Of a stretch of DNA of 64,000 bases, positions 1 to 64,000 are shown one piece after another. Positions within the stretch are counted from its first letter, which is position 1, and the number at the start of each line of letters is the position of its first letter. The DNA comes from Lentimicrobiaceae bacterium (GTDB lineage: Bacteria; Bacteroidota; Bacteroidia; Bacteroidales; F082): positions 19,193-83,192 of the forward strand of contig SUWV01000009.1 in NCBI GenBank assembly GCA_015061315.1, given 5' to 3'. Made by a program: the position numbers and the translations under genes. Under the pieces are notes generated by a model that saw nothing but the letters and a program-made list of their open reading frames with translations, was not told the DNA's origin and did not search any database.

Positions 1-966
1 TAAGCTATCTTTATTAGGAGAGAAATACCATGTTATAGTATCGTAATTCATTGAATGAGTTGGGAAGACAGCGAAGGTATCAGGCAAAGTTTCAAGTATT
101 TCTATTTTAACGTCTTTAGCTGGATAACGAAATGCGAATCGCAGCACGCCCTCTTCAGGCACCTCTTTCTTCAACAATCTCTGAATCGAATCTTCTTCAA
201 GAAACGAATATAAAGTGTATGATACAATCGAATCATTGTCAATTGTTAATTGTAAATTGTCAATTGGACAAACGAGACTATCTATGAAAGCGATGTCTTC
301 ATTCGGCAAGTCGAATTTCAGGTTTGAGTTACCGTCTTTCAAGGCGAAGATCAGATATTCGTCATTTTTAAGTCCAGAGAATTTGAAGTTACCGTCTTTG
401 TCGGTTTTAGTGATATAATAAGGTTTTGAGAGATACGGTAGCGAGTCGATTTTCACGCTGTCGTTGTCGTTAGTATAAAGCATCACGAAGAAATCGGCAG
501 AAGGATTATGGTCGAAAGCCTGAAGCACTTTGCCTTGTAATGTCAAGGTGTCGATGTTTTCGCCTGTAGATAAGACAAAAGAATAATCTTTGAAGACATT
601 ACCTTCGTGAAGGTCTTTTATTGCCTCGCCGAAGTTAATAGAATAAGTGACATCAGGTTTTAATGATTCTTTAAATTTAATTATCAACGACTTGCCACTC
701 AGTTTATATTCAGGATTATTATCGAGAGGAGGAGAAATCAAGATATTCTTATTCGGATTATTAAGAGTGACATATTCATCGAAGGTGATATGGATCTCTT
801 TATCAGAGAAATTAGTCGCTTGATTTTGAGGAGTTGAATGTAACACTATAGGAGGCACTGTATCTTTAGGACCGCCAGTCGGCGACACCACATTAGCGCA
901 GCGCACAAGGCTCAGCATCAAAAGCAATGCGAGACAGTGAAATAAATATGATGACGATTTCTTCAT
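1..966 (-). CDS. Ig-like (SbsA_Ig-type) domain lipoprotein, N-terminal part; the C-terminus lies beyond the left edge
   Basis: An open minus-strand frame runs off the window edge, so it is absent from the ORF track. ATG is at 966-964. Hand translation: MKKSSSYLFHCLALLLMLSLVRCANVVSPTGGPKDTVPPIVLHSTPQNQATNFSDKEIHITFDEYV. This shows a lipoprotein-type signal followed by the pattern typical of Bacteroidota SbsA-type Ig-like domain proteins. Confidence 0.6.
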   Translation of the reverse strand, partial: MKKSSSYLFHCLALLLMLSLVRCANVVSPTGGPKDTVPPIVLHSTPQNQATNFSDKEIHITFDEYVTLNNPNKNILISPPLDNNPEYKLSGKSLIIKFKESLKPDVTYSINFGEAIKDLHEGNVFKDYSFVLSTGENIDTLTLQGKVLQAFDHNPSADFFVMLYTNDNDSVKIDSLPYLSKPYYITKTDKDGNFKFSGLKNDEYLIFALKDGNSNLKFDLPNEDIAFIDSLVCPIDNLQLTIDNDSIVSYTLYSFLEEDSIQRLLKKEVPEEGVLRFAFRYPAKDVKIEILETLPDTFAVFPTHSMNYDTITWYFSPNKDSL

Positions 967-983
967 AATGCAAAGATAAAAAA

Positions 984-1182
984 AGTCTAAAGTCTAAAGT
1001 CTAAGGTCTAAAGATTTTTTTAAGTCACCGAGTCGCTTAGACAATAAGTCAATAAGACAATAAGTCAATGAGTAGAGAATACGTGAGACATTACACCGAT
1101 AGAAATAAACAAGGTGTAATTGGTGCGTCTCTATATCTTTTCAGATTTTCAGATTCTCAGTTTCTCAGATTTTCAATTTCTC
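984..1182. repeat. composite intergenic repeat, copy A (AGTCTAA x4 / GACAATAAGTCAATAAG tract / TAGAGA hairpin / CAGATTYT x5)
   Basis: (AGTCTAA)n lies at 984-1013 and the GTCAATAAG-type tract at 1040-1073. The hairpin is TAGAGAATACGTGAGACATTACACC (1073-1097) ... GGTGTAATTGGTGCGTCTCTA (1113-1133), with a perfect 8-bp ATTACACC/GGTGTAAT core. The CAGATTYT tract lies at 1142-1182. Confidence 0.8.
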
Positions 1183-1779
1183 AAAAGCGAATCCTTTTTC
1201 TGAATAATATTCAAGTACTTTTGTCAAAGTCGGTATCATATTTTTTTCGGCTTTTTCGCTATCATGGAAGACAATGATACTACCGTCGTCAGCATTTTTA
1301 ATTATATTCTTGAAGCAATCTTCTGGGCTTAGGGTTTTATCCCAGTCGTAAGATATAACGCTCCAAGCTATGAGTTTGTAATGATTTTTCAGCTTTCTTA
1401 TCTGCGACGATTTTATCCTTCCGTGAGGCGGACGAAACAAGGCAGATTGTATCAGTTGTTGTGTTTTATCAACAGAAATTATATAATCATCAGTTTTCGT
1501 ATTCCAGCCTTTTTCATGATTATAAGTATGACCTCCCACCGAATGACCTTCACTGACAATCATATCGAAAGTCGTTTTATATTTTTCTATGTTATTACCG
1601 ACGCAGAAGAATGTCGCTTTAGCATTAAATTTTTTTAAGATTTCAAGTACCTTAGGCGTTATGCTTGGGTGTGGCCCATCGTCGAAGGTGATATATAGTT
1701 TTTTTTCGCCCTTTGGCATCTTCCAAATCAGCGAAGGATAGAACATTCTTAATATAAAAGGAGTCGTAATGAAGCGCAA
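1165..1779 (-). CDS. polysaccharide deacetylase (NodB homology domain)
   Basis: Motifs TFDDGP, ATFFCVG and GHSVGGHTYNH match the carbohydrate esterase 4 / NodB signatures. The start may be an internal Met. The stop codon lies inside a CAGATTYT repeat tract. Confidence 0.8.
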   Translation of the reverse strand: MRFITTPFILRMFYPSLIWKMPKGEKKLYITFDDGPHPSITPKVLEILKKFNAKATFFCVGNNIEKYKTTFDMIVSEGHSVGGHTYNHEKGWNTKTDDYIISVDKTQQLIQSALFRPPHGRIKSSQIRKLKNHYKLIAWSVISYDWDKTLSPEDCFKNIIKNADDGSIIVFHDSEKAEKNMIPTLTKVLEYYSEKGFAFEKLKI

Positions 1780-1793
1780 ATTCTAAAAATTTG

Positions 1794-1865
1794 TACCCCC
1801 ACCGGGAATCGAACCCAGATTTAAAGTTTAGGAAACTTTCGTTCTATCCGTTGAACTATAGGGGC
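1794..1865 (-). tRNA. tRNA-Arg (anticodon CCT)
   Basis: The reverse complement folds by hand as a cloverleaf: GCCCCTA TA GTTC AACGGATA GAAC G AAAGT TTCCTAA ACTTT AAAT CTGGG TTCGATT CCCGG TGGGGGT A. The D stem has 4 bp, the anticodon stem 5 bp, the T loop is TTCGATT and the anticodon is CCT. The acceptor stem has two G-T pairs. CCA is not encoded. Confidence 0.8.
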
Positions 1866-2047
1866 GTTTCAATGTACAATGAACAATTAACAATTAACAA
1901 TGTACAATTTATAATTTATTAATGAATATTAGCCTTTAGACCTTTGCCTTTAGCCTTTAATCCTCCGACTAAATTCCGTTTGCAAAAATAATATTTTTTT
2001 TCGATAATTTATTTTTCATTTTGCATTTATTATTTTGCCAAAATAAT

Positions 2048-2055
2048 TACCTTTG
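2048..2055 (+). promoter_or_regulatory. Bacteroidota -7 promoter box TACCTTTG upstream of panC
   Basis: Matches the TAnnTTTG consensus of the Bacteroidota primary sigma factor. It sits 38 nt upstream of the panC ATG. Confidence 0.55.
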
Positions 2056-2093
2056 TGCGATTTTTATAAAACAATATAAGAAATTATCATAAG

Positions 2094-2936
2094 ATGAAAG
2101 TCTTTAATTTTATCGTTGATGTTCAACGTTTTGTAGAAGAGAAACATAACTTAGGTCTTAAAATTGGTTTCGTCCCTACTATGGGAGCGCTTCACGAAGG
2201 TCATCTTTCTTTGATAAATCGTGCAAAAAAAGAAAACGACATCGTGGTTTGCAGCGTATTCGTAAACCCAATTCAATTCAATAACCCTGCGGATTTAGAG
2301 AAATATCCTCGCACTCCAGAGAAAGATATCGAGAAGTTGGAGCAGGCTGGCTGCGATGCTGTCTTCATGCCTACTGCAGAAGAGATGTATCCTAACAAAG
2401 TGGAAGATCATTACGACTTCGGCGATTTGGAACGCGTCATGGAAGGCGCCTGCCGTCCAGGTCATTTCAACGGCGTTGCGATAGTAGTCCGCAAGCTCTT
2501 TGAAATCGTCACTCCTAACAGGGCTTACTTCGGCGAAAAAGATTTCCAACAACTCGCCATCATCAATAAGATGGTCAGCAACCTCAACATGAATCTTGAG
2601 ATTGTCCCCTGCCCTATTATCAGAGAACACGACGGTCTCGCCATGAGCTCACGCAACGTCCGTCTCAACGAGGCAGAACGCGCCATAGCTCCTAAAATCT
2701 TCGCTACATTAAACGACAGCATCACAAAAAAAGATGTCATGTCGCCTGCCGAGATGAAAAATTACGCATTAAAGAAATATGCAGAAATCAAGGAGTTTGA
2801 TGTCGAATACGTTGAAATCACCGATGAAATAAATCTTAAATCTATTGAAAACTGGGACGAATGCGATCACGCTCGTATCTTCGTAGCTCTTCAACTTGGA
2901 CCAGTCCGCTTAATTGATAACGTTAGAATATTTTAA
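2094..2936 (+). CDS. panC: pantoate--beta-alanine ligase
   Basis: [14 protein letters not shown] (HIGH-like motif), FVNPIQF and a 280-aa length are typical of PanC. panD is adjacent. Confidence 0.95.
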
Positions 2937-2937
2937 T

Positions 2938-3282
2938 ATGAATATCGAAGTACTAAAATCTAAAATCCACCGCGCTACCGTGACTCAAGCCGACCTTAAT
3001 TATATCGGCAGCATTACTATTGACGAGGACTTATTAGACGCAGCTAACATTATTGAAAACGAACGCGTTGACATTTATAACATCACCAACGGCGAACGTC
3101 TCTGCACCTACGCCATCAAAGGTGAACGCGGCTCTGGCGTCATCGGAATAAACGGCGCTGCAGCTCATAAAGTAAATGTCGGCGACTTAGTCATAATCGT
3201 TTCTTACTGCTCAATGGATTTCGAAGAAGCTAAAAAACATAAACCTTCTATCGTATTCCCAGATAAAAACAATAAAATATAA
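2938..3282 (+). CDS. panD: aspartate 1-decarboxylase
   Basis: [29 protein letters not shown] contains the G-S self-processing site. The ATG at 2938 lies 1 nt after the panC stop, so the upstream ORF extension from 2914 is rejected. Confidence 0.95.
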
Positions 3283-3286
3283 AGCA

Positions 3287-4300
3287 TTGAATAAGAGAGC
3301 ATCCAACGTAATAACATATATTATTTTCCTCTTATTAGGGATTCTTCTTCTTTGGCTTTGCTTCAGAAAGATAGAGTTCTCACAGGTATTGGATTACGTC
3401 AAAACGGCAAAATATTCATGGATGCTCATCAGCCTCGCATGCTTAGCAATTTCGTTATTCTTCAGAGCCTTACGATGGAATATCTTGATAGAGTCGTTAG
3501 GATATAAGACAAGAGTCTCAACGACTTACGAATCGGTCTTAATAGCTTATTTCGCTAACACTGTCTTTCCTCGACTCGGTGAGGTGACGCGTTGCGGAAC
3601 TCTCACTAAAAAAGAAAACATACCCTTCGACAAGTCATTCGGGACTGTAGTCTCAGAACGCATCATCGACCTTGTCATACTTCTCGCAATGGCATTGTTA
3701 GTCATTCTGTTTCAATGGAATCTGTTAGGAAGCCTCATCACATCCTGGCTCAATCCTCTCATAGAAAAACTGACAAGTAATATTCTCATGGGAATTATCG
3801 TCATTACCTTGACAATAGTGTTTTGTCTCGCTATCGTGTTAATCTTCAGAAAGAACAGAGAGAAAATATCACAAAATAAATTGTATAGAAAAATAGCCTC
3901 TATATGGGACGGTTTTGTCGATGGCATGAAGTCGATTTTCACTATGGAAAAGAAAGGCTTGTTTATCATCTATACATTATTAATATGGGGATTTTATGTC
4001 GTGATGACATGGCTGCCATTCTATATGCTTCCTGAGACATCACATCTCGGGCTGACAGAAGCAGTGACTTTGTTAGGACTCGCCACCTTAGGCGTCGTAG
4101 CTCCAGTTCCAGGCGGAATGGGCGTATATCATTTCATAGGTATATTGTTGCTCAACGGTTTCTACGGAATATCAGAATCAGCGGCAGTGTCGTTCGTGAC
4201 GATAAATCACACAAGTCAGATGATATTTTATTTAGTGACAGGAGTTATTGCTTACGTCATTATGTTCTTTGTTGACAGACGTTTGCCTGTTAATGACTAA
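3287..4300 (+). CDS. flippase-like / lysylphosphatidylglycerol-synthase TM-region (UPF0104) family membrane protein
   Basis: A 337-aa polytopic membrane protein. FPRLGEVTRCG and the C-terminal PGGMGV motif resemble UPF0104. It appears to use a TTG start 4 nt after panD. Confidence 0.55.
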   Translation: MNKRASNVITYIIFLLLGILLLWLCFRKIEFSQVLDYVKTAKYSWMLISLACLAISLFFRALRWNILIESLGYKTRVSTTYESVLIAYFANTVFPRLGEVTRCGTLTKKENIPFDKSFGTVVSERIIDLVILLAMALLVILFQWNLLGSLITSWLNPLIEKLTSNILMGIIVITLTIVFCLAIVLIFRKNREKISQNKLYRKIASIWDGFVDGMKSIFTMEKKGLFIIYTLLIWGFYVVMTWLPFYMLPETSHLGLTEAVTLLGLATLGVVAPVPGGMGVYHFIGILLLNGFYGISESAAVSFVTINHTSQMIFYLVTGVIAYVIMFFVDRRLPVND

Positions 4301-4341
4301 AGACTAAAGGCTAAAGACTAAAGGGAATAGGAAATTATAAC

Positions 4342-4836
4342 ATGAAACATTTAGAAAAGATTTACGATAAGATATTAGACAACAAATCTCTTGAAGAAAG
4401 ATTAGATCTCTGGCGCAGAGAAGGAAGAACGATAGTTTTCTCAAACGGTTGCTTCGACATCTTACATCGCGGTCACGTTGAATATCTTTCAAAAGCTGCC
4501 GACCTTGGAGATAAACTCATAATCGGTTTAAATACAGATGATTCTGTAAAAAGACTAAAAGGTCCGTCGCGACCTGTCAATGATGAAAAAGCACGCGCTG
4601 TAGTTTTGGCAGGATTAGAGTTTGTTGATGCGGTAGTGTTTTTTGAAGAAGACACGCCATATAATTTAATCAAAAATGTTCAGCCCGACATTTTAGTAAA
4701 AGGCAATGATTATAAGGCAGAAGACATCGTCGGTTACGACATCGTAACTGCTAAAGGAGGAAAAGTGGAAACAATAGAACTCGTTAATGGTTTTTCAACG
4801 ACAAAAATTCTTGAAAAAACCAATTCACAATTGTAA
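4342..4836 (+). CDS. rfaE2: D-glycero-beta-D-manno-heptose 1-phosphate adenylyltransferase-like cytidylyltransferase (RfaE domain II)
   Basis: [15 protein letters not shown] (HxGH nucleotidyltransferase motif), a length of 164 aa and VKGNDY all match the RfaE domain II type. Confidence 0.8.
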
Positions 4837-4854
4837 AGTATTGATCGTCAATTT

Positions 4855-6063
4855 TCAATCAATTTTCAATACCAATCCTTTCAAATAGGCTCCTTCCGGA
4901 TGGAATATATTTACAGGATGATCTTCCGGCTGGTCGAGTTGGAATATTATCTGCGCCTTACGACCTGCTTCTATGGCAGCAGACAACACAACACTTTGAA
5001 ACTGAGCCTTATCAACTGCCTGAGAACAGCTGAAAGTGAATAAAAGACCTCCCTCTTTGATTTTCTTTATCGCTTCAGCGTTAATAAATTTATAACCTTG
5101 TAAGCCTCGATGCAACGACTTATGATTTTTGGCAAATGCCGGAGGGTCAAGAATTATCAAATCAAAGTCTCCTTTCTTCATATTCTGAAGGAAGAGTTTT
5201 GCATCTTCTGCAACACTCGGATTTTCAATAGTATCGAAACCGTTGAGAGCAATATTTTTTTCACAATCTGCAATAGCTTTCTTTGAACAATCGACGGAAA
5301 CGACTCTGTTTGCGCCACCACGAAGTGCCGTTACCGAAAAACCTCCTGTATAACAGAAAGTGTTAAGTACGTTCTTGCCTTTCGCTAATTTTCTAACCAA
5401 ATCACGATTATTACGCTGATCTAAAAAAAAACCAGTCTTCTGACCTTTTTCCCAATCAATCAAAAACTTAGAATCGTTTTCACATACGAAGTCATCAGTT
5501 TTTTCACCAATGAGATAGCCGTCATCGACAGCTTCTTTTCCCATTCTCTGCATCGCCTCAGAGCTTTTGTTATAAACGGAATTAATATCCAATCCATCGA
5601 TATTGAGAAGAGAGTCTGATATTGACTTAATATTCAATGCCATACCTTCTGTCTGAGCTTGAACAACAGCAGTTGTACCATAAATATCAATTATCAAACC
5701 AGGAAGATTATCTCCCTCGGAATGGACAAGACGATAGCAGTTGGTATGTTGATTATCAACGAGACCCATCATTTTACGAAGTTCAAAGGCTTTTTCAAGT
5801 CGTTCCTTCCAAAAAAAAGCATCGATTTTTCTGTTATCAAAACTTAATAATTTCACCGCAATATTTCCAGCTTCCGCGAAACCAGTTCCTAATATTTCAT
5901 TCTTAAAATCAACAACTGTAACTAAATCGCCAGCTTGAATATTAGGAGCCGCTGTTTCTATTGCGCCTGAAAAAATCCATGGGTGATAACGCCTTACGGC
6001 TTCATCCTTGCCTCTACGAAGTTTTATGATAGGGTAATTGTTCATAATCATAATTTTGTACAA
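4855..6063 (-). CDS. rlmI: class I SAM-dependent rRNA (cytosine-C5) methyltransferase, RlmI-like (PUA + MTase)
   Basis: The N-terminus has RYHPWIFSGAI (PUA-like). It also has the SAM motif NTFCYTGGFS and DPPAF. The true start may be the Met at 6045. Confidence 0.8.
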   Translation of the reverse strand: MYKIMIMNNYPIIKLRRGKDEAVRRYHPWIFSGAIETAAPNIQAGDLVTVVDFKNEILGTGFAEAGNIAVKLLSFDNRKIDAFFWKERLEKAFELRKMMGLVDNQHTNCYRLVHSEGDNLPGLIIDIYGTTAVVQAQTEGMALNIKSISDSLLNIDGLDINSVYNKSSEAMQRMGKEAVDDGYLIGEKTDDFVCENDSKFLIDWEKGQKTGFFLDQRNNRDLVRKLAKGKNVLNTFCYTGGFSVTALRGGANRVVSVDCSKKAIADCEKNIALNGFDTIENPSVAEDAKLFLQNMKKGDFDLIILDPPAFAKNHKSLHRGLQGYKFINAEAIKKIKEGGLLFTFSCSQAVDKAQFQSVVLSAAIEAGRKAQIIFQLDQPEDHPVNIFHPEGAYLKGLVLKID

Positions 6064-6117
6064 AGATAGGAAAAAGGGGAAAGACGAAAGTCTAAAGTCT
6101 AAAGATTTTTTAACTTT

Positions 6118-6741
6118 TTAATCCTCTATTAACGGTAAAATCTCCTCTTCAAAGATTTTCTTCTCAATAATTCTATAATGCGGTTGATATTCAGAATTAT
6201 AAATCTCGCTATGATGAACCGCATATTTCCCCTGCTCCAAAACAGAATGTATCATCTCCAAATCTTCTTCAAAATTTTCCAAATCAAGATTCATAGAAAT
6301 TATAACAGATTCTATTTCAGACCATTCCTCTTTCCATTCCGAAATTGCGTCTAAATCTATTTTCTCCACACTTCTTAGAAAAGCATCGAAGTATTTCTGA
6401 TATGAAATCTTATTTTCTTTTAAGACGGAAAGATTTACCCGGTAGTAGTTATTCTCATATCCTGTTGGTTCATAATATCTTTCATGGAAACTTTCCGAAT
6501 TATTAAGTTCATAACGTAGATAATTTCCAGCAGTACTTGTATCATTCACCAAATGTCCTGGACCGAATCTGTCTTGAAAGAAACTTTTGTATAAATCCTG
6601 CAAAGTCGATTTCGGATAATCGCTCAATTGTCGCTCCACTGATTTTTTTATACGCTCAACCGACGACGACCCACAACCTGGAAAACTCACACAAAACAGA
6701 AATAATAAATTAAAAATCAAATATTTAAACACTCTATTCAT
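6118..6741 (-). CDS. hypothetical lipoprotein
   Basis: The signal peptide has a lipobox-like FPGCGSS. I recognise no family. Confidence 0.5.
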   Translation of the reverse strand: MNRVFKYLIFNLLFLFCVSFPGCGSSSVERIKKSVERQLSDYPKSTLQDLYKSFFQDRFGPGHLVNDTSTAGNYLRYELNNSESFHERYYEPTGYENNYYRVNLSVLKENKISYQKYFDAFLRSVEKIDLDAISEWKEEWSEIESVIISMNLDLENFEEDLEMIHSVLEQGKYAVHHSEIYNSEYQPHYRIIEKKIFEEEILPLIED

Positions 6742-6791
6742 GCAATTTTCAGATGTGTCAATTTCGTATTGTTAAAATCATTGGTGTAATC

Positions 6792-6966
6792 GACGCGTCT
6801 CTACAAATTGTCAATTGTACATTTTCAACTGTTAATTGTAAATTGTAAATTAATTTGGGCGTTCCGGCTACGCCGTCGGGCTTTCCGCTATATCTTTTTC
6901 CGCTTCGCTCCAAAAGGATGTCGCTCCAATCCCTAACGCAAAGCGGCTACTATGTACAGACGCGTC
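6792..6966. repeat. 14-bp inverted repeats (GACGCGTCTCTACA / TGTACAGACGCGTC) enclosing 147 bp of word repeats plus a GC-rich island
   Basis: The arms at 6792-6805 and 6953-6966 match 13/14 as reverse complements. The arm sequence belongs to the TAGAGACG hairpin family seen elsewhere in the window. Confidence 0.6.
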
Positions 6967-7007
6967 AATAATACATTACTTCAAATCCTTTTGTCTTTCG
7001 ACTTTTA

Positions 7008-7979
7008 TCATTCATCTATTCTTACGAGTTCATATTCTCTTGAACCAAGACCGATGGCAGCAGCATGTTCGATGATATGAACTCCGTGACGCGAGTTAAT
7101 TCTCTCAATCAATGCTTTAGCGTCATCGCCTTCTTGTGAAGGATAATTGAAAATCAAGTCAACACAAGCCTGGTCGAGAGCAACGGGATCTGTTGAAGCT
7201 AAGATTCCGACATCGTTCATCTCAGGAGCAGCCGGATGATTGTCACAGTCGCAATCAACGGAGAGATTATTCATAACATTGATATATAAAATCTTACCAT
7301 CAAAATAATCGTGAACCGACTGAGCCGATGCAGCCATTGCCTCGATGAAATGATCTTGAGGCACATCTCTGTTCATCTTCCAGATGAGATTCTTATCAGC
7401 GCATTTACCTGCGGTATGAATGTAAGCTTTGCCATTAGCTGAAGCAACTCCAATAGATTGATTTTTAAGAACTCCGCCAAAGCCTCCCATCGCGTGACCT
7501 TTGAAGTGAGCGAGGTTAATCATGAAATCATAATTGTCGATATGGTCACCAACAAGATTATATTTAATATGTGTTGTGTCTTTGACAGGAATCTTCTTTT
7601 CACCGAACTCATCCATAAGGTCGCAAGGAGCAATTGCCATAAAGCCATGATCTTTAAATGTTTGCCAATGAGCTTCGTTAGTATTACGTTTGCCAGCATA
7701 CGCTGTATTACATTCTACTATAGTTCCATTGACTTCTTGTACCAAATCTTTGATAAGTTCTGGCTTTAAGAAATTCTTACCACCAGGTTCGCCAGTAGAA
7801 ATCTTAACAGCGACCTTGCCTTCTGGTTTAATTCCAAGAGCCTCATATACTTTAACAAGACCTTCAGGAGAAATATCAGTCGTCATGTAAACGACAGGCT
7901 TCTCGTTTTGCGAAGTTGAACAATTTACTAACATAGTCATCATAAAAACTGCTATTGAAATTTGTCTTAAAGTTTTCAT
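7008..7979 (-). CDS. DUF362 domain-containing protein with a signal/lipoprotein leader
   Basis: The probable start is MKTLRQISIAVFMMTMLVNCS at 7979. The overall pattern (VAVKISTGEPGG, CDCDNHP cysteine cluster) resembles DUF362 proteins. Confidence 0.55.
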   Translation of the reverse strand: MKTLRQISIAVFMMTMLVNCSTSQNEKPVVYMTTDISPEGLVKVYEALGIKPEGKVAVKISTGEPGGKNFLKPELIKDLVQEVNGTIVECNTAYAGKRNTNEAHWQTFKDHGFMAIAPCDLMDEFGEKKIPVKDTTHIKYNLVGDHIDNYDFMINLAHFKGHAMGGFGGVLKNQSIGVASANGKAYIHTAGKCADKNLIWKMNRDVPQDHFIEAMAASAQSVHDYFDGKILYINVMNNLSVDCDCDNHPAAPEMNDVGILASTDPVALDQACVDLIFNYPSQEGDDAKALIERINSRHGVHIIEHAAAIGLGSREYELVRIDE

Positions 7980-8038
7980 AATTATATTTCTTTTTACATC
8001 AAATTTTCTCAATTTTTCAGATTTTCAGATTCTCAATT

Positions 8039-8240
8039 TTAAGGGGGCTTCTATAAATTGCTTTGCAAATGATTTATGAATTTTTATTGAGAAGATTTTT
8101 GTATTTCTTGAAAGAACATAGCGAGCTATGTGATTGAAAGAAAGACGAAAAGATTCCAATAAAAAGCATAAAGCGTGCAAAAGTTTTTACTGTCATTGTT
8201 AAAAGTTATTAAAACGGGGAATTTATAGAAGTCCCCTTAA
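8039..8240. mobile_element. MITE-like element or long imperfect palindrome bounded by 21-bp terminal inverted repeats
   Basis: TTAAGGGGGCTTCTATAAATT (8039-8059) matches the reverse complement of AATTTATAGAAGTCCCCTTAA (8220-8240) at 20/21 positions. Inner symmetric segments lie at 8060-8078 and 8167-8183. There is a central 7-bp hairpin ACATAGC-GA-GCTATGT at 8116-8131. No ORF is present. Confidence 0.45.
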
Positions 8241-8241
8241 G

Positions 8242-9513
8242 TTAAAGTCTTCCATCTATAATATCTCTATCTAAAAATCCTTTAACATCATAAATGACAC
8301 TGTTCTCTTTCATCAATGATTTAAGATTTAATTTTGAAAATTCATTATGAGAGACAGCCAAGATTGCGGCGTCAAACGACTCATTCTCAGGAAGAACATT
8401 AGTAATTTCAATATCATATTCTTTTCTGACCAAATCAGCATCAGCCCATGGATCGTAGATAATGATATTATCGGTAAATTCATTCAAAGTATGATAAATA
8501 TCAACGACTTTGGTATTACGGATGTCGGGACAATTCTCTTTGAAAGTGATTCCGAGGATAAGAATTTTAGCATCTTTTACAAGCACGCCTTTCTTATTCA
8601 TAAGTTTAATTGTCTGATTGGCAACATATTCACCCATGCCATCATTGAGATGACGAGCCGCCGACATGATTCGAGGCAGCACTCCATAAACCTGAGCTTT
8701 CTGAATAAGATAATAAGGATCGACACCGATACAATGACCTCCAACTAATCCCGGATTGAGTTTTATGAAGTTCCACTTCGAGGAAGCTGCTTCTATAACA
8801 TCGTGAGTATCAATATTCATAGCATTAAAAATCTTAGCCAATTCATTCATGAAAGCGATATTGACATCACGTTGCGAGTTCTCGATAATCTTGGAAGCTT
8901 CAGCGACCTTTATCGAAGGAGCCTTATGAGTTCCATTGATTAACACAGAATTATAAACATCATCAATTAAATCTGCAATCTCTGGCGTAGATCCTGAAGT
9001 TACCTTCTTGATTTTCTCTACAGTATGCAATTTATCTCCTGGATTTATTCTTTCTGGAGAATAACCTGCAAAGAAATCTACATTGAATTTCAATCCGGAA
9101 ACTTTTTCTACTACAGGAATACATTCCTCTTCCGTGACGCCAGGATAAACCGTTGATTCATAAACTACAATATCGTTCTTAGAGATTACTTTTCCGACAG
9201 TCTCGCTGGCTTTTATCAATGGAGTAAGATTTGGTCTGTTGTTCTCATCGACAGGCGTTGGTACCGCCACGATATAAAAGTTAAAATCTTTTAAGTCTTC
9301 TATGTTAGTTGTACATCTAAAGCCATGATTATTGATAGTATAATTCAATAATTCATCTTCAACTTCAAGAGTTGAATCATGACCTGAATTTATCTCATCG
9401 ACTCTGAATTTATTTAAGTCAAAACCTATTGTCTCAAACTTTGTAGAAAAAAGTCGAGCGAGAGGAAGTCCCACATAACCAAGACCTATAACAGCGATTT
9501 TGATGTTTTTCAT
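8242..9513 (-). CDS. nucleotide-sugar 6-dehydrogenase (UDP-GlcNAc/GalNAc dehydrogenase, TviB/WbpO/CapL type)
   Basis: The N-terminal Rossmann motif is IAVIGLGYVGLPLA. The catalytic-Cys region is GLVGGHCIGVDPYY. The length is 423 aa. Confidence 0.85.
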   Translation of the reverse strand: MKNIKIAVIGLGYVGLPLARLFSTKFETIGFDLNKFRVDEINSGHDSTLEVEDELLNYTINNHGFRCTTNIEDLKDFNFYIVAVPTPVDENNRPNLTPLIKASETVGKVISKNDIVVYESTVYPGVTEEECIPVVEKVSGLKFNVDFFAGYSPERINPGDKLHTVEKIKKVTSGSTPEIADLIDDVYNSVLINGTHKAPSIKVAEASKIIENSQRDVNIAFMNELAKIFNAMNIDTHDVIEAASSKWNFIKLNPGLVGGHCIGVDPYYLIQKAQVYGVLPRIMSAARHLNDGMGEYVANQTIKLMNKKGVLVKDAKILILGITFKENCPDIRNTKVVDIYHTLNEFTDNIIIYDPWADADLVRKEYDIEITNVLPENESFDAAILAVSHNEFSKLNLKSLMKENSVIYDVKGFLDRDIIDGRL

Positions 9514-9525
9514 TGGATTATATTA

Positions 9526-10596
9526 TTATATAAATCTAATTTGCAGATTCAACTTTAGAAAATACTCTCCGTTTTCTTCGTATATTTTCCCGAAGTTATG
9601 ACGGCTTGTACTTGGTGTATCGAAAAAGGTATTATGATAAAGATATTCTTCCAAATCATTTCTGTCGAAAAAGTGATAACATATTATATTTCCGTCTTCT
9701 TTTACGATAATATAACCACCATTTGCATGAAACTGTCCGTACCAAGGTTTAGCAGATGTCATGCCGAGAGCAAATGCCAAAAGAAATTGTTTGACCTTGT
9801 ATTCATACATCGGTTGATCGGTACTATCCATAATATTCAGAGGATCTGTTTCTGTTATCAGTTTTATGGTGTCGGATAATGATTTTGATTTCCCTGAATA
9901 ATATAGCAACAAGGCTTCTGCAATAATTTTTTCTATACCTAAATCCAATAAGGTAAGATTATTATGAAAAACATTATTAGCAGTTGAGATATAAGAAAGT
10001 ATTGTGTCGTGAGATTGCAGATAATGGAATTTCTCTTTAAAATTGTCACACGAATTAAATTCATTCATTTGTTCTGCAGAGATACCATTCACTCGATATA
10101 TGAAATTTGTAGCGTCTTTATTAGAATTGATTAGTGACGATTTAGCTCCTAACTTAGATTTGATACTGTAACCGAGTTCTGGTTTAGAACCTCTTTTCAG
10201 GTCGTGAATAACAATTCTAATATCTGCCTTATCCGATGACTTTGCTTTAACCGTGTGAATATCTATCATCTCCATGAAAGATTCAATATATGAAAAGTCG
10301 GTGTTATCATTCTTAGATTTAATAAGAGCTAACAATGCAGCAGCCTCATTCGTAAACCTATCTTGTGGAACTTCAATATCGATGTTATTACCTTTTATTA
10401 TTATGCTTCTTCTTTCAGATTGTATCTTGTATGAATTCCTATCAGGTTTGTCATCTCTAAATAATTCTAAAACAGGATAGAATTTGTCATCATATCTATT
10501 TAGGTAAGCATCTCCACAATAAATACATCCATCTGAAAGCAATTTAAAGAAAGCATACAGTTCGCTCCATTCTCCTTTATTTCCTTTTAGTGCCAT
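9526..10596 (-). CDS. type II restriction endonuclease, HpaII family (probable CCGG specificity)
   Basis: With the start at ATG 10596 the product begins MALKGNKGEWSELYAFFKLL. As I recall it, this matches the conserved N-terminus of HpaII-family enzymes. The 356-aa length also fits. It overlaps the methyltransferase stop by 20 nt. Confidence 0.7.
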   Translation of the reverse strand: MALKGNKGEWSELYAFFKLLSDGCIYCGDAYLNRYDDKFYPVLELFRDDKPDRNSYKIQSERRSIIIKGNNIDIEVPQDRFTNEAAALLALIKSKNDNTDFSYIESFMEMIDIHTVKAKSSDKADIRIVIHDLKRGSKPELGYSIKSKLGAKSSLINSNKDATNFIYRVNGISAEQMNEFNSCDNFKEKFHYLQSHDTILSYISTANNVFHNNLTLLDLGIEKIIAEALLLYYSGKSKSLSDTIKLITETDPLNIMDSTDQPMYEYKVKQFLLAFALGMTSAKPWYGQFHANGGYIIVKEDGNIICYHFFDRNDLEEYLYHNTFFDTPSTSRHNFGKIYEENGEYFLKLNLQIRFI

Positions 10597-11827
10597 AATC
10601 TTTGTTTTTTGACAGATTAATTCTTTTAATAATTTCAGCAGCTGTCGCTTGAATTGCAGGGACCGCCACGGAATTTCCGAATTGCTTATAAGCCGAAGCA
10701 TCTGCAACTCCAATTATAAAATTATCTGGAAATCCTTGCAATCTTGCCCATTCTCGTGGTGTCATTCTACGAAGTCCGTCTCTGTTAACCTCACCTTTTA
10801 TACGTGTTACTGGCGTAAAGTCTTCCAAACGATTGTCAATTACTAAGTTTCTTTCTCTCCCCATGCCGCCAACTACAATGGCGTTTGCGACCTCATCATC
10901 ATTGATTATTTCATAACCAAAACCATTGCCCTTTGAAGCATGGCGTTCCTTATGCGCAATAAGAGTCTTAATATACTGCGTGGATAAATAATATTTTGCA
11001 GAAACAGTTTCTTTTTCTTTTACATCAGAGAAAGTTTTGGTGGTGTCTGTTGGTTTAGGATATGTAAATTCATTAACATTTTGGTCTTTCCTAAAACCAA
11101 CGATATATAATCTTTCACGATGTTGAGGGACACCGAAATTCATTGCATTTACTATCTGAGGTTCTGGAACATAATAATCTAAATCTTCTCTAAGAACTTT
11201 TAAGATTGTCTGAAGAGTTTTTCCTTTATCATGAATCAGCAGACCTTTTACATTTTCTAAGAAAAATGCTTTAGGTCTTTTACGGCGTAAAATCTCAGCT
11301 ACATCAAAAAACAACGTACCTCTTGTTTCCTCAAATCCCAATCGCTTTCCTGCCAATGAAAATGCCTGGCAAGGAAAACCCGCACATAACACATCAAAAT
11401 TATCAGGTATATATGATTTCGTACTTTCTTTAGTTATATCACCAAAAGGGACCTCTCCATAATTTAAAAGATATGTTTTTTGTGCTTGAGTATCCCACTC
11501 AGATGAGAATACACATTTACCACCAAGATTCTGCATCGCCAACCTAAATCCTCCAATGCCAGCGAATAAATCTATAAAAGTAAATTTATGATTTTCAATG
11601 GGTAAAAACGGGACTGAAAAAAAATCATCGAATAATGTATAGTATGAGGTATTTTCTGAAGGATGAGTTGTTACCTCATCATCAATATTATAATCATAGA
11701 TTTCTCTAATTAGAGTCTTTGCTCTCTCCTCATAATTATTTGCGAACCCATATCCTTTGTTATGTATATAGTGAGATATAACGGCAATCTGTTCTTCCTT
11801 TCCTTCGGTTTTTGTCTCTTTCTTCAT
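10577..11827 (-). CDS. DNA (cytosine-5)-methyltransferase
   Basis: All canonical m5C motifs are present: I FIDLFAGIGGF, IV GFPCQAFS, VI ENVKGL, VIII QHRERLYIVG and X GNSVAVP. Confidence 0.95.
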   Translation of the reverse strand: MKKETKTEGKEEQIAVISHYIHNKGYGFANNYEERAKTLIREIYDYNIDDEVTTHPSENTSYYTLFDDFFSVPFLPIENHKFTFIDLFAGIGGFRLAMQNLGGKCVFSSEWDTQAQKTYLLNYGEVPFGDITKESTKSYIPDNFDVLCAGFPCQAFSLAGKRLGFEETRGTLFFDVAEILRRKRPKAFFLENVKGLLIHDKGKTLQTILKVLREDLDYYVPEPQIVNAMNFGVPQHRERLYIVGFRKDQNVNEFTYPKPTDTTKTFSDVKEKETVSAKYYLSTQYIKTLIAHKERHASKGNGFGYEIINDDEVANAIVVGGMGRERNLVIDNRLEDFTPVTRIKGEVNRDGLRRMTPREWARLQGFPDNFIIGVADASAYKQFGNSVAVPAIQATAAEIIKRINLSKNKDYGTKRK

Positions 11828-11899
11828 TTAGCCCTATTTTTAAAAAATCACAATCTTATGTCCATCATCTATAGATGGAGAATTGTACACAATACTCTG

Positions 11900-11907
11900 C
11901 AAATATA
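11900..11907 (-). promoter_or_regulatory. -7 box TATATTTG (minus strand) for the methyltransferase/endonuclease pair
   Basis: The reverse complement of CAAATATA matches TAnnTTTG. It lies 73 nt upstream of the methyltransferase ATG. Confidence 0.45.
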
Positions 11908-12023
11908 AACATTTTATAAATGAAAATAATTAGTTTTTTACATGTTTAAAAAACTCTCATATTTTTCAGAATCAAGATCTCTCAATTCCAAAAAATCTTT
12001 TGACTTTACTCTTCTAATTTTCT

Positions 12024-12031
12024 TATCTTTG
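12024..12031 (+). promoter_or_regulatory. -7 box TATCTTTG with a TTTG -33 element at 11999-12002, upstream of wecC
   Basis: A perfect TAnnTTTG. TTTG lies 21 nt upstream. The ATG at 12052 follows. Confidence 0.6.
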
Positions 12032-12051
12032 CAAATCAATAAATTTTAAGT

Positions 12052-13260
12052 ATGAGAGCTTGTTTCATGGGATTAGGTTACATCGGTCTGCCAACGGCAA
12101 TTATCGCTGCAAAACATGGTATCGATGTGATTGGAGTGGATATTAATAAGGAAGTCGTAGAAACTACCAACGAAGGTCGACTTCATATCATAGAACCTGG
12201 ATTGGAATCATTGCTAAAAGATGTCGTAACCAACGGTAAATTAAAAGCTTATACAGAGCCTCAGATCTGTGACGCTTATTTTATCGTCGTCCCGACTCCT
12301 TTCAAAGGCGACCACGAACCCGACATCTCTTACGTGGAAGCTGCCACTCGCATGGTAATTCCGCTCCTTAAACCTAACGACCTCTTCGTCATCGAATCTA
12401 CATCACCAGTAGGAACTACAGAAAAGATGATGAATCTTATTTATGAAACAAGACCAGAACTTAAAGGCTTGATTTACATAGCTTATTGTCCTGAACGCGT
12501 GCTTCCTGGAAACGTGATCTATGAACTCGAGAACAACGATCGCGTCATAGGCGGAATCAACGAGGCTTCGACGGAAAAAGCTAAAGAGTTTTATAGGATT
12601 TTCGTTAAAGGAAATTTACATTCCACTAACAGCCGCACCGCCGAGATGTGCAAACTCACCGAAAATTCATCACGCGACGTGCAAATAGCTTTCGCCAACG
12701 AACTTTCAATAATATGTGATAAAGCTGGAATCAATGTGTGGGAACTCATAGATTTAGCCAATAAACATCCGCGAGTCAATATCTTACGTCCTGGTTGCGG
12801 AGTTGGCGGACATTGCATCGCAGTAGATCCTTATTTCATTACAGCCGATTATCCAAAAGAATCAAAGATTATCGCAACAGCAAGAGAAATAAATAATTAC
12901 AAGGCTTTATGGTGCGTGGAGAAAATAAAAAACTGTATGCTTGAGTTTGAACTCAAAAATCATCGCAGTCCTAAAGTCGCAATGATGGGTCTCGCTTTTA
13001 AACCTAATATCGACGACCTTAGAGAATCTCCCGCGAAGTCTATAACAACCAAAGTAATACAGTCGTGCAACAATCCCGACATTATGGTTGTGGAACCTAA
13101 CGTGAAAGAAAATAATCTCTTCAAACTCACTGATTATAAAGCAGCTTACGATTCAGCTGATATTGTCGTTTTCCTCGTAAATCATAAAGAATTTGCAGAA
13201 TTGAATTATAGAAACGACATAATAGTCTTGGATTTTTGCGGTAATAATGTGATAAAATAA
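12052..13260 (+). CDS. wecC: UDP-N-acetyl-D-mannosamine dehydrogenase
   Basis: GLGYIGLP Rossmann motif, GCGVGGHCIAVDPYF, 402 aa, and located directly upstream of wecB. Confidence 0.85.
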   Translation: MRACFMGLGYIGLPTAIIAAKHGIDVIGVDINKEVVETTNEGRLHIIEPGLESLLKDVVTNGKLKAYTEPQICDAYFIVVPTPFKGDHEPDISYVEAATRMVIPLLKPNDLFVIESTSPVGTTEKMMNLIYETRPELKGLIYIAYCPERVLPGNVIYELENNDRVIGGINEASTEKAKEFYRIFVKGNLHSTNSRTAEMCKLTENSSRDVQIAFANELSIICDKAGINVWELIDLANKHPRVNILRPGCGVGGHCIAVDPYFITADYPKESKIIATAREINNYKALWCVEKIKNCMLEFELKNHRSPKVAMMGLAFKPNIDDLRESPAKSITTKVIQSCNNPDIMVVEPNVKENNLFKLTDYKAAYDSADIVVFLVNHKEFAELNYRNDIIVLDFCGNNVIK

Positions 13261-13289
13261 ATTAAGAACTTGCTCAAATTTTAATAAAG

Positions 13290-14468
13290 ATGAAGAAAGT
13301 ATTGTTGGTATTTGGAACACGTCCTGAAGCTATCAAGATGGCTCCATTAGTAAAGAAATTTCAAGAAGACTCTGAATTTCAAACTATTGTATGTGTGACA
13401 GCCCAACATCGCGAAATGCTTGATCAAGTTCTCGACATCTTTGACATAAAACCTGACTATGATTTGAATATCATGAAACAAGGTCAGGATTTATACGATA
13501 TAACATCAAGAGTCTTGCTCGGACTTCGTGACGTTCTTAACGAAACAAATCCAGATGTCGTTCTTGTTCATGGCGACACAACTACTTCAACAGCAGCGGC
13601 ATTGGCAGCTTTCTACAAGCAAATTCCCGTCGCTCATGTCGAAGCTGGACTTAGAACCAATAATATTTACAGTCCTTGGCCAGAAGAAATGAACCGCAGA
13701 ATAACAGGACGCATCGCAACCTATCATCTTGCGCCAACGGAACTAAGTCGTCAGAATCTTTTGAAAGAAAATGTTGATAATCAAAATATAATTATTACAG
13801 GTAACACTGTTATCGACGCTTTGTTATGGGTTGTCAATAAAATTAAAAGTGACGCCAATCTCGCCGAAACATTGCAAATAAATATTAAGAATAACGGTTA
13901 CGATATAAATCGTATTTCATGTGAAGACACACGTCCGTGTGCCTCTACAAGAAAACTCGTTCTTATCACAGGACATCGTCGCGAGAACTTTGGAGAAGGT
14001 TTTAGAAATATCTGTAATGCAATCAAGACATTATCTATAAAATATCCTGATGTCGATTTTGTTTATCCGATGCATTTAAATCCTAATGTACGTAAGCCTA
14101 TAGCAGAAATTTTCGGTAACGACAAAGATAAATCAGGGAACACTTTTTTCATAGAACCTCTTGATTATCTTAACTTTGTCTTTTTGATGGAAAAAGCAGA
14201 CATCATCTTGACCGACAGCGGTGGCATACAAGAAGAAGCACCGAGTCTCGGAAAACCAGTCTTGGTAATGCGCGACAATACCGAACGTCCGGAAGCTTTA
14301 GAAGCCGGGACAGTGAAACTCGTTGGAACTGATTACGATAAGATTATCAATGAAGTTTCGGAATTATTGGATAACGAAGAATCTTACAACAAGATGAGCA
14401 AGGCTGTCAACCCATACGGCGACGGATCAGCCTGCAAAAGAATCGTCGATTTCATGAAAAAGAACTGA
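13290..14468 (+). CDS. wecB: UDP-N-acetylglucosamine 2-epimerase (non-hydrolysing)
   Basis: [51 protein letters not shown] and NPYGDG are the full WecB signature set. Confidence 0.95.
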
Positions 14469-15727
14469 GTTCTTAACGAAACCTGATTCCTTATCGAATT
14501 GTTTCTCTTTGCCTTGACAAACTAATTCTAAAAATCTCGCTATCGTGCTTCCTAACTTGCCTTCTAAATGAGTGTTAGAAGAAGCATTATAATATTGTAA
14601 AATTTCTTTTGTCGGCATCACTTCTATTGGATTCTTAATGAATTTTAACAATTCATCTTCAGTATTTGCTAATTTAACCAAATTATTTTTAACAAAATTA
14701 TAATCATCAAGAATGATGTTGTTAGATATATTAAAAAGTACAGTGGGACAATACATTATAGAAGCATCAAGGTGAATTGCCGATTCATTGGAAATCATGA
14801 AATCGATTTTAGATATAAAATCAAATGAGCTTTCTTCTTTAGGATTGGAAATCGCAATGTTATTTTTTATTAACCATTCTGTATTAAGATGCTGATAACG
14901 AGGATGCGGACGGAGAATCAAATCATGATAGTTATTATTTTTTAAGAAAAGACAAAGTTTTTTAACTTTATCAAAATCATCTAACATATTGATTGCTACG
15001 CCAATTTTCTTTACGTCATAATTTCTTTTAACAATTTTATCATAAAGAAAATCGAAACGGACTCCGCCAGAGAGATAAACCTCGCCTTTAGGTAAGCCTG
15101 CATAAAAATATTTCTCCAACGACTCTTTTCCATCTAAGAAGGAATATGTAAAGTCAAGTCTTGGAAATCCTTTCTTCACAGAAGCGTGCTGCACATAAAC
15201 TGTCTTAATTCCTCTTTCTAAAGCATTAAAAATCAAGCATCTGTTAATGTCGTTATGATCATTTGCAAGAACTAAAACCTTTACCTCATATTTATCCAAC
15301 ATCTCACCTGCAATCTCATAAAGTCCGTATGTCGTCAAAAGACGTGTGAAATATTTAAGAATCAGAGCTTTATCTTCTTTATTAGATTTTTTGTAAAGTT
15401 TTATTAAGGTAGAAAGATAAGGAATGCTATGCCACCAGGCGCGCCTTTTATGAACGTCTGTAATATGATTATTGAGATATAGATATGTGTCTTTTTCAAT
15501 ATTGTTGATTATCGGTTCCAAAGAGCGTCTGTTGTTGAGCGAGACTCCAAAGAAAAGCAATCCTTTATAATTGACAGGCAACGACTTATATTTAAAATGT
15601 ACGATAAAAGTGTAATAAAAAAGCTGTCCGATGAAAATACATATCTGCTTGAATAATGAAGGTTGCTTTTCCTTCACAATTCGTGATATTTCATTGATTT
15701 CTAAAACGTTAAGATTACTATATTTCA

Positions 15728-15728
<1 letters not shown>
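14427..15728 (-). CDS. unassigned GT-B-like transferase; candidate nonulosonic-acid/Kdo-type or TagF-like transferase
   Basis: 433 aa. It has VYVQHA and LRPHPRY (an H-P motif as in bacterial sialyltransferases and TagF-type enzymes) and [10 protein letters not shown]. It is the last gene of the NeuB operon. The family is not recognised with confidence. Confidence 0.35.
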
Positions 15729-16695
<967 letters not shown>

Positions 16696-17739
16696 CTATT
16701 CTAAATTTTGAGGATATATAATTTCGTTTCTTGGTATTTCAATCTTAACTTTTTTGCCTATAACAGATTGTCTTTCTGACCATTTAAAACCATCGCCAGG
16801 ACTTAAAAGATGAATGTCGTTTTCAGAAATCACCTCACCGACTTTTAGATTTCTGTTTGTGGCAATAGAGCGTTCGAGTTTAATTTTGCTATTTTTAACC
16901 TCAGGCTCGATGAAGATTTCTTCTTTTCCCATCGACATCTCAGTGATTCTGATGTCGCGAATCATTCGGTTCACGCCGTCAGGACCTAAAGAACCAGCTT
17001 GATCTGTACCTTTCATTCTTCTGTCGATAGTGACGTGTTTCTCAATGATTTCCGCTCCCATAGCAATAGCAGCGACTGGCGCAGAAATTCCTATCGTATG
17101 ATCGGAGAAACCGATTTTATATTGAGGATAATTCTTTTTTAAATATGTTATTGTATTAAGGTTCAAATTGTTAGGATGAGTTGGATATTGAGACACGCAA
17201 TGAAGAATTGAAATATTGCTGTGATATTTTGTAATTACTTCAAGAGCTTCATCTAATTCTTTTTTCCCCGCCATTCCTGTCGAAAGAATCATCGGGATTT
17301 TTGTCTCGGCAAGTACTTCAAGTAATGGAATATTTGTCAGGTCACGACTCGCAACTTTCAGATAATCAGGAGTAAAATATTTCATTATACTAAGGCAGGA
17401 AGGAGCGCACAATGTCTCAACAAAATCTAAACCTCTTTCCTTTGCATATTTATAAACCTCATAATGTTGCTCATCAGAAAGTTCTAAGTAAGCTCGATGT
17501 TCACCGTAAGTTCTTCCAAATGAATTAGGTGAGTCATAAATTCTCGACATCTGAGAATCAGACAGTTCGTGAGCCAAATCGCGTTTCGTCATCTTAACAG
17601 CATTCATTGGTTGAAGCTCGATGCCGAAATATTCTTCTCTCACAGGACGTGAGACAAGTTCAACTATTAGTTTCGCAATATCAACAGAACCATTATGATT
17701 CTGTCCGATCTCACCTATTATATATGTTCCTTTATTCAT
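16696..17739 (-). CDS. neuB: NeuB-family nonulosonic acid (N-acetylneuraminate/KDN or its 9-phosphate) synthase
   Basis: YIIGEIGQNHNGS at the N-terminus, HCVSQYPT, FSDHT and a C-terminal SAF-like domain (GEVISENDIHLLSPGDG). Confidence 0.85.
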   Translation of the reverse strand: MNKGTYIIGEIGQNHNGSVDIAKLIVELVSRPVREEYFGIELQPMNAVKMTKRDLAHELSDSQMSRIYDSPNSFGRTYGEHRAYLELSDEQHYEVYKYAKERGLDFVETLCAPSCLSIMKYFTPDYLKVASRDLTNIPLLEVLAETKIPMILSTGMAGKKELDEALEVITKYHSNISILHCVSQYPTHPNNLNLNTITYLKKNYPQYKIGFSDHTIGISAPVAAIAMGAEIIEKHVTIDRRMKGTDQAGSLGPDGVNRMIRDIRITEMSMGKEEIFIEPEVKNSKIKLERSIATNRNLKVGEVISENDIHLLSPGDGFKWSERQSVIGKKVKIEIPRNEIIYPQNLE

Positions 17740-17740
17740 A

Positions 17741-18499
17741 TTATTTCTGGTTTTTTAAAATCTCATTTTTCATAATTGCATGATATTCTTTATTTTCATT
17801 AAGAAATGTGAGAACATCAAAAGCATTGAAATCTGGTTTTATCTTATATATCTTATTGAATATTTCTTTTTGAATATCGAAATCAATTTGAGTATCTATT
17901 GTCAATCTTATGTCGTCGTGTTCGTCAATTACTTCAGGAATGTTAAAAAATCTTATGTTAAAATCATTAGGATTTGCATAGATGAAGTTTGTGACATGCT
18001 CGTGATAAAGATTTTCGTCTGTCATTGATTTTACTTTTTTCAAAGCATTGAGAGTCACAGCCTCAGCCCAGAAACCGTAATGTGTTTTAATTGTAGGAGT
18101 TCCATTTGAAGTCATGAACGACATATAATCATAATCTGACTTTTCAAAATTATCTAAAAGGAAATTAAGAAATTCCAAATCCAAGAAAGGATTATCGGCG
18201 CAAACTCTTATGATCTTCTTCGCATTAAATTCATTTGCTGCATCAATGAAACGCTGAAGCACATCATTTTCAGAACCACGAAAATAATTTACGCCATATT
18301 CTTTTGCAATATCTGTTAAAACGTCGTTATTTTCATTTGTCGATGTTGCGAGAATAATATTATTTTTATCAATAATTGATGTTAATCTTTTAAGAATCAA
18401 CGAGAAGATACCTTCATTCTCATAGAAAGGAAGTATCATCTTTTGAGGAAGTCGAGTCGAGCCGGTTCGGGCTTGTATGATAATTTTTGCTTCGTTCAT
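17741..18499 (-). CDS. acylneuraminate cytidylyltransferase family protein (CMP-nonulosonate synthetase / SpsF-like)
   Basis: The N-terminus IIIQARTGSTRLPQKM matches the CTP_transf_3 signature. It is adjacent to neuB. Confidence 0.75.
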   Translation of the reverse strand: MNEAKIIIQARTGSTRLPQKMILPFYENEGIFSLILKRLTSIIDKNNIILATSTNENNDVLTDIAKEYGVNYFRGSENDVLQRFIDAANEFNAKKIIRVCADNPFLDLEFLNFLLDNFEKSDYDYMSFMTSNGTPTIKTHYGFWAEAVTLNALKKVKSMTDENLYHEHVTNFIYANPNDFNIRFFNIPEVIDEHDDIRLTIDTQIDFDIQKEIFNKIYKIKPDFNAFDVLTFLNENKEYHAIMKNEILKNQK

Positions 18500-19860
18500 T
18501 TCTTAATTTTTTTATAGCTATAAAACGTGTCAATTATTGTTTCGATTAGATTAACATAATCTTTTGCCAAAGCACGTCGTGAATAATTTTCAACGACTTC
18601 GTTTTTCTTTGTAATAAGTTGATTTTCTTTATATTTATTAAACAAATCAATAATTGCGTTTTTCATTCCCTCTTTATCATCAAAGTCGACGATAAAACCA
18701 GATTTCGTTTTGTCGAGGATAATTGCTGTGTCACCGTCAGTTGGACCAATAGCGAAAATCGGTCGTCCTGATGCCATATATTCAAAGATTTTTCCAGTCA
18801 TGATGCCTTTAGCGTTAGGCGAATTGTTAATAAATAATAACAAAATCTGAGATGAACTCTGTTCCGCAATCACCTTTTCATGAGGAATATAAGGAATTAT
18901 CTCGACATTATTCTCCAAATTATTTTTCTTAATAGATTCAATGACAGAATTATCGACTTGACCTATCAATCTAATTTTTAGCAGTTTAGAAAAATCTTTG
19001 ATATTATCTTCCTTTATTATTTCACCAAGAGTTTCCCAAAAACGAACTGCATTTCTCGCCGCGCCTACTATTCCTACATGCGACATCGTGAAATCTGAAG
19101 ATAATTTAACATTTGTTAATTTTTCTTCAATATTAAAATCGTATCCGTTAGTAATAACTTCTACATTTTTTGCGCCGTGACCTTCGAGACCTTTAGCCCA
19201 ATCCCAACCTACTGTCACGACTTTATCAGCTTCAGTAAGAACTTGATATTGAAGATTATGATGTTTCTTTAAACTTCTTTTTGTCAATTTCAATTCACTA
19301 AAGAAATCGATGTCGGTCCAAGGATCGCGGAAGTCGGCAATCCAAGGAATGTTAAATTTTTTATGTAATTCTTTAGCGATAAGATGCATTGAATGAGGAG
19401 GTCCCGTTGAGATAATCGCATCGACAGGATTCTTTTCTAAATATTTTTTAAGAAAATTAATTGAAGGTTTAATCCACCAACAACGAGCGTCAGGAATAAA
19501 TAAATTTCCTCTTAACCAAACACTTAGATTTTCTTTCCATGAAGATTTCTTCTTACCTTCATTGATAAATCCAGCCTTTATCTTCTCATCCTTCTTGATT
19601 CCTAAAAACTTCTTATATAAAGAATAAGGCTCAACTATTTTACGTCTTAATATCTCAGCGTCAGGAGCTACATCTTTTTCCAACGACAGATCCTCAACAG
19701 GATATTCAGCATCTTCGGCAGTGTAAATAACAGGTTGCCAGCCATTTTCAGGAAAATACTTCGACATCTTCAACCAACGTTGAACGCCAGATCCGCCCGA
19801 TGGAGGCCAGTAGTATGTTATGATTAGCACACGTTTCATTTCTATAAAGTCAACAGACAA
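18496..19860 (-). CDS. glycosyltransferase, GT-B fold (GT4-like)
   Basis: VLIITYYWPPSGGSG at the N-terminus and a C-terminal E-x7-E-like region (KIFEYMASGRPIFA). The likely start is the Met at 19839. Confidence 0.7.
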   Translation of the reverse strand: MSVDFIEMKRVLIITYYWPPSGGSGVQRWLKMSKYFPENGWQPVIYTAEDAEYPVEDLSLEKDVAPDAEILRRKIVEPYSLYKKFLGIKKDEKIKAGFINEGKKKSSWKENLSVWLRGNLFIPDARCWWIKPSINFLKKYLEKNPVDAIISTGPPHSMHLIAKELHKKFNIPWIADFRDPWTDIDFFSELKLTKRSLKKHHNLQYQVLTEADKVVTVGWDWAKGLEGHGAKNVEVITNGYDFNIEEKLTNVKLSSDFTMSHVGIVGAARNAVRFWETLGEIIKEDNIKDFSKLLKIRLIGQVDNSVIESIKKNNLENNVEIIPYIPHEKVIAEQSSSQILLLFINNSPNAKGIMTGKIFEYMASGRPIFAIGPTDGDTAIILDKTKSGFIVDFDDKEGMKNAIIDLFNKYKENQLITKKNEVVENYSRRALAKDYVNLIETIIDTFYSYKKIKK

Positions 19861-19863
19861 CGG

Positions 19864-22329
19864 TCAACAGTCAACAGACTTTGTACAATTTGATTTTCTA
19901 TATGTTACGACAATCGCTGCTATTAAACCTAAGATTAATATCAAAGATGAAATAAGTTGGATTGTGTTGCCTACTTTCCAAATCTTAGGTTCGTAGCGCA
20001 TCATAATCTCATGATTGCCAGCTGGAATGACAGCAGCTCTCAAGATATAATCAGCTCTAATCAAAGGAGATTCTTTTCCGTCTATCCATAATGTCCAGCC
20101 TTTATTTGTCCAGATTTCTGAGAAGACAACTAACTCATCTTTTGAAGAATTAAAACTGTAAACCAATTCGTTAGGTTTGTATGATTCTAATTTTATTGTT
20201 CCAGATACTGATGAAGGATTAAAATCGCCGATAACAGTTCTAAATTCGTCATTGACAATCGCAGTTGTTTTAACATCTGTATTTTCTATAGCTGCTATCT
20301 CTTCATTTGGTGTTGTAACCCATTTAATATCAGACACAATCCAAGCGTTTCCGAAAGCATCAGGATTTATGTTGGCGACAGCTTTATTATTATTCTGAGG
20401 ATAAATCAGATATTTAGTATTCATCATATTAAGTACATTCCAGAAACCGTTGCTTCCCATTTTATTCCCTCCAAGATAACGATTTATAACATCTTGATAA
20501 CGACGAAGTTTTGCACCATGATAACCGCCTATAGATTTATGGAAATATGATGTACTTGCATCGTTGAATGTATTTTTCGTCAAGTCCATAACTCTGTAAT
20601 TCAAGCTGTTATCTTGAAGTATCTGTTTATCTATTTCCGACATCACGAAAGGTTTATCAAAACGACGGCTATCGATGAAATTGTCATTATTAAGATAACG
20701 TTTATTTATCGGGAACATATCAAGGACAACGAGAGCAGCGAGCATTACAAACATTGCATTATTTTTTAACTTACCGTTAATATTTATTAACAAAATGATA
20801 GCGGCTACTGTAATAAACAAGAAACTTCTTATTGCATCTTTCTGGAAAATCGCCATACGAACCTTTTCCAATTCAGCCGCGAATGTCTGATAGATAGCAC
20901 CATCTTTACCTGCTCCCAACTGTGCGAACTGTGAGGCTTCGCCTTGACTTAAGAAGTTAAAGAAAACATTAGGAATGATGTAGAATAAAAGGCATAAACC
21001 TGCTGTTAATCCGAAAGATATGTAGAAGTAATACATATTTTTCTTTAATATTTCTGGATTTTTCATCACTTCCGCGAGAGCGAGGAACGCCAATATCGGC
21101 ATACATACTTCAGCGATTACTAGCGTCATTGAGACTGCCCTGAATTTATTATACATCGGGAAATAGTCGAGGAAGAAGTCGGTGAATCCCATGAAGTTCT
21201 TACCCCAACTCAATAATATTGAGAGGATTGTAGCGATGAGCAACACCCATTTTATTTTTCCTTTAACAACGAAAAGACCGAGTACGAAGAAGAAGCAGAC
21301 TATCGCACCCACGTAAACCGGTCCGCTTGTTCCAGGCTGATCGCCCCAGTAAGCGTTATTTTGAGCTATCATTGAGCGGAAACGAGGACTTGCTTTTTCT
21401 AAGGCTGGATTGTCGTTGCCGATATAAGCCGAAGCGCCGCCTTTCACATTAGGAATCATCAAACTCCAAGTCTCACCGATGCCATAACTCCATTGAGTCA
21501 CATAGTCTCTATCCAATCCACGAGTTTGATTGCCAGTATTTTCTGTAAGAACAGGTTTTCCACGCATCGTTTCTTTACCAAATTCGTAATTAGCGTAAAG
21601 CGTTGTAGTGCTTGTAAGAATTGCTAAAATCGCTGCGCATACAAGGATTCCGCTTGCCTTGAAAAATTCGGGATATTTTTTGTTTTTGATAGTCTCGATA
21701 AACTCAGCTATGACAAAAATCAACACTATAATGAAGAGATAATATGTGATTTGAATGTGACCAGCTCTTATCTCCAAGGCGAGAGCTATTGCTGTAAGAA
21801 CCGCTCCCCATAGATATTTTCCTTTGTAAGTCAATATGATACCTGCAATTACCGGAGCCATATAAGCCATTGCGACAGCTTTTGAATTATGACCAGCACC
21901 CATCACTATGAAGAGATAGGAAGTGAAACCGTATGCCAATGCGCCAATGAAGCTAATCCAGATTTTACAATCGAGGACGAGAAGCAGAATGAAAAATCCG
22001 AGCATACTGATAAAGACGGACATTATCGGGCTTGGAAATCCTAAACCAATGATTTTCTGAACGTAAGTCATTAGATTAGAATTTTGTTGAACGCCGATAT
22101 TCCATGCAGGCATACCACCAAACATTGAATTCGTCCATAACGACTGTTCGCCAGTCTCTTCTCTAAACTGATTGATTTCCTGAGACATTCCTTTATACAT
22201 CTCAATATCATGTTGCTTAATTCTTTTGCCTTCAAGAATTGGCGTGAAATAAACTAAAGTTATCGCTGCAAAAGCAATAATCGCGAATATAACTCCAAGA
22301 AATTGTTTGTTTTTAAAAATATCTTTCAT
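19864..22329 (-). CDS. YfhO-family polytopic membrane protein (GT-C-like)
   Basis: 821 aa, with more than 12 predicted TM segments in the first 550 aa, then a soluble C-terminal domain and a terminal TM. The size and topology are typical of YfhO proteins. Confidence 0.65.
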   Translation of the reverse strand: MKDIFKNKQFLGVIFAIIAFAAITLVYFTPILEGKRIKQHDIEMYKGMSQEINQFREETGEQSLWTNSMFGGMPAWNIGVQQNSNLMTYVQKIIGLGFPSPIMSVFISMLGFFILLLVLDCKIWISFIGALAYGFTSYLFIVMGAGHNSKAVAMAYMAPVIAGIILTYKGKYLWGAVLTAIALALEIRAGHIQITYYLFIIVLIFVIAEFIETIKNKKYPEFFKASGILVCAAILAILTSTTTLYANYEFGKETMRGKPVLTENTGNQTRGLDRDYVTQWSYGIGETWSLMIPNVKGGASAYIGNDNPALEKASPRFRSMIAQNNAYWGDQPGTSGPVYVGAIVCFFFVLGLFVVKGKIKWVLLIATILSILLSWGKNFMGFTDFFLDYFPMYNKFRAVSMTLVIAEVCMPILAFLALAEVMKNPEILKKNMYYFYISFGLTAGLCLLFYIIPNVFFNFLSQGEASQFAQLGAGKDGAIYQTFAAELEKVRMAIFQKDAIRSFLFITVAAIILLININGKLKNNAMFVMLAALVVLDMFPINKRYLNNDNFIDSRRFDKPFVMSEIDKQILQDNSLNYRVMDLTKNTFNDASTSYFHKSIGGYHGAKLRRYQDVINRYLGGNKMGSNGFWNVLNMMNTKYLIYPQNNNKAVANINPDAFGNAWIVSDIKWVTTPNEEIAAIENTDVKTTAIVNDEFRTVIGDFNPSSVSGTIKLESYKPNELVYSFNSSKDELVVFSEIWTNKGWTLWIDGKESPLIRADYILRAAVIPAGNHEIMMRYEPKIWKVGNTIQLISSLILILGLIAAIVVTYRKSNCTKSVDC

Positions 22330-22353
22330 ATAATTTACAGTTAATTAACAATT

Positions 22354-23946
22354 TTAATAGACAAATTTAGCGTTTAATGTTTCGTGTTGAGTTTCTATGC
22401 TCAAGAAGTAGATGTTAAAATTATTTAAGATTTTTTTTGTAAAGTCTTCAAGAGAAATGATATTTGTTCCATGAGACATTATTCCGTAATTCTTAACAAA
22501 AATCAATTTTCCGTTCATATCATATATCTTAACATTGACATCTGATTTGTCTGTTAAAATAAATTCACATATAGAGTTTGAATTTAAAGGATTAGGATAT
22601 ATCTTAATATTTTTTATATCAGTGTTAATTTCTTTTAAGTAAGTAGCGTCAAATTCATAGCAGCCCATATCAATTCTATTACCAATAATTCTTCGATTTC
22701 CCGCTAAATCTGTGATAGGGATTAATAATCCTGTTGTATCTCCACTGTTGATTGCCGGACTTCCGTCAGATAGTTGGAAGTTACGATTTTGAGTATCGAG
22801 AAATAATGGGTCGCTGTCGAGCATTGAAGCGGTATCGTAAACTGCAATATTCTCATAACCATGTACTTCTTTAAAACCACCTTGTAATATTGAGTTATAA
22901 AATTGTGGTTTGCAATCATATCCCCAGATAAAAATCTGTGAGCCGTCGGAGATGGAATTATGTTCATCGTACCAATCATTATCCCATATGATACAATTTT
23001 TGAAGACAGGATTAGCTTCGCTATAGAACTGCATCGCGCCGCCACCTGCGGACACCGTAAAATTATTCGTCATGGTAACGTTATTGACAATCGGTGAAGA
23101 AGCAGCTATCGCCATAGCACCCCCATAATGATATGCGATGTTATTATCAAACAACGAGTTAGAGACTCTCACCTCATAATCGTTACAACGTTGTATTCCC
23201 ATTCCAGCGGCATTGACAGCATAATTATCCTCAAAAACAGCATTATTGACATAAACATTACAGCTATCGAAATTAGCACCGCCACCGTAACAATTCTCGC
23301 AATAATTATCATGGAAATACATATTTTCCATTCTCACATTACAATTATTAAATTGAAAACCAGCGCCGTGCATATAGACGCCCTCTTCATTGAAACCGAA
23401 GTTAGAATCCACTTCGCAGTTAAAAATGTTCAGCTTAGAATTTTCAGCGTATAAAGCTCCGCCTTTTGAAGTAGTTAGGTTATGATAAAAAATAGAATTA
23501 CTGATAATGACATTATTAGAATTATAAAATCTCAATGCACCACCGCAAGCCGATTGTTGACTATTGACAGCTTTTCCAAAAGAAAAATGACAATAATCTA
23601 AAATTATAGTATCACTAACATCTTGAAATACAATACCATTCCAAGCACCAACTTCTTTTTTCCACTTAAAGAAACCAGTAGTATCAATTGGAATAAAATA
23701 AATAGAATCGTTTTTTTGACCGAGAGCTTTCAACGAGCCCTTTATCGTGATGCTGTAATAATCTTGAAAAATCACACGTGTTCCTTTGGCTATCGTCAGA
23801 GATTTGTCTTCAGGAACGACGACATCATCAACAAGCAATATTGTATCATAATTCCATACGCCTTCTTGAATGCCAGATACTTCCAAAATCTGAGCATTTA
23901 TTATAAAGGGTAAAATAAGAATTATAAACAACGATATTTTTCTCAT
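22354..23946 (-). CDS. T9SS-sorted right-handed parallel beta-helix repeat protein
   Basis: The signal peptide MRKISLFIILILPFIINAQ starts at 23946. It has repeated N-x-F/GGA beta-helix rungs (GGALRFYNSNN, GGALYAENS, GGANFDSCN, GGAMAIAASS, GGGAMQFYS). The C-terminal IYPNP...VKIYDMNGK...YFLSI matches the T9SS type A sorting domain. Confidence 0.7.
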   Translation of the reverse strand: MRKISLFIILILPFIINAQILEVSGIQEGVWNYDTILLVDDVVVPEDKSLTIAKGTRVIFQDYYSITIKGSLKALGQKNDSIYFIPIDTTGFFKWKKEVGAWNGIVFQDVSDTIILDYCHFSFGKAVNSQQSACGGALRFYNSNNVIISNSIFYHNLTTSKGGALYAENSKLNIFNCEVDSNFGFNEEGVYMHGAGFQFNNCNVRMENMYFHDNYCENCYGGGANFDSCNVYVNNAVFEDNYAVNAAGMGIQRCNDYEVRVSNSLFDNNIAYHYGGAMAIAASSPIVNNVTMTNNFTVSAGGGAMQFYSEANPVFKNCIIWDNDWYDEHNSISDGSQIFIWGYDCKPQFYNSILQGGFKEVHGYENIAVYDTASMLDSDPLFLDTQNRNFQLSDGSPAINSGDTTGLLIPITDLAGNRRIIGNRIDMGCYEFDATYLKEINTDIKNIKIYPNPLNSNSICEFILTDKSDVNVKIYDMNGKLIFVKNYGIMSHGTNIISLEDFTKKILNNFNIYFLSIETQHETLNAKFVY

Positions 23947-24047
23947 ATAGGAATAAAAATTTGCCTTACAAAAATAATCATTTTTCGGCAATAAATAAGC
24001 CCTTTATTATTTATTAGGTATTTTGTTCAAGATATTGTTTTTTAACT

Positions 24048-24055
24048 TATTTTTG
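24048..24055 (+). promoter_or_regulatory. -7 box TATTTTTG upstream of mutA
   Basis: Matches TAnnTTTG, 48 nt upstream of the ATG at 24104. Confidence 0.5.
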
Positions 24056-24103
24056 TGGTGTAATACAAACTGAGAATAATCAATAATTTTTAACAATAAA
24101 GAT

Positions 24104-25954
24104 ATGAGTAACAACAAAAAACTTTTTGAGGAATTTCCTGCGGTGACAACCGAACAATGGGAAGCCGTCATTCAAAAAGATCTCAAAGGCGCTGACTACA
24201 ACAAGAAACTTGTTTGGAAGACAGCAGAAGGTTTCTCGGTAAGACCTTACTATCGCGCCGAAGACCTCAATTCAATTACATGGAACAACGTGGAACCTAA
24301 CCAGTTCCCATACGTCCGCGGCAACAAAACCAAAGGCAACGAATGGCTTATCTGCCAAGACATCAACGTCAAAGATTGCAAAGCCGCTAACGAAAAAGCA
24401 TTAGACGCTATCAAGAGAGGCGCTAACGCTATCACTTTCCGCTTGGAATACGACAAACTCTACACCGACTTAGAACTATCAGCATTGCTCAACGGCATCA
24501 ACGCTAAGGAAGTCGAATTGAGTTTCTACAATAACAAATATCATCTCCCACTTTTGGAGCAGCTTTCAAGAATCCCTGATTTACGCGGTTCTTTGAACTA
24601 CGACCCATTGACACGCTATATCCGTCGCGGAACATGGTTCATCTCCGAAAGCACAGACATGGAATTAGCTTACATCTTGACAAAAGCAGAGATGCCAGGT
24701 TTCCAGACCATCGGTATCAACAGCCACGTCTTCACTAACGCCGGAGCTACCATCGTTCAAGAGATGGCTTTCGCTTTGTCAATCGGAGCAGAATATTTGG
24801 ATAAACTCACAGATACAGATTTAACCATCGACGAGATTCTTCCTAAGATGCGTTTCAACGTGGCAGTAGGTCAGAACTACTTCATGGAGATGGCTAAGAT
24901 GCGTGCTTACAGAGTTTTATGGGCAAACATCGCTAAGGCTTACGGCGCAAAAGAAGAAAACGCCAAGATGCTCATCCACGCTTTCAACGCACAAATCAAC
25001 ATGAGCTTGTATGACTCATACGTCAATATGTTACGTACAACAACAGGTTCGATGTCGGCTATCCTCGGTGGTGTCCACTCATTCAGCGTGACTCCATTCG
25101 ACATGGTTTATGAACCATCGACAGAATTTGCAGAACGTATCGCTCGTAACCAACAGCTCATTTTGAAAGAAGAATCACACTTCGACAAAGTAGCTGACCC
25201 GGCAGCAGGTTCATATTATATCGAAAACCTCACAGACTCATTGGTGAAAGCAGCTTGGGATTTGTTCTTACAAATTCAAGAAGAAGGCGGTTACTTAGCA
25301 GCATTGCGTAAGGGAACTATCCAAAAGATGGTTAAAGAAAACGCAGCAAAACGCCTCAACAACGTAGCAACACGCCGCGAGATAATTCTCGGTACAAACC
25401 AATTCCCTAACTTCACAGAGACAATGAAGTCAAATCCAGAAGCTTGGGTATTTGAAGCTAACAGCCGTCGTGATGAAAACGCAGAAATTGACACTATCGA
25501 CACTTACCGCGTGGCTCAACAATTTGAGCAGTTACGTTATGCGACAGATGTTTACAGCCAAAACAACAAACGCCCTGTAGCATGGATGTTGACTTACGGT
25601 AACTTAGCAATGTTAAAGGCAAGAGCGAACTTCGCTTCTAACTTCTTCGCTTGCGCTGGATTTGAAGTAGTTGACAACGCTGGCTTCAAGACTGTTGAAG
25701 ACGGTATCGCTGCCGCTAAAGAAGTGAAACCTGAGATAGTAGTCATCTGCTCATCAGACGAAGAATATGGTGAAGGCAATGCTCTCAAGATTTACGAAGC
25801 TCTTAAAGATCAGGCTATCGTGGTCTTGGCTGGTAATCCAGAAGGCACAGCCGACGTACTCAAAGCTGCTGGCATGGAATATTTCATCCACGTGAAGAGC
25901 AACGTCTTAGAGACATTACAAGATTTTCAAAAGAAATTAGGTATAACAAAATAA
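24104..25954 (+). CDS. mutA: methylmalonyl-CoA mutase, small (beta) subunit
   Basis: 616 aa with mutase-fold similarity. The C-terminal B12-binding-like domain lacks the DxHxxG His ligand. It lies directly upstream of mutB. Confidence 0.9.
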   Translation: MSNNKKLFEEFPAVTTEQWEAVIQKDLKGADYNKKLVWKTAEGFSVRPYYRAEDLNSITWNNVEPNQFPYVRGNKTKGNEWLICQDINVKDCKAANEKALDAIKRGANAITFRLEYDKLYTDLELSALLNGINAKEVELSFYNNKYHLPLLEQLSRIPDLRGSLNYDPLTRYIRRGTWFISESTDMELAYILTKAEMPGFQTIGINSHVFTNAGATIVQEMAFALSIGAEYLDKLTDTDLTIDEILPKMRFNVAVGQNYFMEMAKMRAYRVLWANIAKAYGAKEENAKMLIHAFNAQINMSLYDSYVNMLRTTTGSMSAILGGVHSFSVTPFDMVYEPSTEFAERIARNQQLILKEESHFDKVADPAAGSYYIENLTDSLVKAAWDLFLQIQEEGGYLAALRKGTIQKMVKENAAKRLNNVATRREIILGTNQFPNFTETMKSNPEAWVFEANSRRDENAEIDTIDTYRVAQQFEQLRYATDVYSQNNKRPVAWMLTYGNLAMLKARANFASNFFACAGFEVVDNAGFKTVEDGIAAAKEVKPEIVVICSSDEEYGEGNALKIYEALKDQAIVVLAGNPEGTADVLKAAGMEYFIHVKSNVLETLQDFQKKLGITK

Positions 25955-25969
25955 AGAAAGGAGAAAACG

Positions 25970-28117
25970 ATGAAACCCAATTTTAAAGATATAAACATCA
26001 ACGTTATACCTCAGACAGAAGACCCAAAAGAATGGGAAAACAAGAACGGTATAAAACCAGAATGGGAAACCGTTGAACATATCAACGTCCGTCCAGCTTA
26101 CACCTCAGCACAGCTTGAAGGCATGGAGCATCTCAACTACGCAGCTGGTATCGCTCCTTATCTCCGCGGACCTTATTCAACAATGTATGTGATGCGTCCT
26201 TGGACAATCCGTCAATATGCAGGTTTCTCAACAGCTGAAGAATCAAATGCTTTCTATCGTCGTAACATCGCTGCCGGACAAAAAGGTCTGTCAGTAGCTT
26301 TCGACCTTGCAACACACCGCGGCTACGATGCCGACCACGAACGCGTTATGGGCGACGTTGGTAAAGCTGGTGTAAGTATCTGTTCAGTAGAAGACATGAA
26401 GGTCTTATTCGACCAGATACCTCTCAACAAGATGTCAGTATCTATGACAATGAACGGCGCAGTGTTGCCAGTATTGGCATTCTACATCGTCGCTGCTTTG
26501 GAACAAGGCGCTACCTACGAAGAACTTCAAGGTACAATCCAGAACGACATCTTGAAAGAGTTCATGGTTCGTAACACATATATCTATCCACCTGAGTTCT
26601 CGATGCGTATCATCGCCGACATCTTCGAGTTCACATCTAAGAAGATGCCTAAGTTCAACTCAATCTCTATCTCCGGTTACCACATGCAAGAAGCTGGTGC
26701 CACCTGCGACATCGAGTTGGCTTACACTCTCGCCGACGGCTGGGATTACTTACGCACAGGTGTTAAGTCAGGCTTAGACATCGACGCTTTCGCACCACGT
26801 CTTTCATTCTTCTGGTGCTCTGGCATGAACCACTTCATGGAGATAGCTAAGATGAGAGCAGCTCGTATGTTATGGGCTAAGATCGTCAAGACTTTCAATC
26901 CTAAGAGCGAAAAATCTTTGGCATTACGTACTCACACCCAGACATCAGGTTGGTCATTGACAGAACAAGACCCATTCAACAACGTAGCACGTACTTGCAT
27001 CGAAGCTATGGGCGCAGCACTCGGTCACACACAATCGTTGCACACCAACGCATTGGACGAAGCTATCGCTCTTCCTACCGACTTCTCGGCACGTATCGCA
27101 CGTAACACACAGATCTATATCCAAGAAGAAACCAACGTTTGCAAAGTCGTTGACCCATGGGCAGGTTCATACTACATTGAATCATTGACAAAAGAAATCG
27201 CCGACAGAGCATGGGAGCACATCATGGAAATCGAAGCTATGGGCGGTATGGCAAAAGCTATCGAGACAGGACTTCCAAAGATGCGTATCGAAGAAGCAGC
27301 AGCACGCAAGCAAGCACGTATCGACGCTGGCAGCGAAATCATTGTTGGTATCAACAAATTCCGTCTCGACCATGAAGACGCTATCGAGACACTCGAAGTC
27401 GACAACACAGCAGTTCGCGAATCACAAATCAAACGTCTCAACGACTTACGCGCTAAACGTAACCAAGCCGACGTCGATCGTTGTTTGGCAGCTATCACCA
27501 AGGCAGCTGAGACAGGTGAAGGCAACTTGTTAGAGTTGGCAGTCGAGGCAGCAAAATGCCGCGCTACATTAGGCGAGATCTCAATGGCTTGCGAAAAAGT
27601 AGCAGGACGTTATAAAGCAGTTATTCGTACAATATCAGGAGTTTATTCTATGGAAACAAAAGGTGATGCCAAATTTGCAGAAGCTGTCGCTAAGGCTGAC
27701 GAATTTGCAAAAGTCGAAGGACGTCGTCCTCGTATCATGATTGCTAAGATGGGACAAGACGGTCACGACCGTGGAGCTAAAGTTGTTGCTACAGGTTATG
27801 CCGACATAGGCTTCGACGTCGATATGGGTCCATTGTTCCAGACACCGGCAGAGGCAGCACGTCAGGCAGTAGAAAACGACGTTCATATCCTCGGCGTCTC
27901 GAGTTTGGCAGCTGGTCATAAGACACTCGTACCACAAGTCATCGAAGAACTTGAGAAGTTAGGTCGCCCAGATATTATGGTCGTTGTTGGTGGTGTTATC
28001 CCTCCACAAGACTATCAATTCTTGTACGATGCTGGCGCAGCCGCTATCTTTGGACCAGGCTCAGTCATCAGCGACTCAGCTATCAAGATGTTAGATTTGC
28101 TTTTGGCAACGAGATAA
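25970..28117 (+). CDS. mutB: methylmalonyl-CoA mutase, large (alpha) subunit
   Basis: [30 protein letters not shown] and the C-terminal cobalamin motif [11 protein letters not shown] (DxHxxG). Confidence 0.95.
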
Positions 28118-28147
28118 AATTTATTAACAAAAAAAACATTTAATAAA

Positions 28148-29014
28148 ATGAAAAAGACATTAATGACCTTAGTATTGGTTATCACAACTTTAATGATGAC
28201 AAGTTGTGATGAGACATTCTTCACAGGCGGAGAAAACAAGAAGCCAGACAAAAATTTCTATTGCATTGATAGCACATATCAAAGCATCAAATCATGCGTA
28301 AGTTACGCAAGTGAAGAAGAAACGATATTGGTGTTCACATGCGATGACTTGAGTGTTGTTCAATTCACACTTAACAATCACAGCGAAATTCCTGTCGGTA
28401 CTTTTGAATTAACAAATGATGATGAATGCAATTACGAAGGCGGCTTCGAATCAATTGATTTGTCAGGAGATTTAGAAGGCGTTTTATCTGTTAGTTTAAG
28501 CGAAGCTATCTACACTTTCACTTTTGAAGGTAACATCGTTGATGACACTGTACGCACCGCTTTCAGTTTAAGTTATCAAGATGAAGTTGTTGATGCTAAC
28601 GCTGACACTGGTAATGGCACATTGACTATCAACAACAGTGAGTATTCACTTAAAAAAGGTGTTTGTACAAATCAAAGCTATGAAGGTTTGAATCTTTATG
28701 CTATGGTTTTGACAAGCAGCGAAAAAGAAACAGAGAACTATTGTGTTGTCACATTAGGTTTCTTAGGTAAGAAAGACATTCCTACAGGCACCTACCCTAT
28801 CGCTGAGATTCCTATGATGGGACCACTCTTCGTGGTTGAAGCTAATGGCGATGAATTAATCGGTGCAACAGGTGAAATCACTATCACTAAAAATGAAGAG
28901 TCATACAGCATCAATGCTAACGGCACTTTCAAACAAGTTTCAGAAGAAGGCATCGAAGCAGAACAAACAAGCTTCACTCTCTCATATGAAGGTAAATTCA
29001 TTGAGATGAAATAA
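28148..29014 (+). CDS. hypothetical lipoprotein
   Basis: The lipobox is LMMTSCDE. No family is recognised. It starts 30 nt after mutB with no terminator between them. Confidence 0.5.
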   Translation: MKKTLMTLVLVITTLMMTSCDETFFTGGENKKPDKNFYCIDSTYQSIKSCVSYASEEETILVFTCDDLSVVQFTLNNHSEIPVGTFELTNDDECNYEGGFESIDLSGDLEGVLSVSLSEAIYTFTFEGNIVDDTVRTAFSLSYQDEVVDANADTGNGTLTINNSEYSLKKGVCTNQSYEGLNLYAMVLTSSEKETENYCVVTLGFLGKKDIPTGTYPIAEIPMMGPLFVVEANGDELIGATGEITITKNEESYSINANGTFKQVSEEGIEAEQTSFTLSYEGKFIEMK

Positions 29015-29033
29015 CAAGATGCAAATTGCCAAC

Positions 29034-29073
29034 AAAAAAATCCGCAGGAGAAATTCTCTTGCGGATTTTTTTT
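29034..29073. terminator. bidirectional intrinsic terminator between convergent genes
   Basis: A7-TCCGCAGGAG-aaatt-CTCTTGCGGA-T8. The 10-bp stem has one non-Watson-Crick position and is flanked by A and T runs. Confidence 0.8.
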
Positions 29074-29092
29074 ATGAACTTATTTATTAAAA

Positions 29093-29860
29093 TCATTCAA
29101 CAACCAGCTTCTCAATCTTTCCATTGACATCGATAAAATAAATTCCTGTCTTGATATCGCTGATGTTTATCGTTGCATCGTTAATATTTGAAATATGAAC
29201 TTCTTTCACACAGCGACCTGTCATGTCGTATATCTTGACATCGGCTTCGCTATTATGTTTAGAAGTGATTTTGATTTCCGTTGAAGCCGGATTAGGATAA
29301 ATCCCGATTTCATTATCATTCAATTCAGCAATAGCCGTAGGTTTATAATCTTCATCCATTGCAGTTTTTATCTCGTCAATAAGTTGTTGTGTTGAAGTGA
29401 TAGGCCAAATGTCTTCAATAACGATTTTACGATTTGGAGCTATAAGCATCACTCTTGGCATTATTATTACATTATAAAGATTTTCACAGATGTCGTGAAC
29501 TGAAGTTCCATCAGTGAACGGGTGAATTACCGGGAAATCAACCTGATATTTTTGCTTCCAAGTATCAATCTTCAACGAATCGGCTGTAGGGTCAATACCG
29601 ATAAAAAAGACCTCATCTTGATTAGCGCCGAAATAATAATAAGTTTCTGCAATACATGGGTCAATAATTTCAGAGTTATTACCATCGTTCCAGAAGAAAT
29701 ATAGCAAAGCGTATTGTCCGTCATCTAAGATATCGAACAAATGCACATTAGTTCCATATTCATCAGTACAATTAAAATCTACAGCATCCTTAAATCCTGT
29801 CTGTGCGTTGATGCTCAAAGTAAATATTATAGCACAAATTAATGATATAATTTTTTTCAT
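29093..29860 (-). CDS. T9SS-sorted thioredoxin-fold protein, CxxC lost (paralog 1)
   Basis: Has a signal peptide. The TlpA-like fold aligns with paralogs 3 and 4, but the active-site position reads YFFWNDGNNSE. The C-terminus IYPNPASTEIKITS...VKIYDMTGRCVKEV...GIYFIDV is a T9SS sorting domain. Confidence 0.7.
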   Translation of the reverse strand: MKKIISLICAIIFTLSINAQTGFKDAVDFNCTDEYGTNVHLFDILDDGQYALLYFFWNDGNNSEIIDPCIAETYYYFGANQDEVFFIGIDPTADSLKIDTWKQKYQVDFPVIHPFTDGTSVHDICENLYNVIIMPRVMLIAPNRKIVIEDIWPITSTQQLIDEIKTAMDEDYKPTAIAELNDNEIGIYPNPASTEIKITSKHNSEADVKIYDMTGRCVKEVHISNINDATINISDIKTGIYFIDVNGKIEKLVVE

Positions 29861-29908
29861 CTCTATAATTTTATTAGTGTTAAGTTTTATTTATTTTATG
29901 GAAGCAAT

Positions 29909-29932
29909 AAGGACGCAATTCAATGCGTCCTT
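29909..29932 (-). terminator. hairpin terminator downstream of paralog 2
   Basis: AAGGACGCA-attcaa-TGCGTCCTT is a perfect 9-bp stem located 13 nt after the stop of 29945..31825. Confidence 0.6.
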
Positions 29933-29944
29933 ACATTTTGTATT

Positions 29945-31825
29945 TTATTCTATTATGAGTTTTTCAAAAGAACCATTAATATTAATGAGGTATAATCCTT
30001 TATCAATATCGCTGATGTTTATCGTAGCTTTGCTGATGTCAGAAACGTGAACTTCTTTCATGCAGCGGCCTGTCATATCGTATATCTTGACATCGGCATC
30101 GCCATTGAGTTGAGAAGTGATTTTGATTTCTGTTGAAGCCGGATTAGGATAAATATTGAATGATGACGACAACTCTTCAATACCATCAGGTTTTGTTGTA
30201 ACAAATTCCACTTTTGTTATCTCGCCCCATTCGCCTTTGATGTTTTTACCTTGAGCTACAGCGTAATATTCGGTATTTGCCTCAAGACCTTCCCATGTCC
30301 AATCGTCGATTTCATACAAAGCGTAAGGATCTTCGTACAAGAATTTCATTGTAGAGTCGATACCGATAGAATCAGAGAATGATTTTTCAATCAAGATGTA
30401 ATGATATTCTGCAGTCTCTTCGTTAGGTGTTGCTACGACACGAACTGATGTCGTTGTAAGTATTTCCACCTTAACATCTATAACAGAAACACCTTCGCCA
30501 CCCATTGCCACTGTATTGACAGAAAGTTGCTGAAGTTCGCCCGACTTACCTTCTGCGTCTTTAGGAAGCACATAGATGATATATTCTGTATCAGGGACTA
30601 AATCCTTCCATAAGTGTGTTGAAGGCTCTGTTCTTGCGATGCTCCATTGTTCAATAAGTTGTTCCAATGTCACGCCGAATACGGTAGTCCATTGTTCCAT
30701 ACTGCCTACGCTATCGCATAAGATGAAGTAAGAAGCGCACTCATCGTTAGGAGTGAAAGAAGCCTCGATAGTAGTCTCGGTAATATCAATAACACCTATT
30801 TCTACAGCAGGACCGTCGGCAGGTTCCGGATTTGGATTTTCATTTTCAACAGCCTCAAGAGTCCATGTAGCTGCGAGAGTTACGGCAGCATCACAGAAAA
30901 CATAATTGACACCTTCCACATACTCAACTTTAAAATAGTTGTTAGCTTTGCCTGCCACGAAATAAGGATCTGTAAGATAGAAAGTCTCATTTCCATTATC
31001 AATCATTTTCAAGGCCGACTTGTTAGAACTATTTGCATCGACATTCCATTGTTGGCACACAATATAATAGCCATCAGCGGAACGAAGATAAACATTGTCA
31101 TTTCCTGCATCTTCGATGGTAAATATTTGAGAATCGCTTTCAGCGTAATCTGCTACACCTACACCACCGATAGGACCGCTCTCATGAGCATCATGATTGA
31201 AAATGTGAAGATATTGATTTGTTGCTAAATCTTTTATACGATATTGCTCTACTGTCGGTTCTGGATCTGGTTCCGGATCTGGATTTGGTTCTTCACCACA
31301 TTCATATTCCTGTATGCCAAACTCAGCAAGAGCTGATACTACATCATCTGAGGTTTTTATCTCGCCTATATCTTGAAGCACGATGCTTTTATTTGGAGCG
31401 ATGAGCATCGTTGTTGGCTGGTTACAGTTGTGAGCGCGCCAAATATCCATAGCAGGTCCTTCCATACCATTAGATTCATCGGTATTGTGAATCATTGGAA
31501 ATTCTATACCATATTCATCTACATATTTTTTTGTGTTATTTGTTGTGCCATTTGGTACAACTCCAATAAAAAATACATCATGCTGGTTACAGCCTAATCT
31601 CTTATAAGCCTCAACCAATGGAGGTGTCACTGTAGGCGTTGCCTCATTTGTTCTGGTATTAATATGCAACAATACATATTGATCATTTTCTAGTATTTCA
31701 TACAAATGGATTTCGTCTCCAAAATAATCTGTTGCGATAAAGTCTGGAGCTTCTGTCAATGTAGTTTGTGCCTTCAAGCCGAGTGCAAAAACCACAGCAA
31801 TGATAAGGGATAGAAATTTCTTCAT
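29945..31825 (-). CDS. T9SS-sorted thioredoxin-fold multidomain protein, CxxC lost (paralog 2)
   Basis: The N-terminal fold is homologous to the other paralogs, but the active site reads HINTRTNEATP. It has EPNPDPEPDPEP and ENENPNPEP linkers, a possible lectin-like middle domain, two copies of a roughly 95-aa TPN...EWGE module, and a T9SS sorting domain. Confidence 0.7.
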   Translation of the reverse strand: MKKFLSLIIAVVFALGLKAQTTLTEAPDFIATDYFGDEIHLYEILENDQYVLLHINTRTNEATPTVTPPLVEAYKRLGCNQHDVFFIGVVPNGTTNNTKKYVDEYGIEFPMIHNTDESNGMEGPAMDIWRAHNCNQPTTMLIAPNKSIVLQDIGEIKTSDDVVSALAEFGIQEYECGEEPNPDPEPDPEPTVEQYRIKDLATNQYLHIFNHDAHESGPIGGVGVADYAESDSQIFTIEDAGNDNVYLRSADGYYIVCQQWNVDANSSNKSALKMIDNGNETFYLTDPYFVAGKANNYFKVEYVEGVNYVFCDAAVTLAATWTLEAVENENPNPEPADGPAVEIGVIDITETTIEASFTPNDECASYFILCDSVGSMEQWTTVFGVTLEQLIEQWSIARTEPSTHLWKDLVPDTEYIIYVLPKDAEGKSGELQQLSVNTVAMGGEGVSVIDVKVEILTTTSVRVVATPNEETAEYHYILIEKSFSDSIGIDSTMKFLYEDPYALYEIDDWTWEGLEANTEYYAVAQGKNIKGEWGEITKVEFVTTKPDGIEELSSSFNIYPNPASTEIKITSQLNGDADVKIYDMTGRCMKEVHVSDISKATINISDIDKGLYLININGSFEKLIIE

Positions 31826-31892
31826 AATTTATAATTTTAATGTTATGATATATTTGTTTACGAGTCTACAAATATAAGAAATAATATTCAAT

Positions 31893-31930
31893 AAAAAAAG
31901 CAGCAACCGAGATTTGATTGCTGCTTTTTT
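31893..31930. terminator. intrinsic terminator downstream of paralog 3
   Basis: A7-GCAGCAA...TTGCTGC-T6 is a hairpin flanked by A and T runs. Confidence 0.7.
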
Positions 31931-31949
31931 ATGTTAAAATCTGTTAAGA

Positions 31950-33701
31950 TTATTCAATAACTAATTTTTGGATGTTATAGCTGTTATCTTGTTGAATTGA
32001 GATGAAGTAAACACCTTTATTCAAGTCTTCAACATTGACAGAGACCTTGCTCATATCGTTGGCAGAAATTTCTTTCACGCAGCGACCTGTCATATCGAAG
32101 ATATTGATTTGAGCTTTTCCATTCAATGATGATTCGATGTTAATCATTGATTGAGCTGGATTTGGATAGATATTGAAGTTAGCTTCTATCTCTGTCAAAG
32201 CGTCTAATGAAGGTGTTGTAAAATGAACTATTGAAGTTTCACCCCATTCGTTGTTAAGGTTTTTAGCTGTTCCCAATGCAACGTATGCTGTTTCTGGAGT
32301 AAGCTCTGTCCATGTTGCTGATGTTTGTTCTGATGCTGGATAACCGTCATTACGGATTTGTTGTATTAATGACTCAACACCTGTTCCGTCGAAGACAGCT
32401 TTTGTAACCAAACCGAAATGGAATTCCACTGCGTGTATGTTAGGAGTTGCTGTAATTGTAACTTCTGTTGGCATAGCTTTGACGTCTAATGCAACTTCTG
32501 CTGGACCAGCTTCTTTTTCAACTACAAATTCTTCCACTGTTGGAGCGCCCCATTCACCTTCGCCGTTTCTACCGATAGCGACTACATAGTAAGGAACATT
32601 ACCTGGAATATTTTCTGTTTCAACAACATATGTGTCTCTGTCGCATAATGGATAATCGTCGTTAATCAAACTGATGAGGAATTTATAACTATTTTCTTCG
32701 CTTTCATCATAGAACTCTTTTTTCACAAAACCAAAGTGGTAATCTGCTGTCGATTCGTTAGGTTTTGCTGTAGCGTTGACGTGTGTGTCTGTTACCATTA
32801 CTTCGAGTTGTATTTCAGCTTCGCCATTATCACCTGGACATATTGTCTTAGTTTCTATAACTGATTTGTTACCGTTTGCATCGTCATAACCAATAGCTTG
32901 TGCATAAACGAAGTATGTTGTTAATTCTTTCAAACCTTCGAAAGTGTGTGAAAACTCAGTTCCTTCTGCTTTTGTTCCGTTTGCAATAATATCTTCAGAA
33001 GTCAAGTTTGCTGACTCAGAGATTGTATAATAAAAATCTTTTACAGCTGCATTCGCACGGAAATCGACGAAAACTTTTGTCGATGCTTCATAAATAACAC
33101 CAACGCCGTCTGGTATATAGAAATTATCTTTCTTAACCTTTGCGACAGATACTATTGGTTCTTGGTCGCCACAAAAATTCTCAGAGATATTGCCGTCTGA
33201 CACTTCTATAAGTTTGTTTACCAAATCATTTGCTGATGTAGGTTTATAATCTTGGAAAAGAATGCTACGGTCTGGAGCGATGAGAATCAAAGTAGGACAA
33301 GCAGCGATGTTATATGTTTCATAAATCACATCACCAGTAGTACCACCAGTCTTAGTATGTATTGTTGGATAAGGAATATTGTAAGTGTTAATCCATTGGT
33401 CTGTAGAATATGAAGCGTATGTGTCGGTTGGAGAAATTTCCATGAAATACACGTCGCCTTCGTTACAACCTAATTTATAGTATGCATCTACGATTCTTGG
33501 TGCATATTCTTTACATGGTCCACATGTAGAGAAAAAGAAATCAATTAAAACATATTGACCACCATCTAAGATTTCAAAGAGGTCAATTTCTTCACCATTG
33601 TGAGCTGTAGATGTGAAGTTTACAGCTTCTGTTAATGTGGTTTGTGCGCTAACGCTGATGCTTAATAACAAAGCGAAAGCAAATGATAAAAACTTTTTCA
33701 T
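31950..33701 (-). CDS. T9SS-sorted thioredoxin-fold multidomain protein with an intact CGPC motif (paralog 3)
   Basis: LIDFFFSTCGPCKEYAP is a thioredoxin/TlpA active site. It has three copies of the TPN...EWGE module and a C-terminal IYPNPAQS...INIFDMTGRCVKEI sorting domain. Confidence 0.75.
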   Translation of the reverse strand: MKKFLSFAFALLLSISVSAQTTLTEAVNFTSTAHNGEEIDLFEILDGGQYVLIDFFFSTCGPCKEYAPRIVDAYYKLGCNEGDVYFMEISPTDTYASYSTDQWINTYNIPYPTIHTKTGGTTGDVIYETYNIAACPTLILIAPDRSILFQDYKPTSANDLVNKLIEVSDGNISENFCGDQEPIVSVAKVKKDNFYIPDGVGVIYEASTKVFVDFRANAAVKDFYYTISESANLTSEDIIANGTKAEGTEFSHTFEGLKELTTYFVYAQAIGYDDANGNKSVIETKTICPGDNGEAEIQLEVMVTDTHVNATAKPNESTADYHFGFVKKEFYDESEENSYKFLISLINDDYPLCDRDTYVVETENIPGNVPYYVVAIGRNGEGEWGAPTVEEFVVEKEAGPAEVALDVKAMPTEVTITATPNIHAVEFHFGLVTKAVFDGTGVESLIQQIRNDGYPASEQTSATWTELTPETAYVALGTAKNLNNEWGETSIVHFTTPSLDALTEIEANFNIYPNPAQSMINIESSLNGKAQINIFDMTGRCVKEISANDMSKVSVNVEDLNKGVYFISIQQDNSYNIQKLVIE

Positions 33702-33824
33702 TTTTAAGAATTTAATGATTAATTATGGATTAAAATTAAGGCGCAAATGTAATACTTTTTTTTGAACTGATATGCTGAAAATCAGACTTTTTTAAGTTAA
33801 AAATTATCAACTATCAATTATTAA

Positions 33825-34865
33825 CTATTCATTATTAATTATCAACTTCTCAATATTACCATTAATATTAATAAGGTATAATCCCTTTTCAATATCGCTG
33901 ATATTTATCCTTGTATTATCATCGCAGATACGAACATCTTTCACGCAGCGCCCTGTCATGTCGTAAATCTTGACGTCGGCTTCTTTCATTTCAGATATTA
34001 TATTTATTTCTGATGAAGCTGGATTAGGATATATCTTAAAATTATTTAACAATAACTCTTCCACATTTTCTCCCGAGAAAGTCTTGTCGCATGCTTCATC
34101 AGATTTTTCTGACTCTGCTGTAGTACTTACGGCTGTCACACTAAAACAATATTCTGTATCCGCTGTCAAGCCTGTTACTGTATATTGAATATCGTCGATG
34201 CTATCCGCCACTAACTCTGTTCCTTGGTAAAGGTTATAAGTAACAGCGTTTTCCACTGCGTTCCATACCACGAGCATAGAAGTGTCGCTTGTTGCAATCA
34301 CCGTCGCTTCAGGTTTCTCAGGAGTTACTACAGGGACTTCTGGCTCTTCATCGCAGCTGTGTTCTTCAATGCCAAATGGAGCGAGAGCGTCTACTATGTC
34401 TTGAGCTGTTTCTACAGGATAAATGTCTTGAAGTACAATGCTACGATCTGGAGCTATCAGCACCAATGTCGGATATTGTTTTATACCATAAGTGTCGTCA
34501 ATTTTATCGCCTCCTGCTTCTCTGCTGATAGTCGGATATTCAACACCAAATTTCTCTACCCACCATTGACATATTTCATCGCTGTCGGAAGGAGATATTT
34601 CCATGAAAAACACGTCATGCTTATTGCAACCGAGAGCCTCGTATGCCTCAACAACATGCGGACATGCATCAAAACAAGGAGAACAACTATAAAAGTAAAA
34701 ATCTATTAACACATATTGTCCTCTGTCTAAGATTTCAAAAAGATGTATAGTATCTTGACCGTAGCAATCTACTGCTGTGAAGTCGACAGCTTCTGTTAAT
34801 GTAGCTTGTGCTTTTACGTTAAGACTCAATACTATTGCAAATAAAAGTGATATAATTTTCTTCAT
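33825..34865 (-). CDS. T9SS-sorted thioredoxin-fold protein with a CSPC motif plus an FN3-like domain (paralog 4)
   Basis: LIDFYFYSCSPCFDACP. The FN3-like segment is VVWNAVENAVTYNLYQG...EYCFSVTAV. A T9SS sorting domain is present. Confidence 0.75.
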   Translation of the reverse strand: MKKIISLLFAIVLSLNVKAQATLTEAVDFTAVDCYGQDTIHLFEILDRGQYVLIDFYFYSCSPCFDACPHVVEAYEALGCNKHDVFFMEISPSDSDEICQWWVEKFGVEYPTISREAGGDKIDDTYGIKQYPTLVLIAPDRSIVLQDIYPVETAQDIVDALAPFGIEEHSCDEEPEVPVVTPEKPEATVIATSDTSMLVVWNAVENAVTYNLYQGTELVADSIDDIQYTVTGLTADTEYCFSVTAVSTTAESEKSDEACDKTFSGENVEELLLNNFKIYPNPASSEINIISEMKEADVKIYDMTGRCVKDVRICDDNTRINISDIEKGLYLININGNIEKLIINNE

Positions 34866-34889
34866 GATGTAAATAATTTGTTTCTGTGC

Positions 34890-34897
34890 AAAAATAG
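34890..34897 (-). promoter_or_regulatory. -7 box TATTTTTG (minus strand) for paralog 4
   Basis: The reverse complement of CAAAAATA lies 25 nt upstream of the ATG at 34865. Analogous boxes precede paralog 3 (33744-33751, TACATTTG) and paralog 2 (31869-31876, TATATTTG). Confidence 0.55.
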
Positions 34898-34938
34898 CAA
34901 ATTATCATTTTGTGAATGGCTTGCTTCTAAAAAAAAAT

Positions 34939-34946
34939 TATCTTTG
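34939..34946 (+). promoter_or_regulatory. -7 box TATCTTTG upstream of HMG-CoA reductase
   Basis: A perfect TAnnTTTG 38 nt upstream of the ATG at 34984. It lies inside the longer GTG-initiated ORF, which supports the shorter start. Confidence 0.6.
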
Positions 34947-34983
34947 CAGAAACAGTAGTAAAGGCTTAAAATATATACAGATA

Positions 34984-36312
34984 ATGAGAAAAATAACACA
35001 TATTAGAAAAGGCTTTTCCAAGCTTCTCAAGGAAGATAAATTGAAAGCTGTTGCGGAATGTGTGAAGAACCCGTCTGAGTTTATTTCCTTATTGAAGAGT
35101 TTCTGGCATTCCGACGAGGAGAAACAGAAACAATTTGATGAGTTCAGCGAGAACACTATTTCTAATTTTCATGTCCCTTACGGCGTATCTCCCAATGTGA
35201 TTATCAATGATGAAACGTATATCGTTCCTATGGTTATTGAAGAAAGCTCTGTCGTGGCAGCAGCATCGGCAGCGGCGAAGTTCTGGGGCGACAGAGGTGG
35301 CTTCCATGCAGAAATAGTTGATGTGAAAAAAGTAGGTCAGGTGCATTTCTGCTGGAAAGGAGAGAAAGACACTTTGACAAAACTGATGCCCGACATCAAG
35401 GCTGAGCTTCTGAAAAACACTGCTTCCATCACAGAGAAAATGGAGAAACGCGGCGGCGGAATATTGGATATTGAACTCATCGATTTCACCGATAAGATAG
35501 ATAACTATTATCAGCTTCGCGTCACCTTCAACACCTGCGACTCCATGGGCGCTAACTTCATCAATTCTATCTTGGAAAACTTCGGTCATAGCTTGCAAGA
35601 CTTCTTCTTACGTCAGGATAATTTGAAAGAAGACGAGAGAGAAGTCGAGATTGTGATGTGTATCTTGTCGAATTATACTCCCGAATGTTTAGTGAAGGTT
35701 TGGGTTGAATGTGACGTGAAACAGTTAGATGGCGTCGATGAAAAACTCGATGGCAAGGCTTTCGCCGAGAAATTCAAGAAAGCTGTCGATATTGCACACG
35801 TCGACGTATATCGCGCTACCACTCATAACAAAGGAATTTATAACGGCATCGACGCCGTCGTCATCGCGACAGGCAACGACTTCCGTGCGGTAGAAGCAGC
35901 AGGACATTCCTACGCCGCAAGAAACGGTCGCTACGAAAGTCTTTCATACGTCGAAATTAAAGATGATATTTTCAGATTTACCTTGGAAGTACCACTCGCT
36001 CTCGGCACCGTCGGCGGATTGACATCCTTACATCCTCTTGCAAAACAATCGCTCGAGCTCATGGGTAATCCTTCGGCAAGACAGCTTATGATGATAGCTG
36101 CGACAATGGGACTCGCCAATAATTATGCTGCCGTTAAGTCACTAACAACAAAAGGAATACAACAAGGACACATGAAGATGCACCTCGCCAATATCCTCAA
36201 TCAGCTTGGAGCGACAGAAAATGAAAAGACATTGGCGATAGAATATTTTAAAGATAAAATCGTTTCTTATTCTGAAGTAGAGAAATTTTTACAATTAATA
36301 ATAACCAAATAG
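34984..36312 (+). CDS. mvaA: hydroxymethylglutaryl-CoA reductase, class II
   Basis: EESSVVAAAS, CDSMGANFIN and LGTVGG are class II HMGR signatures. It is followed by other mevalonate-pathway genes. Confidence 0.9.
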   Translation: MRKITHIRKGFSKLLKEDKLKAVAECVKNPSEFISLLKSFWHSDEEKQKQFDEFSENTISNFHVPYGVSPNVIINDETYIVPMVIEESSVVAAASAAAKFWGDRGGFHAEIVDVKKVGQVHFCWKGEKDTLTKLMPDIKAELLKNTASITEKMEKRGGGILDIELIDFTDKIDNYYQLRVTFNTCDSMGANFINSILENFGHSLQDFFLRQDNLKEDEREVEIVMCILSNYTPECLVKVWVECDVKQLDGVDEKLDGKAFAEKFKKAVDIAHVDVYRATTHNKGIYNGIDAVVIATGNDFRAVEAAGHSYAARNGRYESLSYVEIKDDIFRFTLEVPLALGTVGGLTSLHPLAKQSLELMGNPSARQLMMIAATMGLANNYAAVKSLTTKGIQQGHMKMHLANILNQLGATENEKTLAIEYFKDKIVSYSEVEKFLQLIITK

Positions 36313-36407
36313 CCTGAAGGGCTTATATAGATATAACGTATGGCATGGCCGTACGGAATTGCCTGAAGGGCTTATATAGATACAACGTATGGCATGGCCG
36401 TACGAAT
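36312..36407. repeat. tandem direct repeat, 2 x 49 bp, each unit carrying a CGTATGGC-atg-GCCGTACG hairpin
   Basis: Units at 36312-36360 and 36361-36407 differ at one position within the first 44 nt. They start at the last base of the HMGR stop codon. Confidence 0.85.
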
Positions 36408-36420
36408 ATAATGAGGAATT

Positions 36421-37419
36421 ATGAATTGTTTTAAATCGAACGGTAAATTTTTATTGACGGGAGAGTATCTCGTTTTGAAGGGCGCTACTGCTTTGGCTCT
36501 TCCCTTGGCATTAGGACAGAGCATGGAGGTAGAAATTTTAGGCTCCAACGATGGCAGGATTTATTGGGAAGCGCTTTTGAAGCCTGCGGTCAATGGTTTA
36601 TGGTCTACAGACATCGTTCATAGTGAAATACCTTGGTTTAAGGTTGTTTTAGACAAAAGAGATTTTAGTGTTGTTGCGACTGACGACAAGGAAAGAGCTG
36701 AGCGTTTGTCGGATATATTATCGAAGGCTAAGAGACTGAACGAAACTCTTTTTGATGAGCCGAGCGACTATAAATTCTGCACATATTTGGATTTCGACCC
36801 GCACTGGGGTCTGGGCAGCAGCTCCACCTTAATTAATAATATAGCCGAATGGGCTAATATAAATCCTTATCTTTTGTTGGACGAGACTTTCAAAGGCTCT
36901 GGCTACGACATAGCATGCGCTAAGGCGGAAGCACCAATCTTTTATCAAATCAACGAATCGACAGGACAAAGAGTCAATGAGTCGAGAGCGGCAAACTTCA
37001 ATCCTTCTTTTAAAGATAATATTTACTTTATATATCAAGGTCATAAGCAAAATTCTGCCAATGAAGTAAAGGCTTTCTTGGATAAGAAGAAAAATTATGA
37101 TAGAGAAATTAAATCGATCAGCGAGATCAGCAGAATTATTCCTGACATACAGACACTCAGTGATTTCAATTATTTCATCAAAGTTCATGAAGAGATAATG
37201 TCGAGCTGCTTAGAACGTAAACGCATAAAAAAACATTTCAACGATTTTGAAGGTGAGATGAAATCGCTCGGAGCATGGGGCGGCGATTTCTTCATGGCAG
37301 CCACAGAATGGGACGATGATAAAGTAATTGAATATTTTAGAAATAAAGGACTTGATGTTATTTTCAAATATAACGACATAATATTAAATCGTGAAATTGA
37401 AAAAACTCTAACCCTTTAA
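36421..37419 (+). CDS. GHMP-family kinase, probable phosphomevalonate kinase (ERG8-like)
   Basis: GKFLLTGEYLVLKGATALALP at the N-terminus, the GHMP motif HWGLGSSSTL, and the operon context. Confidence 0.6.
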   Translation: MNCFKSNGKFLLTGEYLVLKGATALALPLALGQSMEVEILGSNDGRIYWEALLKPAVNGLWSTDIVHSEIPWFKVVLDKRDFSVVATDDKERAERLSDILSKAKRLNETLFDEPSDYKFCTYLDFDPHWGLGSSSTLINNIAEWANINPYLLLDETFKGSGYDIACAKAEAPIFYQINESTGQRVNESRAANFNPSFKDNIYFIYQGHKQNSANEVKAFLDKKKNYDREIKSISEISRIIPDIQTLSDFNYFIKVHEEIMSSCLERKRIKKHFNDFEGEMKSLGAWGGDFFMAATEWDDDKVIEYFRNKGLDVIFKYNDIILNREIEKTLTL

Positions 37420-37452
37420 CACCTCTAATCCTTTAACCCTCTAACACCCACA

Positions 37453-38472
37453 ATGAATAATCAGATAATAAAACATAGTCCATCTAATATCGCAATAGTA
37501 AAATATTGGGGCAAACACGGAAATCAACTTCCTAATAATCCGTCTATCAGTTTTACCTTAAGTAATTGCTTTACAGAAACGAAAATAACTTACAGCAATA
37601 TAGATTCTCAGTTTTTCAAATCCTCAGATTCTCAGATTTCTTTAGATTTCTTTTTTGAAGGAAAGGAAAATCAAGCTTTTAAAGATAAGATAGAGAAGTT
37701 TATTCTGAAGAACGAACAATATTTTTCTTTCTTAAAAGGGCTTCATCTGAATATTGAAAGTCGCAATTCTTTTCCACATTCTTCTGGCATCGCTTCGAGT
37801 GCATCATCTATGAGTGCATTGGTAATGTGCTTATTAGGAATTAAATATAAAGACAGAGAGATTGATTTACAGGAGGCTTCATTTCTTTCAAGATTAGCAT
37901 CGGGCAGTGCAGCTCGTTCTGTATATCCGACAATGACCTTGTGGGGGAAAACTCCAACATTGTCGAATAGTTCCGATGAGTACGCCATTCCTATAGGCGA
38001 TATGATAGCACCAGTCTTCAAGTCATATCACGACACAATATTGATTGTCAGCTCAAAGGAAAAAAGTGTTTCAAGCCGCGCTGGTCATTCCTTGATGGAA
38101 AATCACCCTATGGCAGAAAGTCGTTACGCCACAGCAAGAAAAAATACTGAAGATTTATTGACGATTTTAAAACAAGGCGACATAGAAGGTTTTATAAAAA
38201 TAGCCGAAGCTGAAGCTAATCAGCTGCACGATTTAATGGCAACATCAAAGCCTTCATATACTCTCAAAGAACCTAATACTATTAATATCATTAATAAAAT
38301 TTTAGAATTTAGAAAAGACACTTCTCTTCCAATATGTTATACATTAGACGCTGGTCCTAACGTACATCTTCTCTATCCTGATTTCTGCGCCGATAAGGTT
38401 CAGCTCTTCATTGAAGACGTGTTGAAAGACTATTGTTTTGATAATAAATATATCGAGGATAAGGTTGGATGA
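37453..38472 (+). CDS. mvaD: diphosphomevalonate decarboxylase
   Basis: SPSNIAIVKYWGK, FPHSSGIASSASS and YTLDAGPNVH are MVD signatures. Confidence 0.9.
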   Translation: MNNQIIKHSPSNIAIVKYWGKHGNQLPNNPSISFTLSNCFTETKITYSNIDSQFFKSSDSQISLDFFFEGKENQAFKDKIEKFILKNEQYFSFLKGLHLNIESRNSFPHSSGIASSASSMSALVMCLLGIKYKDREIDLQEASFLSRLASGSAARSVYPTMTLWGKTPTLSNSSDEYAIPIGDMIAPVFKSYHDTILIVSSKEKSVSSRAGHSLMENHPMAESRYATARKNTEDLLTILKQGDIEGFIKIAEAEANQLHDLMATSKPSYTLKEPNTINIINKILEFRKDTSLPICYTLDAGPNVHLLYPDFCADKVQLFIEDVLKDYCFDNKYIEDKVG

Positions 38473-38536
38473 GGAATGAAGAATGTAGAATGTAGAATGA
38501 AGAATGTAGAATGGTTAATGCTTATTGACTTATATC

Positions 38537-39475
38537 ATGAACAAACAATATCACGGCAAATTAATATTATTCGGCGAATATTCTATGATATTCGGTTCTG
38601 AGGCTTTGCTGATGCCGTATTACTCTGTTGGCGGAGAATGGACATCTGTCATAAATCGTCCATCGGAAAGAGCCTTTGAATCTAACGCTAATATTCGTAA
38701 GTATTACGATTATCTTTGTGATGACGACGACTTTAGGATTCTTGATCTGAGACGTTTCGGTATGGAGCTTGACGCCGGCTTATATTTCGATTCTAATATT
38801 CCTTTCGGTTATGGCGTAGGCAGCTCTGGCGCATTGACAGCGGCTATCTATGATCGTTATAAGTTAATAGAAATTAAGGATATTTGTAGATTGAAGAAAT
38901 TTCTTGCTAAGATGGAGAATTTCTTTCATGGCAGCAGCTCTGGCATCGACCCATTGCAATGTTATCTCGGGAAGCCGTTTGTGTTAAGACAACAGGACAA
39001 CGAGTCAACAAGTCAACGAGTTATAGAGAGTCAGTCTCCAATGGTAGAAATCTTGAATGATGACTTTATGTCAGACGATATTCACATTTTCTTGATTGAT
39101 ACCGAAATAAAAAGTCCGACAGCTCCTTTAGTGCAGCATTTCAAGGAGTTGAGAAAAGATGAAGCATATCTAAATAAATTCGATAATGATTATATTCCTT
39201 TGATAAGCAACTGCATCGCGACACTAATCGATAAGAAAGATGAAGATTTCTTCAATTATCTCTCACAGCTTTCTCAGATGCAAATTGAGTTGTTGTCGCA
39301 TACTATTCCAGAAGCTACAAGACCTTATTTCTTAAAAAATATTAAGGATGATGGTTTTCAGGTGAAATTATGTGGTGCTGGTGGCGGTGGCTATCTCTTA
39401 GGATTTTGTAAAGATATTGATAAAATCAATAATTTTTGGAATGATTTTGGTAATAAAATCGTCTGGGTAAAATAA
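38537..39475 (+). CDS. mvk: mevalonate kinase (GHMP family)
   Basis: GKLILFGEYSMIFGSEAL, the GHMP motif PFGYGVGSSGALTAA and C-terminal KLCGAGGGGY. The ATG at 38537 is preferred over the TTG at 38525. Confidence 0.75.
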   Translation: MNKQYHGKLILFGEYSMIFGSEALLMPYYSVGGEWTSVINRPSERAFESNANIRKYYDYLCDDDDFRILDLRRFGMELDAGLYFDSNIPFGYGVGSSGALTAAIYDRYKLIEIKDICRLKKFLAKMENFFHGSSSGIDPLQCYLGKPFVLRQQDNESTSQRVIESQSPMVEILNDDFMSDDIHIFLIDTEIKSPTAPLVQHFKELRKDEAYLNKFDNDYIPLISNCIATLIDKKDEDFFNYLSQLSQMQIELLSHTIPEATRPYFLKNIKDDGFQVKLCGAGGGGYLLGFCKDIDKINNFWNDFGNKIVWVK

Positions 39476-39547
39476 GCCAAGCAACATTTTACACAATTAT
39501 ACGTTACTTATACAAAATAAAACTATTACTAATTAAACTTATTAAAA

Positions 39548-39982
39548 ATGAAAAAACACATCTTAACTTTAGCAGCTGTTCTATTACTCAGTTTCACTTC
39601 ATGCGCAAAAGATAATTTAACACAACTCGAACAACTTCCAACCAAAGCTCAAGAGTTTGTCAAGACTTATTTCGGTGATTACACAATTCAATATGTCTTC
39701 AGCGACAAGGAATTTGCCGATGTAGATTATAAAGTACGTTTTGAAGATGGTACAGAGATAGAGTTCAATGCCAAAGGCGAATGGACAGATGTCAGCGGAA
39801 ATAGAAATTGTATCCCTACAGGATTTATCTTGAAAGAAATCACCAATTTTGTCGAGAAAAATCACAAAGATTTATGTATCACCGACATCGAAAGAGACTT
39901 CAATCGTTTCACTGTAGAACTCAACGGACATTTAGAAATTGAGTTTAACAATAAAGGTAAATTCATCTCTTACGACGATTGA
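39548..39982 (+). CDS. PepSY-like (DUF2874-type) periplasmic lipoprotein
   Basis: The lipobox is SFTSCAK. The repeated LP..A..F....F......V.....DYKV.F.DGTEIEFN..GEW pattern is typical of the Bacteroidota PepSY-like family. Confidence 0.6.
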   Translation: MKKHILTLAAVLLLSFTSCAKDNLTQLEQLPTKAQEFVKTYFGDYTIQYVFSDKEFADVDYKVRFEDGTEIEFNAKGEWTDVSGNRNCIPTGFILKEITNFVEKNHKDLCITDIERDFNRFTVELNGHLEIEFNNKGKFISYDD

Positions 39983-40000
39983 TTTAGATTTCATAATCAC

Positions 40001-40039
40001 AAAAAAATAGTTGGTTAATTTACAGCCAACTATTTTTTT
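40001..40039. terminator. bidirectional intrinsic terminator between convergent genes
   Basis: A7-ATAGTTGG-loop-CCAACTAT-T7. Confidence 0.8.
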
Positions 40040-40046
40040 ATACCTA

Positions 40047-42692
40047 TTAATAATATATCACGTTTAAATCGGGTTTCTTGAACTTCAACAATTCGATATT
40101 CTTGTTCTTAATTTTGGTCTTATACGCCTTCAAATGTTTCAACGATGGCAAATTCTCCAATGGAACAACGCTCTTCACGTAAGTATTCACTATCGACAAA
40201 TCTTCTAAATGTTCAAAGCCTGCGAGCGGTTTGAGATTTCTCACGGATGTGCCGCCAATATTAAGCACCTTTATGTTTTTAAGATTTGTTATTGGTGTTA
40301 AATCGGATACTTGCGTATTCTCAACATTTAAATTCTTTAATAACAATAGATTAGATAATGGAGTGATGTCATCAACAGGATTACCGCTTACTGATAAGAC
40401 CTCCAATAAATCTTTATCACTTAAAGGTGTTAGGTCGTGAATCTGATTGTTATTGATAATTAATTTTCTCAAGAATGACATTTGTTGCAAAGATTCTAAG
40501 CTGTAAACCACATTATTAGGATCAACAACGATTTCTTCCAGATCGACAATCGACTGCAATTGTTCGGCAGTAGGATTAGAGTTACATGTCAGATGACTGT
40601 TAAATATCTCACGCCATGCCATGTCAAGATTTCCCCACCATAATCTCAAATCGTCGGTTTGATATATCACGGTAAGCTGTCTTTGTTTTCTTTTTAAGGC
40701 AACGACTTCGTCCTGAGTGAGTTTACTTCCATCGGCGTATATCTTAGATATGTTAGAAAGTTCGTGTAATGCCTGTAGCGACTTAACATTAGTGTTTTCT
40801 ATGTTAAGCTCTTTTAAGTTTTTAAGATTTGATAAAGGTGTAAGATCTGACACCTCTGTGTTTCTGACGTTCAACGATTTAAGGTTGTGTAAGCCGTAGA
40901 GTGGCGATAAGTCGTCGATTTTAGAATCAGAAAGGTCGAGGAACTCTATGTTTGTCAAACGGCTGACAGGCTCCGCGTCTTGAATGAAATGACCGACTTT
41001 AAGATTCTTGATATTAATGATAGAATGCAGCTCTTCTTTAGTAGGTCTTTTACTTGTCATAGCCTGAGTTATGAGCAGATCTTTCCAAAACGAAGGAAGC
41101 TCGTTCCACCATGCTTCAAGAGCTAATGTCTCATAAATGACGAGTACGTTAGGGTTAGAACGCATGAACTTATCTGCCATAGCCTTGTCTACCAATGCGT
41201 TGTCGCAATATATCTTAGTCAATCTCGACATATTGTCAAGAGGCATCAAGTCGGCGACTTCAGTATTTGAGAAGTTAATCTCGTTAAGACGCTCTAAACT
41301 TTTCAGTGGCGACAAATCCGTAATTCTCGTACCTTCTACGTTAAGAAAATGAAGATTAACGAGATTTTGCAGAGAACTTATATCTGACACAGGAGTGTTG
41401 CTGAGGTCTAAGTCATATAGTTTCAATAAGTTATTTAATGGCGAGAGATTAGTAATCTGAGTTCCCGACAAATTAAGACTTGTCATATTCACACAGTTTG
41501 ACACAGGAGTAATATCGCTCACCTTGGTATTTGCCAAAGAAAGATTGTTAAGGTCTTTAAAGAAAGAGACGACAGTAATATCATCTATGTCAATATTATC
41601 GGCTTTAAAATCTTGCACTACATTGGCATATTTCAAATTAGAAATATCCTTGACATCTGTATTGCTGATATTTAAGTCTTTTATTTTATTCAAATTACGA
41701 ATTGGGTTAATGTCATTCACTTTAGTATCTGAGCAATTCAGTGAGCGTAGTTCCGAGAGCTCTGTCAAAGGTTCAAGAGTGGTGATGTCTTCATTGCCAG
41801 CAACATTAACTTCTGTTATCTTAGTGATTTGGTTAAGGATTTCATAGATTGGCGACAATGAAGTTTTTATTGTATCATCGACCCAACGGCTGACAGTGTC
41901 GTTTATAAAAATCACAGTATCAGGCTGATGACCGAACAATTCATCGATACGATCCATCGACATCGTATCGTTACCGACTATCATAAACGAGTCTTTCAGA
42001 GCGAACTCACGCTTTGTAAGTAAGGTATAACCATCTGCCAAAATATTGTTGACATCCGACATCTCAACCTCATCAACAATGAAATAGCCTTTTCCAAGAT
42101 ATTGTTTCCATGCCAAACTCATTGAATTCCACCAATTATATAATTCTTCCTCGGCATTAGGCTTTGTAGTATAGAAACTTACGATCTTCAGTTCTTTCTT
42201 ATAGCTATCCAAATTAATTTCAAGAAAACGAGGCTTTGAGTTATTTACAGCATCGCCTGTGATAGTGTTACCCGCTATGGTCCTGACCATTGCCACTTTA
42301 AAAAAGGTCTCGCCAGCTTCATTAATTTGTGGCGTAACACTTTGAATTTCAAAAGTAAATTTTACATTGTCAAAAAAGAAATCAATATCTTTAAGATAAG
42401 ATTGTACGTCTTTATTTATCGAAGTTCCTCTATTTTCGTCGAGGTCGTCTTCCACCTGAACATTCTCATCTCTAAAGATTTTGCTATAACTCTCCTTGAA
42501 GATGATGTCTTTCTCGTGAACAAAATTATTGGGGTCACCGATGAAATTAAGAGTCTCCTGCAGATACTCTACCATCTGATGTATTTGAGACTCATACTCT
42601 TTTATGTCTTTATCCGACAAAGACGCCTGAGCTTTTAGGAAGAAGGAAGAAAATAAAAGTATTGAAAATATTAAATGTCTTTTCATTTTCAT
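40047..42692 (-). CDS. secreted leucine-rich repeat protein (internalin-type 22-residue LRRs)
   Basis: Has a signal peptide. There are more than 25 repeats of L-x-x-L-x-L-S-N-T-x-V-x-D-I-S-P-L arranged in three blocks. Each block is preceded by a W-W-x-x-L-x3-W-K/R ... P-T-x-E-E/Q-L module. Confidence 0.8.
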   Translation of the reverse strand: MKMKRHLIFSILLFSSFFLKAQASLSDKDIKEYESQIHQMVEYLQETLNFIGDPNNFVHEKDIIFKESYSKIFRDENVQVEDDLDENRGTSINKDVQSYLKDIDFFFDNVKFTFEIQSVTPQINEAGETFFKVAMVRTIAGNTITGDAVNNSKPRFLEINLDSYKKELKIVSFYTTKPNAEEELYNWWNSMSLAWKQYLGKGYFIVDEVEMSDVNNILADGYTLLTKREFALKDSFMIVGNDTMSMDRIDELFGHQPDTVIFINDTVSRWVDDTIKTSLSPIYEILNQITKITEVNVAGNEDITTLEPLTELSELRSLNCSDTKVNDINPIRNLNKIKDLNISNTDVKDISNLKYANVVQDFKADNIDIDDITVVSFFKDLNNLSLANTKVSDITPVSNCVNMTSLNLSGTQITNLSPLNNLLKLYDLDLSNTPVSDISSLQNLVNLHFLNVEGTRITDLSPLKSLERLNEINFSNTEVADLMPLDNMSRLTKIYCDNALVDKAMADKFMRSNPNVLVIYETLALEAWWNELPSFWKDLLITQAMTSKRPTKEELHSIINIKNLKVGHFIQDAEPVSRLTNIEFLDLSDSKIDDLSPLYGLHNLKSLNVRNTEVSDLTPLSNLKNLKELNIENTNVKSLQALHELSNISKIYADGSKLTQDEVVALKRKQRQLTVIYQTDDLRLWWGNLDMAWREIFNSHLTCNSNPTAEQLQSIVDLEEIVVDPNNVVYSLESLQQMSFLRKLIINNNQIHDLTPLSDKDLLEVLSVSGNPVDDITPLSNLLLLKNLNVENTQVSDLTPITNLKNIKVLNIGGTSVRNLKPLAGFEHLEDLSIVNTYVKSVVPLENLPSLKHLKAYKTKIKNKNIELLKFKKPDLNVIYY

Positions 42693-43543
42693 TTATTGAT
42701 ATTTGGTTGATAAAATTTCAGCAGTTCTTCTTTTTCATCATCTTTCAAGAAAACGAGATTAGAGATGAGCCATCCGGTGTTGAGCCCTTCTCTGTTGAAC
42801 CAAGACACTTCAAAATACCAGTTATCTATTTGAAACACATGGAATTTCTCGCTATTAACTTTTTCAAACACCAAGTTGCCGCATTTCACTTCATAGAAAA
42901 ATATAGACAGATAATCAGGCGAGTACGTATTTGATGCGTAATATTCTATTGATTCAGGAGTTTTGAAAATCTTGTAGATATTCATAAAGTCGAGTTCGTG
43001 GCTCATCGGGTGTAGAAAATGTTTCTGTTGTTCAGCTATATCGCCCTTAGGGAACAACTTGCTGAAATCGGAGAAATAAACATTTGTGAGTACCCATTTA
43101 GAGCCGAGGTTTTCTTGTTCTATGGTGAATATCATGCTGATATCGACTTTCTCGCCATTCATTTTGAATGTAGCAGACACCTCTGAATACCATTTACCAC
43201 CGAGAAATTCAAAGTAGTTAGCATCTTTTTCGGTGAGGTCTGCGATGAAGAAATCGCGTAATGAGCCGTTAGTACGAGGGTTATCCATGTCGAACAGAAG
43301 AGGCAAGACGGTCTTGCGTTTCATTCTGTCACGATAGTCGGGTGACTCGGGACTTATTTTTGTACCATATTGATCCTCTTCATAATTGAAGCGGCTCATG
43401 AACTGGCTCATTTGTTTTGTCATTGTATAGAAAGCTCTCTCATCGGTTTGTACGTCGCCGAGATTAGTATATGACTGTGCTTCAGATGTCTTGATGAAAA
43501 ACATCGACAATAGCAAGACGTTAGTCAAGAAAAATTTTTTCAT
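42689..43543 (-). CDS. hypothetical secreted protein
   Basis: The signal peptide is MKKFFLTNVLLLSMFFIKTSEA. It overlaps the LRR gene start by 4 nt (ATGA). Confidence 0.5.
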   Translation of the reverse strand: MKKFFLTNVLLLSMFFIKTSEAQSYTNLGDVQTDERAFYTMTKQMSQFMSRFNYEEDQYGTKISPESPDYRDRMKRKTVLPLLFDMDNPRTNGSLRDFFIADLTEKDANYFEFLGGKWYSEVSATFKMNGEKVDISMIFTIEQENLGSKWVLTNVYFSDFSKLFPKGDIAEQQKHFLHPMSHELDFMNIYKIFKTPESIEYYASNTYSPDYLSIFFYEVKCGNLVFEKVNSEKFHVFQIDNWYFEVSWFNREGLNTGWLISNLVFLKDDEKEELLKFYQPNINK

Positions 43544-43555
43544 TATGGATATTGC

Positions 43556-43589
43556 GTAAAAAGCAGCTCCTAATAATTCAGAGCTGCTT
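43556..43589 (-). terminator. intrinsic terminator (minus strand) after 43596..44168
   Basis: The minus-strand reading AAGCAGCTC-loop-GAGCTGCTT followed by T6 is a perfect 9-bp stem. Confidence 0.75.
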
Positions 43590-43595
43590 GTTTAT

Positions 43596-44168
43596 TTATT
43601 TTATCGATGTCTCTTTAACTCTCATATCACCCAACATTACGTCCCAGAAACCGATGAGACGTCCACCAATCTGAGTCTCTTTACGTTTCACGTAAACCGT
43701 AATGTCTTTCTTGGTAGTATCTTGATAGACGAGGCGACCTTCTTTATCGAAGCCTTTAAATGTCTGGAACACGGTGATAACACCTACGTATGTGCCATCA
43801 GGCTGACGTTGTAAGTCGCTGACATATTCTATTTTATACCAATCTATTTCAACGCGGTCGTAATTAAGACGCATCAATCTTTCAAGATATTGACGCACTT
43901 TATAATATTGTACTTCGTTGGTTGTCAGTGATGATACGCCTATTTCCGCGTCTGGTGCGAAGAGTTCCTCTGCGCGGTCGATGACTCTGTTAGCTTCGCT
44001 CCATGGAGTTTCTTTAGAACCTATGATTTTGATATATTTGCTTAAGTCGCGAACTTTCTCAAGTGCGAGACTGTCGACAGCTTGCTTACGTTCATGCGAT
44101 AATTCTTGAGCTTGTGTGTTGCCTAATAAAAATACTCCAAATAATAATGTCAAAAATATCTTTTTCAT
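43596..44168 (-). CDS. hypothetical secreted protein
   Basis: Has a signal peptide ending in NTQAQ. It shares a LF-x-P-D-[AV] segment with 44175..44813. This is weak by-eye similarity. Confidence 0.5.
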   Translation of the reverse strand: MKKIFLTLLFGVFLLGNTQAQELSHERKQAVDSLALEKVRDLSKYIKIIGSKETPWSEANRVIDRAEELFAPDAEIGVSSLTTNEVQYYKVRQYLERLMRLNYDRVEIDWYKIEYVSDLQRQPDGTYVGVITVFQTFKGFDKEGRLVYQDTTKKDITVYVKRKETQIGGRLIGFWDVMLGDMRVKETSIK

Positions 44169-44174
44169 AATGCT

Positions 44175-44813
44175 TTACTTTTTAATTAATTCTAACTCTG
44201 TGATTTTATCGTTGTCGTCATATTTTACGTTATTAACACGTACGGTGACGCTCTTTTGGTCTTTGATATAGTTAAGATATTTCTCAGCTGTCGTAGGTGC
44301 GTCAAAATCAATGATGTCACCCATCTGATAAACGATGATAAGCACTGGCACATCTGGCGATGCGAACAAATTCAAAGCCTCGTTTATTTTTTCGTTGGCA
44401 GTCTCTGCATCTGGAGCTGCTGCTATGATGGCAAAATAATCTGAAATAGAAGTCTTCGATTCTGCTTTGGCTCTGTTCTCTTCTTCTATCTTTCGTAATC
44501 GTTCTTCTTCCGCAGCACGTTCAGCCTCAGCCAACTCTCGAGCTAAGACCTCTTTTGCTTTCACTATCAATGCGTCAATTTCTTGATTCTGAAGGTCTGA
44601 TTTCTCTATCTCTTCAACTCTGGCTTTCTGTTCTTCTAATGTCCATTCCGTAGTCCCCTCAATTATAGCGTTCAAATCAGCTTTGGCTTGCGCAACCTTT
44701 GCTTCATATTCTTTCTTGGCTAATTTCTTTTTACTACCACAACTCGTTGTTCCTCCAATAGTTACGAAAGCTAATATCGTAACGAGAATAAAATTTTTAA
44801 TTCGTAATTTCAT
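44175..44813 (-). CDS. hypothetical lipoprotein with a charged coiled-coil segment
   Basis: The lipobox is GGTTSCGS, followed by AEAERAAEEERLRKIEEENRAKAE. Confidence 0.5.
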   Translation of the reverse strand: MKLRIKNFILVTILAFVTIGGTTSCGSKKKLAKKEYEAKVAQAKADLNAIIEGTTEWTLEEQKARVEEIEKSDLQNQEIDALIVKAKEVLARELAEAERAAEEERLRKIEEENRAKAESKTSISDYFAIIAAAPDAETANEKINEALNLFASPDVPVLIIVYQMGDIIDFDAPTTAEKYLNYIKDQKSVTVRVNNVKYDDNDKITELELIKK

Positions 44814-44841
44814 AGTTTTATTAAGTTAAAAATGATTTCTG

Positions 44842-44849
44842 CAAATATA
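44842..44849 (-). promoter_or_regulatory. -7 box TATATTTG (minus strand) for 44175..44813
   Basis: The reverse complement of CAAATATA lies 29 nt upstream of the ATG at 44813. Confidence 0.55.
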
Positions 44850-45008
44850 ATAATTTTGAGATATGATTGCAACTCAATTTTTCATAAAAATAATTAAGAA
44901 ATAATACTTATGATGTTCTTTTCATTGACAAGAAACGACGAAATTATAATTATCGTATAATTTAAAAAAGAAATGTTTTTGAAATGAAATTTTTATGATT
45001 TTTGCAAA

Positions 45009-46778
45009 ATGATGAAACATTACAACATACCGATTTTTTTACCCGAACTCGCTTGCCCTTATCGCTGCGTTTATTGTAATCAATTTAGCATTACGGGAAA
45101 TGACGATATTGTAAAACCTGAAGATGTTAAGAATATAATCGACAGCCACTTAGCTTCTTTTAAAGAAGAAAATCGTTTCGTGGAAGTGGCTTTCTTCGGT
45201 GGTAATTTCACCGGACTTCCTGTCAAAATGCAAAACGATTATCTTGAAGTGGTGCAGCCTTATCTTGATAAAAATCTCATTCACGGTATTCGTTGTAGCA
45301 CTCGCCCCGATTATATCTCGCTTCAGCGTGTTAAAGAAATTAAACATCTCGGTATGCGTAACATCGAACTCGGAGCACAAAGCACTAACGACGAAGTTCT
45401 GAAACATTGTAAACGTGGTCATACTTACAACGACATCGTTGAGGCATCGCAGATAATTCTTTCCGAAGGAATTACGTTGGGACTACAAATGATGATAGGT
45501 CTTCCTTACGATTCTGAAGAGAAGGATTTTCAGACAGCAAAAGATATAGTAAATCTCGGAGCTAAAGAGACTCGCATCTATCCTTGTATCGTAGTGAAGG
45601 ACACTGAGTTAGAGGCTTTATATCGTAATGGAGATTATAAAGCTCTTTCTATCAATGAAGCTGTAAGTCGTTCTTCAAAATTATATTCTTATTTTATTGA
45701 AAATCAAGTTAAAGTTTTAAGAATAGGTCTGCATCAATCTGATGAGTTGGATAAAGAAGGTTACGTTGCCGGTCCATATCACAAGAATTTTGCTGAGATG
45801 GTTTTCTCTCATATCTGGAAAGAGAAGTTTGAGAATCTGAAAATCTCAGAATCTGAAAACCTGAAAAAAGACATAATAATCAATGTGCCTGCATCGCAGA
45901 TAAATCACGCTATAGGATGGAATGGCGAGAATAAGAGAATGTTGTTAGATCGATTTGATAAAGTAGAGTTTAAGGCTAATGACAAAAGACAAAAGACAAA
46001 AGATGAAGATGATGATTTTACGTTTACCATCACTACAAAAGACGAGCTTCCGACAATTATCGCTGATTCGAGAATGCCAGAGGATGCGAAGAAAAATCTG
46101 AAGAAATTAGGAAACGTCCTTTTCATCAATCCTACTTCTGTGACTTATAATTCAATATCTTCACATCCAGATATTTTCTTCTTTCAAAAAGACGATGCTT
46201 TGATTTATGCGCCCAATGCTCCGAAAAGAATAGTCAAGGAATTGAAGAAGCGAAAGATAAAACTCATCGAAGGCAAGAAAGAAGTCGGGAAGAAATATCC
46301 GGAGACGGTTCCTTATAACGCAGTCGGAATTGGAAATCTGTTGATACATAATTTAAAACATACCGACGAGACGATTTTGTCATCTTACGAAAATCACATA
46401 AATGTTAATCAAGGATATACGCGATGTAATCTTTTGGCTTTGAATGAAAATGCGTTTATCACGTCAGATGTTGGCATTTTCAATGTAGTCAACAGTCAAC
46501 AGACAACAGACAACAGTCTTTATCCACACGAATCTCTTGTAGGTACGTCCATATTGTACATCGACCCAAAACAAATTAAATTGGAAGGTCAGAAAAACGG
46601 ATTTTTCCCAGGCTGTTGCGGCGTTTGGAAAAACAATCTTATCGTTTGTGGCAGCACAAAAAATCTAAAAGAGAAAGCCGAATTAGATAAATTCTTGAAA
46701 GATAATAATTTCAATCTCATTGAATTATACGACGGAGATTTGATTGATGTGGGAAGCGTTTTTTCAATTGACAATTAA
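45009..46778 (+). CDS. radical SAM (ELP3-like) protein fused to a C-terminal domain of unknown function, possibly DUF6873/GME-fold-like
   Basis: The N-terminus has CPYRCVYCNQ (CxxxCxxC) and a radical SAM core of about 300 aa. The C-terminal 240 aa or so contains SSHPDIFFF and other features that I only tentatively associate with the DUF6873 family. Confidence 0.6.
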   Translation: MMKHYNIPIFLPELACPYRCVYCNQFSITGNDDIVKPEDVKNIIDSHLASFKEENRFVEVAFFGGNFTGLPVKMQNDYLEVVQPYLDKNLIHGIRCSTRPDYISLQRVKEIKHLGMRNIELGAQSTNDEVLKHCKRGHTYNDIVEASQIILSEGITLGLQMMIGLPYDSEEKDFQTAKDIVNLGAKETRIYPCIVVKDTELEALYRNGDYKALSINEAVSRSSKLYSYFIENQVKVLRIGLHQSDELDKEGYVAGPYHKNFAEMVFSHIWKEKFENLKISESENLKKDIIINVPASQINHAIGWNGENKRMLLDRFDKVEFKANDKRQKTKDEDDDFTFTITTKDELPTIIADSRMPEDAKKNLKKLGNVLFINPTSVTYNSISSHPDIFFFQKDDALIYAPNAPKRIVKELKKRKIKLIEGKKEVGKKYPETVPYNAVGIGNLLIHNLKHTDETILSSYENHINVNQGYTRCNLLALNENAFITSDVGIFNVVNSQQTTDNSLYPHESLVGTSILYIDPKQIKLEGQKNGFFPGCCGVWKNNLIVCGSTKNLKEKAELDKFLKDNNFNLIELYDGDLIDVGSVFSIDN

Positions 46779-46943
46779 CAGTTTACAATTAACAATTGAA
46801 AGAAATGTCACTTGATATGCAGCAACGACATCTCGTTTATTATTTTCTGTGTCGTTGATATGTCTCTATAGTTGTTGCTCAAAGCTCAAAGCTCATTGCC
46901 AAAAAATCTTTAGTCATTAGACTTTTGACTTTAGCCTTTTTTC

Positions 46944-46951
46944 TATCTTTG
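46944..46951 (+). promoter_or_regulatory. -7 box TATCTTTG upstream of the U32 peptidase gene
   Basis: A perfect TAnnTTTG 18 nt upstream of the ATG at 46969. Confidence 0.55.
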
Positions 46952-46968
46952 CAACAAACATTTCCTTT

Positions 46969-48927
46969 ATGAAAAAAATTGAGCTTTTATCGCCGGCGAA
47001 GAATCTTGAAGTAGGCATCGCGGCTATCAATCATGGCGCTGATGCTGTGTATATTGGCGGACCGAGTTTTGGTGCGAGAGAGAAAGTTGGTAACAGCATT
47101 GAAGATATTGAGACTCTGTGCAGACACGCGGCTCTCTTCGATGCTAAAGTATATGTCACGATGAATACTCTCTTGTTCGACAATGAGTTAGAAGATGCTC
47201 GCAAGCTCGCTTACGACTGCTGGAATGCTGGTGTCGATGCACTCATAGTCCAGGATATGGCGCTGCTGAATATGGATATGCCTCCTATCGCACTTCACGC
47301 TTCGACTCAATGTCATAATATTGACGCAGAGAAGGTTAAGTTCTTGGAAGACGTAGGATTTTCTCAAGTCGTTTTGGCGAGAGAATTAAGCATCGAACAG
47401 ATAAAAGACATTCGTTCTAAGACGACAGTTCCGTTAGAATATTTCGTTCACGGTGCCTTGTGCGTCTCGTATAGCGGACAATGTTATTTGAGTCACGTCA
47501 TCGGTGGACGTTCCGCTAACAGAGGTGCCTGCGCTCAGCCTTGCCGTCTCAGCTGGAATCTCGAAAATGCGGAAGGCAAACGCTTGGCTACCAACAGACA
47601 TCTTCTTTCTTTAAGAGATCTGAATAACTCTAAAAACATAGAAGAACTCATCGACGCCGGAATCTCTTCTTTTAAGATTGAAGGCAGGTTGAAAGATATT
47701 GACTACGTGAAAAATGTCACTGCCTTTTACAGAAAGAAAATCGACGAAATCATTGAACGTCGCGACGATATTTGCAGAAGCTCACGCGGCGAAAGCAATC
47801 CCTCTTTCTATCCAAATCCAGAGAAATCGTTTTCAAGAGGCTTCACCGACTATTTCATCCACGGAAGACAAAAATATATCGACGCTCCATATTCGCCTAA
47901 GTCGATGGGAGAATATCTCGGAACGATAGAAAAAGTCAAGAATAAGTCAGTGACTATCAGAACAGGAAAAACGCTTCATAACGGCGACGGACTTTGTTTC
48001 TTAGACAGAGAAAACAATCTTTTAGGATTTAATGTTAACGCCGTGGCGGAAAACAAAACACGTTCTTTGACTCAGACTGTTACGAGCAACTCTGACATTT
48101 CGATGGCAACGCGATTTAAGATTGAAGGCAGCAAGATTTTCAGAAACAGCGACCTTGTCTGGCAGAAGGAAGTCGAGAAATCGCAAGGTAACAGAAAGAT
48201 GAAAATAGACTTGATATTTACTGATACAGAAGACGGATTTGCCTTGTCAGCGAAATTACATGATACAGATTCAGAATATATCACGACATATTTATCTACC
48301 GAGAAAGAAATCGCCAACAATGCGGATAAGGCGTTGGAAAATATCAAGAATAAACTATCGCAATGGGGCGATACGGAATTTGTGGTGGAGGAGTTTTGTT
48401 TTGGTCAACAAGACAACGAGACAACAAGTCACCGAGATGTGGAGTTGCAGAAATTTCCCGTAGAGACATACGGACGTATGTCTTATTTTATTAGGGCATC
48501 AGTTCTCGGTGAGATGAAAAAAGATTTGGTCGAGAAGCTACGTTCATATCTCATTGAGAAACATCGTGATGAAAGAGAACGTAGAGATGTCACTCCTGTA
48601 GAGACGTACGGACGTACGTCTTCACAACAAAATGTAATTTATCCTAAAGAACATCTTTCATATCTCGGCAATGTCATCAACAAGAAAGCGAGAGAGTTTT
48701 ACGAGCTTCATGGTGTGAAAGATATTGAAGACGGTTTGGAGAAAATCAAATCTAATGACGAGCTTGTTGTGATGACGACGAAACATTGTATTCGTTACGC
48801 TAATAATATATGTAGCAAGGAGATAGGGAAGCCAGCGACATCCTTATATTTGGTCAACGACAAAGGACGCTTCCGTCTCGATTTCGATTGCAGAAATTGT
48901 TGCATGAAAGTGATAAAAGAAAAATAA
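46969..48927 (+). CDS. peptidase U32 family protein (long form with a C-terminal extension)
   Basis: ELLSPA, GADAVYIGG, FVHGALCVSYSGQCYLS and SANRGACAQPCR are U32 signatures. The 652-aa product contains repeat-derived segments (see findings). Confidence 0.85.
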   Translation: MKKIELLSPAKNLEVGIAAINHGADAVYIGGPSFGAREKVGNSIEDIETLCRHAALFDAKVYVTMNTLLFDNELEDARKLAYDCWNAGVDALIVQDMALLNMDMPPIALHASTQCHNIDAEKVKFLEDVGFSQVVLARELSIEQIKDIRSKTTVPLEYFVHGALCVSYSGQCYLSHVIGGRSANRGACAQPCRLSWNLENAEGKRLATNRHLLSLRDLNNSKNIEELIDAGISSFKIEGRLKDIDYVKNVTAFYRKKIDEIIERRDDICRSSRGESNPSFYPNPEKSFSRGFTDYFIHGRQKYIDAPYSPKSMGEYLGTIEKVKNKSVTIRTGKTLHNGDGLCFLDRENNLLGFNVNAVAENKTRSLTQTVTSNSDISMATRFKIEGSKIFRNSDLVWQKEVEKSQGNRKMKIDLIFTDTEDGFALSAKLHDTDSEYITTYLSTEKEIANNADKALENIKNKLSQWGDTEFVVEEFCFGQQDNETTSHRDVELQKFPVETYGRMSYFIRASVLGEMKKDLVEKLRSYLIEKHRDERERRDVTPVETYGRTSSQQNVIYPKEHLSYLGNVINKKAREFYELHGVKDIEDGLEKIKSNDELVVMTTKHCIRYANNICSKEIGKPATSLYLVNDKGRFRLDFDCRNCCMKVIKEK

Positions 48928-48934
48928 AAATCAT

Positions 48935-48942
48935 TATTTTTG
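48935..48942 (+). promoter_or_regulatory. -7 box TATTTTTG upstream of aspS
   Basis: Matches TAnnTTTG 37 nt upstream of the ATG at 48979. Confidence 0.5.
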
Positions 48943-48978
48943 TAAGTCAAATTTTGAAATAACAAAAACAGATATAAT

Positions 48979-50739
48979 ATGTATAGAACACATACTTGCG
49001 GTGAACTTCGTCTTGCCGATGCAGGTAAGGAAGTCGTTTTGAGCGGTTGGGTGCAACGCGTACGTGACAAAGGCACTCTCATTTGGATTGACATTCGCGA
49101 CAGATACGGATTGACACAGCTATTCTTACAAGAAGGCGTCACTTCGGCAGAAGTCATAGAGAAAGCTCGTACCTTAGGACGTGAGTTCGTTATCCAAGCT
49201 AAAGGTAAAGTCATTGAAAGAGAATCGAAAAACCCTAATATCCCAACAGGAGAAATCGAGTTACAGCTTACAGAACTCAATATCTTGAATGCAAGTAAGA
49301 CTCCTCCTTTCACTATTGAAGACAAATCAGATGGCGGCGACGACCTTCGTATGAAATATCGTTACTTAGACTTACGTCGTAATCCTTTGAAGAACAATCT
49401 TATCTTACGTCATAACGTGGCTATCGAGACAAGAAGCTATCTCTCAGAACAAGGATTTATCGAAATTGAAACTCCATGTTTGATTAAATCGACACCTGAA
49501 GGAGCTCGCGACTTCGTCGTTCCATCACGTATGAATCCAGGTGAATTCTACGCTCTTCCTCAGTCACCTCAACAATTTAAGCAATTATTGATGGTCGCTG
49601 GTTTCGACAAATATTTCCAGATAGTTCGTTGTTTCCGCGATGAAGACCTTCGTGCCGACCGTCAACCAGAATTTACACAGATTGACTGCGAGATGTCGTT
49701 CGTAGAACAAGAAGACGTCTTGAACACTTTTGAAGGTCTGACAAAACATCTCTTCAAGAAAGTCAAAGGATTAGAGTTCGATAAGTTCCCACGTATGACA
49801 TGGCACGACGCTATGAAATATTACGGCAGCGACAAGCCAGACATCCGTTTCGATATGAAATTCGTCGAGCTTACCGACTTAGCACAAGGTAAGGGATTCC
49901 CAGTATTCGACGACGCTGAGTTAGTGGTCGCTATCAACGCAAAAGGCTGCGCATCATACACACGCAAGCAAATCGACGCCTTGACAGATTTCGTCAAGAG
50001 ACCACAAGTAGGAGCTAAAGGTTTGGTTTACGTAAAATATAACGAAGACGGCAGCATAAAATCATCGGTCGATAAATTCTATTCACCAGAAGATTTGAAG
50101 ACATGGATAGACCGTTGCGGTGCAGTAGCAGGCGATATGTTGTTAATTCTCTGTGGCAAGACAATGGAAACAAGAGTTCAGATGAACTCCTTACGTCTCG
50201 AGATGGGTAACCAATTAGGACTTCGCAATCCAGACGATTACAAGCCATTATGGGTTATCGACTTCCCGCTTTTGGAATGGGACGAAGAGACACAAAGATA
50301 TTACGCAAAACACCATCCATTCACTGCGCCTAAGCCAGAAGACGAATATCTCTTAGACGAAGAGCCAAGCAGATGGGCAGAGATCAGAGCTAACGCTTAC
50401 GACATCGTCCTCAACGGCGTTGAAATCGGAGGCGGCTCGGTACGTATCTTCAACCGCGACTTACAAAACAAGATGTTCCGCACATTAGGCTTCACCGACG
50501 AAAGCGCACAATCGCAGTTCGGCTTCTTGATGAACGCCTTTGAATACGGAGCACCACCACACGCAGGATTGGCATTCGGCTTCGACAGACTTTGCTCATT
50601 GTTCGGCGGACAAGAAAGCATCCGCGACTTCATCGCCTTCCCTAAGAACAATATGGGTCGCGACGTGATGACAGAATCGCCTTCTACAATAGCCGATGCT
50701 CAATTAGAAGAGTTACAGATAAAATTAGATTTGAAATAA
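48979..50739 (+). CDS. aspS: aspartate--tRNA ligase
   Basis: [11 protein letters not shown], the class II motifs [16 protein letters not shown], and GGGSVRI...GLAFGFDR. Confidence 0.95.
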
Positions 50740-50749
50740 TATGTATCTT

Positions 50750-50777
50750 GTAGAGACGCACAGCCGTGCGTCTTTAC
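50750..50777. repeat. TAGAGACG-family hairpin between aspS and pfkA
   Basis: GTAGAGACGCAC-agcc-GTGCGTCTTTAC is a 12-bp stem with one mismatch. Confidence 0.75.
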
Positions 50778-50803
50778 GTGAGATACGATAAATAACGACC
50801 AAA

Positions 50804-51898
50804 ATGAAACGAGTATTAGTATTAACAGGCGGCGGCGATTGTCCAGGTTTGAATGCCGTGATAAGAGCCATCGTGAAGAGAGCCTCGCAGGAAAAAGACT
50901 GGGAAGTCCTCGGCAGCATACAAGCCTTCAACGGAGTGCTATGGGAGCCATCAGAGATAGTGCGACTCACTCCTGAGACTGTGAGAGGAATACACTTCAG
51001 AGGCGGAACCATTTTAGAGACAACTAACAAAGGAGGCCCGTTCTCGTGGCCGGTGAAAAACAACGACGGCACTTGGACAACGGTAGATCGCTCCGATGAG
51101 ATGATCAAGAAACTGCAGTATATGGGCATCGACTGCGTCATCAATATCGGCGGTGACGGCTCGCAAAGAATATCAAAGAAGTTATTCGACAAAGGACTTA
51201 ATATAATAGGTGTTCCAAAGACTATCGATAACGACTTATCTATGACCGACAGCACTTTTGGTTATCAGACTGCCGTCGAGATAGCCACCGAGGCAGTAGA
51301 TAAGTTAGTCACAACGGCAGCAAGTCACAACCGCGTTTTTGTATTAGAGGTGATGGGTCGCGACGCCGGATGGATTGCTTTAAACGCAGCCGTTGCTGGC
51401 GGAGCGGAGGTGTGTCTCCTTCCAGAATTTCCTTACGACATAGAGAAAGTAAAAGAGAAGTTAGAGAGCCGCTTCGTCAATGACAGAGGTTTCGCTGTTG
51501 TTGTCATCTCTGAAGGCGCTAAGCCTAAAGACGGACAGCAGGTGTTTGAAGTCAGCAAGGAAGTAGGTTATGAAAACGTGAAACTTGGTGGCATCGGACA
51601 GAAGTTCATCGAGCAGATGAAAGCCGCAGGATTCAAACACGATATGCGCGAGACCACATTAGGTCACTTGCAAAGAGGCGGTGTGCCAATAGCATACGAC
51701 AGAGTGTTGGCATCGCAATTTGGCGTCAAAGCATTCGAGATGGTGTTGAATCAGGAATACGGAAATATGGTAGCTTATCGTCATCCGAATATTATCTCAG
51801 TACCTTTGAAAGACGCCGTCGCTAAGATGAATCTCGTCACCGAAGAACACGACTTAGTCAGAACCGCGAAAGGACTTGGAATCTCGTTGGGAATATAA
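50804..51898 (+). CDS. pfkA: 6-phosphofructokinase
   Basis: LTGGGDCPGLNAVIR, IGGDGS, PKTIDNDL and MGRDAG. Confidence 0.9.
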   Translation: MKRVLVLTGGGDCPGLNAVIRAIVKRASQEKDWEVLGSIQAFNGVLWEPSEIVRLTPETVRGIHFRGGTILETTNKGGPFSWPVKNNDGTWTTVDRSDEMIKKLQYMGIDCVINIGGDGSQRISKKLFDKGLNIIGVPKTIDNDLSMTDSTFGYQTAVEIATEAVDKLVTTAASHNRVFVLEVMGRDAGWIALNAAVAGGAEVCLLPEFPYDIEKVKEKLESRFVNDRGFAVVVISEGAKPKDGQQVFEVSKEVGYENVKLGGIGQKFIEQMKAAGFKHDMRETTLGHLQRGGVPIAYDRVLASQFGVKAFEMVLNQEYGNMVAYRHPNIISVPLKDAVAKMNLVTEEHDLVRTAKGLGISLGI

Positions 51899-51918
51899 GA
51901 AATTGAGAATCTGAGAAA

Positions 51919-51979
51919 CTGAGAATCTGAGAAATTGAGAAATTTTCAGATTTTCAAGTTTTCAGATTTTCAGTTTTTT
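51919..51979 (+). terminator. intrinsic terminator of pfkA built from word repeats
   Basis: The left arm at 51919-51941 (CTGAGAATCTGAGAAATTGAGAA) pairs with the right arm at 51951-51973 (TTTTCAAGTTTTCAGATTTTCAG). The stem is 23 positions with three G-U pairs and one mismatch. The loop is 9 nt and is followed by T6. Confidence 0.7.
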
Positions 51980-53237
51980 ATAATATATTCATCCTATTAG
52001 CGTCTTGTTTTAGGAAGACGAAGAACATAAGACTGAACATCAATAGGCTTGATCCGCCGTAGCTGAGGAATGGCAATGGTATTCCGATGACAGGCATCAA
52101 GCCTATTGTCATTCCTATGTTGACGAAGAGATGGAAGAATATTATCGAGGCAATGGCATAGCCGTAAATTCTGCTAAAAGAGGAGCGCTGTCGTTCCGCG
52201 AGCCATATTATCCTCATCAGTAAGGCAAGATAAAGCGAAAGCAAAACAAAAGAACCAATAAAACCAAACTCCTCCCCTATCGTACAGAAAATAAAGTCGG
52301 TATGTTGTTCAGGGACGAAGTTGTATTTCGTCATCGTGCCTTGCATATAACCTTTGCCAGAGAAACCTCCTGAGCCAATGGCGATCTTCGACTGATGCAG
52401 GTTATATCCCACGCCATAAATATCTTTTTCGACACCTAATATGATATTGATACGAGTTCTTTGATGTTGTTTCAAGACCTTATAAAAGAAGAAATCAACG
52501 GAGAAAACCATCACGGCTGCCACAGAAAATATCGCTATTAACTTCCAAATATTCTTCTTATTTCTTTCAATGAAGAACATCGTGACGGCAAATAGAACTG
52601 CCAAGCCTATCAGCACATACCACTTAGAAAAATATAAGGTCAGGAGAAACAAAATCACTGCAGCTAATCCTATCAGCAGTATATTACCCGACATCCCCTC
52701 GCGATAGAAGACGAGGATAAAAACGAGGAACACGAGTGCTGAACCAGCATCGCCTTGTAGCAAGACGAGCATCATAGGAAACAGCACCAAAGCGTAGGCT
52801 ATCATCTGTGTCTTGAATTTAGAGAAGTCTGTGTTGATGTCACCGAGATAGTGTGCCACTGCCAATGCTGTCCCGAATTTGGCAAACTCTGAAGGCTGGA
52901 ATGAGAAGCCGCCGAACTGTATCCATGAACGCGAGCCCGCTATGGTGGAGCCCGCCACAAGGACATAAATCAATAATAATATTGAAATGCCATAGATTAT
53001 GTAAGCAAAAGTATTGAAGAACTTAGCATCGATGAGCATTATGATGAGACCCATAAAAAGACTCAACATAAGGAAAAGCGCCTGCTTGCCATAATGCTGC
53101 GACATGTCGAAGATACTAGGATTGTTCTCGTTGAAAGCCGCCGCGTAAATCGTTGAAATGCCGATAGCAGCCAAAATGAGATATATCGCAAGTATCCACC
53201 AGTCAATCTTTCCTACTATGTTGTTTCGTGTTGTCAT
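51978..53237 (-). CDS. rodA: rod shape-determining protein RodA (SEDS family)
   Basis: A 419-aa polytopic protein with QPSEFAK and PFLSYGGSS motifs. It lies downstream of mrdA. Confidence 0.9.
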   Translation of the reverse strand: MTTRNNIVGKIDWWILAIYLILAAIGISTIYAAAFNENNPSIFDMSQHYGKQALFLMLSLFMGLIIMLIDAKFFNTFAYIIYGISILLLIYVLVAGSTIAGSRSWIQFGGFSFQPSEFAKFGTALAVAHYLGDINTDFSKFKTQMIAYALVLFPMMLVLLQGDAGSALVFLVFILVFYREGMSGNILLIGLAAVILFLLTLYFSKWYVLIGLAVLFAVTMFFIERNKKNIWKLIAIFSVAAVMVFSVDFFFYKVLKQHQRTRINIILGVEKDIYGVGYNLHQSKIAIGSGGFSGKGYMQGTMTKYNFVPEQHTDFIFCTIGEEFGFIGSFVLLSLYLALLMRIIWLAERQRSSFSRIYGYAIASIIFFHLFVNIGMTIGLMPVIGIPLPFLSYGGSSLLMFSLMFFVFLKQDANRMNIL

Positions 53238-53240
53238 GAT

Positions 53241-53372
53241 CAGTCTAAAGTCTACGGATTATTTAAGTCAATAAGTAGAGACGTGACACATTACACCTGT
53301 AAAAATGAAAGAGATGTAATTGGTGCGTCTCTCATTGTTTCTCAGATTCTCAGATTTTCAATTTCTCAGATT
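53241..53372. repeat. composite intergenic repeat, copy B (AGTCTAA tract / TTAAGTCAATAAG / TAGAGACG hairpin / CAGATTYT tract)
   Basis: Colinear with 984-1182. The hairpin is TAGAGACGTGACACATTACACC (53276-53297) ... GATGTAATTGGTGCGTCTCT (53313-53332). Confidence 0.8.
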
Positions 53373-55174
53373 CATTCTATAAACCGTTTCTCTTTATTTG
53401 TATTTTTAATATAACCTCTTAAATATTTCTCTATCATCAGGCTTGCCATCGGTGCTGCCCATTGGGAGCCGAAGCCAGCGTTTTCCACTACGACGGCAAT
53501 AGCTATTTTCGGGTTGTCGGCTGGAGCGAATCCCATGAAGAGTGAGTGGTCGTCGCCATGAGGGTTCTCTGCCGTACCAGTCTTACCAGCCACTTGAATG
53601 TCGTCAATCTTGGAGAAACGCGCTGTGCCGCTTTCGCCTTCAAAGACACGGCACATACCTACTTTCACATCCTTAAAATGCTGAACCTTAATATCTATGA
53701 TTTTCTTTGTCGTCATGATAGAATCTATAGGGCTGCCATCGCTGAACGACTTGATGAGATGAGGAGGATAATAAAAACCTTCGTTGCCAATAGCGGCAGC
53801 CATATTAGCGAGTTGCAATGGTGTCGCTAAAATCTCACCTTGACCTATGCTCAGCGATCTCACCGTCATAGAATTCCAAACGCCTCTGTACATCTTGTTG
53901 TAAAAGGAACTCTTAGGTATATTACCTGCAACTTCCGATGGCAGGTCGGTCTTGAAGGTAGAGCCGAGACCGAAGCTCGTCACCAAGTCGTACCAATAAG
54001 CGTAAGCTTCTTTAGATGAAGCAAATTTCGGTGATGCGAACATCTCACGGAATGTCTCCCAAAAATAAGGATTACACGAATTTTCTATAGCCTCATAGAG
54101 AGCCACGGGACTGTTATGATAATGCGTGCATCTTATAGGCTGACTCTCGGGACCGTTGCAAGGGAAAACGGAATTTTTGTTGACGACGCCGCTTTGTAAT
54201 ACAACCAAGCCATTGACCATTTTGAAAGTAGAGCCTGGAGGATAGATGCCACTGGTGGCACGGTTGACGAGAGGCTTCAAGGTGTCGTTGAGAAGCTTCA
54301 TATAATTCTCGCCGCGCACTCTTCCCACGAGCTCATTAGGATCGTAGGAAGGACTTGTCACCATTGCAAGTATCTGTCCTGTAGAAGGTTCTATAGCGAC
54401 GATAGAACCTATTTTGTTTTTCAAGAGAGCCTCGCCATATTGCTGTAACTCGGCATCGAGACCAAGATATATGTCCTTACCTGGAACAGGAAGAGTATCG
54501 AACTGACCGTCCATAAAGCTTTCCTTCTCGCGATTATGGACATCGACGACGATAATCTTCAGACCCTTCTCTCCGCGCAGTTCTTTTTCATAATAATATT
54601 CCAAACCCGACTTGCCAATATAGTCGCCAGATTTATAGTAAGAGTCTCTCTCCAAATCTTTTTTATCGACTTCGCCGATATTACCTAAGGTGTGAGCTGC
54701 GATGGGATAAGGATAGCTTCTGACGGAACGTGTCTGAAAATAAAACCCTTGAAAATTATGAAGGTTCTCAGCTATCTTACCATATTCCTCTTTCGTTATC
54801 TGCGCCATGAAGACAGACGGACTGAATGACGAATAACGTCTTGCCTTCGACATCCTCTCTTTGAAAAAATCGGCAGTGATATTTAGACTCGAGCAAAAAG
54901 CAAGAGTATCGATCTTTTTCACCTGACGCGGTATCACCATCAAATCGTAGATGGCTTCATTATAAACCAAGAGATTACCGTTCCTATCATAAATCTTACC
55001 TCGAGCTGGATATTTGGTGATATAGCGTAAGGTGTTGTTATCGGAAGAACGTTTATACGACTGATCCACAATCTGTATCATAAAAAGCTTAACCAAAAGA
55101 ACTATGACGACGATGGCAAAAATAGCCATTATCACATATTTCCTCGACGAATAATTAACTCTTTTTATGATCAT
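53372..55174 (-). CDS. mrdA: penicillin-binding protein 2 (elongasome transpeptidase)
   Basis: PGSTFK (SxxK), SCN (SxN) and KTGTA (KTG). The N-terminal TM begins at MIIKRVNYSSRKYVIMAIFAIVVIVLL, with the ATG at 55174. The TTG-initiated extension is rejected. Confidence 0.9.
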   Translation of the reverse strand: MIIKRVNYSSRKYVIMAIFAIVVIVLLVKLFMIQIVDQSYKRSSDNNTLRYITKYPARGKIYDRNGNLLVYNEAIYDLMVIPRQVKKIDTLAFCSSLNITADFFKERMSKARRYSSFSPSVFMAQITKEEYGKIAENLHNFQGFYFQTRSVRSYPYPIAAHTLGNIGEVDKKDLERDSYYKSGDYIGKSGLEYYYEKELRGEKGLKIIVVDVHNREKESFMDGQFDTLPVPGKDIYLGLDAELQQYGEALLKNKIGSIVAIEPSTGQILAMVTSPSYDPNELVGRVRGENYMKLLNDTLKPLVNRATSGIYPPGSTFKMVNGLVVLQSGVVNKNSVFPCNGPESQPIRCTHYHNSPVALYEAIENSCNPYFWETFREMFASPKFASSKEAYAYWYDLVTSFGLGSTFKTDLPSEVAGNIPKSSFYNKMYRGVWNSMTVRSLSIGQGEILATPLQLANMAAAIGNEGFYYPPHLIKSFSDGSPIDSIMTTKKIIDIKVQHFKDVKVGMCRVFEGESGTARFSKIDDIQVAGKTGTAENPHGDDHSLFMGFAPADNPKIAIAVVVENAGFGSQWAAPMASLMIEKYLRGYIKNTNKEKRFIE

Positions 55175-55210
55175 GAAATAAGTCTTAAAATTTACCGAAA
55201 ATTGAGATAA

Positions 55211-55218
55211 CAAAATTA
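55211..55218 (-). promoter_or_regulatory. -7 box TAATTTTG (minus strand) for mrdA-rodA
   Basis: The reverse complement of CAAAATTA lies 37 nt upstream of the ATG at 55174. Confidence 0.5.
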
Positions 55219-55291
55219 TAAAAAAACATTCATTTACTTGCAAAAGGAAACGAAAAAAGTTTTATATTCGCAGATTATTAAGATAATTATC

Positions 55292-55786
55292 ATGCGTAAG
55301 ATTTCGAGTATTTTATTTCTGATGTTATTCGCTTTTATATCATGTACAGAAACACATGATAACGTCGTGATTTCAAAGAACTTTACCAATCATGAATGGG
55401 GTCGTTTTGAGTATCTTAAAGGAATTTTAGACATTAAAAAAGCGCCTCAGGAATATGATATAATAATGGAAATTGTCGTTGATGATATTTATCCGAATCC
55501 ATACGAGGCACATCAGACGGAATGTTTTTTACCTTTCAACCTGACTATCAAGAATCCTGATGATAACGGGAAACGTTCCAAAGACTATAGATTTATGCTC
55601 AAAGATAAGGACGGCAATTGGAAAGCAGAAGAGAAAAACGGACTTTATACATTTAAATTGCCAGTAATAGAAGAAATGACATTCAGTGAAAAGGGAACAT
55701 ATAATTTCGTGATAGAGAATAAATATTCAAAAGATCCATTATATGGAATAAAGTCGATGACTTTGAAATGTATCAAATCAAAATAA
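55292..55786 (+). CDS. small lipoprotein, possibly GldH-like
   Basis: The ATG at 55292 gives MRKISSILFLMLFAFISCTE (lipobox). The size and spacing of W / Y-D-I / Y-P-N / N-L-T-I / D-G features loosely resemble gliding-motility lipoprotein GldH. This rests on memory-based similarity only. Confidence 0.35.
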   Translation: MRKISSILFLMLFAFISCTETHDNVVISKNFTNHEWGRFEYLKGILDIKKAPQEYDIIMEIVVDDIYPNPYEAHQTECFLPFNLTIKNPDDNGKRSKDYRFMLKDKDGNWKAEEKNGLYTFKLPVIEEMTFSEKGTYNFVIENKYSKDPLYGIKSMTLKCIKSK

Positions 55787-55800
55787 GAAAATTTTAAATT

Positions 55801-56622
55801 ATGAAAAAGATAGTATTTGTATTATTAGCCATGTCAGTGATGGCAATCTCGATGTTCACTTCATGTGTATCGCAGAAAAAGATTTTGTATTTGCAAAATG
55901 AACAAATGTTAAACGACAGCGTATTCATGTCTATAGAATATCCCAATGAACGTACGTTCAACTATAAGGTACAACCTGGCGATAACCTCTACATCAGAAT
56001 AGCTAGTCTTGACGAAAAGTTCGCTGCTTATTTTAATTTCATGAATCAAGGTGGAAGCCTTATGAGTTCTAGCACTCAATACAGTAGTGGCAACGCATCA
56101 ATCTATCTCAATGGATATACTGTCGGAGCCGACGGCAACATCGACCTTCCTTTTGTCGGCGATGTATTTGTCAAAAATTTGACCGTAGATGAGATACAAG
56201 TCAAGGTTCAGGAAATCATGAACGAGTATCTTAAAGAGACTGTGGTATATGTCAAGTTAGGAGTCTTCAACCTCACCATATTAGGAGAAGTGTTAAGACC
56301 TGGTCAATATCAAATTTATCAGTCAGACATCAATTTATTCCAAGCATTAGCATTGGCAGGTAACGCCACAGATTTCGCAAACAAGTCTAACATAAAGATT
56401 ATACACCAAACATCTAAAGGCTCACAGATAGTGAGAGTTAATCTCAACGAAGCCGATGTCTTATCATCACCAGATTTCTATCTGAAGCCAAACGACATCA
56501 TCTACGTAGAACCACTTAAAACCAAACAGTTCGGATTTACTAGCGTACCTTACGGAACCATTATCTCCGCAATTTCATTGTTAGTAACTTGCTTCACTTT
56601 CGTCATTGTTTATCTCAAGTAA
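55801..56622 (+). CDS. wza: polysaccharide export outer-membrane protein (Wza-like; Poly_export + SLBB)
   Basis: The lipobox is MFTSCVS. It has the YKVQPGDNLYIRI (PES motif region) and SLBB-like GEVLRPGQY. Confidence 0.8.
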   Translation: MKKIVFVLLAMSVMAISMFTSCVSQKKILYLQNEQMLNDSVFMSIEYPNERTFNYKVQPGDNLYIRIASLDEKFAAYFNFMNQGGSLMSSSTQYSSGNASIYLNGYTVGADGNIDLPFVGDVFVKNLTVDEIQVKVQEIMNEYLKETVVYVKLGVFNLTILGEVLRPGQYQIYQSDINLFQALALAGNATDFANKSNIKIIHQTSKGSQIVRVNLNEADVLSSPDFYLKPNDIIYVEPLKTKQFGFTSVPYGTIISAISLLVTCFTFVIVYLK

Positions 56623-56640
56623 AAAATAATAGCATTAGAT

Positions 56641-59115
56641 ATGGATAATACCGAATTACAAAACAGACCTCAATATCAAGAGGAAGAAACGTTAGATCTC
56701 AAAGTCATTATCATTAAGATATTAAGTTATTGGTATCTTTTTGCTATAGGCATTGTTGTAGCCTTAATACTTGGCTTTATCTACAACAGATATACTCCAA
56801 GCGTATATCAAACATCTGCATCTGTCTTCATCAAAGAAGATAAAATGGGTATAGACCCTACGTCAATGATGACAGGCCTTACGTTCAAGAGCAATATCAA
56901 CATCGATAACGAGATTGGCATATTGCAATCGTTCAGCTTGAAAGAAAGAACAATAAAAGAATTGGAGTTCTTCAATGTCTCTTATTATGTCAAAGGTCGT
57001 GTGGCAACAAGAGAACTCTACAAAGAAACACCTTTCAACGTGGAATTAGATTACGATACAGCACAGGTTGTCGGCGTCAACTATCAGATAGAATTTATCG
57101 ACAACGGTCAATATCGTCTGAAATCTAAGGAAGGTCGTAAAAGTGTATACGACTATAACAAAGACCAAAATATTGGCGTAAAGGAAGTTCAAGATTTTGA
57201 AGGCGTATATAAACTCGGCGAATGGGTAAACAATGGTTACAACAAATTCAGAATCATATTAAACAGCAATTACAATCCTGATCCTGAAGATGACTTTGTC
57301 CCTAAATACAGCTTCACAATAAGAAGCAGATTAAGCCTCATCTCTGAGATGAGTTCTGTCTCAATCTCCCAAAGCACCAAAAATTCATCAATATTGAATT
57401 TGTCGATACAAGGTAACAACATAAACAAAATCACCGATTACCTCAATCAATTGTTACATGAATATATGGAAAGAAACTTGGAACAGAAGAACCTTGTTTC
57501 TGAAAATACTGTGATATTCATCGATGAACAGTTAATAGGTATCCAAGACTCTTTGCAAAAAGCTGAAACCGACCTTCAGATTTTCCAGGAAGGTAATGAC
57601 TTCATGGACTTGAGAGCTCAGTCGCAAGAGATGTTTAACCGTTTGAAAGATATTGAAAGACGTAAGGCTGAATTAGAATTGAGCATAAAATATTATCAAA
57701 ATCTTCAAGACTATATTAACAAAAACATCGATGATTTGAACAAACTCGTGGTACCAAGTGCTATGGGTATTCAAGATCAGATGCTTAACAAACTCGTTCT
57801 TGAATTGGTCGCATTGTCATCGAAGAAAGCAGAACAGTTGGCGACATCAACAGAGAAGAACCCTATCGTTCAAACTATTGACGAACAGATAATCCAGACA
57901 AAGAAACAGCTGTTGGAAAATATCACCAACATGATCAACAATACCAATGTTACCATTGAAGAGTTGACAAATCAAATCATGGCATACGAGGAACAAATAA
58001 AACAGCTTCCAACAACACAACGTGCCTACTTAGGATATGAACGTAAGTTCGCATTGAATGATGAGCTTTATAAGTTCTTGATGCAGAAACGCGCTGAAGC
58101 TCAAATTGTCATGGCAAGTAATAGCCCAGATAACAGTATCATCGATGAAGCTCGCGTATCAAGAGCAAGAAAAGTAGCACCAAGAAGCATGATGATATAT
58201 CTCGTATGTATAGTGTTAGGTTGCGGCATTCCAGCAGCATTCATCTTCCTCAAAGAAATACTTAACACCAAAATCATAGAGAGAAGTGATGTCGAGAAAA
58301 TCACTAAACTGCCTATCATAGGACAGATACCATACACAAGTCCTAAGGCATCGAATTCAAGTTCTACTTTCGTCATCGACTCGCCAAAATCGCCAGTATC
58401 GGAAGCTTTCCGTTCTATCAGAACCAATATAGAATATATCGTCAAAGGCAAAGACAAATGTATATTCTCTGTCGTAGCTGACTCTCCAGGTATTGGTAAG
58501 ACATATATCTCTATCAACATGGCATCTATCTACGCTATGTATGGTAAAAAGACAGCCTTAATTGGTATGGACTTACGTAAGCCTCGTCTCTATCAGGAAT
58601 TTGGCATCTCTAACAAAATAGGTATAAGCTCCTATCTTGCAGGTAAAGCCTCTATCGATGAAATCATACAGCCATCAGGCAAACTTCCTACACTCGACAT
58701 CGTAACAGCAGGTCCTATACCACCAAATCCTGCCGAGTTGATAGCATCAGACCGCTGCTCTGAATTGTTCAAAGAGTTAAAAGAAAGATACGACTATATC
58801 ATCGTCGATACTCCTCCTCTCTTGTGGGTTACCGATGCCTTGTTGCTGATGAAACATGTAGACACTTCTATATTTGTAGTACGCCAAGATGTAACAAACA
58901 AAAAAGCTTTTGAAGTAGTTATCAAAGATTTAGAACAACGTAACTACAGTACCAGCATCGTTGTCAACGGCATCAACTATCAAGGCATCTATGGCTATCG
59001 CTACAGCTACGGATATGGTGGCTACGGATATGGTTATGGCTACGGTCGTAACTATGGATATAGCTACGGATATTATGATGAAGAACATGAAAACGGCAGA
59101 AAACGTAGAAAATAA
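56641..59115 (+). CDS. wzc: polysaccharide co-polymerase / tyrosine autokinase (Wzc/GumC-like)
   Basis: Has a Wzz-type N-terminal domain with two TM segments and a coiled periplasmic region. Walker A is SPGIGKTY and Walker B is YIIVDTPP. The C-terminal tyrosine cluster is YGYRYSYGYGGYGYGYGYGRNYGYSYGYY. Confidence 0.85.
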   Translation: MDNTELQNRPQYQEEETLDLKVIIIKILSYWYLFAIGIVVALILGFIYNRYTPSVYQTSASVFIKEDKMGIDPTSMMTGLTFKSNINIDNEIGILQSFSLKERTIKELEFFNVSYYVKGRVATRELYKETPFNVELDYDTAQVVGVNYQIEFIDNGQYRLKSKEGRKSVYDYNKDQNIGVKEVQDFEGVYKLGEWVNNGYNKFRIILNSNYNPDPEDDFVPKYSFTIRSRLSLISEMSSVSISQSTKNSSILNLSIQGNNINKITDYLNQLLHEYMERNLEQKNLVSENTVIFIDEQLIGIQDSLQKAETDLQIFQEGNDFMDLRAQSQEMFNRLKDIERRKAELELSIKYYQNLQDYINKNIDDLNKLVVPSAMGIQDQMLNKLVLELVALSSKKAEQLATSTEKNPIVQTIDEQIIQTKKQLLENITNMINNTNVTIEELTNQIMAYEEQIKQLPTTQRAYLGYERKFALNDELYKFLMQKRAEAQIVMASNSPDNSIIDEARVSRARKVAPRSMMIYLVCIVLGCGIPAAFIFLKEILNTKIIERSDVEKITKLPIIGQIPYTSPKASNSSSTFVIDSPKSPVSEAFRSIRTNIEYIVKGKDKCIFSVVADSPGIGKTYISINMASIYAMYGKKTALIGMDLRKPRLYQEFGISNKIGISSYLAGKASIDEIIQPSGKLPTLDIVTAGPIPPNPAELIASDRCSELFKELKERYDYIIVDTPPLLWVTDALLLMKHVDTSIFVVRQDVTNKKAFEVVIKDLEQRNYSTSIVVNGINYQGIYGYRYSYGYGGYGYGYGYGRNYGYSYGYYDEEHENGRKRRK

Positions 59116-59132
59116 TTAACAGAATAGTCGTA

Positions 59133-59669
59133 ATGACAAATAATAAGGAAGATAAAAAATGGTTCGCTGTTTACGTAAAATCAAGAAATGAGAAAAAAGT
59201 TTTCAAATTACTTGATGATATAAACATTGAGTCTTTTCTTCCGTTAATAACAAGAGTGAAACTATGGAGCGACCGCAGAAAAAAAGTGGAAGAGCCATTG
59301 TTTCGCTCTTATATTTTTGTTAAAATATCACTCAAAGATTACTACACAGTGTTAAATATTCCTGGAGTAGTTAAATTTGTCTGTTTTGAAAAAAATCCAG
59401 TTCCTGTACCAGAGAATCAAATTGTTGCCATAAAACAATATATCAATGAAGATGATCTTCATGATGACATCAATTATAATGATTTTAAAGAAGGTGAGAT
59501 GGTGATGATTAAATTCGGACAAATGAAAGGTCTTGTCGGACGTTTCGTAAAGATAAAAGGGAAACATCGCATCATCATTGAAATAGAAGCTGTAGGTCAA
59601 TCCTTACCTGTCAGTATTTCAAGATCTAATGTTGAAGCAATAAAAAACGAAAGAGAGATGCACCAATAA
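59133..59669 (+). CDS. upxY: UpxY-family (NusG-like) transcription antiterminator
   Basis: The NGN domain reads KKWFAVYVKSRNEKKV...PLFRSYIFVK. The KOW motif reads EGEMVMIKFGQMKGLVGRFV. Confidence 0.8.
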   Translation: MTNNKEDKKWFAVYVKSRNEKKVFKLLDDINIESFLPLITRVKLWSDRRKKVEEPLFRSYIFVKISLKDYYTVLNIPGVVKFVCFEKNPVPVPENQIVAIKQYINEDDLHDDINYNDFKEGEMVMIKFGQMKGLVGRFVKIKGKHRIIIEIEAVGQSLPVSISRSNVEAIKNEREMHQ

Positions 59670-59685
59670 AACATCTCTCTTTTTT
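59652..59685 (+). terminator. intrinsic terminator after upxY
   Basis: AGAGAGATG-loop-CATCTCTCT followed by T5. The 5' arm overlaps the last codons of upxY. Confidence 0.75.
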
Positions 59686-59703
59686 CGTTATCAAACTAAA
59701 GAA

Positions 59704-60846
59704 TTAATATTTCTCTCCCGTTTCTAACTCTTCTTTCGTCAATGATTTCTTATCCATTTGACGCCAGAAATAAGCGATGTAGGCTAACACGAAAGGAATT
59801 ATCAAGGAGACTATTGCCATCGTCTTTAAGGTAAATTCGCTTGATGAACTATTACTTAAAGTAAGCGATGCTTGTAAGTCGGCAGTCGATGGATAATATG
59901 ACGTGCCGTTATATCCTGCTATCATAAATATTGCCATCACAGCTAAGACCGTTCCTGGAGCGGCGAACCATATTCCTCTTCTGAATTCCTTTTTCAGTAA
60001 TGTCATTATGACACCTGTGACTAACAGAACAGCTCCTAATAAGAACATTATCAGCACTGCAGGCATCTGAATCAAGTTATGGAAATATTTACCTTTCTCC
60101 ATGAAGACCTTACCTTCAGCATCGACGGCGAAACCTTCCATAGTGATGAAGTTGATAAGAACGAGAACCAACATAATCAAAAATCCAACGAAACAAATCA
60201 AAAGGCTCTTACGTAACTGTGTCGCTAATTTATCATCGTCGATATTGTTAATCATATATAAGGCTCCGAGACATATAGCGAGGAACAACACCATCAGTCC
60301 AAACTCCACGTTGAATGGATTAGCGACAGCTTCAAGTCCGTGCCAATTGTTAGCCCAACGGCTTATAACAGGCGCTCCTAAGTCGGCAACGGCGTTTTTA
60401 TTCACCATAAATTCTGAACCTGTGAAGAATGTTCCTACGGCAGTACCTATTAATAAAGGTGCGAGGCAACCGTTGATGGTAAGGAAAGCACGGAAGGCAT
60501 TTTTACCGAGAAGGTTGCCTGCCTTGTTTTGAAATTCGTAAGAGACAGCTTGGAAGACAAATGTTATCAAGATTAGAATCCAGACCCAATAAGCTCCACC
60601 GAAGCTGGTGCTGTAAAATAATGGAAACGATGCGAAGAACGCTCCGCCGAATGTTACTAATGTGGTGAAGGTAAGTTCCCACTTACGACCTGTGGAGTTG
60701 ACGATTAATTGTCGTTCGTCTTCTGTCTTTCCAGCAAGGAAAATCAAGGCGTTGCCACCTTGTACGAAGAGTAGAAACACTAAGAGTCCGCCGAGTAATG
60801 CGATTAAAAACCACCAGTAATGCTGTAAAAATTCGTATGTTATCAT
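59704..60846 (-). CDS. cydB: cytochrome bd ubiquinol oxidase subunit II
   Basis: A 380-aa polytopic protein starting 3 nt downstream of the cydA stop, with a typical CydB N-terminus (LQHYWWFLIALL). Confidence 0.9.
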   Translation of the reverse strand: MITYEFLQHYWWFLIALLGGLLVFLLFVQGGNALIFLAGKTEDERQLIVNSTGRKWELTFTTLVTFGGAFFASFPLFYSTSFGGAYWVWILILITFVFQAVSYEFQNKAGNLLGKNAFRAFLTINGCLAPLLIGTAVGTFFTGSEFMVNKNAVADLGAPVISRWANNWHGLEAVANPFNVEFGLMVLFLAICLGALYMINNIDDDKLATQLRKSLLICFVGFLIMLVLVLINFITMEGFAVDAEGKVFMEKGKYFHNLIQMPAVLIMFLLGAVLLVTGVIMTLLKKEFRRGIWFAAPGTVLAVMAIFMIAGYNGTSYYPSTADLQASLTLSNSSSSEFTLKTMAIVSLIIPFVLAYIAYFWRQMDKKSLTKEELETGEKY

Positions 60847-60849
60847 GAC

Positions 60850-62346
60850 TTATTCTCCTTTCTGTTCTTCGATTTTAGGTCCTTGTTTTATAGCTTTGAT
60901 TATTATTCTCGTCTCTATCACGAGGAAGAGAGTGAAGATGGCGACGAAAAGGAAGAAGGTTGTTTGTACCGCACCGACGCTAACACTTGAGACAGCGGCT
61001 TTGACAGGAAGCAAGCCTTCTATCGTCCATGGCTGGCGACCAGCTTCCGCCACGATCCAGCCTGCTTGTCCGCAGAAATAAACCAATGGAATAGACAATA
61101 ACGACACCCATTGCAGCCATCTCATATTGACGAGTTTCTTTTTATATTCCATCCACAAGACAACAATCATGAGAAGCAGTAAGAATGTTCCGAAGCCCAC
61201 CATGACACGGAACGCCCAATATACTAATGTCACATTAGGCACGAGTTCTTCGCGACTGTCGATATAGCCGTAGCCGAAGTAATTGACGTTTTCATCGAGT
61301 ATTTGACGAGCTTCTTCAGCGGCTTGAGGGTCGCTGTCTTTCAATGTTCTATATTTAGCGAAAGCATCGATGGCGGTCTTGCCACGTTGCATCTTTTCTT
61401 CTGCCGAGAGATGACGTACGCCGTCGGGAGTGGTGTAGCCGTCGAGCATCTGATTGATACCGGGCACGTAGCCGTCGATGTCGTGAGTGGCTAAGATAGA
61501 TAACATTCCAGGTATTTCTACTCCAGGTACTATTGAGAAAGGAGCGCGAGTGCCTCCGTCTTCTAAGCCTTCGGCAGCGGCGAGTTTCATAGGCTGATAT
61601 TTAGCGACGTGTATTCCCGAGCTGTCGCCGCTGAGCATCACAGCGAATGTTCCTACAATGCCTACTATGGCAGCCACCTTGATACTTGCGAGCGCAAACT
61701 TAGTCTCGCGTTTTCTTAGTAAGTACCAACAGCTGACGCCGATGACGAAGATGGCTCCTGTCATCCAGCCGCTGAAGACAGAATGGAAGAACTTGGATAC
61801 AGCGACAGGGTTAAGCACCAAAGCCCAGAAGTCTGTCATCTCGTGACGTACAGTATCGGGGTTGAACTCCATGCCGACAGGATGCTGCATCCATGCGTTG
61901 GCGATGAGGATCCATAAAGCGGAGATGGCAGAGCCGAGGGCAACGAACCATGTGGAGGCGAGGTGAACTTTCTTGTTGATTTTCTCCCAGCCGAAGAACA
62001 TCACGGCGAAGAAGGTAGCTTCCATGAAGAAAGCGAAGATGCCTTCGATGGCGAGCGGCGCGCCGAAGATGTCGCCTACAAACCATGAATAATTACTCCA
62101 GTTGGTGCCAAATTGAAATTCTAAGATAATGCCTGTAGCGATGCCTACAGCAAAGTTAATGGCAAAGAGTTTCATCCAAAACTTGGCGGTGTTTTTCCAA
62201 AACCCGTCTTTCTTGACGACATAAATAGTTTCCATAACAGCCATTATCACGGCGAGACCCAAAGTGAGCGGGACAAAGATCCAGTGATAGGCAGCAGTGA
62301 GAGCAAACTGAGCCCTCGACCAATTAACTAATGCACTTTCAATCAT
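60850..62346 (-). CDS. cydA: cytochrome bd ubiquinol oxidase subunit I
   Basis: LSRAQFALTAAYHWIFVPLTLG and GWMTGA/EAGRQPW motifs. The length is 498 aa. Confidence 0.95.
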   Translation of the reverse strand: MIESALVNWSRAQFALTAAYHWIFVPLTLGLAVIMAVMETIYVVKKDGFWKNTAKFWMKLFAINFAVGIATGIILEFQFGTNWSNYSWFVGDIFGAPLAIEGIFAFFMEATFFAVMFFGWEKINKKVHLASTWFVALGSAISALWILIANAWMQHPVGMEFNPDTVRHEMTDFWALVLNPVAVSKFFHSVFSGWMTGAIFVIGVSCWYLLRKRETKFALASIKVAAIVGIVGTFAVMLSGDSSGIHVAKYQPMKLAAAEGLEDGGTRAPFSIVPGVEIPGMLSILATHDIDGYVPGINQMLDGYTTPDGVRHLSAEEKMQRGKTAIDAFAKYRTLKDSDPQAAEEARQILDENVNYFGYGYIDSREELVPNVTLVYWAFRVMVGFGTFLLLLMIVVLWMEYKKKLVNMRWLQWVSLLSIPLVYFCGQAGWIVAEAGRQPWTIEGLLPVKAAVSSVSVGAVQTTFFLFVAIFTLFLVIETRIIIKAIKQGPKIEEQKGE

Positions 62347-62403
62347 ATCTTTTAAGTTTAAAAGGATTAAAGGTTTAAAGTTGGTAATATTAGCTTTTAA
62401 CTT

Positions 62404-62613
62404 TCAATTATTATCAATGAGATGCGTTCCAACGTATTCGCTTTTTTGTTCATCGGTTTTTCCTGCCATCGCTGGCTTAAAGAAAAACAGTCGTAAGACT
62501 AGGAATAATATTATGACTTTGAGAAATATCAAGAGCCATAACTGCCTGCCCCATGTCATATTCTTGAAGCCTTCGTAATAAAAGTTCCAGATAGAGATGA
62601 TAGTTTTTTTCAT
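62404..62613 (-). CDS. DUF4492 small membrane protein (upstream partner of cydAB in Bacteroidota)
   Basis: 69 aa with one TM. Its position immediately upstream of cydA is as commonly seen in Bacteroidota. Confidence 0.65.
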   Translation of the reverse strand: MKKTIISIWNFYYEGFKNMTWGRQLWLLIFLKVIILFLVLRLFFFKPAMAGKTDEQKSEYVGTHLIDNN

Positions 62614-62636
62614 GTTAAATAGAAATTAATTCATGT

Positions 62637-62644
62637 CAAAAATA
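62637..62644 (-). promoter_or_regulatory. -7 box TATTTTTG (minus strand) for the DUF4492-cydAB operon
   Basis: The reverse complement of CAAAAATA lies 24 nt upstream of the ATG at 62613. Confidence 0.55.
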
Positions 62645-62686
62645 TAAAAAAAGCGAGTAATCATTTAAAATTACACGCTTTTTTTA
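62645..62686. terminator. bidirectional hairpin terminator after 62715..63086
   Basis: A7-GCGAGTAAT-loop-ATTACACGC-T7. The 9-bp stem has one mismatch. Confidence 0.7.
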
Positions 62687-62714
62687 CGCCTAAAAAATCA
62701 ATGGTTAATATACA

Positions 62715-63086
62715 TTATTCAGGGTTTATGTTATAATACTCATTCCATTGTTTCAACACTTCCTGCCAATCTTCCACTTCGCCATTGGCGATAGCTTCAG
62801 CTTGATTCAAAGCCTCATCATGCTGTTTCTTCTCTGCATAACGCAGTTTCATAGCTTCTATCGTCGCCTCGTCAAGAATATGAATTCTGTTACGACGCAC
62901 GCATTCGTCCAATTCTTTCGGACCGAAAGGCTGACCTTGAACGTTGAAGTCAGAGATATTGAAGTTAAACACCGTTCTCAAAGTGTGACGCACCATCTTC
63001 TGACCGCCACGATTACTTGCTACCTTGCGGTTCAAGAGTTTACGTATAATATCAATCTCACGCTGTGAAAATTTATTTCTGCCCAT
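62715..63086 (-). CDS. hypothetical protein (123 aa)
   Basis: An intact ORF with its own terminator. No family is recognised. It is divergent from vsr. Confidence 0.45.
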   Translation of the reverse strand: MGRNKFSQREIDIIRKLLNRKVASNRGGQKMVRHTLRTVFNFNISDFNVQGQPFGPKELDECVRRNRIHILDEATIEAMKLRYAEKKQHDEALNQAEAIANGEVEDWQEVLKQWNEYYNINPE

Positions 63087-63165
63087 TTAGTTCAGTTTAT
63101 AATTAACAGTTTACAATTTATAATTTTCAATTTATAGTTAGATGCAAAGATAGGGAAAAATGACG

Positions 63166-63173
63166 TATTTTTG
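63166..63173 (+). promoter_or_regulatory. -7 box TATTTTTG upstream of vsr
   Basis: A perfect TAnnTTTG lying inside the longer ORF. This supports the vsr start at 63196. Confidence 0.55.
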
Positions 63174-63195
63174 TACAGATGTTTTTTTAACCAAA

Positions 63196-63699
63196 ATGGA
63201 CAAACTAACTCCAGAACAGCGACACCGTTGCATGGCGGCGATAAAAGGTAAGAACACCAAGCCTGAGTTGCTGGTGAGGAAGTTCTTGTTCAGGCACGGA
63301 TTTCGTTATAGGTTGAACTCCCCTCGCCTTCCAGGTCATCCCGATATAGTTCTGAAAAAATACAGAACGGTGATTTTTGTAAACGGATGTTTCTGGCACG
63401 GACATGAAGGATGTAAACATTACGTTCTGCCGAAAAGCAATACCGAATATTGGAAGACTAAAATAGAACGCAACAGAACAAGAGATGTTGAAGTCCAGAC
63501 AAAATTAGCGTCTATGGGATGGCATTTTATAAACATCTGGGAATGTCAGTTGAAACCTAAAGTACGTCAGGAAACATTAGAGTCGTTAGTTAATACTTTG
63601 AAATATATTCATTTCACTGAGCAGAAACCAAAACAGTACGAGCTGTCGGAAAAGAGTTACTTTATAGCAGCGGAAGAAATGGAAGAGTATGGGGAATAA
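63196..63699 (+). CDS. vsr: very short patch repair (Vsr) endonuclease
   Basis: MDKLTPEQRHRCMAAIKGKNTKPE...GHPDIVLKKYRTVIFVNGCFWHGH is the Vsr catalytic signature. Confidence 0.9.
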   Translation: MDKLTPEQRHRCMAAIKGKNTKPELLVRKFLFRHGFRYRLNSPRLPGHPDIVLKKYRTVIFVNGCFWHGHEGCKHYVLPKSNTEYWKTKIERNRTRDVEVQTKLASMGWHFINIWECQLKPKVRQETLESLVNTLKYIHFTEQKPKQYELSEKSYFIAAEEMEEYGE

Positions 63700-63799
63700 A
63701 GACAAAAGGCTAAAGAATCAAAAATAAAATCAAACAAATACATTGACTCTATTTCAAATATTAATTAGTTTTGCAATATAATTAAAACCGCAAAATTAT

Positions 63800-64000
63800 A
63801 TGAAGAAATATAATAGAGTAATGTTAGGTCAAGGCAGTAAATATGCCAAGATGTGCAGAGAAAACGGATATATCGGAGCTAACTTTGATATTAATGAAGA
63901 CCTTTCTGATTCACTTTATGATAACTGGAGAGATTTTAATTATAAGTATGTTCCAATATGGATAAAAAAAATGCCAGGGAAATCCAAGACTGCAGCCGGA
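63800..64000 (+). CDS. hypothetical protein, N-terminal fragment (runs off the right edge)
   Basis: The ATG at 63800 is followed by an open frame to the window end: MKKYNRVMLGQGSKYAKMCRENGYIGANFDINEDLSDSLYDNWRDFNYKYVPIWIKKMPGKSKTAAG. It is absent from the ORF track because there is no stop in the window. Confidence 0.4.
   Translation, partial: MKKYNRVMLGQGSKYAKMCRENGYIGANFDINEDLSDSLYDNWRDFNYKYVPIWIKKMPGKSKTAAG

Follow-up and report, generated by a model that had tools for sequence, protein, structure and literature searches.

The spacers of the window, i.e., of the 64-kb stretch of DNA from an uncultured herbivore-gut Bacteroidales analysed here, hold a dispersed GTAG-headed palindromic hairpin of REP type and tandem arrays of 7- and 8-base units. 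Genes next to such repeats include mrdA and rodA, pfk, aspS, cistrons of a mevalonate operon and the genes of a radical-SAM protein, a U32 peptidase and a tRNA-Arg. In total, the window holds four long and five simple copies of the hairpin.

1072..1133, + strand: long REP copy 1; GTAG head and A-rich loop on the + strand, 3-nt insertion in the outer stem
53275..53333, + strand: long REP copy 2; in the 134-nt spacer between mrdA (PBP2) and rodA (genes by Pfam)
6751..6804, - strand: long REP copy 3, degenerate; GTAG head on the - strand (sequence and model)
46812..46871, - strand: long REP copy 4, divergent subfamily (sequence and model alignment)
50750..50777, + strand: simple GTAG REP GTAGAGACGCAC-AGCC-GTGCGTCTTTAC; 10-pair stem, between aspS and pfk
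48460..48483, + strand: simple GTAG REP; within the U32 peptidase gene, read in frame as PVETYGRMS; no counterpart in L002
48598..48621, + strand: simple GTAG REP; within the U32 peptidase gene, read in frame as PVETYGRTS; no counterpart in L002
13921..13948, - strand: simple GTAG REP GTAGAGGCACAC-GGAC-GTGTGTCT; inside ORF 13290-14468
29907..29934, - strand: simple REP-like hairpin GTAAGGACGCATTGAATTGCGTCCTT; spacer 29861-29944, 18 bits with the model

The hairpin in the window and in related genomes

The long hairpin is an imperfect palindrome of 55-60 nt, i.e., 5'-GTAGAGACG..CAATTACACC-[A-rich 16-nt loop]-TGTAATTG..CGTCTC(TAC), with an interrupted stem of 19-20 positions and a 16-nt A/T-rich loop that is conserved across genomes. 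We built a covariance model from hairpin copies in other genomes and then ran it on the window. The model (R1) matches copy 1 at 1064-1142 with 56.3 bits (E 2e-10) and copy 2 at 53267-53342 with 72.8 bits (E 2.8e-14). That is, the two colinear copies which a sequence-only reading had placed at 984-1182 and 53241-53372 are present, in the module order it gave. That reading had also listed three partial copies. Two of them are real long members, namely copy 3 within 6742-6810 (match at 6739-6812, 39.2 bits, E 1.8e-6) and copy 4 within 46800-46940 (match at 46803-46877, 37.0 bits, E 5.8e-6), while the third, 50750-50777, is a short relative (match at 50742-50785, 20 bits).

The window hairpins fold at -18.3 kcal/mol (copy 1, z -4.0) and -18.6 kcal/mol, i.e., with z about -4. 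Copy 3 follows a Flavo-1 RNA and closely precedes the ATG at 6741, and copy 2 is identical in 5 other aligned metagenome contigs and in 10/10 compared. Copies 1-3 carry the GTAG head, which has degenerated to ATAG in copy 4; the inner stem of the latter reads ACGACA/TGTCGT in place of ATTACA/TGTAAT, i.e., it differs by two compensatory pairs. For the 18-mer TGTAATTGGTGCGTCTCT, four matches with at most three mismatches are found in the window vs 0.04 expected. Rfam 15 assigns no family to the hairpin at either gathering or permissive thresholds (best score at most 18 bits vs gathering scores of 45-90).

A simple REP form, GTAGAGACGYAC-GGAC-GTRCGTCT, is also present in the window. The simple forms at 48460, 48598, 50750 and 13948 have stems of 9-10 pairs and loops of 2-4 nt, which places them within the size range of REPs (20-40 bp, stem 5-13 bp) that the long form exceeds. 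Here, we counted as simple REPs only the four copies with 9-10-pair stems that share GTAGAGRCRYAC. A generic census that accepts GTAG with any stem of 7 or more pairs is at chance level (22 found vs 20-39 in shuffles), and the candidate GTAGGGACG at 2171 was discarded as a chance match. The TAGAGACG...CGTCTCTA hairpin is probably a long, partly 'double-foot', GTAG-headed version of the simple REP.

An exact-pattern scan yielded 83 loci, from which we read about 90 distinct hairpin copies; they are spread over about 21 species-level MAGs of Bacteroidales from the guts of ruminants and other herbivores. Even with this strict pattern, about 25 copies stem from one MAG, RGIG4235. REPs of the GTAG superfamily share a GT[AG]G motif at a foot; here, GTAG is found 5' of the stem on the A-loop strand in about 83/93 copies. 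Among the scorable intergenic copies, 62/63 are located 3' of a gene and one between divergent genes. Relative to the flanking genes, 35+12 copies are co-directional, 15 convergent and 1 divergent, where the orientation counts are based on crude ORF calls and may include orthologous copies. For 76 copies, 83.5% of the stem cells are paired and one pair alternates AU/GC between subfamilies. The covariation statistics of these 76 copies are uninformative overall because the search pattern fixed most stem columns; compensatory change is seen only in one pair and in copy 4.

We also compared 4,656 copy pairs to locate the boundaries of the element. Non-orthologous copies are alike only between the feet, i.e., up to 14 nt left of ATTACA (mode) and 10-12 nt right of TGTAAT. 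Direct repeats at both ends are distributed as in permuted flanks, such that no target-site duplication is found, which speaks against calling the elements 'MITE-like' as the sequence-only reading had done. Relatives differ in which hairpin copies they carry, including copies that are in frame within genes. With regard to L002 (86% nucleotide identity in the U32 gene), two simple REPs are specific to the window and long-hairpin variants to L002, all of them in frame, and an orthologous spacer of L015 shows a hairpin where the window has a different repeat. The same-species contigs (set labelled L001-L010) are uninformative for turnover because their spacers are identical. We rejected the hairpin as an IS end: hairpins of the AAAGAGAATGAAAGAG-loop subfamily are found 3' of ATPase genes (AAA_14/DUF4143) that are themselves multi-copy, with no adjoining transposase.

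No REP-associated tyrosine transposase (RAYT) is encoded in the 64-kb window, i.e., the earlier statement that it lacks transposases and integrases holds for RAYTs, the class checked. A RAYT of subclass 2.4 is encoded in the hairpin-bearing sister MAG SGB_2770 (L086:1901-2557), 585 nt from a long hairpin. Its protein matches NCBIfam REP_Tyr_transpos with E 3.5e-14 and 52.9 bits (below the 80-bit cut-off) and Pfam Y1_Tnp with 20.9 bits (below the 23-bit cut-off). It shows NHFH, WQ and YIKNNP as well as three in-frame REPs, in agreement with the subclass 2.4 table in PMC6006769; the published traits of this subclass include 'double foot' REPs, in Cyanobacteria and Bacteroidetes (PMC6006769). A profile of L086 homologs finds PDB 4ER8, TnpA_REP (E 2e-7), and a single-sequence search against PDB gave no match. 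In another hairpin-bearing MAG, the RAYT is missing at the corresponding site. In a REPtron, the cognate single-copy RAYT of a genome has the same REP on its flanks. The sister-MAG gene is flanked and interrupted not by the long hairpin but by a different REP, GTAGGGACGTGGC-TT-GCCGCGTCC. Because of this, we infer the cognate pairing of RAYT and hairpin from the shared GTAG-RGACG foot.

Tandem arrays of 7- and 8-nt units

The tracts of the window are listed below, with the strand where one is assigned.

982..1013: [AGTCTAA] x4.6 (TRF); on the transcribed (-) strand immediately before the -7 box TATCTTTG that belongs to the gene starting at 966
1039..1073: [AAGWCAAT] x4 (TRF); abuts the GTAG head of copy 1
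1138..1184: [TTYTCAGA] x5.4 (TRF); overlaps the stop codon of gene 1165-1779 (-)
1870..1959: [CAATKWA]n + [TTAGCCT]n (TRF); adjoin tRNA-Arg
4291..4323: [TAAAGAC] x4.7 (TRF); begins at the stop codon of gene 3287-4300
6076..6103: [AAAGWCK]n (repeat families); upstream of the -7 box of the gene with ORF end 6063 (-)
6805..6851: [AAATTGT] x6.7 (TRF); between the Flavo-1 RNA and copy 3
7999..8040: (TTTTCAGA)n (TRF)
19848..19877: [AGTCAAC] x4.3 (TRF); gene junction
37406..37445: CTCTAACC/CTTTAACA (TRF); between two mevalonate-operon cistrons (Pfam); orthologous L015 spacer filled by related words
38469..38513: [GAATGWA] x6.4 (TRF); between mevalonate-operon cistrons; absent at the orthologous L015 junction
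45830..46003, + strand: (TGAAAATC)n + [GACAAAA]n; translated in frame, radical-SAM/DUF6873 linker; L002 has a tract plus a long hairpin at the site of the second tract
46765..46797: [CAATTAA] x4.7 (TRF); overlaps the radical-SAM stop codon; 35 nt in the L002 ortholog as well, with units changed in concert
46877..46942: [GCTCAAA]n + [TTAGWCW]n (TRF); precede the -7 box from which the U32 peptidase gene is read; 27-nt array in L002 reads [GTTGWCY]n
48406..48437, + strand: [CAACRAGW] x4; within the U32 peptidase gene and in frame, a little upstream of the REP inside this gene
51887..51978: inverted arrays [GAGAAWYT]n + [AGWTTTTC]n (TRF, inverted repeats); fill the convergent pfk-rodA spacer; identical in 10 contigs
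53241..53274: short [AGTCTAA] x2 + AAGTCAATAAG units; separate copy 2 from the rodA start codon
53339..53373: TTCTCAGA x4.4 (TRF); overlaps the mrdA stop codon
63096..63134: [TTTACAA/TTATAAT]n (TRF); between a -7 box and the ATG at 63086 (-)

The units flanking copy 2 are [AGTCTAA]n at 53241-53256, [AAGWCAAT]n at 53263-53274 and [TTYTCAGA]n at 53339-53373.

Tracts of period 7/8 with at least three units number 16 in the 3,823 intergenic bases of the window (544 nt, 14%) and 8 in its 60,177 coding bases, vs 0.2 intergenic and 0.3 coding tracts expected from dinucleotide-preserving shuffles; no other period is enriched. That is, the words are not at chance level (16 tracts vs 0.2), nor is the hairpin confined to two copies (83 loci elsewhere). 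For the spacers in which the sequence-only reading had listed word tracts, TRF confirms 10/11, the remaining one (22330-22353) being too short to score. Its claim that the words fill almost every spacer is overstated: tracts are present in about a third of all spacers of the window and in about half of the spacers that reach 40 nt. In 660 kb of related loci, we find 200+65 intergenic tracts of period 7/8 vs at most 12 for any other period, with 111 canonical units among the tracts. Tract density amounts to 9-14% of the intergenic bases, and tracts occupy 40% of the hairpin-less spacers vs 75% of the hairpin-bearing ones. Several tracts are inside ORFs.

The repeats are imperfect (72-92% matches, TRF). 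Two orthologous arrays (27 and 35 nt), the only such cases, hold position and length while all their units change in concert. The two arrays covered by all 10 independent same-species contigs are identical in each, and each remaining array is covered by one to three contigs, which show no differences. Two further ideas were tested and rejected, i.e., that the tract words derive from the hairpin arms (best matches are no better than for shuffled units) and that the tracts are selected as structure-free RNA (MFE z median 0, mean -0.8 vs shuffles).

Interpretation and alternatives

With a probability of about 0.72, we consider the REP hairpin and the period-7/8 tandem arrays to be two separate phenomena, the overlay of which gives the spacers their 'modular' look. 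The hairpin is then likely a non-autonomous repetitive extragenic palindrome of the GTAG 'double-foot' type. A multi-copy, non-autonomous REP-like family in place of ordinary AT-rich spacer, as proposed by the sequence-only reading, is borne out for the hairpin. It most likely was spread in trans by a single-copy RAYT, an HUH/Y1 transposase of subclass 2.4. This enzyme would act on single-stranded DNA, recognising the GTAG foot together with the hairpin, and its insertions would leave no target duplication. Once inserted 3' of genes or between cistrons, the element would form an RNA or DNA hairpin and may affect mRNA 3'-end stability. A point against reading the element as a REP is that it is longer than classical REPs and that its conserved 16-nt loop is foreign to simple REPs.

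The tracts, in turn, are in all likelihood tandem simple-sequence arrays of the LSSR/STRR kind. They are not copies of REP/MITE type, as the words had also been taken to be, because they far outnumber the hairpins, are also found where these are missing and turn over in place, with their units changing in concert. Such arrays would arise and homogenise in place through slippage or unequal exchange, i.e., by concerted evolution, and would persist at fixed positions adjoining stop codons, start codons and promoters, while coding DNA would tolerate them only where they are in frame in a linker. Slippage alone leaves unexplained the equal length of two orthologous arrays and the tracts that are invariant in 10 independent species assemblies.

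These features raise the alternative that the tracts are functional periodic cis-elements instead of neutral slippage products, e.g., arrays of sites for single-strand nucleic-acid-binding proteins, three-frame stop codons, or promoter-spacing/UP-like modules. Certain words are strongly biased in orientation (3' of stops, AACAATT is in the sense direction 17 times vs once), [TTAGACT]n immediately precedes the -7 box TATCTTTG at three promoters, the length of the two orthologous arrays is kept although their words have changed completely, and the tracts do not vary in 10 assemblies. Furthermore, post-transcriptional action has been proposed for STRR and TAACTGA repeats (PMC2670836; PMC4679880). 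On the other hand, the words are diverse (111 canonical units), a spacer with a tract in one species can be tract-free in another, folding of the tracts is not reduced relative to shuffled sequence (median z 0), and the length-conserved cases are two. Since all-frame stops necessarily end an ORF, part of the orientation bias follows from definition. Taking the three options jointly, we regard such a function as unlikely.

For the hairpin, it has to be considered that it could primarily be a conserved cis-acting RNA under selection, serving as a stabiliser in 3'-UTRs or between cistrons, for processing or for protein binding, and not mobile DNA. It is found in transcribed spacers, including the one inside the mrdA-rodA operon, its RNA folds well from either strand, its loop sequence is kept across genomes, and its orientation relative to genes is biased (35 vs 12). 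However, both orientations occur, the minority one in 3/4 of the long window copies, and G-U wobbles and C-A mismatches are even between the strands, such that neither strand is favoured. In addition, in-frame intragenic copies and presence/absence among close relatives indicate insertion and loss at the DNA level, and no Rfam family matches. Thus, this alternative appears quite unlikely. A role as intrinsic terminator, raised by the sequence-only reading, was rejected from a sequence scan: no U-tract (T-run) follows the hairpins on the transcribed (-) strand, for which the scan makes no call.

A more far-reaching and very doubtful idea is that the 7/8-nt arrays are a maintained system of periodic cis-elements which, together with REP hairpins, punctuates operons in Shine-Dalgarno-poor Bacteroidota. 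Hints at maintenance are the exact length and position kept by two arrays under concerted unit change and the enrichment of tracts in REP-bearing spacers. The arrays could provide sites for a single-strand nucleic-acid-binding protein or be a by-product of subclass 2.4 RAYT activity. The by-product version would account for the concentration of both STRR/TAACTGA arrays and subclass 2.4 RAYTs in Cyanobacteria and Bacteroidota.

Tracts and hairpin together are not one mobile module. The sequence-only reading had treated the composite as one element. This would be a BIME- or MITE-like block of tract, tract, hairpin and tract that is mobile or spread by recombination. In its favour, both window copies have shared words in the same order on either side of the hairpin; elsewhere, [RAGWCAAY]n or [ACAATTW]n is frequent on the GTAG side, as is [AATTATG]n on the opposite one, and tracts accompany the hairpin in 75% of its spacers. 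This is countered by the similarity of copy pairs halting at the hairpin feet, by flanking words that vary from copy to copy, by the tracts in 40% of the hairpin-less spacers and their change in place, and by the lack of both target-site duplications and any resemblance of words to hairpin arms beyond chance level. We thus consider this reading highly improbable and already largely refuted, i.e., the whole block would not travel as a unit. The two window copies look colinear because REPs prefer tract-rich 3' spacers and the words favour certain sides and positions.

Finally, it is hardly credible that the tracts are contingency loci, i.e., phase-variable SSRs toggling neighbouring genes, since, despite short tandem repeats near promoters and start codons like those of known phase-variable genes (PMC4679880), they are imperfect (72-92% matches), adjoin housekeeping genes (mrdA/rodA, the mevalonate pathway, pfk) and, for the two arrays that all 10 independent contigs cover, are constant in unit number.

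Comparison with known repeat systems

Like MITEs, the hairpin is short, non-autonomous, dispersed and palindromic. In contrast to MITEs, it shows no target-site duplication and no matching IS was seen; because the element is a single hairpin, it has no terminal inverted repeats bounding a segment of a parent IS. With the REPINs and BIMEs of E. coli and Pseudomonas it shares two inverted arms that form a long hairpin and its nature as a non-autonomous unit. BIMEs are mosaics of REPs and other short motifs, some with a protein-binding site between inverted REPs. Here, the neighbouring motifs are instead tandem 7/8-nt arrays outside the repeated unit. The arms GTAGAGACGnnnCAATTACACC are not themselves hairpins, and the element is therefore no REP doublet or REPIN; only the GACGCGTC subfamily has an 8-nt self-complementary core in its arms.

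To our knowledge, REP/RAYT systems have been studied almost only in Proteobacteria, and no description of this hairpin family was found in the literature searched. The closest agreement is with GTAG REPs and RAYT subclass 2.4 (RAYT group 4; Di Nocera 2013, PMC3733652; Quentin 2018, PMC6006769), i.e., a GTAG foot on an imperfect palindrome, with some copies ending in CTAC (double foot), tens of copies per genome, and a location 3' of genes, with hardly any copies between divergent ones. Subfamilies likewise differ through compensatory stem changes and G-T pairs, in-frame insertions are found in genes including that of the RAYT, and the hairpin clade encodes a RAYT with NHFH / WQ / YIKNNP. In contrast, the long form has 55-60 nt with an interrupted stem of 19-20 bp and a conserved loop, while classical REPs have 20-40 nt, and the sole RAYT examined here is flanked by a REP of another sequence. 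GTAG REPs were reported by Di Nocera 2013 for Proteobacteria, Cyanobacteria, Chloroflexi and the PVC group but not for Bacteroidetes (PMC3733652). Given its long double-foot REP with conserved loop, the many in-frame insertions in housekeeping genes and filled/empty sites between close relatives, the clade offers usable material on how subclass 2.4 RAYTs act.

The tracts resemble STRR, TAACTGA and heptamer LSSR arrays (PMC2670836; PMC4679880). The part of MacGregor 2015 (PMC4679880) drawn on here treats heptamer-rich long simple sequence repeats, citing Mrazek 2007. Both have units of 5-11 nt (mostly 7), are longer than expected by chance and mainly intergenic, with tandem 7-nt units near start and stop codons and between cistrons. 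They also share three-frame stop codons that result from the arrays, a few arrays in frame inside ORFs, and a sporadic phylogenetic distribution that includes Bacteroidetes. Different from these systems are the many word families (vs one to three), a period of 8 that is nearly as typical as 7, imperfect units, the very high density (9-14% of the intergenic bases) and the physical association with REP hairpins. The arrays are unusually dense, have two periods only and show concerted evolution at fixed positions; thus, the role of heptamer repeats, and why seven, can be tested in this gut lineage, for which many metagenomes exist. On the practical side, the repeats yield spurious ORF extensions and odd annotation peptides (VETYGR, SRDASM, DAASHVPT) and can break assemblies. 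Both kinds of repeat are already known, i.e., the window is a fresh example of them and not a new kind of system.

The hairpin family in the window and in other genomes

The sequence-only reading had described a REP/MITE-like modular element with colinear copies at 984-1182 and 53241-53372. Both copies are present there, and tandem repeat detection (TRF) together with an alignment (A1) yields the same plus-strand module order for both, i.e., [AGTCTAA]n, [AAGWCAAT]n, hairpin, [TTYTCAGA]n. The feature is real and was well observed. The two hairpins (copies 1 and 2) fold with about -18 kcal/mol (z about -4) and are flanked on both sides by co-directional minus-strand genes. An 18-mer of the 3' arm has 4 matches at up to 3 mismatches, compared to 0.04 expected. 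We scored the window with a covariance model trained on hairpin copies of other genomes. Three further copies had been taken as partial: two of them score 39.2 and 37.0 bits, the third 20 bits. Within the inner stem of copy 4 (46812-46871), ACGACA/TGTCGT replaces ATTACA/TGTAAT, i.e., two compensatory pairs.

Long hairpins and covariance-model matches in the window
1072-1133, hairpin copy 1, between a polysaccharide deacetylase gene and a Big_5 lipoprotein gene
53275-53333, hairpin copy 2, in the 134-nt spacer between mrdA (PBP2) and rodA
53267-53342, model match, 72.8 bits
1064-1142, model match, 56.3 bits
6739-6812, model match, 39.2 bits
46803-46877, model match, 37.0 bits
50742-50785, model match, 20 bits

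A genome scan with the pattern AGAGACGCRYCRATTACA-N13-35-TGTAAT returned 83 loci, almost all in about 21 species-level Bacteroidales MAGs (roe deer, yak, buffalo, cattle colon or cecum; 'Lentimicrobiaceae' SIG104-106; Ca. Limimorpha), one of which holds about 25 copies, with tandem clusters at some loci. The oriented consensus of the copies read is 5'-GTAGAGACG(Y)RYCAATTACACC-[AATGAAAATAAACAAT]-ATGTAATTGRYRCGTCTC(TAC). About 83/93 copies carry GTAG at one foot, some also a CTAC terminus, and 83.5% of stem cells are paired. Subfamilies vary in the mid-stem, where one pair is AU (34), GC (26) or GU (12); G-U and C-A stem cells are evenly distributed over both strands.

The window also holds a simple REP, GTAGAGRCRYAC-GGAC-GTRYGTCT, at 13948(-), 48460, 48598 and 50750 (there with loop AGCC). 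Because the long form has the stem of this REP as its outer stem, it is a simple GTAG REP whose inner stem is extended and whose loop is large.

Tandem hairpin clusters were seen at L052:4039-4183, L059:3100-5360 and L063:4610-4850 (loci from other gut metagenomes). In one of them three copies recur every 51 nt, of which the leading two lack the outer 3' arm; other clusters comprise four to five copies separated by spacer units of 81-92 nt. The Bacteroidales hairpin also occurs, in the same flanking context as at Bacteroidales loci, on a contig that carries the label of an Acutalibacteraceae (Firmicutes) MAG (L069, JAZNJB010000043.1) and is probably mis-binned. In strain L003, aspS and the U32 gene are separated by an inserted multi-copy AAA_14/DUF4143 ATPase gene (L003:11041-11870) that the window lacks; in other MAGs (L020, L090 and others), genes of this family bear at their 3' end a hairpin subfamily whose loop is AAAGAGAATGAAAGAG and after which comes TATTTGATTTGCAG.

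Herbivore-gut metagenomes at JGI and ENA contain contigs with RodA and its neighbourhood, and the mrdA-rodA spacer is identical in 10/10 contigs compared. The source organism is an uncultured Bacteroidales. Rfam matches in the window are a tRNA-Arg and a Flavo-1 RNA (RF01705, 6870-6952(-), 44.6 bits, gathering score 42). Directly 3' of Flavo-1 on its own strand follow an [ACAATTT]n tract, REP copy 3 and the start of a 207-aa protein without Pfam match.

Placement, ends and turnover of hairpins

Hairpins usually lie 4-60 nt past a stop codon. Their gene contexts, counted from crude ORF calls, are as follows.

Gene context of hairpin copies
co-directional genes, A-loop strand sense: 35 copies
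co-directional genes, A-loop strand antisense: 12 copies
convergent genes: 15 copies
divergent genes: 1 copy
intragenic: 5 copies

Among 4,656 copy pairs, sequence likeness stops sharply at the feet, on the left most often 14 nt from ATTACA (exactly GTAGAGACGnnnCA), on the right 10-12 nt from TGTAAT. No target-site duplication above chance was found at the hairpin ends.

Past the HMG-CoA reductase gene, L015 (a relative with 60-82% aa identity to the window) has a long hairpin where the window has a 49-nt repeat (36308-36408, 2.1 repeats, 92% identity, reaching to the next gene), each unit with two small hairpins, GCCTGAAGGGC and CGTATGGCATGGCCGTACG. At three sites the U32 peptidase gene (46969-48927; L002:13278-15197 in a second relative) accommodates insertions of REPs and tracts. 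Two simple REPs, which encode the peptide VETYGR, occur in the window only and a long-hairpin variant (peptide SRDASM...) in L002 only, all in frame. The insertions are read as PVETYGR(M/T)S (window) and SRDASMLPTIKHIDTS (L002), peptides that are possible handles for finding intragenic REPs in protein databases. Both genomes differ in a similar way at two sites of the radical-SAM/DUF6873 gene (45009-46778), whose domains are joined by a linker of about 85 aa that resembles a translated intergenic spacer, with tracts [TGAAAATC]n and [GACAAAA]n; the L002 linker contains a tract and a long hairpin in frame. The gene looks like a fusion through a spacer.

L002 and the window are 100% identical in RodA, the mrdA-rodA spacer and the pfk region, while the U32 gene reaches just 86% nt and the radical-SAM protein 84% aa identity. 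This suggests a recombination mosaic of related lineages.

Elsewhere in the window, at about 33-35 kb, the cumulative GC skew is lowest near 34 kb. There the genes switch strand at the divergent pair 33825-34865/34912-36312, with mostly minus-strand genes before it and plus-strand genes after it, which may mark a replication origin region or merely a local strand switch. Four paralogous minus-strand genes at 29093-34865 have their 3' ends in common (repeat families D3-D11) and seem to encode secreted proteins of one tandem family; the one checked (33825-34865) combines Por_Secre_tail (type IX secretion C-terminal sorting domain), thioredoxin-like and fn3 domains.

Tandem tracts of period 7 and 8

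TRF counts 16 tracts of three or more units and period 7-8 in the window's intergenic DNA (544/3,823 nt, 14%) and 8 in its coding DNA, while shuffling predicts 0.2 and 0.3, respectively; other periods show no enrichment in the window. Among 84 sources (660 kb), intergenic tracts number 200 at period 7, 65 at period 8 and at most 12 at any other period, and tracts cover 8.8% of intergenic versus 0.58% of coding bases. The words are limited (AACAATT 31, AACAGAC 31, AAAATTG 27, AATTATG 24, and others). Tracts are less frequent in divergent (34%) than in convergent spacers (56%), and also occur between operon cistrons (mrdA-rodA, mevalonate pathway) and, in some cases, in frame within protein linkers. 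Certain words prefer one orientation: just 3' of stop codons, AACAATT is found in sense 17 times vs 1. Part of this bias is definitional, as no ORF can run through an array that has stops in every frame.

Tracts and hairpin do not form one composite unit as had been proposed. Their association is a neighbourhood effect. Hairpin likeness ends at the feet, and tracts occur in 75% of spacers with a hairpin and in 40% of those without.

The tracts are not hypervariable, since they are unchanged in each same-species contig covering them (10/10 contigs at two arrays). Two arrays that are orthologous in the window and L002 agree in position and exact length, with units altered in concert.

Orthologous arrays
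upstream of the U32 promoter, window, 27 nt: TTAGTCA TTAGACT TTTGACT TTAGCC
upstream of the U32 promoter, L002, 27 nt: GTTGTCC GTTGACT GTTGTCC GTTGTC
past the radical-SAM stop codon, window, 35 nt: CAATTGA CAATTAA CAGTTTA CAATTAA CAATTGA
past the radical-SAM stop codon, L002, 35 nt: CAATTGA GAATTGA AAGTTGA AATTTGA AAATTTG

Given this concerted change, the word 'vocabulary' amounts to a few evolving array lineages. Other orthologous arrays differ in unit number (4 vs 5; L036, L058, L080), and one window array is missing in L015. Such change is typical of tandem repeats that evolve in concert; slippage alone does not account for the equal lengths.

Candidate transposase and relation to known systems

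Searching with E. coli RayT (phmmer), the sole find was the ORF L086:1901-2557 in the hairpin-bearing sister MAG SGB_2770, 585 nt from a copy. The protein has the motifs NHFH, WQ and YIKNNP, and three REPs lie in frame in its gene. It matches NCBIfam REP_Tyr_transpos (E 3.5e-14, 52.9 bits, under the equivalog cut-off) and Pfam Y1_Tnp (20.9 bits, under the cut-off of 23). Its homologs exceed 1,000, some named RayT, and their profile matches TnpA_REP (PDB 4ER8, E 2e-7). The gene occupies one syntenic site (suf genes/RAYT/DUF5700) in four loci. A double-foot REP, GTAGTGCTGTCATAATATGACAGCACTAC, lies 3' of the stop codon; homologs of the clade carry a variable insert of in-frame REPs (L086:2196-2338, alignment A5; peptides RDVACRV and DAA(S/R)(H/D)VPT). 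TnpA_Y1 subclass 2.4 (RAYT group 4) has 'canonical long' or 'double foot' REPs (GT[AG]G...C[TC]AC) and in-frame REP insertions in its own gene (PMC6006769; PMC5581495). The candidate's traits are the published signature of this subclass.

We infer that a RAYT mobilises the long hairpin rather than observe it, because the REP flanking the gene is a different one (GTAGGGACGTGGC-TT-GCCGCGTCC), the suf/DUF5700 site of SIG106 lacks the RAYT, and the 64-kb window contains none. The hairpin would spread by RAYT acting on single-stranded DNA, and may have a role in mRNA stability.

For the hairpin, a terminator, a known RNA family and a REPIN in the strict sense were rejected. From the REP/MITE-like reading, the REP part stands, given GTAG and the many copies; the MITE part is dropped, as target-site duplication is not above chance. 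The hairpin is a newly found member of the REP/RAYT kind. It has all defining features of GTAG REPs bar size; Bacteroidetes are not among the GTAG-REP phyla of Di Nocera et al. (PMC3733652). The tracts are a separate phenomenon, a very dense case of 7/8-nt tandem arrays that resemble heptamer LSSR, STRR and TAACTGA repeats.

Follow-up and report, generated by a model that had tools for sequence, protein, structure and literature searches.

The hairpin that lies in frame within wecB in the window (the whole 64-kb stretch of DNA that was analysed) is very probably a GTAG 'double-foot' REP linked to RAYT subclass 2.4, and it is carried by its host gene as a tolerated in-frame passenger that has been spread by recombination. 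The wecB insert is a real and derived insertion: it is present in some alleles of the gene and absent from others, it belongs to a family of hairpins with further copies in the window, and this family is associated with the REP-associated tyrosine transposase (RAYT) in other genomes.

Results

The wecB gene and the position of the insert

The wecB reading frame matched the Pfam family Epimerase_2 at 2.3e-123 (residues 22-390, profile positions 1-347 of 347) and the E. coli WecB structure 1f6d at 2.5e-145 (residues 3-392 aligned); the HRRE motif is kept in the window WecB, and TGHRRE is aligned with 1f6d. The 32-nt string TGTGAAGACACACGTCCGTGTGCCTCTACAAG occurs a single time in the window, at 13920-13951, and since a codon begins at 13920, the string is in frame in wecB, where it encodes 11 residues directly before a conserved 14-residue stretch. 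An earlier note on this DNA had described a hairpin-family element in frame inside wecB, and this description holds, as the string belongs by pattern to the same family as the copies in the U32 peptidase gene of the window (Table 1). The note gave the extent of the element as 13921-13950; the element is indeed located there, but the string extends one base further at either end. The insert was also said to stand just before the LVLITGH strand, at a place where other WecBs have a short loop, and the structural alignments agree, with a gap where the insert sits in E. coli WecB and in four other solved WecBs.

An AlphaFold2 model was built from 24 orthologs, each with 88% identity or more (mean pLDDT 58, pTM 0.52), and its low confidence makes it good only for placing the insert: residues 210-219 are predicted to form a coil, which would be followed by a strand at residues 222-227. 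The site of entry corresponds to a three-residue surface loop, which follows the long helix that links the domains and leads into the first beta-strand of the C-terminal one. wecB is located in a variable surface-polysaccharide locus, and the habitat of the organism is the sheep gut and faeces.

Table 1. Coordinates, in the window, of wecB, its polymorphic patch and the REP copies with their host gene
Feature	Position	Strand	Remarks
wecB, non-hydrolysing UDP-N-acetylglucosamine 2-epimerase, 392 aa, intact	13290..14468	+	Pfam Epimerase_2, 1f6d
Polymorphic patch, 42 nt AAATCGTATTTCATGTGAAGACACACGTCCGTGTGCCTCTAC vs 18 nt TGATAGGATTGAAGATAA in empty alleles	13907..13948	+	
REP core, 28 nt, in wecB	about 13921..13948	-	translated (C)EDTRPCAST in the wecB frame
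U32 peptidase gene, host of two REP copies	46969-48927	+	
First REP in the U32 peptidase gene, read VETYGRMS	about 48460..48487	+	family pattern, in frame
Second REP in the U32 peptidase gene, read VETYGRTS	about 48598..48625	+	comparison copy of the earlier note
Intergenic REP in the aspS-pfkA spacer, GTAGAGACGCACAGCCGTGCGTCTTTAC, plus 12-nt flank GTGAGATACGAT	50750..50789	+	52-nt repeat pair with wecB

The hairpin and its relatives in the window

On the + strand, the core of the wecB REP reads GTGAAGACACAC-GTCC-GTGTGCCTCTAC, with 7 substitutions relative to the canonical sequence GTAGAGACGCACGGCCGTGCGTCTCTAC. The intact 5' GTAG foot is found on the - strand (GTAGAGGCACAC...), corresponding to the CTAC that is kept at the 3' end of the + strand, and the foot of the + strand has decayed to GTGA; the other copies in the window all begin GTAGAG. 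Decayed feet in this lineage take the form GTGA, GTAA or ATAA instead of GTAG, and it is because one GTAG foot has decayed that an orientation can be defined for the element here. The wecB segment folded at -12.8 kcal/mol (z -3.7) in the sense direction and at -17.4 kcal/mol (z -4.7) in the antisense direction. No Rfam family covers the hairpin, and the Rfam matches in the window were one tRNA and a Flavo-1 RNA only.

A degenerate pattern for the family was matched 4 times in the 64-kb window (13922-13949 in wecB, 48459-48486 and 48597-48624 in the U32 gene, and 50749-50776 in the aspS-pfkA spacer) and 0 times in 100 shuffles of it, and further copies of the family are found in a related MAG (L018, with 3 copies, and L107). 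The reverse complement of the wecB element had been called nearly identical to a U32 copy; the two are clearly related, but the wording was too strong for an agreement at 26/32 positions (79% over 38 nt). The match between the wecB element and the aspS-pfkA copy runs over 44-52 nt.

Presence and absence of the REP at orthologous sites was observed for wecB, for both U32 sites (in contig L132) and for the aspS-pfkA spacer (in contig L133). The first U32 REP is preceded, in frame, by an 8-nt tandem repeat (CAACAAGA-type, 48406-48437); in the U32 ortholog of L132 this REP is absent and a GACAACA x3 repeat stands in its place, and the second REP is absent as well (ERETFVKPKTNAIYPKE vs ERERRDVTPVETYGRTSSQQNVIYPKE). 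Contig L133 encodes the same PfkA protein, and its aspS-pfkA spacer is unrelated to that of the window, rich in short repeats and without a REP.

Distribution of the REP family and its reading frames

A scan with GTAGAGACRYACNNNCGTRYGTCT, in which each species was represented by one genome, returned at least 120 loci. The commonest form among the matches listed is the perfect 28-nt palindrome that was taken as canonical. Among the same listed matches, the two variable stem pairs are complementary in 142/146 copies, 22 of them by way of compensatory variants, and 80/146 copies have CTAC as the second foot and hence GTAG on both strands. Judged by the titles of the records, the listed matches are spread over about eleven phylum-level groups; these matches include many Bacteroidota, Spirochaetota, Cloacimonadota, Desulfobacterota, Parabeggiatoa, an alphaproteobacterium, Moduliflexus/UASB14, Chloroflexota, Fibrobacterota/Chitinivibrionales, FCPU426, Clostridia, Deferribacteres and Phycisphaerae, and Saprospiraceae are also among the REP-bearing groups listed. 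Five of the listed records are isolates and most of the others are MAGs, so some of the phylum labels could be binning errors. The family is not specific to one lineage; it is a REP of RAYT subclass 2.4 that occurs in many phyla. The flanks of 72 perfect copies displayed weak preferences (ATT, CAC) and neither a consensus target nor a longer unit. The REP is often flanked by tandem repeats of 7-12 nt. A search of the literature with the exact DNA and peptide sequences of the element returned no match.

Because the canonical element is a perfect palindrome, two of its three reading frames are open on either strand; whichever strand is read, the frames give VETHGRASL, RDARPCVST and a third that contains TAG. 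At least 43 placements lie deep inside stop-free reading frames of 200 aa or more, and all of them use the two TAG-free frames, with the RDARPCVST frame read in wecB and the VETHGRASL frame in the U32 gene. The proposal of the earlier note that translation of the element is tolerated in both orientations is supported, with the refinement that it amounts to the palindrome being read in either of its two open frames and not in the one that contains TAG. Hosts confirmed by Pfam are HATPase_c (a histidine kinase), FGE-sulfatase, EcoEI_R_C of HsdR and a HydF GTPase; in an ArgRS host the REP stands just before the catalytic domain, and the other hosts include a radical-SAM/DUF6873 linker and an alpha-2-macroglobulin in which both frames are used. 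The inserts in these hosts sit inside Pfam domains or between them.

Association of the family with a RAYT transposase

A RAYT is encoded in 13/120 loci among the matches listed. The proteins are ~200 aa long and carry the motifs MPNHLHAI, WQ..YHDHIIR and YI.NNP; they were recognised by the NCBIfam family REP_Tyr_transpos ('REP-associated tyrosine transposase'; 80.8 bits vs a cut-off of 80) and by Pfam Y1_Tnp, and several of their homologs have been named 'REP element-mobilizing transposase RayT' by JGI. In 8 of those 13 loci the REP itself lies in frame inside the RAYT reading frame, where it is placed between the HUH motif and PKSISSF with short peptide repeats on its flanks, and V[EQ]THGRAS[LQ] occurs at that place in 97 of the best 120 homologs of one RAYT. 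One RAYT locus (L039) comes from a Lentimicrobiaceae MAG; tblastn against the window and some 150 kb of related contigs detected no RAYT gene. The RAYT link holds at the level of the family, and in this lineage the enzyme is putative.

The passages of Quentin, Siguier, Chandler and Fichant 2018 that deal with subclass 2.4 equate it with RAYT group 4 and give its TnpA_REP proteins a length of about 194 aa and the motifs NH[IFV]H, WQ and YIxNNP (PMC6006769). According to the same passages, the REPs of the subclass have a 'double foot' (5' GT[AG]G and 3' C[TC]AC) and a long hairpin, they occur in frame within tnpA_REP, which has a variable region of short repeats, and members of the subclass are numerous in Bacteroidetes and Cyanobacteria, with scattered occurrences in other phyla (PMC6006769). 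It is stated there, too, that RAYT transposition has never been shown experimentally and that REP transposition has never been reconstituted (PMC6006769). The motifs of the family described here (NH[LI]H, WQ and YIxNNP), its double foot and the presence of its REPs inside tnpA_REP therefore indicate that the wecB hairpin is a subclass 2.4 REP. A DGR-like or phase-variation mechanism, which the position of the hairpin beside variable sequence had brought to mind, was dropped once the RAYT link was found.

Filled and empty alleles of wecB

A protein search recovered 120 orthologs of 88-99% identity, or 121 sequences with that of the window. The insert is absent from 97/121 of these close orthologs (384 aa) and present in 24/121 (392 aa or more); the reading frame is intact in every filled allele. 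The loop of the empty alleles reads ...GYDIDRIEDKRKLVL, ...ERINNDRKLVL or ...DRIEDKRKLVL, and the filled alleles have eleven residues where this short form has three, with peptide variants that include [HY]EDTCPCVST, SRKEARTCVST and PRKDARMCVSA. The distance from GNTVIDAL to TGHRRE is 56 residues in the window and 48 in the nearest relatives of 71-74% identity, the same as in the empty alleles; the median in 100 diverse WecBs is 40 residues, and across WecBs the spacing of the two motifs ranges over 27-127 residues. A REP-like peptide was found in none of 150 diverse WecB representatives. The earlier note had raised the question of whether the extra residues also occur in WecB orthologs from genomes that lack the repeat family; they are missing from the empty close orthologs, from the nearest distant relatives and from the 150 representatives alike.

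At the DNA level, four filled alleles (the window, L002, L123 and L124) were aligned with three empty alleles (L001, L125 and L126), and the polymorphic patch (Table 1) makes the filled alleles longer by a net 24 nt (8 codons). All four filled alleles read ..GATRTR-AATCGTATYTYAYRTRAAGAYRCAYGKMCGTGYGYCTCWAC-AAGAAAA, and all three empty alleles read ..GATRTT-GAWAGGATT(GAAGATAA or AATAACGA)-MAGAAA; a conserved Arg just upstream of the patch is encoded by CGT in all of the filled and by AGG in all of the empty alleles. The four sequenced filled alleles have identical junctions and the AATCGTAT flank in common. Outside the bin that holds the patch, the window and the empty allele L001 are identical at 0.93-1.00 of positions per 60-nt bin. 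When the patch was left out of the gene tree, filled alleles were scattered over at least 5 distinct positions, with the window and P0001 nested within a large empty clade; furthermore, one allele (P0083/L126) is a mosaic in which an upstream segment of the filled clade is joined to an empty site. Some gut samples seem to contain both filled and empty alleles.

It is unlikely that the REP machinery has targeted the wecB site for repeated, independent insertion, with the copy in the window being a fresh arrival and not a recombined one. Such re-insertion would be consistent with the scatter of the filled alleles over the tree and with the place of the window and P0001 inside the large empty clade, and the REP cores of the window and L002 do differ at 8/33 positions, including a compensatory pair; moreover, should the 12-nt flank belong to the mobile unit, which its presence beside the aspS-pfkA copy would permit, shared flanks are no proof of a single origin. 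However, the junctions are the same in all four filled alleles, and all four have a foot of the GTAA/GTGA type (4th base A); wecB alleles are mosaic elsewhere in the gene, as L126 illustrates, and the flanks of the 72 perfect copies contain no conserved target. The data are better described by one old insertion haplotype that has been moved among wecB backgrounds by homologous recombination, with repeated independent insertion at a hot spot as the less probable course.

A use for the hairpin or for its peptide would offer another explanation, in which an mRNA structure might tune translation or decay of a transcript from the polysaccharide locus, or a Cys loop (CxxxxxC in CEDTRPC) might alter regulation of the enzyme, with the polymorphism under selection; from the sequences compared, we regard this as distinctly improbable. 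The upper 8-bp stem is kept in the four filled alleles despite sequence change (ACAC/GTGT vs GCAC/GTGC), the polymorphism is old enough to be found in several diverged backgrounds, the surface-polysaccharide locus that contains wecB is variable, and REPs have been proposed to act as RNA elements (PMC3733652). The stem is equally well conserved, however, in intergenic copies and in unrelated genes of many phyla, which makes its conservation a property of the family and not of wecB; in addition, the encoded peptide varies freely, and most of the close orthologs (97/121) do without the insert.

Support from independent runs

The insert is crossed without a gap by contigs from two separate sheep-gut runs, one of 10,967 nt in X1 (depth 37) and one of 4,529 nt in X2 (depth 15), and an assembly artefact is thereby ruled out. 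In runs X5, X12 and X25, unitigs end at 13906, at the left boundary of the patch; runs X26 and X29 contain contigs with the 24-nt-shorter allele, and in run X31 a contig that starts at 13949 is preceded by TAGGATTGAAGATAA, which is empty-allele sequence. Unrelated contigs in other runs match 13923/4-13954/5 alone, that is, the hairpin only. The transcriptomic run X25 yielded a 111-nt contig (13877-13987) with the exact sequence of the filled allele. As this contig retains the insert, its excision from the RNA was rejected, with DNA carry-over being possible. An ordinary lineage-specific expansion of the loop or an error of assembly, with a merely coincidental likeness to the hairpin, has a negligible probability: the length of the WecB loop is variable, as the spacing of 27-127 residues indicates, but the explanation is refuted by the lack of family-pattern matches in the shuffles, by the 44-52 nt match with the aspS-pfkA copy, by the assembly of the insert in independent runs (depth 37 and 15) and by the unrelated contigs that match the hairpin only.

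Discussion

Origin and persistence of the wecB insert

The best-supported account of the wecB insert begins with a RAYT of the HUH/Y1 type, which would recognise the single-stranded hairpin together with its GTAG foot and spread the REP; the association seen at the family level and the published work on E. coli TnpA_REP both point in this direction. A REP copy would then have entered wecB in an ancestor of part of the sheep-gut Bacteroidales lineage, so that eleven residues replaced three, and this original insertion may have been made by a RAYT acting on the single-stranded hairpin. Selection would retain those copies that leave the host frame intact, are not read in the frame with TAG and fall in loops able to accommodate them, and homologous recombination would subsequently spread or remove copies. 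At present the filled and empty states segregate in the population, and recombination shuffles them between wecB backgrounds. The allele of the window is an otherwise 'empty-type' gene that bears a filled patch.

The copy in wecB persists because its length keeps the frame, because a stop-free frame is read and because the loop tolerates the extra residues, and for these three reasons the insert is most likely a tolerated passenger and not a functional module of the enzyme. The insert is probably neutral for enzyme activity.

Junctions of the replacement type

Some features are at odds with a simple insertion. At the wecB junction, sequence has been replaced: 42 nt stand for 18 nt, and there is no duplication at the filled/empty junctions. 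We know of no REP or IS200-type mechanism that predicts a replacement junction with altered codons on the left. Between the aspS-pfkA copy and the filled wecB alleles, the agreement goes beyond the hairpin to 12 nt of one flank and to AAGA in the opposite flank; ATCGTATCTCACGTAAAGAC of this copy matches the wecB of L124 at 20/20 positions, and both have the GTAA variant of the foot. A metagenome scan with the 12-nt flank SATCGTATYTCAYGTRAAGAY returned 3 chance matches, none of them with the hairpin.

The REPs of this family could enter by templated patch replacement, whereby the target would be overwritten by the REP plus the flank of its donor, and together with the 7-8-nt repeats this would produce hypervariable in-frame cassettes. 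We put this forward as an unlikely proposal, and it is suggested by the exchange of 42 for 18 nt at wecB, by the 12-nt flank common to wecB and the aspS-pfkA copy, and by a whole spacer that is swapped between strains. If it were true, REPs with tandem repeats of 7-8 nt would be cassettes for the remodelling of loops, with three such sites in the U32 gene, and carriage inside the gene of its own transposase would be the reason why the 28-nt sequence does not change over about eleven phylum-level groups.

Use of the wecB polymorphism and of the family

Returning to the REP as a passenger that is tolerated by wecB and moved by recombination, the locus amounts to a natural experiment, in which one enzyme is encoded by alleles that either have or lack an 8-residue REP loop and are otherwise 97-99% identical. 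Since the paired alleles differ by the REP loop, the tolerance of selfish DNA in an enzyme of an essential type is directly measurable. For annotation, the REP explains the recurrence of peptides such as RDARPCVST and VETHGRASL among MAG proteins that are not related to one another, and it should be noted as a warning that such segments are derived from repeats and are not homologous domains. The family is also a candidate system for showing how RAYTs move REPs; it combines carriage within its own RAYT, occurrence in many phyla and replacement-like junctions. The replacement-type junctions and the identity of the REP across phyla are the parts most worth following up.

Comparison with known systems

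Small dispersed repeats of cyanobacteria were reportedly described by Elhai et al. in 2008. Heptamer direct repeats that are intergenic in Beggiatoaceae, Cyanobacteria and Bacteroidetes were reported by MacGregor 2015 (PMC4679880). These are very small (21-27 nt) mobile palindromes with tandem heptamer arrays, much like the REP and the 7-12-nt repeats described here, and their spread over filamentous Cyanobacteria, Beggiatoaceae and Bacteroidetes suggests horizontal transfer; the REP described here is found in Parabeggiatoa, Saprospiraceae, Moduliflexus and Chloroflexota. The two differ, however, in sequence, and no enzyme is named in those papers for the small dispersed and heptamer repeats. 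A MITE, which measures 70-300 bp and has terminal inverted repeats together with a duplicated target site, was also considered for the wecB element and rejected, as the unit is 28-44 nt long and there is no duplication.

The Rickettsia palindromic elements (RPE) of Ogata et al., from the year 2000, are said to be selfish palindromes that lie in frame in genes that remain functional, as a rule in segments exposed at the protein surface. With a length of roughly 100-150 bp, RPE-1 is restricted to Rickettsia, and we know of no transposase for the RPE. Both the RPE and the wecB element are palindromic selfish DNA in frame in coding genes; in contrast to the RPE, the wecB element has a 28-nt core, a Bacteroidales host and a RAYT link at the family level, and identity with the RPE was rejected on account of this core and this host.

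The subclass 2.4 REPs are among the closest known systems. Relative to those treated in the passages on this subclass (PMC6006769), the wecB copy stands in the gene of a housekeeping sugar-nucleotide enzyme, and not at or in a RAYT gene; one of its feet has decayed (GTGA), and the window and some 150 kb of related contigs yielded no RAYT. The parts of Quentin et al. 2018 (PMC6006769) that concern these elements hold no statement that one 28-nt sequence is common to different phyla. REPs are characteristically extragenic; the wecB copy and both U32 copies lie inside reading frames instead, an exception that has been documented for REPs (PMC3733652).

Intragenic REPs have a precedent in the survey of Di Nocera, De Gregorio and Rocco 2013, in which GTAG- and CGTC-tagged REPs were reported to add short peptides to proteins with the frame left unbroken, in hosts that include tRNA synthetase and repair genes (PMC3733652). 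Most of the cases in that survey came from Opitutus terrae, Rickettsia conorii and proteobacteria, with Bacteroidetes mentioned once, and its authors argued against a functional constraint and proposed that disruptive insertions are purged (PMC3733652). The copies described here likewise lie in frame in genes for known proteins, with ArgRS, HsdR, a histidine kinase, WecB and others as the hosts. Intragenic REPs are already known, and the wecB element is a further instance of them, from the family of RAYT subclass 2.4; to the cases of that survey it adds a population-level polymorphism of filled and empty alleles at the same codon.

Hypervariability of the U32 peptidase gene and the aspS-pfkA spacer

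Comparison of the window with the related contigs L132 and L133 and with locus L023 revealed three hypervariable sites in the U32 peptidase gene, all of them in frame (window 48380-48490 and about 48105). At one site, the window carries an 8-mer array together with the REP (the 28-nt GTAG double-foot palindrome), and L132 carries three copies of GACAACA at the same place. The third site is occupied by another, longer hairpin (GTAGAGACGCGTCAATG...CATTGACACGTCT) in L132 and by five copies of GAGTCAAC in L023; neither is present there in the window. The length of the U32 protein is 639, 646, 652 or 672 aa among strains with identical PfkA. The aspS-pfkA spacers are wholly unrelated between strains encoding an identical PfkA protein (window 50740-50803 versus L133 2926-3000): one spacer is 62 nt long and contains the REP; the other is 73 nt long, consists of GCTA-rich short repeats and lacks the REP.

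Gene content around wecB

Upstream of wecB, two ORFs are located between two UDP-glucose/GDP-mannose dehydrogenase genes. Their counterparts in L002, which has the REP-filled wecB allele, are annotated as RE_HpaII and DNA_methylase, and the first ORF of the window pair clusters with its L002 counterpart; no genes were found at the position of the pair in L001, which has an empty wecB allele. The two ORFs appear to be a restriction-modification pair whose presence varies from strain to strain. At its 3' end, wecB shares 42 nt (14427-14468) with the 3' end of a convergent ORF, an arrangement likewise seen in L001 and in L126, another empty allele, and a Pfam search of the convergent ORF product returned no match.

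Coordinates of features in the window
Feature	Position	Strand	Details
ORF pair	9526-11827	-	395 and 416 aa
Convergent ORF	14427-15728	-	433 aa
Perfect hairpin, different from the 28-nt REP	29908-29933		TAAGGACGCAATTCAATGCGTCCTTA; 10-bp stem; between two convergent or tandem ORFs
Second small repeat	1113-1133, 6783-6803, 53315-53335	+	
Second small repeat	53275-53297	-	
Flavo-1 RNA motif	6870-6952	-	Rfam RF01705; 44.6 bits (gathering score 42)
Example 7-8-nt arrays, first half	235-266, 982-1013, 1042-1184, 1870-1959, 4291-4323, 6805-6851, 8014-8040		
Example 7-8-nt arrays, rest	37602-37638, 38469-38513, 45830-45867, 46765-46797, 51887-51978, 53339-53373, 63096-63134		
Strongest tandem repeat	36308-36408		49-nt unit x2.1; 92% identity; score 181

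Half-REPs and short tandem arrays

A second small repeat, GGTGTAAT-N4-6-G[CT]GTCTCTA(C), occurs four times in the window; the REP's 3' half (GCGTCTCTAC) is part of every copy, and a 7-8-nt tandem array directly follows three of the four. Tandemly repeated half-REPs were also found in other genomes (e.g., L042 and L053). The Flavo-1 RNA adjoins one such half-REP and array module. Dozens of short tandem arrays, mainly intergenic, are present in the window; their units are 7 or 8 nt long, are repeated in four to seven copies and include ATTGTCA, AAAGTCT, TTTTCAGA, CAATAAGT and ATGAAGA, among others; in other genomes, arrays of this type often flank the REP. Comparable intergenic heptamer repeats have been reported in Beggiatoaceae, Cyanobacteria and a few Bacteroidetes (PMC4679880). 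The 49-nt tandem repeat lies immediately upstream of an ORF (36421-37419), and the separate perfect hairpin could be a terminator or another type of REP.

REPs within RAYT genes

Examination of RAYT (REP-associated tyrosine transposase) genes, including those of homologs P0121-P0240, revealed their own REP in frame in L009, L020, L025, L039, L052, L068, L070 and L098. The in-frame REP is bordered by short peptide repeats in runs that differ greatly in length, such as HDSHD in five copies and, in L020, GDDDGRGLH in approximately 25, and the HUH motif and PKSISSF are separated by 30 to 102 residues in the RAYT proteins. This region of REP and peptide repeats agrees with the variable insertion domain described for RAYT subclass 2.4 (PMC6006769).

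Follow-up and report, generated by a model that had tools for sequence, protein, structure and literature searches.

The window considered here is the whole stretch of 64,000 nucleotides that was analysed, and it carries a cluster of genes of the mevalonate pathway with the following members.

34912-36312, HMG-CoA reductase, flanking the kinase coding sequence (Pfam/NCBIfam)
36421-37419, + strand, coding sequence of a GYDIA-family GHMP kinase of 332 aa, putative phosphomevalonate kinase (PMK; NCBIfam NF040656, pathway neighbours and AF2 fold)
37453-38472, diphosphomevalonate decarboxylase, flanking the kinase coding sequence (Pfam/NCBIfam)
38525-39475, mevalonate kinase (mvk), in the same cluster (Pfam/NCBIfam)

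The product of 36421-37419 is matched over its full length by NF040656, a model that NCBIfam labels a 'hypothetical equivalog' (E = 4e-97, 325 bits against a curated cut-off of 225). Its AF2 model (pLDDT 89) has the GHMP-kinase fold, and the closest PDB structures are mevalonate and phosphomevalonate kinases (Foldseek, E down to 2e-13). The match above the curated cut-off, the fold and the mevalonate-pathway context place the protein in the GYDIA family of GHMP kinases, and 'putative phosphomevalonate kinase' is a reasonable label for its predicted activity. Divergent MVK and PMVK enzymes have been described in Bacteroidetes (Hayakawa et al., 2017, as cited in PMC6107057). The nearest other species has 77% protein identity to this kinase.

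An earlier note on this DNA had drawn attention to positions 36943-36990 as an in-frame copy of an intergenic sequence. The first three of these nucleotides are the codon of Tyr175 (36943-36945), and it is the remainder, 36946-36990, that consists of loop codons and translates to QINESTGQRVNESRA. The complete loop, Q176-N192 (QINESTGQRVNESRAAN), spans 36946-36996 and is followed by the invariant residues F193 and P195. In the AF2 model the repeat tract described below falls on a β-hairpin (strands 173-178 and 185-190, turn 179-184), and it is predicted to lengthen this surface hairpin of the kinase, whose open reading frame remains intact and in frame.

The tract and the octamer family of the genome

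The in-frame relative of an intergenic word tract that had been reported in the kinase is indeed present, with the sequence as described, and its comparison involves three features.

36949-36988, + strand, five degenerate octamers in frame (ATCAACGA ATCGACAG GACAAAGA GTCAATGA GTCGAGAG), a tract that encodes I177-R189 at the hairpin tip
1039-1079, + strand, intergenic T-type octamer array (GACAATAA/GTCAATAA/GTCAATGA) ending in a recurrent AGTAGAGA junction to a hairpin, the comparison sequence of the earlier note
38988-39027, + strand, well-preserved in-frame octamer array in mvk (36/40 to the consensus), the positive control

The 23-mer ACAAAGAGTCAATGAGTCGAGAG of the kinase occupies 36966-36988. 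Its similarity to the intergenic sequence is real, with an exact 11-mer core (AGTCAATGAGT), although the identity is 19/23 instead of the 20/23 or so that had been counted, and the partner lies at 1057-1079 instead of 1056-1078. When up to four mismatches are allowed, the PMK site is the sole non-self match to the 23-mer within the 64-kb window, and none of 60 Markov-2 simulations of the window gave any match at that threshold; a pattern search with up to three mismatches recovered the query alone. BLAST against the genome rates the pair formed by the kinase and the spacer at 1057 at E = 6.9, and the pair taken alone is borderline. Given this weakness of the pairwise statistics, reliance was moved to tests at the level of the repeat family, where the formal check of significance gave a clear answer.

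The family is a dispersed tandem repeat with an 8-bp unit, GWCAAYRA, and a 7-bp sister form, GWCAACA. Its heptamer GTCAACA is a cyclic permutation of the cyanobacterial STRR3 (CAACAGT). The target genome (G000, a 95%-complete assembly) contains 110 arrays by a strict definition (at least three units), 310 loci that score at least 32/40, and 327 arrays by a looser rule. For the array in mvk, BLAST gives more than 700 matches across the genome, the best at E = 1.65e-9; its nhmmer E is 1.3e-6, and TRF reports a period of 8. The tract in PMK agrees with GWCAAYRA, unit by unit, at 7+5+7+8+5 = 32 of 40 positions (37/48 when the preceding unit is added), and two of its five units match at 5/8 only. 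TRF, run with a minimum score of 30 on 36880-37040, reported no tandem repeat, and for lack of head-to-tail repetition detectable by that program the tract is not an SSR or LSSR in the strict sense. The best BLAST matches of the kinase loop in the genome fall within arrays; at one of them, C29:103393-103418, the identity is 23/26, all three mismatches are silent when read in the frame of the kinase, and the translation contains NESTGQRV. An irregular join, ...CAG/GACAA.GAGTCAA, is common to the kinase tract, the mvk array and intergenic arrays.

It could be argued that a loop of low complexity, made of polar residues (N, E, S, T, Q, R) and encoded in an AT-rich genome, would resemble the repeat by chance, and the score of the tract was therefore set against several null models. 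When all long ORFs of the genome were codon-shuffled, 0.1 loci scored 32/40 or better, compared with 131 observed, and the maximum in 800 kb from two family-free congeners was 29/40. Residue-shuffled recodings with the codon usage of the genome reached the observed score in 0 of 5000 trials, while synonymous recodings of the true peptide reached 37/48 in only 1% of trials, which implies that it is the DNA, beyond the peptide alone, that is repeat-like. Against an nhmmer profile for which 100 arrays outside coding sequences were used, the tract obtained 10.9 bits (E = 0.97 genome-wide, rank 467 of 490). Between 9.9 and 11.9 bits there were 18 matches, compared with 0.6 per shuffled-ORF replicate, and shuffled ORFs gave 0.2 matches per genome at the score of the tract. 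The natural-sequence control was less favourable: one match of 13 bits, above the PMK tract, was found in the 800 kb of family-free DNA, which when scaled up corresponds to approximately 3 chance matches per genome at 10.9 bits or more. The false-discovery rate for the tract is estimated at about 3% by shuffled ORFs and about 10% by the natural control. The notion of chance can appeal to the E of 6.9 for the pair, the negative TRF result, the nhmmer E of 0.97 and the 13-bit control match, and all of these also weigh against the reading preferred here. Nevertheless, the tract consists of consecutive GWCAAYRA/GWCAACA units beyond what chance produces in these null models. Coincidence is very improbable, and is largely refuted once the orthologous loops described in the next section are considered, since sister species have perfect arrays at the same place and their indels come in three-unit steps.

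Within the long ORFs of G000 the arrays are strongly oriented, 75 being in the sense and 5 in the antisense direction (p = 4e-17). The T-type units, which create stops, make up 12% of units in long ORFs and 28% elsewhere (p = 1e-9), and C-type units are the majority in arrays within ORFs. This depletion makes a stop-free C-type source of the kinase loop likelier than the repair of TAA and TAG. The change from GACAACGA to GACAAAGA is a single synonymous one, and it is to units of the stop-free C type that the tract has its best matches in the genome. In the reading frame of the kinase, the stop triplets TAA and TAG of the spacer do stand at the positions of AGA and TCG in the gene, in line with the earlier note, but the proposal that these stops were mutated into sense codons is not needed.

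Sense arrays inside ORFs, some of which contain several, are found at C23:20134-20277, C37:1879-2889, C31:101281-101627 and C38:57931-58130, and one of the in-ORF arrays of G000 is 144 nt long (18 units) in a predicted ORF of 1053 aa. In other long ORFs the hairpin head AGTAGAGAC(G) comes after an array without a break in the frame (C1:18333, C11:17812, C11:18480, C20:20286, C33:34147, C37:2858 and C40:941), and the peptides end in TSRDAS, TSRDVTH or similar sequences; other genes of G000 may thus be translated through whole composites of array and hairpin. Two more families of tandem-repeat words occur beside hairpins, the heptamer AAAGTCT and the octamer TTCTCAGA (window positions 982-1009, 1138-1183 and 53339-53370).

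Another explanation of the kinase tract is that an element made of a word tract and a GTAG-headed hairpin, as at 984-1182, was inserted, that its junction can still be recognised (GAGTCGAGAG, derived from GAGTAGAGA) and that the stops were mutated later. The junction between arrays and AGTAGAGAC does recur, as 20 sites of the genome (the PMK site among them) lie within four mismatches of the 23-mer, and the array plus its junction is read in frame elsewhere, as the TSRDAS and TSRDVTH peptides attest. At PMK, however, there is neither a hairpin nor a second arm: the DNA of 36935-37005 folds at -3.7 kcal/mol (z = 0.31), no more stably than 113 of 200 shuffled versions. Apart from GT.GAGA there is no match to the hairpin arm, and the downstream bases encode the conserved FNP motif of all orthologues. 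A retained hairpin junction, as read in the earlier note, is not supported. The identification of GTCGAGAG with that junction fares little better, because its agreement with GTAGAGAC (6/8), which favours insertion of a composite, hardly exceeds its agreement with the repeat unit (5/8) and fails to discriminate between the two. The conversion of TAA to AGA would have taken two changes, while one is enough to reach AGA from the CGA of the common C-type unit. Insertion of a composite element is consequently improbable, and the age of the supposed junction, discussed below, also speaks against it.

The homologous loop in related genomes

A comparison of 44 loci identifies the loop as a hypervariable site flanked by two conserved strands, PIFY and F-x-P-x-F. 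Most of the genus has a loop of 13 aa, and in one subclade (support 100/99) it is mostly one of 17-18 aa; the loop of the target is four residues longer than the base form of the genus and eight longer than that of L036 (Lentimicrobiaceae MAG SIG106). The alignment of orthologues that had been suggested as a check thus shows extra sequence in the target; between the target and L036 there is one clean gap of 24 nt, with flanks that are 85% identical and a placement that slides by a few bases.

36946-36969, + strand, 24 nt (three units, QINESTGQ) in the target and absent from L036 (pairwise DNA alignment)

The remainder of the tract, AGAGTCAAYGAGTCGAGAGC, is common to both sequences. Positions 36970-36988, the bulk of the 23-mer of the earlier note, are present in L036 and are consequently old; they predate the split from L036 and are no recent copy of the spacer at 1057. 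They include the part that the composite-element explanation regards as a junction, and its age counts against that explanation. Taken alone, the part shared with L036 (GTCAAYGA GTCGAGAG) is below significance. A second pair of orthologues, L037 and L047, is separated by a clean gap of 21 nt, that is, three heptamers, and the two gaps together indicate that the length of the loop shifts in three-unit steps that preserve the frame.

In other relatives the repeat is much better preserved. In L003, L032 and L033 this loop contains a perfect (GTCAACA)x3 array, and in L005 and L034 it contains four GWCAACA heptamers; genome-wide pattern searches landed on exactly these loop arrays. To judge by these loci, the homologous position in relatives is held by clear members of the family. 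Several members of the subclade (L041-L044 and L046) have an 18-aa loop without a repeat signature. In the gene tree of the kinase the subclade is strongly supported and the backbone lacks resolution; the 24-nt difference may accordingly be a gain or a loss, and one or several separate events may be involved. The orthologues L036 and L037 do without 6-8 of the loop residues, so the hairpin extension is dispensable for the kinase family, and we infer that it is neutral in the target's own enzyme.

The 24-nt difference has an internal counterpart, in the form of a word that occurs twice in the loop.

36950-36964, + strand, first copy of TCAAYGARTCGASAG (word search, whole genome)
36974-36988, + strand, second copy of TCAAYGARTCGASAG, within the part of the tract common to L036

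These are the only 2 occurrences of TCAAYGARTCGASAG in the whole genome; they are 24 nt apart, and both have the rare TCG variant (28 sites, compared with 496 of the standard form). The paired copies suggest an internal duplication, and it could be proposed that the native loop (RVNESRAA, as in L036, which has exactly one copy of TCAAYGARTCGASAG) was duplicated in tandem by 24 nt independently of the repeat family, its likeness to the octamer being a by-product. Outside the word, however, the two 24-nt periods agree at no more than 2 of their 8 other positions, and the extra 24 nt have hallmarks of the family, including the CAG/GACAA join of the mvk and intergenic arrays and the 23/26 match to C29:103393. 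Furthermore, a period of three octamers is what slippage of the repeat predicts, and to that extent a duplication overlaps with the main reading. A duplication that owes nothing to the family is quite improbable, although part of the 32/40 score could come from a 24-nt duplication within the tract.

The variation within the species was followed in whole-gene contigs of conspecific strains from three other studies (X8, X13 and X18). They differ from the target at 10-14 positions per 999 nt and have no indel in the loop; there are zero changes in 36941-36989, and at 36990 a synonymous G>A is found in X18 only. Neither the length variation nor the frame switching of a phase-variable contingency locus was seen in these three contigs, and rare variants would escape contigs. 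One further contig (X9), which aligns on either side of 36924-36989 and skips these positions, was rejected as a polymorphism, being approximately 84% identical and from another organism.

The hosts of the family are uncultured Bacteroidales/Lentimicrobiaceae from animal guts. Octamer arrays were detected in 15 of the 61 sampled genomes of the genus and heptamer arrays in 13, and the other 46 have none; every genus genome in which an enlarged kinase loop was read falls among those that bear arrays, and five further relatives, reached through their loci, also have them. The ratio of octamers to heptamers is 215:11 in G000, 44:1 in G077 and 62:6 in G018, as opposed to 7:96 in G080, 7:91 in G081, 5:61 in G079 and 6:40 in G006, which amounts to a flip between related genomes, and the preferred unit length appears to be a property of the genome. 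Loops of octamer type occur in the two strongly octamer-dominant genomes, G000 and G077, and heptamer loops occur mostly in heptamer-dominant ones; the correlation between loop and genome is partial, since G018 and G065 are octamer-dominant yet have loops of heptamer type.

Other sequences have been accommodated at this loop as well. In three congeners (L011:1501-2472, L012 and L015, from G008, G022 and G007, respectively) it has an in-frame insert of 19 aa, ALRQAQGPKVVEPVETP, whose DNA is strongly palindromic (CTTCGACAGGCTCAGGG...CCGTCGAA, with folding energies of roughly -30 to -41 kcal/mol) and has 18-26 dispersed copies in those genomes and 0 in G000; a REP/MITE-like element has thus colonised the same β-hairpin independently in another branch of the genus. 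The loop of the closest relative (L002, G004) has 25 aa and contains approximately three tandem copies of another octamer, CCTCAGCG, together with GCAATAAGCAACAG-like debris, that is, a second type of repeat at the same site. Finally, in the near-sister species represented by L034 and L039 (G080 and G081, branches of 0.05 and 0.023) 102 of 105 flanking nucleotides are identical, and the 51-nt loop is almost wholly different, with (GWCAACA)x4 in one and degenerate GTCAGNN heptamers in the other, which would reflect either wholesale replacement or very fast turnover of the tract.

Origin of the tract and relation to known repeats

The reading that best accommodates these results, with a probability of roughly 80%, is that the GWCAAYRA repeat, whose sister form is GWCAACA, is represented at 36949-36988 by a decayed tract that is in frame and lodged in codons for the tip of a surface β-hairpin. 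It is the orthologous loops, with their perfect arrays, their three-unit steps and a family limited to the subclade, that settle the assignment to the family. The tract would have entered the kinase loop, or grown in it, in an ancestor of the subclade, and would have altered by slipped-strand or recombinational steps, of which only the three-unit, stop-free, sense-strand outcomes would survive in an essential gene. Point substitutions would later have broken up the repeat in the lineage of the target and stabilised its length, in keeping with the constant length in conspecific strains; the polar peptide INESTGQR-VNESRAAN would merely extend the hairpin and be near-neutral for the enzyme. The tract is, on this reading, a decayed relic and no active SSR. 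Points against it, besides the weak search scores, are the two units at 5/8, the low score of the part shared with L036, the possible contribution of a duplication, the poorly resolved backbone of the gene tree and the 18-aa loops of the subclade that lack a repeat signature.

A more far-reaching idea, though an unlikely one, is that the dispersed 7/8-nt arrays, including those in essential genes, are kept in step by a templated process (gene conversion or re-copying between arrays), by which the codons of the β-hairpin would be repeatedly overwritten with the unit that currently dominates the genome. Hints in this direction are the match of unit type in G000 and G077 and in the heptamer loops, the different loops of L034 and L039 between flanks that are 97% identical, and the independent colonisation of the same kinase loop by at least three types of repeat across the genus.

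The notion of a decayed tract can be compared with several systems that are known in bacteria. Long SSRs with units of 5-11 nt have been described in prokaryotes (Mrazek et al., 2007, as cited in PMC4679880), and the latter source mentions heptamer STRR arrays in cyanobacteria and TAACTGA heptamers in Beggiatoaceae, Cyanobacteria and a few Bacteroidetes. The same source gives slippage as the accepted route by which SSRs change in length and states that SSRs in coding regions have mainly unit lengths in multiples of three (PMC4679880). The family of G000 resembles long SSRs in that its head-to-tail arrays of 7-8 nt are dispersed, mostly intergenic, patchy across lineages and unexplained in their spread. 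It departs from them in that 7- and 8-nt units stand in frame in dozens of ORFs, where three-unit steps are required, and in that the tract in PMK is too decayed for TRF.

Another point of comparison is the Rickettsia palindromic elements (RPEs), small dispersed repeats that lie in frame in unrelated metabolic genes, with their peptide at fold-compatible regions of the surface (PMC10969869). Like these, and like intragenic MITE and REP sequences, the repeat of G000 is tolerated in frame in the loops of metabolic enzymes, and the insert of PMK is extra relative to orthologues with the frame kept. The tract in PMK has no palindrome, however, and it is a tandem tract of approximately 40 nt in place of a discrete element of approximately 150 bp. 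Unlike the case of REP sequences, no cognate Y1 transposase (PF01797, RAYT type/TnpA_REP) was found in the 95%-complete G000 assembly, in a search for which the control genomes were positive. In the congeners with L011, L012 and L015 a true palindromic dispersed element does lie in frame in the same kinase loop. GTAG-headed hairpins are plentiful in G000 itself, despite the lack of a PF01797 match in this incomplete MAG.

With the contingency loci of Haemophilus and Neisseria the tract shares its place in a reading frame and a unit that is not a multiple of three, such that a one-unit slip would be a frameshift. It differs from them in being impure, in lying in a housekeeping gene of the isoprenoid pathway, in the absence of length change in the three conspecific contigs, and in that the differences between orthologues keep the frame. 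A further parallel is in the same cluster, given that the mvk array (38988-39027) belongs to the same family, has the sense orientation, likewise occupies the loop of a mevalonate-pathway GHMP kinase and has the same sub-variant, ACAGGACAA.GAGTCAA. The tract in PMK is the decayed one of the two, with 32/40 versus 36/40, a negative versus a positive TRF result, and an nhmmer E of 0.97 versus 1.3e-6.

As a case of small genomic repeats that are tolerated inside essential genes, the tract is a real yet ordinary further example. Its interest is in part one of calibration, for a tract beyond the reach of TRF and BLAST could be assigned by means of family-level nulls and orthologous loops. At one β-hairpin there is, moreover, a natural series that goes from no insert, through three-unit steps of 21 and 24 nt, to perfect arrays, decayed arrays and, in other congeners, a palindromic element, and it is useful for the study of how non-triplet repeats survive in coding DNA, of protein sites that tolerate insertions and of variation in the length of enzyme loops. 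A warning for annotation also follows: where proteins from these gut Bacteroidales MAGs have loops with peptides like NESTGQRV, DNESTSQQ and VNSQQTTDN, the peptides are derived from repeats and are no functional motifs. The last of these peptides is encoded within the window as well, by a heptamer array (GTCAACA GTCAACA GACAACA GACAACA) at 46488-46515 (G000:C12:65680-65707) in a radical-SAM fusion gene, and it is found likewise in the kinase loop of sister species (L005 and L034).

Follow-up and report, generated by a model that had tools for sequence, protein, structure and literature searches.

An in-frame octamer array in a Bacteroidales mevalonate kinase gene, probably one of many 7- and 8-base tandem arrays spread over the genome

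Results

An octamer array in mvk

The window, the whole stretch of 64,000 nucleotides analyzed here, belongs to a lineage of uncultured gut or rumen Bacteroidales. The tract under study lies in the mevalonate kinase gene mvk (38537-39475, + strand), which was identified by its Pfam GHMP_kinases_N domain and by PDB matches that are mevalonate kinases; the NCBIfam TIGR00549 match to its product scored below the family cutoff. The ORF list gives this frame as 38525-39475, and the true start is probably the ATG at 38537, judging from orthologues that begin MNKQY. Within the ORF, CAACAGGACAACGAGTCAACAAGTCAACGAGTTATAGAG was found at 38990-39028 (+), its single occurrence in the window. Codon-level comparison of alleles, together with Tandem Repeats Finder (TRF; period 8/16), delimited an in-frame insert of 39 bases, or about five octamer units, at 38996-39034 (+). 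Its bounds were set against the short allele of locus L003 (TTA AGT CAACAG TCT) and the heptamer alleles L008-L012. The insert is flanked by resident CAACAG (38990-38995) and TCT (39035-39037), reads unit by unit as GACAACGA GTCAACAA GTCAACGA GTTATAGA GAGTCAG, and encodes DNESTSQRVIESQ.

TRF called a period of 16 bases with 2.0 copies at 38990-39021, which is the core quoted in the initial annotation of this DNA, and a period of 8 bases with 3.0 copies at 38998-39021, the units of the tract being 87% matched. The tract consists of GWCAACRA octamers in tandem and varies in length; it is a long simple sequence repeat (LSSR) rather than a discrete 39-base element. No fold of its own was detected in the insert (z -0.04 versus shuffles), and neither terminal inverted repeats nor a target-site duplication was present at its boundaries (CAACAG/...CAG/TCT). 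A reading of the 3' end of the tract (GTTATAGAGAGTCAGTCTCC) as a collapsed GTAG hairpin was rejected on the same folding score. The insert was seen in independent assemblies (L001, L002, and L005), and the 99%-identity protein cluster of the mvk product (P0001) comprised 94 member sequences.

The mvk insertion among orthologues

Relatives of mvk were found by scanning contigs with alignment A1 (a single MVK protein as query gave none), and the loci carrying them are Bacteroidales MAGs. The interval HGSSSG..IKSPTAPL spans 68 aa in the window gene, 53-61 aa in other clade members (the shortest in-clade allele having 53 aa), and 52-56 aa in the outgroups, namely Flavobacteriales, Saprospiraceae, and more distant Bacteroidales; in the solved Staphylococcus aureus mevalonate kinase 2x7i, an alignment gap stands opposite the insert. 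A lineage-specific insertion of about 10-15 residues had been anticipated for this gene, and the alignment bore this out, the segment reading as a lineage-specific insertion of 13-15 residues that is absent in the outgroups and in 2x7i. In the tree, the QQDNESTSQRV alleles formed one clade, and the insert had a single origin, in the clade containing the window.

At least eight insertion or deletion events were counted at this loop among 28 orthologues; this indel hot spot holds different arrays or hairpins at one position, and its short alleles are nested within groups of long ones. Its sequence varied between strains, with no conservation among orthologues. The mevalonate kinase P0006 lacks 8 aa (3 units) of the array, and the short allele of L003 reads AGTCAACAGTC, which holds both heptamer and octamer seeds, the heptamer alleles being exact multiples of the seed present there. 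The insert position is a loop between two predicted beta-strands, according to an AlphaFold model built from alignment A1 (mean pLDDT 57), which was taken for the strand-coil-strand layout only.

Related copies in coding and intergenic DNA

The U32-family gene (46969-48927, +; Pfam Peptidase_U32 and DUF3656) has four in-frame hypervariable sites. Its 29 orthologues (alignment A2) are 86-99% identical, yet their lengths range from 625 to 719 aa. A protein identical to that of the window carries the labels "Lentimicrobiaceae bacterium" or "Bacteroidales bacterium." Inside this ORF, CAACAAGACAACGAGACAACAAGTCACCGAGATGTGGAG occurs once in the window, at 48406-48444 (+), as part of the octamer array of site 3 (48406-48450, +), whose units are CAACAAGA CAACGAGA CAACAAGT CACCGAGA TGTGGAGT TGCAG. 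The array is missing in alleles L006 and L007, and the short U32 alleles also contain GACAACG/CAACAG. Immediately 3' of the array, sequence and folding revealed the hairpin GTAGAGACATACGGACGTATGTCT (48460-48483, +), translated as VETYGRMS. At site 4, comparison with strain L005 (97.4% nucleotide identity over the shared region) revealed a 24-base hairpin indel, CCTGTAGAGACGTACGGACGTACG (48595-48618, +; peptide PVETYGRT), which L005 lacks; no target-site duplication was present at this indel. The sequence of this hairpin recurs in the radical-SAM gene of L006.

The initial annotation had aligned the mvk and U32 segments by hand at about 33 of 39 positions. This match was confirmed (38990-39028 versus 48406-48444), and in the extended comparison 36 of 45 positions were identical, whereas 50 shuffles of the window gave best 39-mer matches of 22.8 positions on average and never more than 24. 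Translation gave the encoded peptides QQDNESTSQRVIE and QQDNETTSHRDVE as described, and the quoted intergenic tract GACAATAAGTCAATAAGACAATAAGTCAATGAG is real, at 1040-1072. The repeat family also proved, by motif search and TRF, to be present in intergenic DNA and in other genes, as had been proposed; the degenerate motif GACAAYRAGWCAAYRAG (≤2 mismatches) gave 10 overlapping matches at four places in the window versus 0.25 expected. What the earlier reading had overlooked was the tandem-octamer nature of the tract and a third coding copy, at 36951-36988.

This third copy (+ strand) is decayed (26/45 identity) and lies in the gene of a GYDIA-family GHMP kinase (36421-37419), which is assigned to NCBIfam NF040656. 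Its units are CAACGAAT CGACAGGA CAAAGAGT CAATGAGT CGAGAG and its peptide is INESTGQRVNES / NESTGQRVNESR. The corresponding loop has 48-49 aa in the clade; of four outgroups, three have 44 aa and one has 46 aa. The mvk, U32, and GYDIA kinase products have NES/ETTSxR peptides in common, the mvk and GYDIA kinase inserts are missing in the outgroups, and the octamer variant was found in all three copies only in the sublineage containing the window. The mvk and U32 copies each retained their own diagnostic bases in the sister species L001 and L005, where concerted evolution between them was not seen; these locus-specific variants point to vertical inheritance of both copies.

The intergenic array of the GWCAACRA family (1024-1073, +) has the units GTCACCGA GTCGCTTA GACAATAA GTCAATAA GACAATAA GTCAATGA GT, with TAA in most of them and stops on both strands. 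A unit of 7 or 8 bases cycles through all three frames, so that in-frame copies on the same strand give one periodic peptide (QRVNESTS). The peptide shared by mvk, U32, and the GYDIA kinase is therefore an automatic outcome of translating one non-triplet unit in one orientation, and it is not independent evidence for a common origin. The 16-base alternation GTCAACGA/GTCAACAA, had it been a higher-order unit of the whole family, would have proved block copying, but it was not decisive. Among 47 perfect runs from metagenomes, adjacent units differed in 32% overall and in 61% in mixed runs; since strict alternation is not general in the family, the A,G,A,G variant order common to mvk and U32 is a weak argument for block copying.

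Arrays and hairpins across the window and its relatives

Further in-frame arrays were found in other genes. The diphosphomevalonate decarboxylase gene mvaD carries the octamer array AGATTCTC (4.6 copies by TRF; 37602-37638, +), a 7-aa insert relative to L003. The radical-SAM/DUF6873 gene (45009-46778) carries three arrays: the octamer array TGAAAATC with 4.8 copies (45830-45867, +), the heptamer array GACAAAA with 3.3 copies (45981-46003, +), and the heptamer array AGTCAAC with 4.6 copies (46487-46518, +). The last is adjoined by a hairpin remnant at about 46537-46555 with a 12-base indel relative to L005. In wecB (13290-14468), sequence and folding identified the hairpin GTAGAGGCACACGGACGTGTGTCT, read antisense (13925-13948, - strand), and the wecB product is 8 aa longer in the window than in L001. 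Thus mvaD, mvk, the U32 gene, wecB, and the radical-SAM gene contain in-frame arrays, GTAGAGAC-type hairpins, or both. Matches within the coding arrays are imperfect (72-100%).

Hairpins of the GTAGAGAC...GTCT type accompany the 7/8-base arrays that fill the intergenic DNA of this Bacteroidales clade, which carries the NCBI label Lentimicrobiaceae. Each is a palindrome, 24-75 bases in length, whose base is conserved and whose interior varies, and 10 of 17 of them lie within ORFs of at least 340 aa. Intergenic examples are the long hairpin GTAGAGA...GTCTCTAT directly 3' of the intergenic array (1072-1134, +; sequence and fold) and GTAGAGACGCACAGCCGTGCGTCTTTAC downstream of aspS (50750-50777, +; fold z -5.8). 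The U32 gene (48406-48483), the intergenic copy (1024-1134), and the mvk allele of L088 each have an array and a GTAGAGAC hairpin side by side, and identical hairpins of 24-26 bases were found across different genes and genomes. Rfam reported nothing at the repeats, its only matches being a tRNA and a Flavo-1 RNA elsewhere. The window ORFs of at least 120 aa that were scanned yielded no transposase of any kind, and none is listed in the Pfam annotations of called genes in loci L001-L007, L088, and L089.

The density of 7/8-base arrays was 0.36 per kb in the window versus 0.031 per kb in outgroup loci (1.19 Mb), an approximately 12-fold difference, and mostly 0.25-0.81 per kb in relatives, with 0.08 in one 12-kb locus. 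The genomes of the window and of L001-L012 are array-rich, and L013-L016 belong to array-poor relatives. By period, 23 window arrays are of 7/8 bases versus 4 of other periods between 4 and 12, and of 24 window arrays, 18 fall within or border on non-ORF DNA (8.8% of the window). Single-linkage clustering of the array units was uninformative (90/129 merged into one cluster), and exact canonical-unit counts were used in its place; by these counts, CAAC-type units make up 35 of 129 clade arrays versus 1 of 37 outgroup arrays. The octamer of the mvk tract was present in at least 120 metagenome contigs, and a small number of unit families turns up repeatedly at many unrelated loci, and in many genomes and metagenomes.

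Some in-gene arrays and hairpins differed between strains that are 95-97% identical. Between close strains, coding sites differed in net length by 12, 24, 24, 51, and 72 bases, all multiples of three, whereas the differences in intergenic DNA include 1, 2, 7, 8, and 22 bases. One coding array gained or lost whole units, 24 bases (3 x 8) in all, and between strains of 95% identity arrays had been swapped wholesale for arrays of another unit.

No stop occurs on the GTCAAC strand, and the complement contains TGA. In metagenome contigs, no reverse-strand open frame crossed GTCAAC-type arrays wherever these lay within long ORFs, and in the array at 45830-45867 the sole unit in which TGA would fall in frame (45846) reads TCA instead. 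Selection against stop codons after insertion had been suggested, given the TAA triplets of the intergenic tract. The filter itself is real, the TGA-bearing complement being closed and position 45846 reading TCA; TAA may have been purged after insertion, or stop-free variants may have been the only ones able to become fixed.

Discussion

Taken together, we consider it probable that the mvk tract is an in-frame GWCAACRA array of about five copies drawn from a genome-wide population of 7/8-base arrays, inherited vertically, and that the loops in which such arrays persist are filtered by frame, stop codons, and tolerance. Arrays in intergenic DNA may grow and shrink freely by slippage, and multi-unit blocks would be copied into, or exchanged with, arrays already present in permissive loops. 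Dispersed arrays could exchange sequence by ectopic gene conversion or by template switching, or the blocks could come from multi-unit slippage. Selection would then retain only events that are multiples of three, stop-free on the coding strand, and placed in tolerant loops. The polar loop encoded by the mvk insert is most likely a neutral passenger, neutrality being assumed. With regard to the "common element" proposed initially, the insertion of a repeat family holds, and a discrete unit does not, given the variable-length octamer array.

The initial annotation had further argued that nucleotide identity between unrelated enzymes is hard to explain except by an inserted common element. Slippage in a loop already holding a CAAC-type array could also account for the similarity: the resident CAACAG fits the heptamer unit as well as the octamer unit, and the expansion could have been purely local. 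The arrays of mvk, U32, and the GYDIA kinase would then have arisen separately from CAACAG-type seeds and converged, with no transfer between loci, a reading that we regard as possible though unlikely. It is consistent with both seeds in the short L003 allele, the exact multiples among the heptamer alleles, GACAACG/CAACAG in the short U32 alleles, and the whole-unit gains and losses between strains, and slippage is an established model for heptanucleotide repeats (Mrazek 2007, as relayed in PMC4679880). However, a single-unit step in an essential gene is a frameshift, so three units would be needed at once, and a 7-base array cannot become an 8-base array by slippage. The recurrence of the same few unit families at unrelated loci is not what random local seeds would give, and both the restriction of the three copies of one octamer variant to the sublineage of the window and the wholesale replacement of arrays between strains 95% identical argue in the same direction. 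We favored copying between arrays over purely local slippage as the source. The similarity could also be sought in chance, low-complexity bias, or an assembly artifact, the peptides being rich in Q, N, S, T, E, and R; this is refuted by the 33/39 identity against a shuffle maximum of 24 and by the independent assemblies and 94 cluster members that carry the insert.

A discrete nonautonomous MITE- or REP-like element, composed of an array plus a GTAG hairpin and moved in trans by a transposase such as one of the IS200/RAYT type, would fit the hairpins adjoining arrays at three sites, the identical 24-26-base hairpins in different genes and genomes, and the 24-base U32 indel, which is precise and without target-site duplication, as in IS200/IS605-type transposition. 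The hairpins also begin with GTAG, as E. coli REPs do. The mvk tract, however, has no hairpin, terminal inverted repeats, or duplication, the copies differ in array length, and the scanned ORFs and Pfam lists of related loci contain no transposase, which leaves this explanation improbable. Least credible among the biological alternatives, and very doubtful, is a selected feature, either a phase-variation contingency locus or a selected peptide module. Strains do differ in their loop sequences, and in-gene simple sequence repeats drive phase variation in several pathogens, according to PMC4679880. In contrast, the repeats here sit in housekeeping enzymes of the cytoplasm, the units of the coding arrays match imperfectly, their net length changes are all multiples of three, and the DNA periodicity is 8 bases rather than 3, with unconserved loop sequences.

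Beyond the copying of arrays into permissive loops, one might speculate that an active, sequence-specific process inserts and removes 7/8-base arrays and mini-hairpins of the GTAG type chromosome-wide, precisely and without target duplication, which would be an undescribed templated micro-insertion system. We hold this to be rather unlikely; candidate writers would be a domesticated single-strand (IS200/RAYT-like) transposase or a template-switching polymerase. If it were true, the loops of essential enzymes would be a continually rewritten record of its activity.

These results indicate that non-triplet repeats can colonize essential enzymes, at several sites per gene and differing between close strains, and the strain-variable inserts provide a natural map of insertion-tolerant loops. 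The repeats also explain misleading peptide similarity between unrelated proteins, which bears on homology searches, domain calling, and MAG quality checks. Arrays and hairpins are ready markers for strain typing in metagenomes from gut and rumen. The recurrence of a few unit families across loci, genomes, and other Bacteroidales makes this clade a good place to seek the generator of LSSRs, whose earliest catalogs came from cyanobacteria and other bacteria.

A literature search on STRR (short tandemly repeated repetitive) units, Lentimicrobiaceae repeats, and Bacteroidetes heptamer or octamer repeats returned no account of such repeats for Bacteroidales, and the system was therefore compared with known ones. 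The dispersed repeats of heterocystous cyanobacteria reportedly described by Elhai and colleagues in 2008 are small (about 20-30 bases) and are said to turn up at new positions, conserved genes among them; the repeats themselves are named in PMC3116915. By this description they resemble the window repeats, which are also very small and within conserved genes, but the phylum and the sequences are others. CAACAGT, presumably one of the STRR units, is a rotation of the AGTCAAC of this clade. Cyanobacterial STRRs are 7-base tandem arrays able to form hairpins between genes, as described in PMC2670836, and one lies within a functional gene, that of RNase P RNA (Vioque 1997, a title cited in PMC4046671). 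The likeness extends to tandem arrays that pair into hairpins, as the inverted array pair at 51894-51982 of the window does. Units of 7 bases occur in neighboring mvk alleles and other window arrays, whereas the mvk tract has a translated 8-base unit and a host in Bacteroidales rather than a heterocyst-forming cyanobacterium.

Rickettsia palindromic elements, known from an alphaproteobacterium, are about 100-150 bp long and form defined families (Ogata et al. 2000, as reviewed in PMC10969869). Like them, the arrays look selfish, lie in frame in unrelated housekeeping genes, and add a tolerated peptide common to unrelated proteins; unlike them, the mvk insert is a nonpalindromic 39-base array of variable length. 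MITEs differ in their terminal inverted repeats and target-site duplications, both of which are missing at the mvk insert and at the 24-base U32 indel. REP/REPIN elements are mobilized by RAYT transposases, as PMC3116915 relates. The companion GTAGAGAC hairpins resemble them as dispersed multicopy palindromes and fit the description of imperfect palindromes of 20-40 bases; the mvk tract does not, being intragenic and without a hairpin, and the majority of companion hairpins in long ORFs is a further difference. No gene for a RAYT (Y1 transposase) was found in the scanned window ORFs of at least 120 aa or in the Pfam lists of the related loci. Phase-variable contingency loci combine a near-perfect repeat, a (usually surface) gene, and single-unit switching, a combination that the mvk tract does not show.

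The closest likeness is to LSSRs, whose units have 5-11 bases, heptanucleotides being the commonest (Mrazek, Guo and Shah 2007, as relayed in PMC4679880), and which inside genes, according to the same source, are mainly of units that are multiples of three. The mvk tract is repeated head to tail beyond chance, belongs to a genome-level excess, and varies by whole units between strains. The wider array population shares with LSSRs the head-to-tail 7-8-base units, the lineage-confined excess, the change of copy number by whole units, the mostly intergenic placement, and the restriction of placement by stop codons in one orientation. It differs in that non-triplet units lie here in frame in several essential enzymes, with a total length that is a multiple of three, and at loops that are recurrent hot spots.

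The mevalonate kinase tract is a tandem octamer array

The 39-mer singled out by the initial annotation occurs once in the window, at 38990-39028 (+) in the mevalonate kinase gene mvk, and its partner in the U32 gene also occurs once, at 48406-48444. The two tracts agree at 33 of 39 positions (36 of 45 after extension). When the window was shuffled 50 times, the best match to the mvk 39-mer had a mean of 22.8 and a maximum of 24, which bears out the near-identity first noticed by eye. The encoded peptides are QQDNESTSQRVIE in mvk and QQDNETTSHRDVE in U32. The mvk ORF carries Pfam GHMP_kinases_N and matches the NCBIfam mevalonate kinase model with a score below cutoff; the PDB matches of its product were mevalonate kinases without exception, and its relatives are Bacteroidales MAGs. 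The U32 ORF carries Pfam Peptidase_U32/DUF3656, and its protein is identical to an entry labelled 'MAG: Lentimicrobiaceae bacterium'. The mechanical mvk ORF starts at TTG 38525 (MTYIMNKQ...) and the orthologues begin at ATG 38537 (MNKQY...); the latter is the likelier true start.

Divided into units, the mvk tract reads CAACAG, then GACAACGA GTCAACAA GTCAACGA GTTATAGA GAGTCAG, then TCT. It consists of tandem copies of the octamer GWCAACRA, to which TRF assigned periods of 8 and 16, and the U32 tract is arranged in the same way (CAACAAGA CAACGAGA CAACAAGT CACCGAGA TGTGGAGT TGCAG). The neighbouring GYDIA-family GHMP kinase gene contains a further copy, the third and more decayed, at 36951-36988, with the peptide NESTGQRVNESR. 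The mvk tract itself had no secondary structure beyond that of shuffled sequences (fold z -0.04). Of the original interpretation, insertion of a repeat family and filtering of stop codons stand, and the discrete 39-base element is replaced by a tandem octamer array. The mvk and U32 copies each retain their own diagnostic bases in the related loci L001 and L005, indicating that they are old, vertically inherited paralogous copies that have not been homogenised.

The insertion is lineage specific and lies in an indel hot spot

The interval from HGSSSG to IKSPTAPL spans 52-56 aa in Flavobacteriales, Saprospiraceae, and more distant Bacteroidales, and 68 aa in the window, L001, and L005. It is 59-61 aa long in the related loci L008-L012 and 53 aa in L003, the shortest allele in the clade. 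An alignment gap in the solved structure of the S. aureus kinase (2x7i) faces the insert, and a poor AlphaFold model placed the insert in a coil with a strand on each side. These results confirm the proposed lineage-specific insertion; the segment is not conserved in mevalonate kinases of repeat-free genomes.

The short allele reads TTA AGT CAACAG TCT at the DNA level, the alleles of L008, L009, L011, and L012 hold about four heptamers (NCAACNG), and those of the window clade hold the 39-base octamer block. In an mvk tree computed with the loop left out, the QQDNESTSQRV alleles formed a single clade, and the short alleles (SQQS, SQQTS, SNQTS) were nested among heptamer alleles and are therefore secondary contractions. 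Further alleles contain a hairpin-derived RDVTPVAS segment. Altogether, the loop has undergone at least 8 indel events among 28 orthologues.

Variable loops and hairpins occur in other genes

The U32 orthologues share 86-99% identity, and their lengths run from 625 to 719 aa owing to four hypervariable in-frame sites, including the one first noticed. In the GYDIA kinase, site one measures 43-78 aa in the clade against a baseline of 40 (41 in one of four outgroups), and site two 48-49 aa against 44 (46 in one of four). An octamer insert of 7 aa is present in mvaD (diphosphomevalonate decarboxylase), the radical-SAM/DUF6873 gene has three sites of this kind, and wecB is 8 aa longer than its L001 orthologue at a hairpin.

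The hairpins form a second repeat class in which the base, GTAGAGAC(G)...(C)GTCT, is conserved and the interior (24-75 bases) varies. Their frequency in the clade is about 7 times that in outgroups, 10 of 17 lie within long ORFs, and identical copies recur across different genes and genomes; those in U32 are translated as VETYGRMS and VETYGRTS. The hairpins behave like very small mobile repeats.

A complete mevalonate-pathway operon occupies 34912-39475 (HMG-CoA reductase, GYDIA-family GHMP kinase, diphosphomevalonate decarboxylase, and mevalonate kinase), with repeat-derived loops in all three kinase/decarboxylase genes. The spacer between its HMG-CoA reductase and GYDIA kinase genes is filled by a 49-base unit (x2.1, 36308-36408), each unit with small hairpins (fold z -2.8). 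Upstream of the operon, a minus-strand run of four genes with T9SS sorting (Por_Secre_tail) domains (29093-34865), two of which also carry thioredoxin-like (AhpC/TSA) domains, is kept in L003, L088, and L089. Elsewhere in the window, at 9526-11827, the gene for an HpaII-type restriction endonuclease (RE_HpaII, E 1.9e-123) overlaps that for a C5 cytosine methylase; the two are a predicted restriction-modification pair. Rfam searches found a Flavo-1 RNA at 6870-6952 (-) (RF01705, 44.6 bits vs a gathering score of 42) and a tRNA at 1794-1865 (-).

Arrays are in excess in the clade

For arrays with a period of 7 or 8 and three or more copies, the density was 0.36 per kb in the window, mostly 0.25-0.81 per kb in the close relatives L001-L012 (0.08 in one 12-kb locus), about 0.1 per kb in the array-poor relatives L013-L016, and 0.031 per kb in 1.19 Mb of outgroup loci. 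Of the 24 arrays in the window, 18 fall within or border on sequence not called as ORF, which makes up 8.8% of the window, and the other six are wholly intragenic. A few unit families dominate the clade: CAAC-type units account for 35 of 129 arrays vs 1 of 37 in outgroups, and TCAG-type units for 28 of 129 vs 2 of 37.

Arrays of GTCAACRA are widespread in the metagenome contigs (L090-L209, GC 0.26-0.69), so the octamer family reaches well past this clade. In several contigs of GC about 0.5, human-gut ones included, the array is followed by a T-run outside long ORFs. At 51894-51982 of the window, two octamer arrays of opposite orientation abut, the first of TGAGAAWY units and the second of TTTTCAGA units. 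Together they form a hairpin of about 40 bp (RNA MFE -43 kcal/mol, z -8.9) with a U-run after it. Because this pair sits between the convergent pfk and ftsW/rodA genes, it looks like a terminator built from repeats.

Reading frame and stop codons shape the shared peptide

A 7- or 8-base unit moves the frame with each copy, so three consecutive units cover all three frames, and in-frame copies on one strand therefore give the same periodic peptide up to rotation (QRVNESTS for the unit GTCAACGA). The mvk and U32 peptides are alike because unit and strand are common to both; the common peptide adds no separate evidence for common descent of the tracts.

The complementary strand of the octamer contains TGA and so can never be coding. 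The intergenic TAA-bearing tract reported earlier is present at 1040-1072, and this variant, CAATAAGT, has stops on either strand. Among at least 120 metagenome contigs with at least three perfect octamer units, the reverse-strand open frame of GTCAAC-type arrays within long ORFs was 0 throughout, indicating that every such array is read from the stop-free strand. The radical-SAM array at 45830-45867 (unit TGAAAATC) reads TGAGAATC TGAAAATC TCAGAATC TGAAAACC in frame, and at 45846, the sole unit where a TGA would be read in frame, the triplet is TCA instead, a direct trace of the filter. The suspected filter on stop codons is real, and a frame filter acts as well. The same reasoning was applied earlier to TAACTGA heptamers (PMC4679880).

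Arrays change by whole units, with copying between arrays as the favoured route into coding loops

The window and L005 share 97.4% identity; their intergenic arrays show differences of 7 and 22 bases, and their coding sequences differences of 12 and 24 bases. The larger coding difference, at 48595-48618 in U32, is the precise gain or loss of a hairpin with no target duplication. In the comparison of L003 with L088 (95% identity), a hairpin and three heptamers account for 51 bases of difference in the mvk loop, one coding octamer array has changed by exactly three units, heptamers are replaced by a 72-base hairpin, and intergenic arrays are swapped for arrays of another unit. The spacer before mvaD (L003 8884-8957, L088 8877-8956) holds wholly different arrays at the same position, GAGCYRT/AACTCAY in L003 vs GRCAAAG/TTAGCCW in L088; the two L003 arrays are reverse complements of each other. 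A 1290-base presence/absence difference separates the window (~46766) from L005 (8420-9710). An AAA_14/DUF4143 ATPase gene adjoins U32 in L001 and L005, follows the radical-SAM gene in L003, and is absent from the window.

We propose that arrays would grow by slippage in intergenic DNA, where this would be harmless, and that multi-unit blocks may enter or replace arrays of permissive loops by ectopic conversion, by multi-unit slippage, or by a template switch from one dispersed array to another; selection would then spare only in-frame, stop-free, loop-located insertions. A serious rival is local expansion from the CAACAG seed resident in mvk, which we consider unlikely: gain or loss of one unit would shift the frame of an essential gene, slippage cannot turn a heptamer array into an octamer array, the same unit families recur at unrelated loci and genomes, and the three NESTxQRV copies were observed solely in the window's sublineage. 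Copying between arrays is therefore favoured over purely local slippage. A strict transposon origin of the tract is weaker than local expansion and improbable, since the mvk tract has neither inverted repeats nor a duplication, and the scanned window ORFs of at least 120 aa yielded no transposase.

Comparison with known repeat systems

A description of such in-gene arrays or hairpins in Bacteroidales was not found in the literature searched. In this uncultured gut or rumen lineage, loops of essential enzymes are rewritten from strain to strain by non-triplet repeats and mini-hairpins. Assignment of the mvk tract as an STRR, RPE, MITE, or REP was rejected, as defining features of each were tested and were lacking. 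The tract belongs to the class of long simple sequence repeats (LSSR), which, as Mrazek 2007 is summarised in PMC4679880, comprises 5-11-base units with heptanucleotides dominant and slippage as the proposed cause. The nearest named example is the cyanobacterial STRR heptamers, which form hairpins between genes (PMC2670836) and, according to a reference in PMC4046671, are known inside the RNase P RNA gene. The clade hairpins recall REP/REPIN elements (PMC3116915), and the nearest functional analogue of the mvk tract is the Rickettsia palindromic element, known for in-frame insertion into numerous housekeeping genes (PMC10969869).
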